NCBI GenBank assembly: GCA_964016885.1
Contig: OZ024740.1
Location: forward strand, 423,150,001-423,214,000
From: Eledone cirrhosa
Lineage: Eukaryota
Reading direction: 5' to 3'
Length of the DNA: 64,000 bases
Shown piece by piece: positions 1 through 64,000 of this stretch; position 1 is the stretch's first letter; each line of letters starts with the position of its first letter. Below the pieces are notes generated by a model. It saw nothing but the letters and a program-made list of their open reading frames with translations, did no database searches and was not told where the DNA came from. The position numbers were made by a program, and so were the translations under genes.

Positions 1-2921
1 ATACATACAGGCAGACACACACATATACATACAGGCAGACACTCACATATACATACAGGCAGACACTCACATATACATACAGGCAGACACACACATATAC
101 ATACAGGCAGACACTCACATATACATACAGGCAGACACACACATATACATACAGGCAGACACTCACATATACATACAGGCAGACACACACATATACATAC
201 AGGCAGACACTCACACATATACATACAGGCAGACACACACACATATATACAGGCATACACTCACATATACATACAGGCAGACACTCACATATACATACAG
301 GCAGACACACACATATACATACAGGCAGACACTCACATATACATACAGGCATACACTCACATATAGATACAGGCAGACACTCACACATATACATACAGGC
401 AGACACTCACACATATACATACAGGCAGACACACACATATACATACAGGCAGACATACACATATACATACAGGCAGACACTCACACATATACATACAGGC
501 AGACACTCACATATACATACAGGCATACACTCACATATACATACAGGCATACACTCACATATACATACAGGCAGACACTCACATATACATACAGGCATAC
601 ACTCACATATTCATACAGGCATACACACACATATACATATACATATACAGGCAGACACTCACATATACATACAGGCATACACACACATATACATACAGGC
701 ATACACACACATATACATACAGGAAGACACTCACATATACATATACAGGCAGACACACACATATACATACAGGCAAACACACACATATACATACAGGAAG
801 ACACTCACATATACATACAGGCATACACTCACATATACATACAAGCATACACTCACATATACATACAGGCAGACACACACATATACATACAGGCAGACAC
901 ACACATATACATAAAAGCAGACACTCACTTATACATACAGGCATACACTCACATATACATACAGGCAGACACACACCCATATACATACAGGCATACACTC
1001 ACATATACATATACAGGCATACACTCACATATACATACAGGCAGACACTCACATATACATACAGGCAGACACTCACACATATATACAGGCAGACATTCAC
1101 ATATACATACAGGCAGACACACACATATACATATACAGGCAGACACTCACATATACATACAAGCAGACACTCACATATACATACAGGCAGACACTCACAT
1201 ATACATACAGGCAGACACTCACATATACATACAGGCATACACTCACATATACATACAGGCAGACACTCACACATATACATACAGGCAGACACTCACACAT
1301 ATACATACAGGCAGACACACACATATACATACAGGCAGACACACACATATACATACAGGCAGACACTCACACATATACATACAGGCAGACACTCACATAT
1401 ACATACAGGCATACACTCACATATACATACAGGCATACACTGACATATACATACAGGCAGACACTCACATATACATACAGGCATACACTCACATATACAT
1501 ACAGGCATACACACACATATACATATACAGGCAGACACTCACATATACATACAGGCATACACACACATATACATACAGGCATACACACACATATACATAC
1601 AGGAAGACACTCACATATACATATACAGGCAGACACACACATATACATACAGGCAGACACACACATAAACATACAGGAAGACACTCACATATACATATAC
1701 AGGCAGACACACACATATACATACAGGCAAACACACACATATACATACAGGAAGACACTCACATATACATACAGGCAGACACACACATACATATACAGGC
1801 AGACACTCACATATACATACAGGCAGACACACACATATACATACAGGCATACACTCACATATACATACAGGCAGACACACACATATACATACAGGCATAC
1901 ACACACATATACATACAGGCAGACACACACATATACATACAGACAGACACACACATATACATACAGGCAGACACTCACATATACATACAGGCAGACACAC
2001 ACATATACATACAGGCATACACACACATATACATACAGGCAGACACACACATATACATACAGGTAGACACACACATATACATACAGGCAGACACTCACAT
2101 ATACATACAGGCAGACACTCACATATACATACAGGCAGACACACACATATACATACAGGCAGACACTCACATATACATACAGGCAGACACTCACATATAC
2201 ATACAGGCAGACACTGACACATATACATACAGGCATACACTCACATATACATACAGGCAGACACTCACATATGCATACAGGCAGACACACACATATACAT
2301 ACAGGCAGACACACACATATACATACAGACAAACACACACATATACATACAGGCATACACTCACATATACATACAGGCAGACACTCACATATGCATACAG
2401 GCAGACACTCACACATATGCATACAGGCAGACACTCACATATACATACAGGCAGTCACACACATATACATACAGGCAGACACACACATATACATACAGGC
2501 AGACACTCACATATACATACAGGCAGACACACACATATACATACAGGCAGACACACACCCATATACATACAGGCAGACACACACATATACATAGAGGCAG
2601 ACACTCACATACATATACATACAGGCAGACACACAAATATACATACAGGCAGACACACACATATACATATAGGCAGACACACACACATATACATACAGGC
2701 AGACACACACATATACATACAGGTATACACTCACATACATATACAGGCAGACACTCACATATACATACAGGCAGACACACACATATACATACAGGCAGTC
2801 ACTCACATATACATACAGGCAGACACACACATATACATACAGGCATACACACACATATACATACAGGCAGACACACACATATACATACAGACAGACACAC
2901 ACAGACATACAGGCAGACACT

Positions 2922-3451
2922 CACATATACATACAGGCAGACACTCACATATACATACAGGCAGACACACACATATACATACAGGCAGACACACATACAT
3001 ATACATACAGGCAGACACTCACATATATATACATTCAGGCAGACACACACATATACATACAGGCAGACACTCACATATACATACAGGAAGACACACACAT
3101 ATACATACAGGCAGACACACACACATATACATACAGCAGACACACACATATACATACAGGCAGACACACACACATATACATACAGGCAGACACTCACATA
3201 TACATACAGGCAGACACACACATATACATACAGGCAGACACACATACATATACATACAGGCAGACACTCACATATATATACATTCAGGCAGACACACACA
3301 TATACATACAGGCAGACACTCACATATACATACAGGAAGACACACACATATACATACAGGCAGACACACACACATATACATACAGCAGACACACACATAT
3401 ACATACAGGCAGACACACACACATATACATACAGGCAGACACTCACATATA
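2922..3451. repeat. 249-bp tandem duplication (also at about 29612-30134; single copy near 24950)
   Basis: ATATATATACATTCAGG and the 23-bp unit TACAGCAGAC each recur at +249 (ORF pairs 3019/3268 and 29702/29951). Confidence 0.9.
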
Positions 3452-6391
3452 AATACAGGCAGACACACACATATACATACAGGCATACACTCACATATAC
3501 ATACAGGCAGACACACACATATACATACAGGCAGACACACACATATACATATACAGGCAGACACTCACATATACATACAGGCAGACACACACCCATATAC
3601 ATACAGGCAGACACACCCATATACATACAGGCAGACACACACATATACATACAGGAAGACACACATATATACATACAGGCAGACACTCACATATACATAC
3701 AGGCAGACACACACATATACATACAGGCAGACACACACATATACATACAGGCAGACACACACATATACATACAGGCATACACTCACATATACATACAGGT
3801 AGACACACACATATACATACAGGCAGACACACCCATATACATACAGGCAGACACACCCATATACATACAGGCAGACACTCACATATACATACAGGCAGAC
3901 ACTCACATATACATACAGGCAGACACACACATATACATACAGGCAGATACACACATATACATACAGGCAGACACACACATATACATACAGGCATACACTC
4001 ACATATACATACAGGCATACACTCACATATACATACAGGCAGACACTGACACATATACATACAGGCAGACACACACATATACATACAGGCAGACACACAC
4101 ATATACATACAGACAGACACACACATATACATACAGGCAGACACTCACATATACATACAGGCAGACACACACATATACATACAGGCAGACACTCACATAT
4201 ACATACAGGCAGACATTCCCATATACATACAGGCATACACTCACATATACATACAGGCAGACATTCCCATATACATACAGGCAGAAACTCACATATACAT
4301 ACAGGCAGACACACACATATACATATACAGGCAGACACACACATATACATACAGGCATACACACACATATACATACAGGCAGACACACACATATACATAA
4401 AAGCAGACACTCACTTATACATACAGGCATACACTCACATATACATACAGGCATACACTCACATATACATATACAGGCATACACTCACATATACACACAG
4501 ACAGACACACACATATACATACAGGCAGACACTCACATAAACATACAGGCAGACACTCACACATATATACAGGCAGACATTCACATATACATACAGGCAG
4601 ACACACACATATACATAAAAGCAGACACTCACTTATACATACAGGCATACACTCACATATACATACAGGCAGACACACACCCATATACATATACAGGCAG
4701 ACACTCACATATATATACAAGCAGACACTCACATATACATACAGGCAGACACACCCATATACATACAGGCATACACTCACATATACATACAGGCAGACAC
4801 ACACATATACATACAGGCAGACACTCACATATACATACAGGCAGACACTCACATATACATACAGGCAGACACATATACATACAGGCAGACACTCACATAT
4901 ACATACAGGCAGACACACACATATACATACAGGCAGACACTCACATATACATACAGGCAGACACACACATATACATAGAGGCAGACACTCACATATACAT
5001 ACAGGCAGACACACACATATACATACAGGCAGACACTCACACATATACATACAGGCAGACACACACACATATATACAGGCATACACTCACATATACATAC
5101 AGGCAGACACTCACATATACATACAGGCAGACACACACATATACATACAGGCAGACACTCACATATATATACAGGCAGACACACACATATACATACAGGC
5201 AGACACTCACATATACATACAGGCATACACTCACATATAGATACAGGCAGACACTCACACATATACATACAGGCATACACTCACATATACATACAGGCAT
5301 ACACACACATATACATATACAGGCAGACACTCACATATACATACAGGCAGACACACACATAAACATACAGGAAGACACTCACATATACATATACAGGCAG
5401 ACACACACATATACATACAGGCAAACACACACATATACATACAGGAAGACACTCACATATACATACAGGCATACACTCACATATACATACAAGCATACAC
5501 TCACATATACATACAGGCAGACACACACATACATATACAGGCAGACACACACATACATATACAGGCAGACACTCACATATACATACAGGCAGACACACAC
5601 ATATACATACAGGCATACACTCACATATACATACAGGCAGACACACACATATACATACAGGCATACACACACATATACATACAGGCAGACACACACATAT
5701 ACATACAGACAGACACACACATATACATACAGGCAGACACTCACATATACATACAGGCAGACACACACATATACATACAGGCATACACACACATATACAT
5801 ACAGGCAGACACACACATATACATACAGGTAGACACACACATATACATACAGGCAGACACACACATATACATACAGGCAGACACTCACATATACATACAG
5901 GCATACACTCACATATACATACAGGCAGACACTCACATATACATACAGGCAGACACTCACATATACATACAGGCATACACACACATATACATACAGGCAT
6001 ACACACACATATACATACAGGCATACACACACATATACATACAGGCATACACTCACATATACATACAGGCAGACACACACATATACATACAGGCATACAC
6101 TCACATATACATACAGGCAGACTCACACATATACATACAGGCAGACACTCACATGTACATACAGGCAGACACACACATATACATACAGGCAGACACACAC
6201 ATATACATACAGGCAGACACACACATATACATACAGGCAGACACACACATATACATACAGGCAGACACACACATATACATACAGACAGATACACACATAT
6301 ATATACAGGCAGACACTCACACATATGCATACAGGCAGACACTCACATATACATACAGGCAGACACACACATATATATACAGGCAGACACT

Positions 6392-9300
6392 CACACATAT
6401 ACATACAGGCAGACACACACATATACATACAGGCAGACACACACATAAACATACAGGCAGACACACACATATACATACAGGCATACACTCACATATACAT
6501 ACAGGCAGACACTCACATATACACACAGACAGACACACACATATACAACAGGAAGACACTCACGTATACATACAGGCAGACACACACATATACATACAGG
6601 CAGACACTCACATATACATACAGGCAGACACACACATATACATATACAGAGAGACACACACATATACATACAGGCAGACACTCACATATACATACAGGCA
6701 GACACTCACATATACATACAGGCAGACACTCACATATACATACAGGCAGACACACACATATACATACAGGCAGACACACACATATACATACAGGCAGACA
6801 CTCACACATATACATACAGGCAGACACACACACATACATACAGGTAGACACTCACATATACATACAGGCAGACACTCACATATACATACAGGTAGACACA
6901 CACATATACATACAGGCAGACACTCACATATACATACAGGCATTCACTCACATATACATACGGGCAGACACACACATATACATACAGGCAGACACTCACA
7001 TATACATACAGGCATACGCACACATATATATACAGGCAGACACACACATATACATACAGGAAGACACTCACATACATATACAGGCAGACACTCACATATA
7101 CATACAGGCAGACACACACATATACATACAGGCAGACACACACATATACATACAGGCATACACTCACATATACATACAGGCAGACACTCACATATACATA
7201 CAGGCATACACTCACATATACATACAGGAAGACACTCACATACATATACAGGCAGACACTCACATATACATACAGGCAGACACTCACATATACATACAGG
7301 CAGACACACACATATACATACAGGCAGACACACACATATACATACAGGCATACACTCACATATACATACAGGCAGACACTCACATATACATACAGGCATA
7401 CACTCACATATACATACAGGAAGACACTCACATACATATACAGGCAGACACTCACATATACATACAGGCAGACACTCACATATACATACAGGCAGACACT
7501 CACATATACATACAGGCATACACACACATATATATACAGGCAGACACACACATATACATACAGGCAGACACACACATATACATACAGGCATACACTCACA
7601 TATACATACAGGCAGAAACTCACATATACACACAGACAGACACACACATATACAACAGGAAGACACTCACATATACATACAGGCAGACACACATATATAC
7701 ATACAGGCAGACACTCACATATACATACAGGCAGACACACACATATACATATACAGACAGACACACACATATACATACAGGCAGACACTCACATATACAT
7801 ACAGGCAGACACACACATATACATATACAGGCATACACTCACATATACATACAGGCAGACACTCACATATACATACAGGCAGACACACACATATACATAC
7901 AGGCAGACACACACATATACATAAAAGCAGACACTCACATATACATACAGGCAGACACACACCCATATACATACAGGCATACACTCACATATACATATAC
8001 AGGCATACACTCACATATACATACAGGCAGACACTCACATAAACATACAGGCAGACACTCACACATATATACAGGCAGACATTCACATATACATACAGGC
8101 AGACACACACATATACATAAAAGCAGACACTCACTTATACATACAGGCATACACTCACATATACATACAGGCAGACACACACCCATATACATATACAGGC
8201 AGACACTCACATATACATACAAGCAGACACTCACATATACATACAGGCAGACACACCCATATACATACAGGCATACACTCACATATACATACAGGCAGAC
8301 ACACACCCATATACATATACAGGCAGACACTCACATATACATACAAGCAGACACTCACATATACATACAGGCAGACACTCACATATACATACAGGCAGAC
8401 ACTCACATATACATACAGGCAGACACACACATATACATACAGGCAGACACTCACATATACATACAGGCAGACACTCACATATACATACAGGCAGACACAC
8501 ACATATACATACAGGCAGACACTCACATATACATACAGGCAGACACACACATATACATACAGGCAGACACTCACATATACATACAGGCAGACACTCACAT
8601 ATACATACAGGCAGACACACACATATACATACAGGCAGACACTCACATATACATACAGGCAGACACACACATATACATACAGGCAGACACTCACATATAC
8701 ATACAGGCAGACACACACATATACATACAGGCAGACACTCACACATATACATACATGCAGACACACACACATATATACAGGCATACACTCACATATACAT
8801 ACAGGCAGACACTCACATATACATACAGGCAGACACACACATATACATACAGGCAGACACTCACATATACATACAGGCATACACTCACATATAGATACAG
8901 GCAGACACTCACACATATACATACAGGCAGACACTCACACATATACATACAGGCAGACACACACATATACATACAGGCAGACACACACATATACATACAG
9001 GCAGACACACACATATACATACAGGCAGACACTCACATGTACATACAGGCAGACACTCACATATACATACAGGCATACACACACATATACATACAGGAAG
9101 ACACTCACATATACATATACAGGCAGACACACACATATACATACAGGCAAACACACACATATACATACAGGCATACACACACATATACATACAGGAAGAC
9201 ACTCACATATACATATACAGGCAGACACACACATATACATACAGGCAAACACACACATATACATACTGGCAAACACACACATATACATACAGGAAGACAC

Positions 9301-12300
9301 TCACATATACATACAGGCATACACTCACATATACATACAAGCATACACTCACATATACATACAGGCAGACACACACATATACATACAGGCAGACACACAC
9401 ATATACATAAAAGCAGACACTCACTTATACATACAGGCATACACTCACATATACATACAGGCAGACACATACCCATATACATACAGGCATACACTCACAT
9501 ATACATATACAGGCATACACTCACATATACATACAGGCAGACACTCACATATACATACAGGCAGACACTCACACATATAAACAGGCAGACATTCACATAT
9601 ACATACAGGCAGACACACACATATACATATACAGGCAGACACTCACATATACATACAGGCAGACACTCACATATACATACAGGCATACACTCACATATAC
9701 ATACAGGCAGACACTCACACATATACATACAGGCAGAAACTCACACATATACATACAGGCAGACACACACATATACATACAGGCAGACACACACATATAC
9801 ATACAGGCAGACACTCACACATATACATACAGGCAGACACTCACATATACATACAGGCATACACTCACATATACATACAGGCATACAGTGACATATACAT
9901 ACAGGCAGACACTCACATATACATACAGGCATACACTCACATATACATACAGGCATACACACACATATACATATACAGGCAGACACTCACATATACATAC
10001 AGGCATACACACACATATACATACAGGCATACACACACATATACATACAGGAAGACACTCACATATACATATAGAGGCAGACACACACATATACATACAG
10101 GCAGACACACACATAAACATACAGGAAGACACACACATATACATATACAGGCAGACACACACATATACATACAGGCAAACACACACATATACATACAGGA
10201 AGACACTCACACATACATACAGGCATACACTCACATATACATACAAGCATACACTCACATATACATACAGGCAGACACACACATACATATACAGGCAGAC
10301 ACACACATATACATACAGGCATACACTCACATATACATACAGGCAGACACACACATATACATACAGGCATACACTCACATATACATACAGGCAGACACAC
10401 ACATATACATACAGGCATACACACACATATACATACAGGCAGACACACACATATACATACAGACAGACACACACATATACATACAGGCAGACACTCACAT
10501 ATACATACAGGCAGACACACACATATACATACAGGCATACACACACATATACATACAGGCAGACACACACATATACATACAGGTAGACACACACATATAC
10601 ATACAGGCAGACACTCACATATACATACAGGCAGACACTCACATATACATACAGGCAGACACACACACATATACATACAGGCATACACTCACATATACAT
10701 ACAGGCAGACACTCACATATGCATACAGGCAGACATACACATATACATACAGGCAGACACACACATATACATACAGACACACACACACATATACATACAG
10801 GCATACACTCACATATACATACAGGCAGACACTCACATATGCATACAGGAAGACACTCACACATATGCATACAGGCAGACACTCACATATACATACAGGC
10901 AGACACACACATATACATACAGCCAGACACACACATATACATACAGGCATACACTCACATATACATACAGGCATACACACACATATACATACAGGCAGAC
11001 ACTCACATATACATACAGGCAGACACTCACATATACACACAGACAGACACACACATATACAACAGGAAGACACTCACATATACATACAGGCAGACACACA
11101 CATATACATACAGGCAGACACTCACATATACATACAGGCAGACACACACATATACATACGGGCAGACACACACATATACATACAGGTAGACACACACATA
11201 TACATACAGACACACACACACATATACATACAGGCATACACTCACATATACATACAGGGTGACACTCACATATGCATACAGGCAGACACTCACATATACA
11301 TACAGGCAGACACACACATATATATACAGGCAGACACTCACATACATATACAGACAGACACTCACATATACATACAGGCATACACTCACATATACATACA
11401 GGCAGACACTCACATATACATACAGGCATACACACACATATACATACAGGCATACACTCACATATACATACAGGCAGACACACACATATACATACAGGCA
11501 GACACTCACATGTACATACATGCAGACACACACATATACATACAGGCAGACACACATATATACATACAGGCAGACACACACATATATATAGAGGCAGACA
11601 CTCACACATATACATACAGGCAGACACACACATATACATACAGGCAGACACACACATATACATACAGGCAGACACACACACGTACATACAGGCAGACACA
11701 CACATATACATACAGGCAGACACACACATATACATACAGGCAGACACACACATAAACATACAGGCAGACACACACATATACATACAGGCATACACTCACA
11801 TATACATACAGGCAGACTCTCACATATACACACAGACAGACACACACATATACAACAGGAAGACACTCACGTATACATACAGGCAGACACACACATATAC
11901 ATACAGGCAGACACTCACATATACATACAGGCAGACACACACATATACATATACAGAGAGACACACACATATACATACAGGCAGACACTCACATATACAT
12001 ACAGGCAGACACTCACATATACATACAGGCAGACACTCACATATACATACAGGCAGACACACACATATACATACAGGCAGACACACACATATACATACAG
12101 GCAGACACTCACACATATACATACAGGCAGACACACACACATACATACAGGTAGACACTCACATATACATACAGGCAGACACTCACATATACATACAGGT
12201 AGACACACACATATACATACAGGCAGACACTCACATATACATACAGGCATTCACTCACATATACATACGGGCAGACACACACATATACATACAGGCAGAC

Positions 12301-15300
12301 ACTCACATATACATACAGGCATACGCACACATATATATACAGGCAGACACACACATATACATACAGGAAGACACTCACATACATATACAGGCAGACACTC
12401 ACATATACATACAGGCAGACACACACATATACATACAGGCAGACACACACATATACATACAGGCATACACTCACATATACATACAGGCAGACACTCACAT
12501 ATACATACAGGCATACACTCACATATACATACAGGAAGACACTCACATACATATACAGGCAGACACTCACATATACATACAGGCAGACACTCACATATAC
12601 ATACAGGCAGACACACACATATACATACAGGCAGACACACACATATACATACAGGCATACACTCACATATACATACAGGCAGACACTCACATATACATAC
12701 AGGCATACACTCACATATACATACAGGAAGACACTCACATACATATACAGGCAGACACTCACATATACATACAGGCAGACACTCACATATACATACAGGC
12801 AGACACTCACATATACATACAGGCATACACACACATATATATACAGGCAGACACACACATATACATACAGGCAGACACACACATATACATACAGGCATAC
12901 ACTCACATATACATACAGGCAGAAACTCACATATACACACAGACAGACACACACATATACAACAGGAAGACACTCACATATACATACAGGCAGACACACA
13001 TATATACATACAGGCAGACACTCACATATACATACAGGCAGACACACACATATACATATACAGACAGACACACACATATACATACAGGCAGACACTCACA
13101 TATACATACAGGCAGACACACACATATACATATACAGGCATACACTCACATATACATACAGGCAGACACTCACATATACATACAGGCAGACACACACATA
13201 TACATACAGGCAGACACACACATATACATAAAAGCAGACACTCACATATACATACAGGCAGACACACACCCATATACATACAGGCATACACTCACATATA
13301 CATATACAGGCATACACTCACATATACATACAGGCAGACACTCACATAAACATACAGGCAGACACTCACACATATATACAGGCAGACATTCACATATACA
13401 TACAGGCAGACACACACATATACATAAAAGCAGACACTCACTTATACATACAGGCATACACTCACATATACATACAGGCAGACACACACCCATATACATA
13501 TACAGGCAGACACTCACATATACATACAAGCAGACACTCACATATACATACAGGCAGACACACCCATATACATACAGGCATACACTCACATATACATACA
13601 GGCAGACACACACCCATATACATATACAGGCAGACACTCACATATACATACAAGCAGACACTCACATATACATACAGGCAGACACTCACATATACATACA
13701 GGCAGACACTCACATATACATACAGGCAGACACACACATATACATACAGGCAGACACTCACATATACATACAGGCAGACACTCACATATACATACAGGCA
13801 GACACACACATATACATACAGGCAGACACTCACATATACATACAGGCAGACACACACATATACATACAGGCAGACACTCACATATACATACAGGCAGACA
13901 CTCACATATACATACAGGCAGACACACACATATACATACAGGCAGACACTCACATATACATACAGGCAGACACACACATATACATACAGGCAGACACTCA
14001 CATATACATACAGGCAGACACACACATATACATACAGGCAGACACTCACACATATACATACATGCAGACACACACACATATATACAGGCATACACTCACA
14101 TATACATACAGGCAGACACTCACATATACATACAGGCAGACACACACATATACATACAGGCAGACACTCACATATACATACAGGCATACACTCACATATA
14201 GATACAGGCAGACACTCACACATATACATACAGGCAGACACTCACACATATACATACAGGCAGACACACACATATACATACAGGCAGACACACACATATA
14301 CATACAGGCAGACACACACATATACATACAGGCAGACACTCACATGTACATACAGGCAGACACTCACATATACATACAGGCATACACACACATATACATA
14401 CAGGAAGACACTCACATATACATATACAGGCAGACACACACATATACATACAGGCAAACACACACATATACATACAGGCATACACACACATATACATACA
14501 GGAAGACACTCACATATACATATACAGGCAGACACACACATATACATACAGGCAAACACACACATATACATACTGGCAAACACACACATATACATACAGG
14601 AAGACACTCACATATACATACAGGCATACACTCACATATACATACAAGCATACACTCACATATACATACAGGCAGACACACACATATACATACAGGCAGA
14701 CACACACATATACATAAAAGCAGACACTCACTTATACATACAGGCATACACTCACATATACATACAGGCAGACACATACCCATATACATACAGGCATACA
14801 CTCACATATACATATACAGGCATACACTCACATATACATACAGGCAGACACTCACATATACATACAGGCAGACACTCACACATATAAACAGGCAGACATT
14901 CACATATACATACAGGCAGACACACACATATACATATACAGGCAGACACTCACATATACATACAGGCAGACACTCACATATACATACAGGCATACACTCA
15001 CATATACATACAGGCAGACACTCACACATATACATACAGGCAGAAACTCACACATATACATACAGGCAGACACACACATATACATACAGGCAGACACACA
15101 CATATACATACAGGCAGACACTCACACATATACATACAGGCAGACACTCACATATACATACAGGCATACACTCACATATACATACAGGCATACAGTGACA
15201 TATACATACAGGCAGACACTCACATATACATACAGGCATACACTCACATATACATACAGGCATACACACACATATACATATACAGGCAGACACTCACATA

Positions 15301-17061
15301 TACATACAGGCATACACACACATATACATACAGGCATACACACACATATACATACAGGAAGACACTCACATATACATATAGAGGCAGACACACACATATA
15401 CATACAGGCAGACACACACATAAACATACAGGAAGACACACACATATACATATACAGGCAGACACACACATATACATACAGGCAAACACACACATATACA
15501 TACAGGAAGACACTCACACATACATACAGGCATACACTCACATATACATACAAGCATACACTCACATATACATACAGGCAGACACACACATACATATACA
15601 GGCAGACACACACATATACATACAGGCATACACTCACATATACATACAGGCAGACACACACATATACATACAGGCATACACTCACATATACATACAGGCA
15701 GACACACACATATACATACAGGCATACACACACATATACATACAGGCAGACACACACATATACATACAGACAGACACACACATATACATACAGGCAGACA
15801 CTCACATATACATACAGGCAGACACACACATATACATACAGGCATACACACACATATACATACAGGCAGACACACACATATACATACAGGTAGACACACA
15901 CATATACATACAGGCAGACACTCACATATACATACAGGCAGACACTCACATATACATACAGGCAGACACACACACATATACATACAGGCATACACTCACA
16001 TATACATACAGGCAGACACTCACATATGCATACAGGCAGACATACACATATACATACAGGCAGACACACACATATACATACAGACACACACACACATATA
16101 CATACAGGCATACACTCACATATACATACAGGCAGACACTCACATATGCATACAGGAAGACACTCACACATATGCATACAGGCAGACACTCACATATACA
16201 TACAGGCAGACACACACATATACATACAGCCAGACACACACATATACATACAGGCATACACTCACATATACATACAGGCATACACACACATATACATACA
16301 GGCAGACACTCACATATACATACAGGCAGACACTCACATATACACACAGACAGACACACACATATACAACAGGAAGACACTCACATATACATACAGGCAG
16401 ACACACACATATACATACAGGCAGACACTCACATATACATACAGGCAGACACACACATATACATACGGGCAGACACACACATATACATACAGGTAGACAC
16501 ACACATATACATACAGACACACACACACATATACATACAGGCATACACTCACATATACATACAGGGTGACACTCACATATGCATACAGGCAGACACTCAC
16601 ATATACATACAGGCAGACACACACATATATATACAGGCAGACACTCACATACATATACAGACAGACACTCACATATACATACAGGCATACACTCACATAT
16701 ACATACAGGCAGACACTCACATATACATACAGGCATACACACACATATACATACAGGCATACACTCACATATACATACAGGCAGACACACACATATACAT
16801 ACAGGCAGACACTCACATGTACATACATGCAGACACACACATATACATACAGGCAGACACACATATATACATACAGGCAGACACACACATATATATAGAG
16901 GCAGACACTCACACATATACATACAGGCAGACACACACATATACATACAGGCAGACACACACATATACATACAGGCAGACACACACACGTACATACAGGC
17001 AGACACACACATATACATACAGGCAGACACACACATATACATACAGGCAGACACACACATA
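6392..17061. repeat. Near-identical 5,307-bp tandem duplication inside the satellite (6392-11754 vs 11699-17061)
   Basis: Constant offset of 5307 between ORF pairs (6513/11820, 7935/13242, 9888/15195, 11272/16579) and between rare variants. One difference noticed: A6511 vs T11818. Confidence 0.93.
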
Positions 17062-20000
17062 TACATACAGGCAGACACACACATATATATACAGGCAGAC
17101 ACACACATATACATACAGGCAGACACACACATATACATACAGCCAGACACACACATATACATACAGGCAGACACACACATATACATACAGACAGACACAC
17201 ACATATACATACAGGCAGACACACACATATACATACAGGCAGACACACACATATACATACAGACAGATACACACATATATATACAGGCAGACACTCACAC
17301 ATATACATACAGGCAGACACTCACATATACATACAGGCAGACACTCACATATACATACAGGCATACACTCACATATACATACAGGCAGACACTCACATAT
17401 ACACACAGGCAGACACTCACATATACATACAGGCATACGCACACATATATATACAGGCAGACACACACATATACATACAGGAAGACACTCACATACATAT
17501 ACAGGCAGACACTCACATATACATACAGGCAGACACACACATATACATACAGGCAGACACACACATATACATACAGGCATACACTCACATATACATACAG
17601 GCAGACACTCACATATACATACAGGCATACACTCACATATACATACAGGAAGACACTCACATACATATACAGGCAGACACTCACATATACATACAGGCAG
17701 ACACTCACATATACATACAGGCAGACACACACATATACATACAGGCAGACACACACATATACATACAGGCATACACTCACATATACATACAGGCAGACAC
17801 ACACATATACATACAGGCATACACTCACATATACATACAGGAAGACACTCACATACATATACAGGCAGACACTCACATATACATACAGGCAGACACTCAC
17901 ATATACATACAGGCAGACACTCACATATACATACAGGCATACACACACATATATACACAGGCAGACACACACATATACATACAGGCAGACACACACATAT
18001 ACATACAGGCATACACTCACATATACATACAGGCAGAAACTCACATATACACACAGACAGACACACACATATACAACAGGAAGACACTCACATATACATA
18101 CAGGCAGACACACATATATACATACAGGCAGACACTCACATATACATACAGGCAGACACACACATATACATATACAGACAGACACACACATATACATACA
18201 GGCAGACACTCACATATACATACAGGGTGACACTCACATATACATACAGGCAGACACTCACATATACATATACAGGCAGACACTCACATATACATACAGA
18301 CACACACACACATATACATACAGGCATACACTCACATATACATACAGGCAGACACACACATATACATACAGGCAGACACTCACATATACATAGAGGCAGA
18401 CACACACATATACATATACAGGCATACACTCACATATACATACAGGCAGACACTCACATATACATACAGGCACACACACACATATACATACAGGCAGACA
18501 CACACATATACATACAGGCAGACACTGACACATATACATACAGGCACACACACACATATACATACAGGCAGACACACACATATACATACAGGCAGACACT
18601 GACACATATACATACAGGCAGACACACACATATACATACGGGCAGACACACACATATACATACAGGCAGACACTGACACATATACACACAGACAGACACA
18701 CACATATACATACAGGCAGACACTCACATATACATACAGGCAGACACTCACATATACACACAGACAGACACACACATATACATACAGGCAGACACTCACA
18801 TATACATACAGGCAGACACTCACATATACACACAGACAGACACTCACATATACATACAGGCAGACACTCACATATACATACAGGCAGACACTCACATATA
18901 CATACAGGTAGACACACACATATACATACAGGCAGACACTCACATATACATACAGGCAGACACTCACATATACATACAGGCAGACACTCACATATACATA
19001 CAGGCAGACACACACATATACATACAGGCAGACACACACATATACATACAGGCAGACACTGACACATATACATACAGGCATACACTCACATATACATACA
19101 GGCAGACACTCACATATACATACAGGCAGACACTCACATATACATACAGGTAGACACACACATATACATACAGGCAGACACTCACATATACATACAGGCA
19201 GACACTCACATATACATACAGGCAGACACATACATATACATACGGGCAGACACACACATATACATACAGGCAGACACACACATATACATACAGACACACA
19301 CACACATATACATACAGGCATACACTCACATATACATACAGGCAGACACTCACATATGCATACAGGCAGACACTCACATATACATACAGGCAGACACTCA
19401 CGTATGCATACAGGCAGACACTCACATATACATACAGGCAGACACACACATATACATACAGGCAGACACTCACGTATGCATACAGGCAGACACTCACATA
19501 TACATACAGGCAGACACACACATATACATACAGGCATACACTCACATATACATACAGGCAGACACTCACATGTACATACAGGCATACACTCACATATACA
19601 TACAGGCAGACACTCACATATACATACAGGCATACACACACATATACATACAGGCATACACTCACATATACATACAGGCAGACACTCACATGTACATACA
19701 GGCATACACTCACATATACATACAGGCAGACACTCACATATACATACAGGCATACACACACATATACATTCAGGCATACACTCACATATACATACAGGCA
19801 GACACACACATATACATACAGGCAGACACACACATATACATACAGGCAGACACACACATATACATACAGGCAGACACTCACATGTACATACAGGCAGACA
19901 CACACATATACATACAGGCAGACACACAATTATACATACAGGCAGACACACACACGTACATACAGGCAGACACACACATATACATACAGGCAGACACACA

Positions 20001-22899
20001 CATATACATACAGGCAGACACACACATATATATACAGGCAGACACTCACACATATACATACAGGCAGACACACACATATACATACAGGCAGACACACACA
20101 TATATATACAGGCAGACACTCACACATATACATACAGGCAGACACACACATATACATACAGGCAGACACACACATATACATACAGGCAGACACACACACG
20201 TACATACAGGCAGACACACACACGTACATACAGGCAGAGACACACATATACATACAGGCAAACACACACATATATATACAGGCAGACACTCACACATATA
20301 CATACAGGCAGACACTCACATATACATACAGGCAGACACACACATATGCATACAGACACACACACACATATACATACAGGCATACACTCACATATACATA
20401 CAGGCAGACACTCACATATGCATACAGGCAGACACTCACACATATACATACAGGCAGACACTCACATATACATACAGGCAGACACACACATATATATACA
20501 GGCAGACACTCACACATATATACATACAGGCATACACTCACATATACATACAGGCATACACTCACATATACATACAGGCAGACACTCACATATGCATACA
20601 GGCAGACACTCACATATACATACAGGCAGACACACACATATATATACAGGCAGACACTCACACATATACATACAGGCAGACACACACATATACATACAGG
20701 CAGACACACACATAAACATACAGGCAGACACACACATAAACATACAGGCAGACACACACATATACATACAGGCATACACTCACATATACATACAGGCAGA
20801 CACTCACATATACACACAGACAGACACACACATATACAACAGGAAGACACTCACATATACATACAGGCAGACACACACATATACATATACAGAGAGACAC
20901 ACACATATACATACAGGCAGACACTCACATATACATACAGGCAGACACACACATATACATATACAGAGAGACACACACATATACATACAGGCAGACACTC
21001 ACATATACATACAGGCAGACACTCACATATACATACAGGCAGACACTCACATATACATACAGGCAGACACACACATATACATACAGGCAGACACACACAT
21101 ATACATACAGGCAGACACTCACACATATACATACAGGCAGACACACACACATACATACAGGTAGACACTCACATATACATACAGGCAGACACTCACATAT
21201 ACATACAGGCAGACACTCACATATACATACAGGCAGACACACACATATACATACGGGCAGACACACACATATACATACAGGCAGACACACACATATACAT
21301 ACAGACACACACATATACATACAGGCATACACTCACATATACATACAGGGTGACACTCACATATGCATACAGGCAGACACTCACACATATGCATACAGGC
21401 AGACACTCACAAATACATACAGGCAGACACACACATATACATACAGGCAGACACTCACATATGCATACAGGCAGACACTCACATATACATACAGGCAGAC
21501 ACACACATATACATACAGGCAGACACTCACACATATGCATACAGGCTGACACTCACACATATACATACAGGCAGACACACACATATACATACAGGCAGAC
21601 ACTCACATATACATACAGGCAGACACACACATATACATACAGGCAGACACTCACATGTACATACAGGCATACACTCACATATACATACAGGCAGACACTC
21701 ACATATACATACAGGCATACACACACATATACATACAGGCAGACACACACACATATACATACAGGCAGACACTCACATGTACATACAGGCAGACACACAC
21801 ATATACATACAGGCAGACACACACATATACATACAGGCAGACACACATATATACATACAGGCAGACACACACATATATATACAGGCAGACACTCACACAT
21901 ATACATACAGGCAGACACACACATATACATACAGGCAGACACACACATATACATACAGGCAGACACACACATATACATACAGGCAGACACACACACGTAC
22001 ATACAGGCAGACACACACATATACATACAGGCAGACATACACATATACATACAGGCAGACACACACATATATATACAGGCAGACACACACATATACATAC
22101 AGGCAGACACACACATATACATACAGGCAGACACACACATATACATACAGGCAGACACTCACATGTACATACAGGTAGACACACACATATACATACAGGC
22201 AGACACACATATATACATACAGGCAGACACTCACATATACATACAGGCAGACACACACATATACATATACAGACAGACACACACATATACATACAGGCAG
22301 ACACTCACATATACATACAGGCAGACACACACATATACATATACAGACAGACACAAACATATACATACAGGTACACACTCACATATACATACAGGCAGAC
22401 ACACATATATACATACAGGCAGACATACACATATACATACAGGCAGACACTCACATATACATACAGGCAGACACTCACATATACATACAGGCAGACACTC
22501 ACATATACATACAGGCAGACACACACATATACATATACAGGCATACACTCACATATACATACAGGCAGACACTCACATATACATACAGGCACACACACAC
22601 ATATACATACAGGCAGACACACACATATACATACAGGCAGACACTCACATATACATACAGGCACACACACACATATACATACAGGCAGACACACACATAT
22701 ACATACAGGCAGACACTGACACATATACATACAGGCATACACTCACATATACATACAGGCAGACACACACATATACATACAGGCAGACACACACATATAC
22801 ATACGGGCAGACACACACATATACATACAGGCAGACACACACATATACATACAGGCAGACACACACCCATATACATACAGGCAGACACACACATATACA

Positions 22900-25800
22900 T
22901 ACAGGCAGACACACACATATACATACAGGCAGACACTCACACATATACATACAGGCAGACACTCACATATACATACAGGCATACACTCACATATACATAC
23001 AGGCATACACTGACATATACATACAGGCAGACACTCACATATACATACAGGCATACACTCACATATACATACAGGCATACACACACATATACATATACAG
23101 GCAGACACTCACATATACATACAGGCATACACACACATATACATACAGGCATACACACACATATACATACAGGCATACACACACATATACATACAGGAAG
23201 ACACTCACATATACATATACAGGCAGACACACACATATACATACAGGCAGACACACACATAAACATACAGGAAGACACTCACATATACATATACAGGCAG
23301 ACACACACATATACATACAGGCAAACACACACATATACATACAGGAAGACACTCACATATACATACAGGCATACACTCACATATACATACAAGCATACAC
23401 TCACATATACATACAGGCAGACACACACATACATATACAGGCAGACACTCACATATACATACAGGCAGACACACACATATACATACAGGCATACACTCAC
23501 ATATACATACAGGCAGACACACACATATACATACAGGCATACACACACATATACATACAGGCAGACACACACATATACATACAGACAGACACACACATAT
23601 ACATACAGGCAGACACTCACATATACATACAGGCAGACACACACATATACATACAGGCAGACACACACCCATATACATACAGGCAGACACACACATATAC
23701 ATAGAGGCAGACACTCACATACATATACATACAGGCAGACACACAAATATACATACAGGCAGACACACACATATACATATAGGCAGACACACACACATAT
23801 ACATACAGGCAGACACACACATATACATACAGGTATACACTCACATACATATACAGGCAGACACTCACATATACATACAGGCAGACACACACATATACAT
23901 ACAGGTAGACACACACATATACATACAGGCAGACACTCACATATACATACAGGCAGACACTCACATATACATACAGGCAGACACACACATATACATACAG
24001 GCAGACACTCACATATACATACAGGCAGACACTCACATATACATACAGGCAGACACTGACACATATACATACAGGCATACACTCACATATACATACAGGC
24101 AGACACTCACATATGCATACAGGCAGACACACACATATACATACAGGCAGACACACACATATACATACAGACAAACACACACATATACATACAGGCATAC
24201 ACTCACATATACATACAGGCAGACACTCACATATGCATACAGGCAGACACTCACACATATGCATACAGGCATACACTCACATATACATACAGGCAGACAC
24301 ACACATATACATACAGGCAGATACACACATATACATACAGGCATACACTCACATATACATACAGGCAGACACTCACATATACATACAGGCAGTCACACAC
24401 ATATACATACAGGCAGACACACACATATACATACAGGCAGACACTCACATATACATACAGGCAGACACACACATATACATACAGGCAGACACACACCCAT
24501 ATACATACAGGCAGACACACACATATACATAGAGGCAGACACTCACATACATATACATACAGGCAGACACACAAATATACATACAGGCAGACACACACAT
24601 ATACATATAGGCAGACACACACACATATACATACAGGCAGACACACACATATACATACAGGTATACACTCACATACATATACAGGCAGACACTCACATAT
24701 ACATACAGGCAGACACACACATATACATACAGGCAGTCACTCACATATACATACAGGCAGACACACACATATACATACAGGCATACACACACATATACAT
24801 ACAGGCAGACACACACATATACATACAGACAGACACACACAGACATACAGGCAGACACTCACATATACATACAGGCAGACACTCACATATACATACAGGC
24901 AGACACACACATATACATACAGGCAGACACACATACATATACATACAGGCAGACACTCACATATATATACATTCAGGCAGACACACACATATACATACAG
25001 GCAGACACTCACATATACATACAGGAAGACACACACATATACATACAGGCAGACACACACACATATACATACAGCAGACACACACATATACATACAGGCA
25101 GACACACACACATATACATACAGGCAGACACTCACATATACATACAGGCAGACACACACATATACATACAGGCAGACACACACATATACATACAGGCATA
25201 CACTCACATATACATACAGGCAGACACTCACATATAAATACAGGCAGACACACACATATACATACAGGCATACACTCACATATACATACAGGCAGACACA
25301 CACATATACATACAGGCAGACACACACATATACATATACAGGCAGACACTCACATATACATACAGGCAGACACACACCCATATACATACAGGCAGACACA
25401 CCCATATACATACAGGCAGACACACACATATACATACAGGAAGACACACATATATACATACAGGCAGACACTCACATATACATACAGGCAGACACACACA
25501 TATACATACAGGCAGACACACACATATACATACAGGCATACACTCACATATACATACAGGTAGACACACATATATACATACAGGCAGACACTCACATATA
25601 CATACAGGCAGACACACACATATACATACAGGCAGACACACACATATACATACAGGCAGACACACACATATACATACAGGCATACACTCACATATACATA
25701 CAGGTAGACACACACATATACATACAGGCAGACACACCCATATACATACAGGCAGACACACCCATATACATACAGGCAGACACTCACATATACATACAGG

Positions 25801-26707
25801 CAGACACTCACATATACATACAGGCAGACACACACATATACATACAGGCAGATACACACATATACATACAGGCAGACACACACATATACATACAGGCATA
25901 CACTCACATATACATACAGGCATACACTCACATATACATACAGGCAGACACTGACACATATACATACAGGCAGTCACACACATATACATACAGGCAGACA
26001 CACACATATACATACAGACAGACACACACATATACATACAGGCAGACACTCACATATACATACAGGCAGACACACACATATACATACAGGCAGACACTCA
26101 CATATACATACAGGCAGACATTCCCATATACATACAGGCATACACTCACATATACATACAGGCAGACATTCCCATATACATACAGGCAGAAACTCACATA
26201 TACATACAGGCAGACACACACATATACATACAGGCAGACACACACATATACATAAAAGCAGACACTCACTTATACATACAGGCATACACTCACATATACA
26301 TACAGGCAGACACACACCCATATACATACAGGCATACACTCACATATACATATACAGGCATACACTCACATATACATACAGGCAGACACTCACATAAACA
26401 TACAGGCAGACACTCACACATATATACAGGCAGACATTCACATATACATACAGGCATACACTCACATATACATACAGGCAGACACACACCCATATACATA
26501 TACAGGCAGACACTCACATATACATACAAGCAGACACTCACATATACATACAGGCAGACACACCCATATACATACAGGCATACACTCACATATACATACA
26601 GGCAGACACACACATATACATACAGGCAGACACTCACATATACATACAGGCAGACACTCACATATACATACAGGCAGACACATATACATACAGGCAGACA
26701 CTCACAT
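22900..26707. repeat. Further diverged copy of the ~4-5 kb sub-block at about 1300-4900
   Basis: ORF pairs 1367/22937, 2271/24113, 2507/24445, 3491/25276, 4023/25928 and 4653/26462. Shared variants include ATAGAGG, CAAATAT, CATTCAGG and ATTCCCAT. Boundaries are approximate. Confidence 0.8.
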
Positions 26708-29700
26708 ATACATACAGGCAGACACACACATATACATACAGGCAGACACTCACATATACATACAGGCAGACACTCACATATACATACAGGCAGACACACA
26801 CATATACATACAGGCAGACACTCACATATACATACAGGCAGACACACACATATACATACAGGCAGACACTCACATATACATACAGGCAGACACACACATA
26901 TACATACAGGCAGACACTCACACATATACATACAGGCAGACACACACACATATATACAGGCATACACTCACATATACATACAGGCAGACACTCACATATA
27001 CATACAGGCAGACACACACATATACATACAGGCAGACACTCACATATACATACAGGCATACACTCACATATAGATACAGGCAGACACTCACACATATACA
27101 TACAGGCAGACACTCACACATATACATACAGGCAGACACACACATATACATACAGGCAGACACACACATATACATACAGGCAGATACTCACACATATACA
27201 TACAGGCAGACACTCACATATACATACAGGCATACACTCACATATACATACAGGCATACACTCACATATACATACAGGCAGACACTCACATATACATACA
27301 GGCATACACTCACATATTCATACAGGCATACACACACATATACATATACATATACAGGCAGACACTCACATATACATACAGGCATACACACACATATACA
27401 TACAGGCATACACACACATATACATACAGGAAGACACTCACATATACATATACAGGCAGACACACACATATACATACAGGCAAACACACACATATACATA
27501 CAGGAAGACACTCACATATACATACAGGCATACACTCACATATACATACAAGCATACACTCACATATACATACAGGCAGACACACACATATACATACAGG
27601 CAGACACACACATATACATAAAAGCAGACACTCACTTATACATACAGGCATACACTCACATATACATACAGGCAGACACACACCCATATACATACAGGCA
27701 TACACTCACATATACATATACAGGCATACACTCACATATACATACAGGCAGACACTCACATATACATACAGGCAGACACTCACACATATATACAGGCAGA
27801 CATTCACATATACATACAGGCAGACACACACATATACATATACAGGCAGACACTCACATATACATACAAGCAGACACTCACATATACATACAGGCAGACA
27901 CTCACATATACATTCAGGCAGACACTCACATATACATACAGGCATACACTCACATATACATACAGGCAGACACTCACACATATACATACAGGCAGACACT
28001 CACACATATACATACAGGCAGACACACACATATACATACAGGCAGACACACACATATACATACAGGCAGACACTCACACATATACATACAGGCAGACACT
28101 CACATATACATACAGGCATACACTCACATATACATACAGGCATACACTGACATATACATACAGGCAGACACTCACATATACATACAGGCATACACTCACA
28201 TATACATACAGGCATACACACACATATACATATACAGGCAGACACTCACATATACATACAGGCATACACACACATATACATACAGGCATACACACACATA
28301 TACATACAGGAAGACACTCACATATACATATACAGGCAGACACACACATATACATACAGGCAGACACACACATAAACATACAGGAAGACACTCACATATA
28401 CATATACAGGCAGACACACACATATACATACAGGCAAACACACACATATACATACAGGAAGACACTCACATATACATACAGGCAGACACACACATACATA
28501 TACAGGCAGACACTCACATATACATACAGGCAGACACACACATATACATACAGGCATACACTCACATATACATACAGGCAGACACACACATATACATACA
28601 GGCATACACACACATATACATACAGGCAGACACACACATATACATACAGACAGACACACACATATACATACAGGCAGACACTCACATATACATACAGGCA
28701 GACACACACATATACATACAGGCATACACACACATATACATACAGGCAGACACACACATATACATACAGGTAGACACACACATATACATACAGGCAGACA
28801 CTCACATATACATACAGGCAGACACTCACATATACATACAGGCAGACACACACATATACATACAGGCAGACACTCACATATACATACAGGCAGACACTCA
28901 CATATACATACAGGCAGACACTGACACATATACATACAGGCATACACTCACATATACATACAGGCAGACACTCACATATGCATACAGGCAGACACACACA
29001 TATACATACAGGCAGACACACACATATACATACAGACAAACACACACATATACATACAGGCATACACTCACATATACATACAGGCAGACACTCACATATG
29101 CATACAGGCAGACACTCACACATATGCATACAGGCAGACACTCACATATACATACAGGCAGTCACACACATATACATACAGGCAGACACACACATATACA
29201 TACAGGCAGACACTCACATATACATACAGGCAGACACACACATATACATACAGGCAGACACACACCCATATACATACAGGCAGACACACACATATACATA
29301 GAGGCAGACACTCACATACATATACATACAGGCAGACACACAAATATACATACAGGCAGACACACACATATACATATAGGCAGACACACACACATATACA
29401 TACAGGCAGACACACACATATACATACAGGTATACACTCACATACATATACAGGCAGACACTCACATATACATACAGGCAGACACACACATATACATACA
29501 GGCAGTCACTCACATATACATACAGGCAGACACACACATATACATACAGGCATACACACACATATACATACAGGCAGACACACACATATACATACAGACA
29601 GACACACACAGACATACAGGCAGACACTCACATATACATACAGGCAGACACACACATATACATACAGGCAGACACACATACATATACATACAGGCAGACA

Positions 29701-30758
29701 CTCACATATATATACATTCAGGCAGACACACACATATACATACAGGCAGACACTCACATATACATACAGGAAGACACACACATATACATACAGGCAGACA
29801 CACACACATATACATACAGCAGACACACACATATACATACAGGCAGACACACACACATATACATACAGGCAGACACTCACATATACATACAGGCAGACAC
29901 ACACATATACATACAGGCAGACACACATACATATACATACAGGCAGACACTCACATATATATACATTCAGGCAGACACACACATATACATACAGGCAGAC
30001 ACTCACATATACATACAGGAAGACACACACATATACATACAGGCAGACACACACACATATACATACAGCAGACACACACATATACATACAGGCAGACACA
30101 CACACATATACATACAGGCAGACACTCACATATAAATACAGGCAGACACACACATATACATACAGGCATACACTCACATATACATACAGGCAGACACACA
30201 CATATACATACAGGCAGACACACACATATACATATACAGGCAGACACTCACATATACATACAGGCAGACACACACCCATATACATACAGGCAGACACACC
30301 CATATACATACAGGCAGACACACACATATACATACAGGAAGACACACATATATACATACAGGCAGACACTCACATATACATACAGGCAGACACACACATA
30401 TACATACAGGCAGACACACACATATACATACAGGCAGACACACACATATACATACAGGCATACACTCACATATACATACAGGTAGACACACACATATACA
30501 TACAGGCAGACACACCCATATACATACAGGCAGACACACCCATATACATACAGGCAGACACTCACATATACATACAGGCAGACACTCACATATACATACA
30601 GGCAGACACACACATATACATACAGGCAGATACACACATATACATACAGGCAGACACACACATATACATACAGGCATACACTCACATATACATACAGGCA
30701 TACACTCACATATACATACAGGCAGACACTGACACATATACATACAGGCAGACACATG

Positions 30759-30790
30759 GTGGCTGCCAACTCGTTTTCGAGTACGGCCAC
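30759..30790 (-). other. 3'-terminal stem-loop of the insertion (putative RT recognition structure)
   Basis: Minus strand GTGGC-CGT-ACTCG-AAAA-CGAGT-TGGCA-GCCAC gives two 5-bp stems around a 4-nt loop, ending 2 nt from the element 3' end. A second hairpin, GTAGG-GGTTCT-CCTAC (30820-30805), overlaps the stop codon. Confidence 0.65.
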
Positions 30791-30816
30791 TACTTTATAT
30801 CCATGTAGGAGAACCC

Positions 30817-30924
30817 CTACCGAAGCGCTGCATGAGTGTGACTTTTTAGTCCAGCCAGCGACTTGAAAACTCTGGTACAAACACTACACTTGTGACAATT
30901 ATTGACACATAGTGCTGGGCCCAT
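30817..30924 (-). pseudogene. Relic of a retroelement ORF C-terminus with a C2H2-like zinc finger: MGPALCVNNCHKCSVCTRVFKSLAGLKSHTHAALR*
   Basis: Hand translation (below the ORF-track length cutoff). The frame is open from 30990 to TAG at 30819-30817. Spacing is C-x2-C-x3-F-x5-L-x2-H, but the last ligand is not at canonical H-x3-H spacing. A CxxC..S..GL.SH motif just before the stop is what I recall for the end of many RTE ORFs. Confidence 0.6.
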
Positions 30925-30972
30925 GGTACCATGTGAGGACAAGTGCAGAGAGATCTCCAGATATAAAGCAAT

Positions 30973-31206
30973 GCCTGTGCCGTGAAGCTTTTATAGTGAG
31001 CAAAGGCACTGCACAAAGCCAGTCCCACTCTCTTAACCAAGATGATATTTACCAAAAAGAAGAACAAGTCAACATCATTGGATACCATCAAGGTTGCAGG
31101 AGTTATATCAGAGTTTTCCTTCTCCTAGAATTCTGCCTTGACAAAGGCTAAGGGGTCATCTCTCCCGGTGATTTTGGATGGCCATTGACTCTTAAGAGCT
31201 CCTTTG
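30973..31206 (-). other. RTE-type 5'UTR-like segment of the insertion
   Basis: Minus-strand motifs CTTAGCCTTTGTCAAGGCAG (31152-31133, containing a GCCTT/AAGGC hairpin), CTAGGAGAAGGAAAACTCTGATATAA (31128-31103) and GTGCAGTGCCTTTGCTCACTATAAAAGCTTCACGGCACAGGC (31014-30973) resemble blocks I recall from RTE 5' regions. Not verified by search. Confidence 0.6.
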
Positions 31207-34200
31207 GACACTCACATATACATACAGGCATACACTCACATATAGATACAGGCAGACACTCACACATATACATACAGGCATACACTCACATATACATACA
31301 GGCATACACACACATATACATATACAGGCAGACACTCACATATACATACAGGCAGACACACACATAAACATACAGGAAGACACTCACATATACATATACA
31401 GGCAGACACACACATATACATACAGGCAAACACACACATATACATACAGGAAGACACTCACATATACATACAGGCATACACTCACATATACATACAAGCA
31501 TACACTCACATATACATACAGGCAGACACACACATACATATACAGGCAGACACACACATACATATACAGGCAGACACTCACATATACATACAGGCAGACA
31601 CACACATATACATACAGGCATACACTCACATATACATACAGGCAGACACACACATATACATACAGGCATACACACACATATACATACAGGCAGACACACA
31701 CATATACATACAGACAGACACACACATATACATACAGGCAGACACTCACATATACATACAGGCAGACACACACATATACATACAGGCATACACACACATA
31801 TACATACAGGCAGACACACACATATACATACAGGTAGACACACACATATACATACAGGCAGACACACACATATACATACAGGCAGACACTCACATATACA
31901 TACAGGCATACACTCACATATACATACAGGCAGACACTCACATATACATACAGGCAGACACTCACATATACATACAGGCATACACACACATATACATACA
32001 GGCATACACACACATATACATACAGGCATACACACACATATACATACAGGCATACACTCACATATACATACAGGCAGACACACACATATACATACAGGCA
32101 TACACTCACATATACATACAGGCAGACTCACACATATACATACAGGCAGACACTCACATGTACATACAGGCAGACACACACATATACATACAGGCAGACA
32201 CACACATATACATACAGGCAGACACACACATATACATACAGGCAGACACACACATATACATACAGGCAGACACACACATATACATACAGACAGATACACA
32301 CATATATATACAGGCAGACACTCACACATATACATACAGGCAGACACTCACATATACATACAGGCAGACACACACATATATATACAGGCAGACACTCACA
32401 CATATACATACAGGCAGACACACACATATACATACAGGCAGACACACACATAAACATACAGGCAGACACACACATATACATACAGGCATACACTCACATA
32501 TACATACAGGCAGACACTCACATATACACACAGACAGACACACACATATACAACAGGAAGACACTCACGTATACATACAGGCAGACACACACATATACAT
32601 ACAGGCAGACACTCACATATACATACAGGCAGACACACACATATACATATACAGAGAGACACACACATATACATACAGGCAGACACTCACATATACATAC
32701 AGGCAGACACTCACATATACATACAGGCAGACACTCACATATACATACAGGCAGACACACACATATACATACAGGCAGACACACACATATACATACAGGC
32801 AGACACTCACACATATACATACAGGCAGACACACACACATACATACAGGTAGACACTCACATATACATACAGGCAGACACTCACATATACATACAGGTAG
32901 ACACACACATATACATACAGGCAGACACTCACATATACATACAGGCATTCACTCACATATACATACGGGCAGACACACACATATACATACAGGCAGACAC
33001 TCACATATACATACAGGCATACGCACACATATATATACAGGCAGACACACACATATACATACAGGAAGACACTCACATACATATACAGGCAGACACTCAC
33101 ATATACATACAGGCAGACACACACATATACATACAGGCAGACACACACATATACATACAGGCATACACTCACATATACATACAGGCAGACACTCACATAT
33201 ACATACAGGCATACACTCACATATACATACAGGAAGACACTCACATACATATACAGGCAGACACTCACATATACATACAGGCAGACACTCACATATACAT
33301 ACAGGCAGACACACACATATACATACAGGCAGACACACACATATACATACAGGCATACACTCACATATACATACAGGCAGACACTCACATATACATACAG
33401 GCATACACTCACATATACATACAGGAAGACACTCACATACATATACAGGCAGACACTCACATATACATACAGGCAGACACTCACATATACATACAGGCAG
33501 ACACTCACATATACATACAGGCATACACACACATATATATACAGGCAGACACACACATATACATACAGGCAGACACACACATATACATACAGGCATACAC
33601 TCACATATACATACAGGCAGAAACTCACATATACACACAGACAGACACACACATATACAACAGGAAGACACTCACATATACATACAGGCAGACACACATA
33701 TATACATACAGGCAGACACTCACATATACATACAGGCAGACACACACATATACATATACAGACAGACACACACATATACATACAGGCAGACACTCACATA
33801 TACATACAGGCAGACACACACATATACATATACAGACAGACACAAACATATACATACAGGCACACACTCACATATACATACAGGCAGACACACATATATA
33901 CATACAGGCAGACATACACATGTATATATAGGCAGACACTCACATACATATACAGGCATACACTCACATATACATACAGGCAGACACTCACATATACATA
34001 CAGGCAGACACACACATATACATATACAGGCATACACTCACATATACATACAGGCAGACACTCACATATACATACAGGCAGACACACACATATACATACA
34101 GGCAGACACACACATATACATAAAAGCAGACACTCACATATACATACAGGCAGACACACACCCATATACATACAGGCATACACTCACATATACATATACA

Positions 34201-37200
34201 GGCATACACTCACATATACATACAGGCAGACACTCACATAAACATACAGGCAGACACTCACACATATATACAGGCAGACATTCACATATACATACAGGCA
34301 GACACACACATATACATAAAAGCAGACACTCACTTATACATACAGGCATACACTCACATATACATACAGGCAGACACACACCCATATACATATACAGGCA
34401 GACACTCACATATACATACAAGCAGACACTCACATATACATACAGGCAGACACACCCATATACATACAGGCATACACTCACATATACATACAGGCAGACA
34501 CACACCCATATACATATACAGGCAGACACTCACATATACATACAAGCAGACACTCACATATACATACAGGCAGACACTCACATATACATACAGGCAGACA
34601 CTCACATATACATACAGGCAGACACACACATATACATACAGGCAGACACTCACATATACATACAGGCAGACACTCACATATACATACAGGCAGACACACA
34701 CATATACATACAGGCAGACACTCACATATACATACAGGCAGACACACACATATACATACAGGCAGACACTCACATATACATACAGGCAGACACTCACATA
34801 TACATACAGGCAGACACACACATATACATACAGGCAGACACTCACATATACATACAGGCAGACACACACATATACATACAGGCAGACACTCACATATACA
34901 TACAGGCAGACACACACATATACATACAGGCAGACACTCACACATATACATACATGCAGACACACACACATATATACAGGCATACACTCACATATACATA
35001 CAGGCAGACACTCACATATACATACAGGCAGACACACACATATACATACAGGCAGACACTCACATATACATACAGGCATACACTCACATATAGATACAGG
35101 CAGACACTCACACATATACATACAGGCAGACACTCACACATATACATACAGGCAGACACACACATATACATACAGGCAGACACACACATATACATACAGG
35201 CAGGCACACACATATACATACAGGCAGACACTCACATGTACATACAGGCAGACACTCACATATACATACAGGCATACACACACATATACATACAGGAAGA
35301 CACTCACATATACATATACAGGCAGACACACACATATACATACAGGCAAACACACACATATACATACAGGCATACACACACATATACATACAGGAAGACA
35401 CTCACATATACATATACAGGCAGACACACACATATACATACAGGCAAACACACACATATACATACTGGCAAACACACACATATACATACAGGAAGACACT
35501 CACATATACATACAGGCATACACTCACATATACATACAAGCATACACTCACATATACATACAGGCAGACACACACATATACATACAGGCAGACACACACA
35601 TATACATAAAAGCAGACACTCACTTATACATACAGGCATACACTCACATATACATACAGGCAGACACATACCCATATACATACAGGCATACACTCACATA
35701 TACATATACAGGCATACACTCACATATACATACAGGCAGACACTCACATATACATACAGGCAGACACTCACACATATAAACAGGCAGACATTCACATATA
35801 CATACAGGCAGACACACACATATACATATACAGGCAGACACTCACATATACATACAAGCAGACACTCACATATACATACAGGCAGACACTCACATATACA
35901 TACAGGCAGACACTCACATATACATACAGGCATACACTCACATATACATACAGGCAGACACTCACACATATACATACAGGCAGAAACTCACACATATACA
36001 TACAGGCAGACACACACATATACATACAGGCAGACACACACATATACATACAGGCAGACACTCACACATATACATACAGGCAGACACTCACATATACATA
36101 CAGGCATACACTCACATATACATACAGGCATACAGTGACATATACATACAGGCAGACACTCACATATACATACAGGCATACACTCACATATACATACAGG
36201 CATACACACACATATACATATACAGGCAGACACTCACATATACATACAGGCATACACACACATATACATACAGGCATACACACACATATACATACAGGAA
36301 GACACTCACATATACATATAGAGGCAGACACACACATATACATACAGGCAGACACACACATAAACATACAGGAAGACACACACATATACATATACAGGCA
36401 GACACACACATATACATACAGGCAAACACACACATATACATACAGGAAGACACTCACATATACATACAGGCATACACTCACATATACATACAAGCATACA
36501 CTCACATATACATACAGGCAGACACACACATACATATACAGGCAGACACACACATATACATACAGGCATACACTCACATATACATACAGGCAGACACACA
36601 CATATACATACAGGCATACACTCACATATACATACAGGCAGACACACACATATACATACAGGCATACACACACATATACATACAGGCAGACACACACATA
36701 TACATACAGACAGACACACACATATACATACAGGCAGACACTCACATATACATACAGGCAGACACACACATATACATACAGGCATACACACACATATACA
36801 TACAGGCAGACACACACATATACATACAGGTAGACACACACATATACATACAGGCAGACACTCACATATACATACAGGCAGACACTCACATATACATACA
36901 GGCAGACACACACACATATACATACAGGCATACACTCACATATACATACAGGCAGACACTCACATATGCATACAGGCAGACATACACATATACATACAGG
37001 CAGACACACACATATACATACAGACACACACACACATATACATACAGGCATACACTCACATATACATACAGGCAGACACTCACATATGCATACAGGAAGA
37101 CACTCACACATATGCATACAGGCAGACACTCACATATACATACAGGCAGACACACACATATACATACAGCCAGACACACACATATACATACAGGCATACA

Positions 37201-40200
37201 CTCACATATACATACAGGCATACACACACATATACATACAGGCAGACACTCACATATACATACAGGCAGACACTCACATATACACACAGACAGACACACA
37301 CATATACAACAGGAAGACACTCACATATACATACAGGCAGACACACACATATACATACAGGCAGACACTCACATATACATACAGGCAGACACACACATAT
37401 ACATACGGGCAGACACACACATATACATACAGGCAGACACACACATATACATACAGACACACACACACATATACATACAGGCATACACTCACATATACAT
37501 ACAGGGTGACACTCACATATGCATACAGGCAGACACTCACATATACATACAGGCAGACACACACATATATATACAGGCAGACACTCACATACATATACAG
37601 ACAGACACTCACATATACATACAGGCATACACTCACATATACATACAGGCAGACACTCACATATACATACAGGCATACACACACATATACATACAGGCAT
37701 ACACTCACATATACATACAGGCAGACACACACATATACATACAGGCAGACACTCACATGTACATACATGCAGACACACACATATACATACAGGCAGACAC
37801 ACATATATACATACAGGCAGACACACACATATATATAGAGGCAGACACTCACACATATACATACAGGCAGACACACACATATACATACAGGCAGACACAC
37901 ACATATACATACAGGCAGACACACACACGTACATACAGGCAGACACACACATATACATACAGGCAGACACACACATATACATACAGGCAGACACACACAT
38001 ATACATACAGGCAGACACACACATATATATACAGGCAGACACACACATATACATACAGGCAGACACACACATATACATACAGCCAGACACACACATATAC
38101 ATACAGGCAGACACACACATATACATACAGACAGACACACACATATACATACAGGCAGACACACACATATACATACAGGCAGACACACACATATACATAC
38201 AGACAGATACACACATATACATACAGGCAGACACACACATATACATACAGACAGATACACACATATACATACAGGCAGACACTCACACATATACATACAG
38301 GCAGACACTCACATATACATACAGGCAGACACTCACATATACATACAGGCATACACTCACATATACATACAGGCAGACACTCACATATACACACAGGCAG
38401 ACACTCACATATACATACAGGCATACGCACACATATATATACAGGCAGACACACACATATACATACAGGAAGACACTCACATACATATACAGGCAGACAC
38501 TCACATATACATACAGGCAGACACACACATATACATACAGGCAGACACACACATATACATACAGGCATACACTCACATATACATACAGGCAGACACTCAC
38601 ATATACATACAGGCATACACTCACATATACATACAGGAAGACACTCACATACATATACAGGCAGACACTCACATATACATACAGGCAGACACTCACGTAT
38701 ACATACAGGCAGACACACACATATACATACAGGCAGACACACACATATACATACAGGCATACACTCACATATACATACAGGCAGACACACACATATACAT
38801 ACAGGCATACACTCACATATACATACAGGAAGACACTCACATACATATACAGGCAGACACTCACATATACATACAGGCAGACACTCACATATACATACAG
38901 GCAGACACTCACATATACATACAGGCATACACACACATATATACACAGGCAGACACACACATATACATACAGGCAGACACACACATATACATACAGGCAT
39001 ACACTCACATATACATACAGGCAGAAACTCACATATACACACAGACAGACACACACATATACAACAGGAAGACACTCACATATACATACAGGCAGACACA
39101 CATATATACATACAGGCAGACACTCACATATACATACAGGCAGACACACACATATACATATACAGACAGACACACACATATACATACAGGCAGACACTCA
39201 CATATACATACAGGCAGACACACACATATACATATACAGACAGACACAAACATATACATACAGGCACACACTCACATATACATACAGGCAGACACACATA
39301 TATACATACAGGCAGACATACACACATATACATACAGGCAGACACTCACATATACATATACAGGCAGACACTCACATATACATACAGACACACACACACA
39401 TATACATACAGGCATACACTCACATATACATACAGGGTGACACTCACATATACATACAGGCAGACACTCACATATACATATACAGGCAGACACTCACATA
39501 TACATACAGACACACACACACATATACATACAGGCATACACTCACATATACATACAGGCAGACACACACATATACATACAGGCAGACACTCACATATACA
39601 TACAGGCAGACACACACATATACATATACAGGCATACACTCACATATACATACAGGCAGACACTCACATATACATACAGGCACACACACACATATACATA
39701 CAGGCAGACACACACATATACATACAGGCAGACACTGACACATATACATACAGGCACACACACACATATACATACAGGCAGACACACACATATACATACA
39801 GGCAGACACTGACACATATACATACAGGCAGACACACACATATACATACGGGCAGACACACACATATACATACAGGCAGACACTGACACATATACACACA
39901 GACAGACACACACATATACATACAGGCAGACACTCACATATACATACAGGCAGACACTCACATATACACACAGACAGACACACACATATACATACAGGCA
40001 GACACTCACATATACATACAGGCAGACACTCACATATACACACAGACAGACACTCACATATACATACAGGCAGACACTCACATATACATACAGGCAGACA
40101 CTCACATATACATACAGGTAGACACACACATATACATACAGGCAGACACTCACATATACATACAGGCAGACACTCACATATACATACAGGCAGACACTCA

Positions 40201-42284
40201 CATATACATACAGGCAGACACACACATATACATACAGGCAGACACACACATATACATACAGGCAGACACTGACACATATACATACAGGCATACACTCACA
40301 TATACATACAGGCAGACACTCACATATACATACAGGCAGACACTCACATATACATACAGGTAGACACACACATATACATACAGGCAGACACTCACATATA
40401 CATACAGGCAGACACTCACATATACATACAGGCAGACACATACATATACATACGGGCAGACACACACATATACATACAGGCAGACACACACATATACATA
40501 CAGACACACACACACATATACATACAGGCATACACTCACATATACATACAGGCAGACACTCACATATGCATACAGGCAGACACTCACATATACATACAGG
40601 CAGACACTCACGTATGCATACAGGCAGACACTCACATATACATACAGGCAGACACACACATATACATACAGGCAGACACTCACGTATGCATACAGGCAGA
40701 CACTCACATATACATACAGGCAGACACACACATATACATACAGGCATACACTCACATATACATACAGGCAGACACTCACATGTACATACAGGCATACACT
40801 CACATATACATACAGGCAGACACTCACATATACATACAGGCATACACACACATATACATACAGGCATACACTCACATATACATACAGGCAGACACTCACA
40901 TGTACATACAGGCATACACTCACATATACATACAGGCAGACACTCACATATACATACAGGCATACACACACATATACATTCAGGCATACACTCACATATA
41001 CATACAGGCAGACACACACATATACATACAGGCAGACACTCACATGTACATACAGGCAGACACACACATATACATACAGGCAGACACACAATTATACATA
41101 CAGGCAGACACACACATATATATACAGGCAGACACTCACACATATACATACAGGCAGACACACACATATACATACAGGCAGACACACACATATACATACA
41201 GGCAGACACACACACGTACATACAGGCAGACACACACACGTACATACAGGCAGAGACACACATATACATACAGGCAGACACACACATATACATACAGGCA
41301 AACACACACATATATATACAGGCAGACACTCACACATATACATACAGGCAGACACTCACATATACATACAGGCAGACACACACATATGCATACAGACACA
41401 CACACACATATACATACAGGCATACACTCACATATACATACAGGCAGACACTCACATATGCATACAGGCAGACACTCACACATATACATACAGGCAGACA
41501 CTCACATATACATACAGGCAGACACACACATATACATACAGGCATACACACACATATACATACAGGCAGACACACACATATACATACAGGCATACACTCA
41601 CATATACATACAGGCAGACACTCACACATATACATACAGGCAGACACACACATATACATACAGGCAGACACACACATAAACATACAGGCAGACACACACA
41701 TATACATACAGGCATACACTCACATATACATACAGGCAGACACTCACATATACACACAGACAGACACACACATATACAACAGGAAGACACTCACATATAC
41801 ATACAGGCAGACACACACATATACATATACAGAGAGACACACACATATACATACAGGCAGACACTCACATATACATACAGGCAGACACACACATATACAT
41901 ATACAGAGAGACACACACATATACATACAGGCAGACACTCACATATACATACAGGCAGACACTCACATATACATACAGGCAGACACTCACATATACATAC
42001 AGGCAGACACACACATATACATACAGGCAGACACACACATATACATACAGGCAGACACTCACACATATACATACAGGCAGACACACACACATACATACAG
42101 GTAGACACTCACATATACATACAGGCAGACACTCACATATACATACAGGCAGACACTCACATATACATACAGGCAGACACACACATATACATACGGGCAG
42201 ACACACACATATACATACAGGCAGACACACACATATACATACAGACACACACATATACATACAGGCATACACTCACATATACAT

Positions 42285-42775
42285 ACAGGGTGACACTCAC
42301 ATATGCATACAGGCAGACACTCACACATATACATACAGGCAGACACACACATATACATACAGGCAGACACTCACATATACATACAGGGTGACACTCACAT
42401 ATGCATACAGGCTGACACTCACACATATACATACAGGCAGACACACACATATACATACAGGCAGACACTCACATATACATACAGGGTGACACTCACATAT
42501 GCATACAGGCAGACACTCACACATATACATACAGGCAGACACACACATATACATACAGGCATACACTCACATATACATACAGGGTGACACTCACATATGC
42601 ATACAGGCAGACACTCACACATATACATACAGGCAGACACACACATATACATACAGGCATACACTCACATATACATACAGGGTGACACTCACATATGCAT
42701 ACAGGCTGACACTCACACATATACATACAGGCAGACACACACATATACATACAGGCAGACACTCACATATACATA
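42285..42775. repeat. 98-bp four-unit higher-order repeat, 5 copies
   Basis: The variant GGGTGAC starts at 42288, 42386, 42484, 42582 and 42680 (24+24+24+26 bp). Confidence 0.92.
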
Positions 42776-45700
42776 CAGGCAGACACACACATATACATAC
42801 AGGCAGACACTCACATGTACATACAGGCATACACTCACATATACATACAGGCAGACACTCACATATACATACAGGCATACACACACATATACATACAGGC
42901 AGACACACACACATATACATACAGGCAGACACTCACATGTACATACAGGCAGACACACACATATACATACAGGCAGACACACACATATACATACAGGCAG
43001 ACACACATATATACATACAGGCAGACACACACATATATATACAGGCAGACACTCACACATATACATACAGGCAGACACACACATATACATACAGGCAGAC
43101 ACACACATATACATACAGGCAGACACACACATATACATACAGGCAGACACACACACGTACATACAGGCAGACACACACATATACATACAGGCAGACACAC
43201 ACATATACATACAGGCAGACACACACATATATATACAGGCAGACACACACATATACATACAGGCAGACACTCACATGTACATACAGGTAGACACACACAT
43301 ATACATACAGGCAGACACACATATATACATACAGGCAGACACTCACATATACATACAGGCAGACACACACATATACATATACAGACAGACACACACATAT
43401 ACATACAGGCAGACACTCACATATACATACAGGCAGACACACACATATACATATACAGACAGACACAAACATATACATACAGGTACACACTCACATATAC
43501 ATACAGGCAGACACACATATATACATACAGGCAGACATACACATATACATACAGGCAGACACTCACATATACATACAGGCAGACACTCACATATACATAC
43601 AGGCAGACACTCACATATACATACAGGCAGACACACACATATACATATACAGGCATACACTCACATATACATACAGGCAGACACTCACATATACATACAG
43701 GCACACACACACATATACATACAGGCAGACACACACATATACATACAGGCAGACACTCACATATACATACAGGCACACACACACATATACATACAGGCAG
43801 ACACACACATATACATACAGGCAGACACTGACACATATACATACAGGCATACACTCACATATACATACAGGCAGACACACACATATACATACAGGCAGAC
43901 ACACACATATACATACGGGCAGACACACACATATACATACAGGCAGACACTGACACATATACACACAGACAGACACACACATATACATACAGGCAGACAC
44001 TCACATATACATACAGGCAGACACACACATATACATACAGGCAGACACACACATATACATACAGGCAGACACTGACACATATACATACAGGCATACACTC
44101 ACATATACATACAGGCATACACTCACATATACATACAGGCAGACACTCACATATGCATACAGGCAGACACTCACATATACATACAGGCAGACACACACAT
44201 ATACATACAGGCAGACACTCACACATATGCATACAGGCTGACACTCACACATATACATACAGGCAGACACACACATATACATACAGGCAGACACTCACAT
44301 ATACATACAGGCAGACACACACATATACATACAGGCAGACACTCACATGTACATACAGGCATACACTCACATATACATACAGGCAGACACTCACATATAC
44401 ATACAGGCATACACACACATATACATACAGGCAGACACACACACATATACATACAGGCAGACACTCACATGTACATACAGGCAGACACACACATATACAT
44501 ACAGGCAGACACACACATATACATACAGGCAGACACACACATATACATACAGGCAGACACACACATATATATACAGGCAGACACACACATATATACATAC
44601 AGGCAGACACACACATATATATACAGGCAGACACTCACACATATACATACAGGCAGACACACACATATACATACAGGCAGACACACACATATACATACAG
44701 GCAGACACACACATATACATACAGGCAGACACACACACGTACATACAGGCAGACACACACATATACATACAGGCAGACACACACATATACATACAGGCAG
44801 ACACACACATATATATACAGGCAGACACACACATATACATACAGGCAGACACACACATATACATACAGGCAGACACACACATATACATACAGGCAGACAC
44901 TCACATGTACATACAGGTAGACACACACATATACATACAGGCAGACACACATATATACATACAGGCAGACACTCACATATACATACAGGCAGACACACAC
45001 ATATACATATACAGACAGACACACACATATACATACAGGCAGACACTCACATATACATACAGGCAGACACACACATATACATATACAGACAGACACAAAC
45101 ATATACATACAGGTACACACTCACATATACATACAGGCAGACACACATATATACATACAGGCAGACATACACATATACATACAGGCAGACACTCACATAT
45201 ACATACAGGCAGACACTCACATATACATACAGGCAGACACTCACATATACATACAGGCAGACACACACATATACATATACAGGCATACACTCACATATAC
45301 ATACAGGCAGACACTCACATATACATACAGGCACACACACACATATACATACAGGCAGACACACACATATACATACAGGCAGACACTCACATATACATAC
45401 AGGCACACACACACATATACATACAGGCAGACACACACATATACATACAGGCAGACACTGACACATATACATACAGGCATACACTCACATATACATACAG
45501 GCAGACACACACATATACATACAGGCAGACACACACATATACATACGGGCAGACACACACATATACATACAGGCAGACACTGACACATATACACACAGAC
45601 AGACACACACATATACATACAGGCAGACACTCACATATACATACAGGCAGACACACACATATACATACAGGCAGACACACACATATACATACAGGCAGAC

Positions 45701-48700
45701 ACTGACACATATACATACAGGCATACACTCACATATACATACAGGCATACACTCACATATACATACAGGCAGACACTCACATATGCATACAGGCAGACAC
45801 TCACATATACATACAGGCAGACACACACATATACATACAGGCAGACACACACATATACCTACAGGCAGACACTCATACATATACATACAGGCAGACACAC
45901 ACACATACATACAGGCAGACACTCACATATACATACAGGCATACACTCACATATACATACAGGCAGACACTCACATATGCATACAGGCAGACACTCACAT
46001 ATACATACAGGCAGACACTCACATATACATACAGGTAGACACACACATATACATACAGGCAGACACTCACATATACATACAGGCAGACACTCACATATAC
46101 ATACAGGCAGACACATACATATACATACGGGCAGACACACACATATACATACAGGCAGACACACACATATACATACAGACACACACACACATATACATAC
46201 AGGCATACACTCACATATACATACAGGCAGACACTCACATATGCATACAGGCAGACACTCACACATATGCATACAGGCAGACACTCACATATACATACAG
46301 GCAGACACACACATATACATACAGGCAGACACACACATATACATACAGGCAGACACTCACACATATGCATACAGGCAGACACTCACACATATACATACAG
46401 GCAGACACACACATATACATACAGGCAGACACTCACATATACATACAGGCAGACACACACATATACATATACAGACAGACACACACATATACATACAGGC
46501 AGACACTCACATATACATACAGGCAGACACACACATATACATATACAGACAGACACAAACATATACATACAGGCACACACTCACATATACATACAGGCAG
46601 ACACACACATATACATACGGGCAGACACACACATATACATACAGGCAGACACACACATATACATACAGACACACACATATACATACAGGCATACACTCAC
46701 ATATACATACAGGGTGACACTCACATATGCATACAGGCAGACACTCACACATATGCATACAGGCTGACACTCACACATATACATACAGGCAGACACACAC
46801 ATATACATACAGGCAGACACTCACATATACATACAGGCAGACACACACATATACATACAGGCAGACACTCACATGTACATACAGGCATACACTCACATAT
46901 ACATACAGGCAGACACTCACATATACATACAGGCATACACACACATATACATACAGGCAGACACACACACATATACATACAGGCAGACACTCACATGTAC
47001 ATACAGGCAGACACACACATATACATACAGGCAGACACACACATATACATACAGGCAGACACACATATATACATACAGGCAGACACACACATATATATAC
47101 AGGCAGACACTCACACATATACATACAGGCAGACACACACATATACATACAGGCAGACACACACATATACATACAGGCAGACACACACATATACATACAG
47201 GCAGACACACACACGTACATACAGGCAGACACACACATATACATACAGGCAGACACACACATATACATACAGGCAGACACACACATATATATACAGGCAG
47301 ACACACACATATACATACAGGCAGACACACACATATACATACAGGCAGACACACACATATACATACAGGCAGACACTCACATGTACATACAGGTAGACAC
47401 ACACATATACATACAGGCAGACACACATATATACATACAGGCAGACACTCACATATACATACAGGCAGACACACATATACATATACAGACAGACACACAC
47501 ATATACATACAGGCAGACACTCACATATACATACAGGCAGACACACACATATACATATACAGACAGACACAAACATATACATACAGGTACACACTCACAT
47601 ATACATACAGGCAGACACACATATATACATACAGGCAGACATACACATATACATACAGGCAGACACTCACATATACATACAGGCAGACACTCACATATAC
47701 ATACAGGCAGACACTCACATATACATACAGGCAGACACACACATATACATATACAGGCATACACTCACATATACATACAGGCAGACACTCACATATACAT
47801 ACAGGCACACACACACATATACATACAGGCAGACACACACATATACATACAGGCAGACACTCACATATACATACAGGCACACACACACATATACATACAG
47901 GCAGACACACACATATACATACAGGCAGACACTGACACATATACATACAGGCATACACTCACATATACATACAGGCAGACACACACATATACATACAGGC
48001 AGACACACACATATACATACGGGCAGACACACACATATACATACAGGCAGACACTGACACATATACACACAGACAGACACACACATATACATACAGGCAG
48101 ACACTCACATATACATACAGGCAGACACACACATATACATACAGGCAGACACACACATATACATACAGGCAGACACTGACACATATACATACAGGCATAC
48201 ACTCACATATACATACAGGCATACACTCACATATACATACAGGCAGACACTCACATATGCATACAGGCAGACACTCACATATACATACAGGCAGACACAC
48301 ACATATACATACAGGCAGACACACACATATACCTACAGGCAGACACTCATACATATACATACAGGCAGACACACACACATACATACAGGCATACACTCAC
48401 ATATACATACAGGCATACACTCACATATACATACAGGCAGACACTCACATATGCATACAGGCAGACACTCACATATACATACAGGCAGACACTCACATAT
48501 ACATACAGGTAGACACACACATATACATACAGGCAGACACTCACATATACATACAGGCAGACACTCACATATACATACAGGCAGACACATACATATACAT
48601 ACGGGCAGACACACACATATACATACAGGCAGACACACACATATACATACAGACACACACACACATATACATACAGGCATACACTCACATATACATACAG

Positions 48701-49100
48701 GCAGACACTCACATATGCATACAGGCAGACACTCACACATATGCATACAGGCAGACACTCACATATACATACAGGCAGACACTCACGTATGCATACAGGC
48801 AGACACTCACATATACATACAGGCAGACACACACATATACATACAGGCAGACACTCACACATATGCATACAGGCAGACACTCACACATATACATACAGGC
48901 AGACACACACATATACATACAGGCAGACACTCACATATACATACAGGCAGACACACACATATACATATACAGACAGACACACACATATACATACAGGCAG
49001 ACACTCACATATACATACAGGCAGACACACACATATACATATACAGACAGACACAAACATATACATACAGGCACACACTCACATATACATACAGGCAGAC
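42700..49100. repeat. Three tandem relatives (about 1.6, 2.5 and 2.5 kb) of the block at about 21540-22838
   Basis: Offsets of 1630 (43343/44973, 44153/45783) and 2474-2526 (45047/47521, 45783/48257, 44219/46745). Marker variants are GGCTGAC, CAAACAT..GGTACAC and ATACCTAC. Boundaries are approximate. Confidence 0.82.
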
Positions 49101-52100
49101 ACACATATATACATACAGGCAGACATACACATGTATATATAGGCAGACACTCACATACATATACAGGCATACACTCACATATACATACAGGCAGACACTC
49201 ACATATACATACAGGCAGACACACACATATACATATACAGGCATACACTCACATATACATACAGGCAGACACTCACATATACATACAGGCACACACACAC
49301 ATATACATACAGGCAGACACACACATATACATACAGGCAGACACTGACACATATACATACAGGCACACACACACATATACATACGGGCAGACACACACAT
49401 ATACATACAGGCAGACACTGACACATATACACACAGACAGACACACACATATACATACAGGCAGACACTCACATATACATACAGGCAGACACACACATAT
49501 ACATACAGGCAGACACACACATATACATACAGGCAGACACTGACACATATACATACAGGCATACACTCACATATACATACAGGCAGACACTCACATATAC
49601 ATACAGGCAGACACACACATATACATACAGGCAGACACACACATATACATACAGGCAGACACTCACATGTACATACAGGCATACACTCACATATACATAC
49701 AGGCAGACACTCACATATACATACAGGCATACACACACATATACATACAGGCATACACTCACATATACATACAGGCAGACACACACATATACATACAGGC
49801 AGACACTCACATGTACATACAGGCAGACACTCACATATACATATACAGGCAGACACACACATATACATACAGGCAGACACACACACGTACATACAGGCAG
49901 ACACACACATATACATACAGGCAGACACACACATATACATACAGGCAGACACACACATATATATACAGGCAGACACACACATATACATACAGGCAGACAC
50001 ACACATATACATACAGGCAGACACACACATATACATACAGACACACACACACATATACATACAGGCATACACTCACATATACATACAGGCAGACACTCAC
50101 ATATACATACAGGCAGACACTCACATATACATACAGGCATACACACACATATATATACAGGCAGACACACACATATACATACAGGCAGACACACACATAT
50201 ACATACAGGCAGACACACACATATACATACAGACACACACACACATATACATACAGGCATACACTCACATATACATACAGGGTGACACTCACATATGCAT
50301 ACAGGCAGACACTCACACATGCATACAGGCAGACACTCACATATACATACAGGCAGACACACACATATACATACAGGCAGACACTCACACATATGCATAC
50401 AGGCAGACACTCACACATATACATACAGGCAGACACACACATATACATACAGGCAGACACTCACATATACATACAGGCAGACACACACATATACATACAG
50501 GCAGACACACACATATATATACAGGCAGACACTCACACATATACATACAGGCAGACACACACATATACATACAGGCAGACACACACATAAACATACAGGC
50601 AGACACACACATATACATACAGGCATACACTCACATATACATACAGGCAGACACTCACATATACACACAGACAGACACACACATATACAACAGGAAGACA
50701 CTCACATATACATACAGGCAGACACACACATATACATACAGGCAGACACTCACATATACATACAGGCAGACACACACATATACATATACAGAGAGACACA
50801 CACATATACATACAGGCAGACACTCACATATACATACAGGCAGACACTCACATATACATACAGGCAGACACTCACATATACATACAGGCAGACACACACA
50901 TATACATACAGGTAGACACACACATATACATACAGGCAGACACTCACACATATACATACAGGCAGACACACACACATACATACAGGTAGACACTCACATA
51001 TACATACAGGCAGACACTCACATATACATACAGGCAGACACTCACATATACATACAGGCAGACACTCACATATACATACAGGCAGACACACACATATACA
51101 TACGGGCAGACACACACATATACATACAGGCAGACACACACATATACATACAGACACACACACACATATACATACAGGCATACACTCACATATACATACA
51201 GGGTGACACTCACATATGCATACAGGCAGACACTCACACATATGCATACAGGCAGACACTCACATATACATACAGGCATACACTCACATATACATACAGG
51301 CAGACACACACACATATGCATACAGGCAGACACTCACACATATACATACAGGCAGACACACACATATACATACAGGCAGACACTCACATATACATACAGG
51401 CAGACACACACATATACATACAGGCAGACACACATATATACATACAGGCAGACACACACATATATATATAGGCAGACACTCACATACATATACAGGCATA
51501 CACTCACATATACATACAGGCATACACTCACATATACATACAGGCATACACACACATATACATACAGGCATACACTCACATATACATACAGGCAGACACA
51601 CATATATACATACAGGCAGACACACACATATATATATAGGCAGACACTCACATACATATACAGGCATACACTCACATATACATACAGGCAGACACTCACA
51701 TATACATACAGGCAGACACACACATATACATATACAGGCATACACTCACATATACATACAGGCAGACACTCACATATACACACAGACAGACACACACATA
51801 TATATACAGGCAGACACTCACACATATACATACAGGCAGACACACACATATACATACAGGCAGACACACACATATACATACAGGCAGACACACACACGTA
51901 CATACAGGCAGACACACACATATACATACAGGCAGACACACACATATACATACAGGCAGACACACACATATATATACAGGCAGACACACACATATACATA
52001 CAGGCAGACACACACATATACATACAGCCAGACACACACATATACATACAGGCAGACACACACATATACATACAGACAGACACACACATATACATACAGG

Positions 52101-55100
52101 CAGACACACACATATACATACAGACAGATACACACATATATATACAGGCAGACTCTCACACATATACATACAGGCAGACACTCACATATACATACAGGCA
52201 GACACTCACATATACATACAGGCATACACTCACATATACATACAGGCAGACACTCACATATACACACAGGCAGACACACACATATACATACAGGCAGACA
52301 CTCACATATACATACAGGCATACACACACATATATATACAGGCAGACACACACATATACATACAGGAAGACACTCACATACATATACAGGCAGACACTCA
52401 CATATACATACAGGCAGACACACACATATACATACAGGCAGACACTCACATATACATACAGGCATACACACACATATATATACAGGCAGACACTCACACA
52501 TATACATACAGGAAGACACTCACATACATATACAGGCAGACACTCACATATACATACAGGCAGACACTCACATATACATACAGGCAGACACTCACATATA
52601 CATACAGGCATACACACACATATATATACAGGCAGACACACACATATACATACAGGCAGACACACACATATACATACAGGCATACACTCACATATACATA
52701 CAGGCAGAAACTCACATATACACACAGACAGACACACACATATACAACAGGAAGACACTCACATATACATACAGGCAGACACACATATATACATACAGGC
52801 AGACACTCACATATACATACAGGCAGACACACACATATACATATACAGACAGACACACACATATACATACAGGCAGACACTCACATATACATACAGGCAG
52901 ACACACACATATACATATACAGACAGACACAAACATATACATACAGGCACACACTCACATATACATACAGGCAGACACACATATATACATACAGGCAGAC
53001 ACACACACATATATATAGGCAGACACACACATATACATACAGGCAGACACTCACATATACATACAGGCAGACACTCACATATACATACAGCCAGACACAT
53101 ACATATACATACGGGCAGACACACACATATACATACAGGCAGACACTCACATATACATACAGGCAGACACACACATATACATACAGGCAGACACACACAT
53201 ATACATACAGACACACACACACATATACATACAGGCATACACTCACATATACATACAGGCAGACACTCACATATGCATACAGGCAGACACTCACACATAT
53301 GCATACAGGCAGACACTCACATATACATACAGGCAGACACTCACATATACATACAGGCATACACTCACATATACATACAGGCAGACACACACATATACAT
53401 ACAGGCAGACACACACACATATACATACAGGCAGAGACACACACATACATACAGGTAGACACTCACATATACATACAGGCAGACACTCACACATATGCAT
53501 ACAGGCAGACACTCACACATATACATACAGGCAGACACACACATATACATACAGGCAGACACTCACATATACATACAGGCAGACACTCACATATACATAC
53601 AGGCAGACACTCACATATACATACAGGCAGACACACATATATACATACAGGCAGACACACACATATACATACAGGCAGACACTCACATGTACATACAGGC
53701 ATACACTCACATATACATACAGGCAGACACACACATATACATACAGGCAGACACACACATATACATACAGGCACACACTCACATATACATACAGGCAGAC
53801 ACACATATATACATACAGGCAGACACACACATATACATACAGGCAGACACTCACATGTACATACAGGCATACACTCACATATACATACAGGCAGACACTC
53901 ACATATACATACAGGCATACACACACATATACATACAGGCATACACTCACATATACATACAGGCAGACACACACATATACATACAGGCATACACTCACAT
54001 ATACATACAGGCAGACACACACATATACATACAGGCAGACACACACATATACATACAGGCAGACACACACATATACATACAGGCAGACACACATATATAC
54101 ATACAGGCAGACACACACATATATATACAGGCAGACACACACATATACATACAGGCAGACACACACACGTACATACAGGCAGACACACACACGTACATAC
54201 AGGCAGACACACACATATACATACAGGCAGACACACACATATACATACAGGCAAACACACACATATATATACAGGCAGACACTCACACATATACATACAG
54301 GCAGACACACACATATACATACAGGCAGACACACACATATACATACAGATAGACACAAACATATACATACAGGCAGACACACACATATACATACAGGCAG
54401 ACACACACATATACATACAGACAGATACACACATATATATACAGGCAGACACTCACACATATACATACAGGCAGACACACACATATACATACAGGCAGAC
54501 ACACACATAAACATACAGGCAGACACACACATATACATACAGGCATACACTCACATATACATACAGGCAGACACTCACATATACACACAGACAGACACAC
54601 ACATATACAACAGGAAGACGCTCACATATACATACAGGCAGACACACACATATACATACAGGCAGACACTCACATATACATACAGGCAGACACACACATA
54701 TACATATACAGAGAGACACACACATATACATACAGGCAGACACTCACATATACATACAGGCAGACACTCACATATACATACAGGCAGACACACACATATA
54801 CATACAGGCAGACACACACATATACATACAGGCAGACACACACATATATATACAGGCAGACACACACATATACATACAGGCAGACACACACATATACATA
54901 CAGGCAGACACACACATATACATACAGGCAGACACACACATATACATACAGGCAGACACACACATATACATACAGGCAGACACACATATATACATACAGG
55001 CAGACACACACATATATATACAGGCAGACACTCACACATATACATACAGGCAGACACACACATATACATACAGGCAGACACACACACGTACATACAGGCA

Positions 55101-58100
55101 GACACACACATATACATACAGGCAGACACACACATATACATACAGGCAGACACACACATATATATACAGGCAGACACACACATATACATACAGGCAGACA
55201 CACACATATACATACAGGCAGACACACACATATACATACAGGCAGACACACACATATACATACAGGCAGACACACACATATACATACAGGCATACACTCA
55301 CATATGCATACAGGCAGACACTCACACATATACATACAGGCAGACACACACATATACATACAGGCAGACACACACATATACATACAGGCAGACACACACA
55401 CGTACATACAGGCAGACACACACACGTACATACAGGCAGACACACACATATACCTACAGGCAGACACACACATATACATACAGGCAGACACACACACATA
55501 CATACAGGTAGACACTCACATATACATACAGGCAGACACACACATATACATATACAGAGAGACACACACATATACATACAGGCAGACACTCACATATACA
55601 TACAGGCAGACACTCACATATACATACAGGAAGACACTCACATATACATATACAGGCAGACACTCACATATACATACAGGCAGACACACACATATACATA
55701 CAGGCAGACACACACATATACATACAGGCAGACACTCACACATATACATACAGGCAGACACACACACATACATACAGGTAGACACTCACATATACATACA
55801 GGCAGACACACATATATACATACAGGTAGACACACACATATACATACAGGCATACACACACATATACATACAGGCAGACACTCACATATACATACAGGCA
55901 GACACACACATATACATACGGGCAGACACACACATATACATACAGGCAGACACACACATATACATACAGACACACACACACATATACATACAGGCATACA
56001 CTCACATATACATACAGGGTGACACTCACATATGCATACAGGCAGACACTCACACATATGCATACAGGCAGACACTCACATATACATACAGGCAGACACA
56101 CACATATACATACAGGCAGACACTCACATATGCATACAGGCAGACACTCACATATACATACAGGCAGACACACACATATACATACAGGCAGACACTCACA
56201 CATATGCATACAGGCAGACACTCACACATATACATACAGGCAGACACACACATATACATACAGGCAGACACTCACATATACATACAGGCAGACACACACA
56301 TATACATACAGGCAGACACTCACATATGCATACAGGCAGACACTCACATATACATACAGGCAGACACACACATATACATACAGGCAGACACTCACACATA
56401 TGCATACAGGCAGACACTCACACATATACATACAGGCAGACACACACATATACATACAGGCAGACACTCACATATACATACAGGCAGACACACACATATA
56501 CATACAGGCATACACTCACATATACATACAGGCAGACACACACATATACATACAGGCAGACACACACATATACATACAGACAGACACTCACATATACATA
56601 TACAGAGAGACACACACATATACATACAGGCAGACACACACATATACATACAGGCAGACACACACATATACATACAGGCAGACACTCACATGTACATACA
56701 GGCAGACACTCACATATACATACAGGCAGACACTCACATATACATACAGGCAGACACTCACATATACATACAGGCAGACACACACATATACATACAGGCA
56801 GACACACACATATACATACAGGCAGACACACATATATACATACAGGCAGACACACACATATATATATAGGCAGACACTCACATACATATACAGGCATACA
56901 CTCACATATACATACAGGCAGACACTCACATATACATACAGGCAGACACACACATATACATACAGGCAGACACTCACATATACACACAGACAGACACACA
57001 CATATATATACAGGCAGACACTCACACATATACATACAGGCAGACACACACATATACATACAGGCAGACACACACATATACATACAGGCAGACACACACA
57101 CGTACATACAGGCAGACACACACATATACATACAGCCAGACACACACATATACATACAGGCAGACACACATATATACATACAGACAGACACACACATATA
57201 CATACAGGCAGACACACACATATACATACAGGCAGACACACACATATACATACAGGCAGACACACACATATATATACAGGCAGACACACACATATACATA
57301 CAGGCAGACACACACATATACATACAGCCAGACACACACATATACATACAGGCAGACACACACATATACATACAGGCAGACACACACATATACATACAGA
57401 CAGACACACACATATACATACAGGCAGACACACACATATACATACAGGCAGACACACACATATACATACAGACAGATACACACATATATATACAGGCAGA
57501 CACTCACACATATACATACAGGCATACACTCACATATACATACAGGCAGACACTCACATATACACACAGGCAGACACACACATATACATACAGGCAGACA
57601 CTCACATATACATACAGGCATACACACACATATATATACAGGCAGACACACACATATACATACAGGAAGACACTCACATACATATACAGGCAGACACTCA
57701 CATATACATACAGGCAGACACACACATATACATACAGGCAGACACACACATATACATACAGGCAGACACACACATATACATACAGGTAGACACTCACATA
57801 TACATACAGGCATACACTCACATATACATACAGGCAGACACTCACATACATATACAGGCAGACACTCACATATACATACAGGCAGACACTCACATATACA
57901 TACAGGCAGACACTCACATATACATACAGGCATACACACACATATATATACAGGCAGACACACACATATACATACAGGCAGACACACACATATACATACA
58001 GGCATACACTCACATATACATACAGGCAGACACTCACATATACATACAGGCATACACTCACATATACATACAGGAAGACACTCACATACATATACAGGCA

Positions 58101-61100
58101 GACACTCACATATACATACAGGCAGACACTCACATATACATACAGGCAGACACTCACATATACATACAGGCATACACACACATATATATACAGGCAGACA
58201 CACACATATACATACAGGCAGACACACACATATACATACAGGCATACACTCACATATACATACAGGCAGAAACTCACATATACACACAGACAGACACACA
58301 CATATACAACAGGAAGACACTCACATATACATACAGGCAGACACACATATATACATACAGGCAGACACTCACATATACATACAGGCAGACACACACATAT
58401 ACATATACAGACAGACACACACATATACATACAGGCAGACACTCACATATACATACAGGCAGACACACACATATACATATACAGACAGACACAAACATAT
58501 ACACACAGGCACACACTCACATATACATACAGGCAGACACACATATATACATACAGGCAGACACACACATATATATATAGGCAGACACTCACATATACAT
58601 ACAGGCAGACACTCACATATACACACAGACAGACACACACATATATATACAGGCATACACTCACATATACATACAGGCAGACACACACATATACAGGCAG
58701 ACACACACATATACATACAGGCAGACACACACATATACATATACAGGCAGACACTCACATATACATACAGGCAGACACACACACATATACATACAGGCAG
58801 ACACACACACATATACATACAGGCAGACACTCACATATACATCCAGGCAGACACTCACATATACATACAGGCATACACTCACATATACATACAGGCAGAC
58901 ACACACACATATACATACAGGCAGACACTCACACATATACAAACAGGCAGACACACACATATACATACAGGCATACACTCACATATACATACAGGCAGAC
59001 ACACACACATATACATACAGGCAGACACTCACACATATACATACAGGCAGACACACACATATACATACAGGCAGACACACACATATACATACAGGCAGAC
59101 ACTCACACATATACATACAGGCAGACACTCACATATACATACAGGCAGACACTCACATATACATACAGGCAGACACACACATATACATACAGGCATACAC
59201 TCATATATACATACAGGCAGACACACACATATACATACAGGCAGACACACACATATACATACAGGCAGACACTGACACATATACATACAGGCATACACTC
59301 ACATATACATACAGGCAGACACTCACATATGCATACAGGCAGACACACACATATACATACAGGCAGACACACATATATACATACAGACAGACACACACAT
59401 ATACATACGGGCAGACACACACATATACATACAGGCAGACACACACATATACATACAGGCAGACACACACATATACATACAGACAGATACACACATATAT
59501 ATACAGGCAGACACTCACACATATACATACAGGCAGACACTCACATATACATACAGGCAGACACTCACATATACATACAGGCATACACTCACATATACAT
59601 ACAGGCAGACACTCACATATACATACTGGCATACACACACATATATATACAGGCAGACACACACATATACATACAGGAAGACACTCACATACATATACAG
59701 GCAGACACTCACATATACATACAGGCAGTCACACACATATACATACAGGCAGACACACACATATACATACAGGCAGACACACATATACATATACAGGCAG
59801 ACACTCACATACATATACAGGCAGACACTCACATATACATACAGGCAGTCACACACATATACATAAAGGCAGACACACACACATATACATACAGGCAGAC
59901 ACACACACATATACATACAGGCAGACACTCACATATACATCCAGGCAGACACTCACATATACATACAGGCATACACTCACATATACATACAGGCAGACAC
60001 ACACACATATACATACAGGCAGACACTCAAACGTATACAAACAGGCAGACACACACACATATACATACAGGCAGACACTCACATATACATACAGGCAGAC
60101 ACACACATATACATACAGGCAGACACACACATATACATACAGGCAGACACACACACATATACATACAGGCAGACACTCAAACGTATACAAACAGGCAGAC
60201 ACTCACATATACATACAGGCAGACACTCACATATACATACAGGCAGACACACACATATACATACAGGCAGACACACACATATACATACAGGCAGACACTC
60301 ACACATATACATACAGGCAGACACTCACATATACATACAGGCAGACACTCACATATACATACAGGCAGACACACACATATACATACAGGCAGACACACAC
60401 ATATACATACGGGCAGACACACACATATACATACAGGCAGACACTCACACATATACATACAGGCAGACACACACACATACATACAGGTAGACACTCACAT
60501 ATACATACAGGCAGACACTCACATATACATACAGGTAGAGACACACATATACATACAGGCAGACACTCACATATACATACAGGCAGACACTCACATATAC
60601 ATACAGGCAGACACACACATATACATACGGGCAGACACACACATATACATACAGGCAGACACACACATATACATACAGACACACACACACATATACATAC
60701 AGGCATACACTCACATATACATTCAGGCAGACACTCACATATGCATACAGGCAGACACTCACACATATGCATACAGGCAGACACACACATATACATACAG
60801 GCAGACACTCACATATATATACAGGCAGACACACACATATACATACAGGCAGACACACACATATACATACAGGCAGACACACACATATACATACAGGCAG
60901 ACACTCACATATGCATACAGGCAGACACTCACATATACATACAGGCAGACACACACATATACATACAGGCAGACACTCACACATATGCATACAGGCAGAC
61001 ACTCACACATATACATACAGGCAGACACACACATATAGATACAGGCAGACACTCACATATATATACAGGCAGACACACACATATACATACAGGCAGACAC

Positions 61101-64000
61101 ACACATATACATACAGGCAGACACTCACACATATGCATACAGGCAGACACTCACACATATACATACAGGCAGACACTCACATATACATACAGGCATACAC
61201 ACACATATACATACAGGCATACACTCACATATACATACAGGCAGACACACACTTATACATACAGGCAGACACTCACATGTACATACAGGCAGACACACAC
61301 ATATACATACAGGCAGACACACATATATACATACAGGCAGACACACACATATATATACAGGCAGACACTCACACATATACATACAGGCAGACACACACAT
61401 ATACATACAGGCAGACACACACATATACATACAGGCAGACACTCACATATACACACAGACTGACACACATATACATACAGGCAGACACTCACATATACAT
61501 ACAGGCAGACACACACATATATATATAGGCAGACACTCACATACATATACAGGCATACACTCACATATACATACAGGCAGACACTCACATATACACACAG
61601 GCAGATACACACATATACATACAGGCAGACACTCACATATACATATACAGGCAGACACTCACATATACATACAGGCAGACACTCACATATATATACAGGC
61701 ATACACTCACATATACATACAGGCAGACACACACATATACAGGCAGACACACACATATACATACAGGCAGACACACACATATACATACAGGCAGACACTC
61801 ACATATACATACAGGCATACACACACATATACATACAGGCAGACACACACATATACATACAGGCAGACACTCGAATATACATACAGGCAGACACTCGAAT
61901 ATACATACAGGCAGACACTCACATATACATACAGGCAGACACTCGAATATACATACAGGCAGATACACACATATACATACAGGCAGACACTCACATATAC
62001 ATACAGGCAGACACTCGAATATACATACAGGCAGACACTCACATATACATACAGGCAGACACACACATATACATACAGGCAGACACACACATATACATAC
62101 AGGCATACACACACATATACATACAGGCAGACACTCACATATACATACAGGCAGACACTCACATATACATACAGGCAGACACTCACATATACAAACAGAC
62201 AGACACTCACATATACATACAGACACTCACACATATACATACAGGCAGACACAGACATATACATACAGGCAGACACTCACATATACATACAGGCAGACAC
62301 TCACATATACATACAGGCATACACTCACATATACATACAGGCAGACACTCACATATACATATACAGGCATACACTCACATATACATACAGGCAGACACAC
62401 ACATATACATACAGGCAGACACTCACATATACATACAGGCATACACACACATATATATACAGGCAGACACACACATATACATACATGCAGACACACACAT
62501 ATACATACAGGCAGACACTCACATATACATACAGGCATACACTCACATATACATACAGGCAGACACACATATATACATACAGGCAGACACACACATATAC
62601 ATACAGGCAGACACACACATATACATACAGGCATACACTCACATATACATACAGGAAGACACTCACATACATATACAGGCAGACACTCACATATACATAC
62701 AGGCAGACACACACATATACATACAGGCATACACTCACATATATATACAGGCAGACACACACATATATATACAGGCAGACACTCACACATATACATACAG
62801 GCAGACACACACATATACATACAGGCAGACACACACATATACATACAGGCAGACACCTACATATACATACAGACAGACACACACATATACATACAGGCAG
62901 ACACACACATATACATACAGGCAGACACACACATATACATACAGACAGATACACACATATATATACAGGCAGACACTCACACATATACATACAGGCAGAC
63001 ACTCACATATACATACAGGCAGACACTCACATATACATACAGGCATACACTCACATATACATACAGGCAGACACTCACATATACACACAGGCAGACACAC
63101 ACATATACATACAGGCAGACACTCACATATACATACAGGCATACACACACATATATATACAGGCAGACACACACATATACATACAGGAAGACACTCACAT
63201 ACATATACAGGCAGACACTCACATATACATACAGGCAGACACACACATATACATACAGGCAGACACACACATATACATACAGGCATACACTCACATATAC
63301 ATACAGGCAGACACTCACATATACATACAGGCATACACTCACATATACATACAGGAAGACACTCACATACATATACAGGCAGACACTCACATATACATAC
63401 AGGCAGACACTCACATATACATACAGGCAGACACACACATATACATATACAGGCATACACTCACATATACATACAGGCAGACACACACATATACATACAG
63501 GCAGACACTCACATATACATACAGGCATACACACACATATATATACAGGCAGACACACACATATACATACAGGCAGACACACACATATACATACAGGCAG
63601 ACACTCACATATACATACAGGCATACACTCACATATACATACAGGCAGACACACATATATACATACAGGCAGACACACACATATACATACAGGCAGACAC
63701 ACACATATACATACAGGCATACACTCACATATACATACAGGAAGACACTCACATACATATACAGGCAGACACTCACATATACATACAGGCAGACACACAC
63801 ATATACATACAGGCATACACTCACATATACATACAGGCAGACACTAACATATACATACAGGCAGATACACACATATACATACAGACAGACACACACATAT
63901 ACATACAGGCAGACACACACATATACATACAGGCAGACACACACATATACATACAGGCAGACACAAACATATACATACAGGCAGACACACACATATACAT

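Follow-up and report, generated by a model that had tools for sequence, protein, structure and literature searches.

Known insertion-mediated deletions

Loss of target DNA at the site of retroposon insertion has been described for L1, Alu, SVA and ZfL2-2 elements. Human deletions mediated by L1, Alu and SVA insertions range from a few bp to 1 Mb (PMC4859970), and among human-specific L1 insertions about 2% are accompanied by any loss of target DNA (PMC1920257). Long target-site truncations by ZfL2-2 were seen in none of 25 insertions in wild-type DT40 cells, and in 5 of 25 insertions in cells lacking Ku70, where the loss measured 343-50,187 bp. Truncation of this type arises on the 5' side of the element, when cleavage or trimming of the second strand takes place upstream (PMC2666801). 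Endonuclease-independent L1 insertions, whose defining trait is truncation at the 3' end, delete target DNA in 18 cases out of 21 (5-14,534 bp), and 15 of the 21 carry extra non-L1 DNA (PMC1920257). In rDNA, 5'-truncated copies of R1 and R2 can feature upstream target deletions, with microhomologies of 1-5 nt at the joints (PMC2718515). LINEs of the RTE clade have microsatellite-like tails and target site duplications (TSDs) typically of 7-15 bp (PMC6007223). Genomes contain truncated RTE 3' ends in large numbers (PMC2887409), and SINEs with RTE tails have only the last 100-200 nt in common with the LINE (PMC3747384).

The locus described here is found in Eledone cirrhosa, in a stretch of 64,000 nucleotides (contig OZ024740.1, positions 423,150,001 to 423,214,000, forward strand), hereafter called the window. 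A short foreign sequence is found there in place of 1.1 kb of satellite DNA, a loss that falls inside the ranges reported for ZfL2-2 and for human insertions. The locus resembles the deletions mediated by L1, Alu, SVA and ZfL2-2 in having an intact-looking 3' end, a likely 5' truncation, apparently no true TSD, and loss of DNA on the 5' side of the element. It differs from the L1 and L2 cases in that the element is RTE-like, a tandem satellite served as target, and the role of empty site is played by an internal paralogue, not by an orthologue. No insertion-mediated deletion by an RTE-type element in satellite DNA was found in the literature searched, in which subscription papers are thinly represented. 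The locus is similar to R1 and R2 as a non-LTR insertion within a tandem array, but unlike these site-specific elements it is represented by a single insertion in 64 kb, with no sign of targeting. The apparent absence of a TSD, target deletion and extra non-element DNA are shared with the endonuclease-independent L1 insertions (PMC1920257); here, however, the 3' end of the insert seems to be retained.

The satellite array and its duplicated copies

The window (1..64000, + strand) consists of about 2,640 units of a 24-bp satellite, all in one orientation: a 9-base core is found in 1,770 copies on one strand and in 0 copies on the other. Exact-match mapping resolved higher-order repeats, 4-5 kb long, as well as the duplication of a block of 21-27 kb. 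By the same mapping, block copy A spans positions 1 to ~22,867, and block copy B positions 26,708 to ~44,000, both on the + strand. A third and older copy, C (22,868-27,108, + strand), sits just before B, so that C and B together span 22,868-44,000; it repeats A 1,298-5,275. One non-satellite stretch was found in the window, at 30757-31206, within B.

Around the insertion site 7 substitutions separate A from B over 10,602 aligned bp (0.07%), in addition to 3 small indels. Other length changes between the two copies are 16 in 16,441 bp; 15 of these measure 2-222 bp and one is a gain of 5,307 bp. The loss at the insertion site apart, no A/B indel is sized between 222 bp and 5.3 kb. In-register indels are frequent between the two copies, and the other A/B indels involve almost always whole units. 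A nearby stretch of 5,243 bp is duplicated with 0 mismatches. An in-register deletion of 1,002 bp, common to A and B and devoid of any insertion, is located about 56-74 bp to the right of the junction. The array makes kb-scale deletions unaided, as this one about 60 bp away documents, and this counts against a coupling of loss and insertion.

Junctions and missing segment

To the left of the insert, on the side of the 3' end of the element, B 29612..30756 (+ strand) is identical to A 2929-4073 over 1,145 bp, at an offset of 26683. To the right, on the 5' side, B 31207..33835 (+ strand) corresponds to A 5202-7830 at an offset of 26005, with one substitution. The match is exact over the first 1,125 bp (B 31207-32331, A 5202-6326), and resumes after the substitution for 1,503 bp more. 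For the left end the runner-up exact match in the whole window measures only 50 bp, and for the right end only 74 bp; the pairing of the flanks with A is for this reason unambiguous. The segment 4074..5201 of A (+ strand), 1,128 bp of satellite corresponding to 47 units in phase, is missing from B, where 450 bp of foreign DNA take its place. The preliminary description, made from the sequence of the window, had placed the ends of the two matches at A 4073 and A 5202 and had proposed the same replacement, and the comparison bears it out on both points. The distance between markers amounts to 4,874 bp in A and to 4,172 bp in B; subtracting 450 and adding 1,128 to the latter gives 4,850, and the residual 24 bp correspond to a separate one-unit indel.

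Comparison with A and C shows that the pre-insertion site was longer than the filled site, and that both junctions coincide, to the base, with the ends of the insert. When the first units of the two sites are compared, 1 base out of 24 is different, and the placement of the breakpoint at the junction, and not inside the first unit, is fixed by one base only (right-flank position 6). A better paralogue, with the two flanks adjacent to each other, had been set as the refuting case for this reconstruction. A search for such an empty site retrieved none of the 8 junction registers in the window.

The length of the satellite and the 5,243-bp duplication free of mismatches speak for a possible assembly error. 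The assembly might have skipped 47 units at a join, or A and B could be two alleles placed in tandem. Against either artefact, unit variants are found in the correct order in both flanks, up to unique sequence able to anchor reads, and we regard an error of this sort as very improbable.

Polarity and timing of the loss

Copy C matches the left flank over 412 bp, and then runs on into the segment missing from B. The part of C matching the segment (25974..27108, + strand) is an older paralogue, and was used as outgroup. In the missing segment A and C align over 1,037 bp, with 3 substitutions and 6 indels. Because C keeps the segment, the change is a loss in B, and a gain in A is ruled out. Recent repair of A by conversion from a C-like donor is rejected as well, because A and C feature 9 differences in 1,037 bp, A and B only 10 in 10,602 bp (p 1.4e-5). 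The rate of A/C differences is slightly higher in the segment than in the flank (p 0.04), which counts against a tidy picture.

The event in B postdates the very recent split of A and B. Both the use of A as an internal empty site and the dating of the event after the A/B duplication had been suggested earlier; the former agrees with the exact flanks and with the presence of the segment in A and C, the latter with the placing of the loss in B by copy C. Were A and B alleles wrongly laid in tandem, A would stay the empty site, and only the statement on timing would change.

The 3' end of the insert

The insert (30757..31206, minus strand) is 450 bp long and has a GC content of 45%. Its 3' end is at the left junction, its 5' end at the right junction, and its 13-mers are absent elsewhere in the window on both strands. 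On the features of its sequence, it is likely a 5'-truncated, RTE-related retroposon.

The last 42 codons of a putative LINE-type ORF are found at 30817..30945 (minus strand). They encode a C2H2 finger (CSVC...SLAGLKSH), after which come 6 residues and a stop codon (30819-30817). The terminal finger matched a profile of 11 LINE proteins with RT and APE domains (hmmsearch, E 1.3e-7), a profile seeded from the matches to the insert and hence not independent. In a frameshift-aware comparison the finger scored 44.2, a value reached by 0 of 100 shuffles (14.1 +/- 1.9); with the Pfam zf-C2H2 model it gave an E value of 0.002, a match that falls short of the curated cut-off. A protein search with the insert, covering 1.84 billion proteins, gave 23 matches. 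Most (21) are unrelated generic finger proteins, and two (P0011 and P0018) are C-terminal fragments of LINE ORFs. P0011, used as query, retrieved 10 longer proteins, 9 of which host RVT_1, and 5 of these 9 also an APE endonuclease domain. The motif SL[AS]GL[KR]SH is found in 11 of the 33 proteins fetched, all of LINE type, at 6-19 residues from the C-terminus, and in 0 of the other 22. In the insert the corresponding motif is located 6 residues before the stop. Both the profile and the distance of the motif from the stop indicate that the C-terminus of the insert ORF resembles that of single-ORF APE+RT elements. About 42 codons, which include a generic finger, underlie the assignment to LINEs.

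The terminal SLAGLKSH finger near the stop and a short 3' UTR are features in common with RTE-clade LINEs that have three C-terminal C2H2 fingers (P0024-P0032, P0011, P0018). The RTE label of these proteins is presumed from their single-ORF APE+RT anatomy and from a thumb motif. Neither RT nor endonuclease sequences were found in the 450-bp insert. Word-index protein searches with two ORFs of the insert gave no match, and searches of the Atlas retrieved generic finger proteins only; a lipocalin lead for a + strand ORF, also from the Atlas, was sub-threshold and was dismissed. Five loci fetched via LINE alignment are distant (26-30%), and have no similarity to the insert.

The 3' UTR (30757..30816, minus strand) is 60 bp long, includes a short hairpin (30769-30782), and ends with CAGCCACCA at the junction, with no long tail. 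The hairpin is predicted and weak, with a z score of -1.79, and 9 of 200 shuffles fold equally well. An exact 22-base pattern taken from the UTR had 0 matches in the genome contig collection. The insert carries no more than two CCA, or one ATG, at its 3' junction. Lack of a microsatellite-like tail and of a TSD of at least 7 bp set the insert apart from the norm of RTE LINEs (PMC6007223).

The CAGCCACCA ending is presumably akin to RTE 3' ends, a likeness slightly supported by the read-through ending found in P0023.

The 5' part of the insert

The remaining 261 bp (30946..31206, minus strand) are interrupted by stops in all three minus-strand frames. Searched for LINE coding sequence, they gave scores equalled by 30 of 100 shuffles on the minus strand, and by 61 of 100 on the plus strand. 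The hypothesis that they are a decayed RT, or an inverted piece of a twin-primed LINE, was rejected, as the score (15.6) of a weak YKSF..ALLY resemblance was matched by 5 of 30 and by 30 of 100 shuffles, and that of the plus strand by 61 of 100. Scans of the insert revealed no Rfam match, no tRNA (ARAGORN) and no pol III A and B boxes. For the 261 bp, Pfam, the word index and the Atlas were likewise of no help. Inverted repeats inside the insert do not exceed what chance gives, being equalled in 7-10 of 60 shuffles, and the z score of the whole-insert fold is -1.51.

As the age of the insertion is below 0.07% divergence, the 261 bp inherited their stops from the template. Upstream of the finger, every frame of the ORF is closed in spite of the very young age of the insertion, and for this reason the template was probably non-autonomous, either a SINE-like element with an RTE tail or a chimeric transcript, mobilised in trans. 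Possibly as in RTE-tailed SINEs, a LINE-like end of about 190 nt is joined in the insert to an unmatched body, here of 261 bp; unlike in those SINEs, neither pol III boxes nor a tRNA head were found, and the 5' end may be truncated. The 261 bp may also be a divergent, decayed LINE, which would look identical.

These same features bear on a different order of events. A double-strand break in the satellite could have come first, and its resected ends could have been patched by endonuclease-independent capture of a retroposon RNA, or by copying of a dead genomic copy. Target deletion and extra DNA, frequent in endonuclease-independent L1 insertions (PMC1920257), would both be accounted for, as would the 261 bp lacking an assignment, the ORF closed despite its youth, and the absence of a long tail. 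Such events are however defined by truncation at the 3' end, while the junction of the insert lies 60 bp past the stop, just beyond the hairpin. This is where we would expect an RTE-type 3' end to fall. Repair of a pre-existing break is regarded as rather improbable.

GACAC and the phase of the units

The pentamer GACAC flanks the insert on the left at 30751..30755 (+ strand) and on the right at 31207-31211. The equivalents of the pair in A start at 4068 and 5202, 1,134 bp or 47 units apart. The preliminary description had viewed GACAC as a possible TSD that is uninformative in this repeat, and the background rate concurs. Among 3,757 arbitrary right breakpoints, taken in A downstream of the nick, 50.6% (about 1,900 positions) yield an apparent TSD of at least 5 bp. 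The apparent TSD measures 5-6 bp at 9.5% of the breakpoints, and 7-15 bp at 23.1%. Since about 51% of arbitrary breakpoints give at least 5 bp, GACAC is informative neither on a TSD nor on in-register priming, and was dropped both as TSD and as proof of such priming. Similarly, breakpoints in phase are expected by chance about half the time. A true TSD would measure here 5-6 bp only, and none of at least 7 bp is present.

A short TSD of this type is central to an explanation in two steps. The element could have inserted in the ordinary way with a TSD of 5-6 bp, and 47 units beside it could have been lost later in register, by unequal exchange, single-strand annealing or slippage; the left breakpoint would then fall in the first unit, perhaps since branch migration halts at heterology. 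The spacing of the GACAC copies, exactly 47 units, fits such a loss, and so do the difference of 1 base in 24 between the first units at the two sites, the frequency of in-register indels between A and B, and the older 1,002-bp deletion about 60 bp away. In-phase spacing, though, is what chance gives in about half the cases, and the TSD would be shorter than those usual for RTE LINEs (PMC6007223). Moreover, the breakpoint would have to lie at most 5-24 bp away from the insert, which for losses of at least 1 kb has a chance of 0.04-0.15%, and indels sized from 222 bp to 5.3 kb are otherwise absent between A and B. A later loss seems unlikely, yet it deserves more weight than the other alternatives discussed.

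A proposed model for the insertion and the loss

We favour, with a probability of roughly 0.6, a single event in which a 5'-truncated, likely RTE-related retroposon integrated through target-primed reverse transcription, with 1,128 bp lost in the same integration as a long target-site truncation. A 3' end left intact is the hallmark of this mechanism. The minus-strand 3' end of the insert, with the LINE-type terminal finger, the stop and the 60-bp UTR, is at the left junction. A nick in the + strand, at about the equivalent of A 4072/4073, would have primed the cDNA from the RNA's 3' end, and synthesis would have ended after 450 nt. The other genomic end would have been cut or resected 1.1 kb away, and end-joined to the cDNA terminus with no true TSD. 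The outcome is a segment absent in B and kept in A and C.

Since the insert reads on the minus strand and its 3' end lies to the left, the DNA was lost on the 5' side of the element, the side on which target-site truncation arises. An insertion-mediated deletion is for this reason preferred among the three causes that the preliminary description had listed; second-strand priming on a distant repeat unit, which had been attached to it, gains nothing from the phase of the units, which carries no signal. The probability that an independent breakpoint falls by chance within one unit to the right of the insert is 0.9-2.3% for indels of any size, and 0.15% for those of at least 1 kb; within 6 bp of the insert it is 0.04%, the rate for at least 1 kb being derived from one event. 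With a chance coincidence with an independent indel of the array at 0.15-2%, the coupling of deletion and insertion is favoured. The prior for a coupled deletion is a few-fold above the coincidence rate, so the odds favour a single event by a few-fold, and are not overwhelming.

Truncation, missing TSD and missing flank could also result together from one deletion that followed the insertion. A longer element would have inserted normally, to be deprived later, by a non-homologous deletion, of its 5' part along with the TSD and 1.1 kb of flanking DNA. This requires a non-homologous deletion ending inside the element since the A/B split (0.07% divergence), while the other A/B indels are almost all in unit register; 5' truncation is in addition routine at insertion (PMC2887409, PMC2718515). 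Such a straddling deletion is improbable.

A more elaborate version of the single event may be envisaged. The target would have re-paired 47 units out of register, with a second cut staggered by 5-6 bp, or priming, on the distant unit, and the agent would be an undescribed, recently active, non-autonomous family with an RTE tail. The phase test gives this register slip no positive support. We consider it improbable too, and speculative.

Implications

The locus most likely exemplifies a by-product of retrotransposition that is uncommon but familiar. If the register slip were true, insertions in satellites would routinely delete or duplicate runs of units, and would drive the turnover of higher-order repeats. 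The case would have wider importance only if many such insertions delete runs of units in register, which one case cannot show. The locus offers a natural retroposon insertion provided with two internal controls, the empty site in A and the outgroup C, and with a net change of -678 bp, the satellite removed exceeding the DNA added. It indicates that a LINE-related element has been active within the last 0.07% of divergence, and the insertion is a unique, polarised marker in an otherwise unmappable array.

The insert and LINE-type sequences

The 450-bp insert includes a 261-bp tract (window 30946-31206) for which no identifiable homology was found; a non-autonomous, RTE-tailed element not yet described may have this tract as its body. 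Two perfect palindromes, 12 bp (30922-30933) and 10 bp (31189-31198) in length, are also found in the insert. The former is located close to where the LINE homology stops, the latter 8 bp from the 5' junction, and it is not clear that the two exceed what is expected by chance. The relative protein P0030, and the five loci L001-L005 that the LINE alignment retrieved, are LINE-type reverse transcriptases from records whose titles name bacterial or archaeal MAGs; these are probably misbinned eukaryotic contigs.

Rearrangements of the satellite array

Compared with the higher-order copy at window 8912-9913, blocks A (5258-5276) and B (31263-31281) share an older deletion of ~1,002 bp, which is in register and lies about 60 bp to the right of the junction of the insert. 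The spot may be prone to local instability.

Block A features a tandem duplication of 5,307 bp (6512-11754 and 11819-17061), missing in block B. The copies have no mismatches over 5,243 bp, and the duplication is either an assembly artefact or extremely recent. Three or four additional sub-repeats, near-identical and each 1.5-2.5 kb long, are found at 42690-48782, where the longest exact runs reach 986 bp, and are a local expansion of their own.

The 21-27 kb block duplication (1-22867 versus 22868-44000) is itself very recent. Unit-register indels occur in it about once per 1-3 kb, as frequently as substitutions, and their frequency is a direct measure of satellite turnover.
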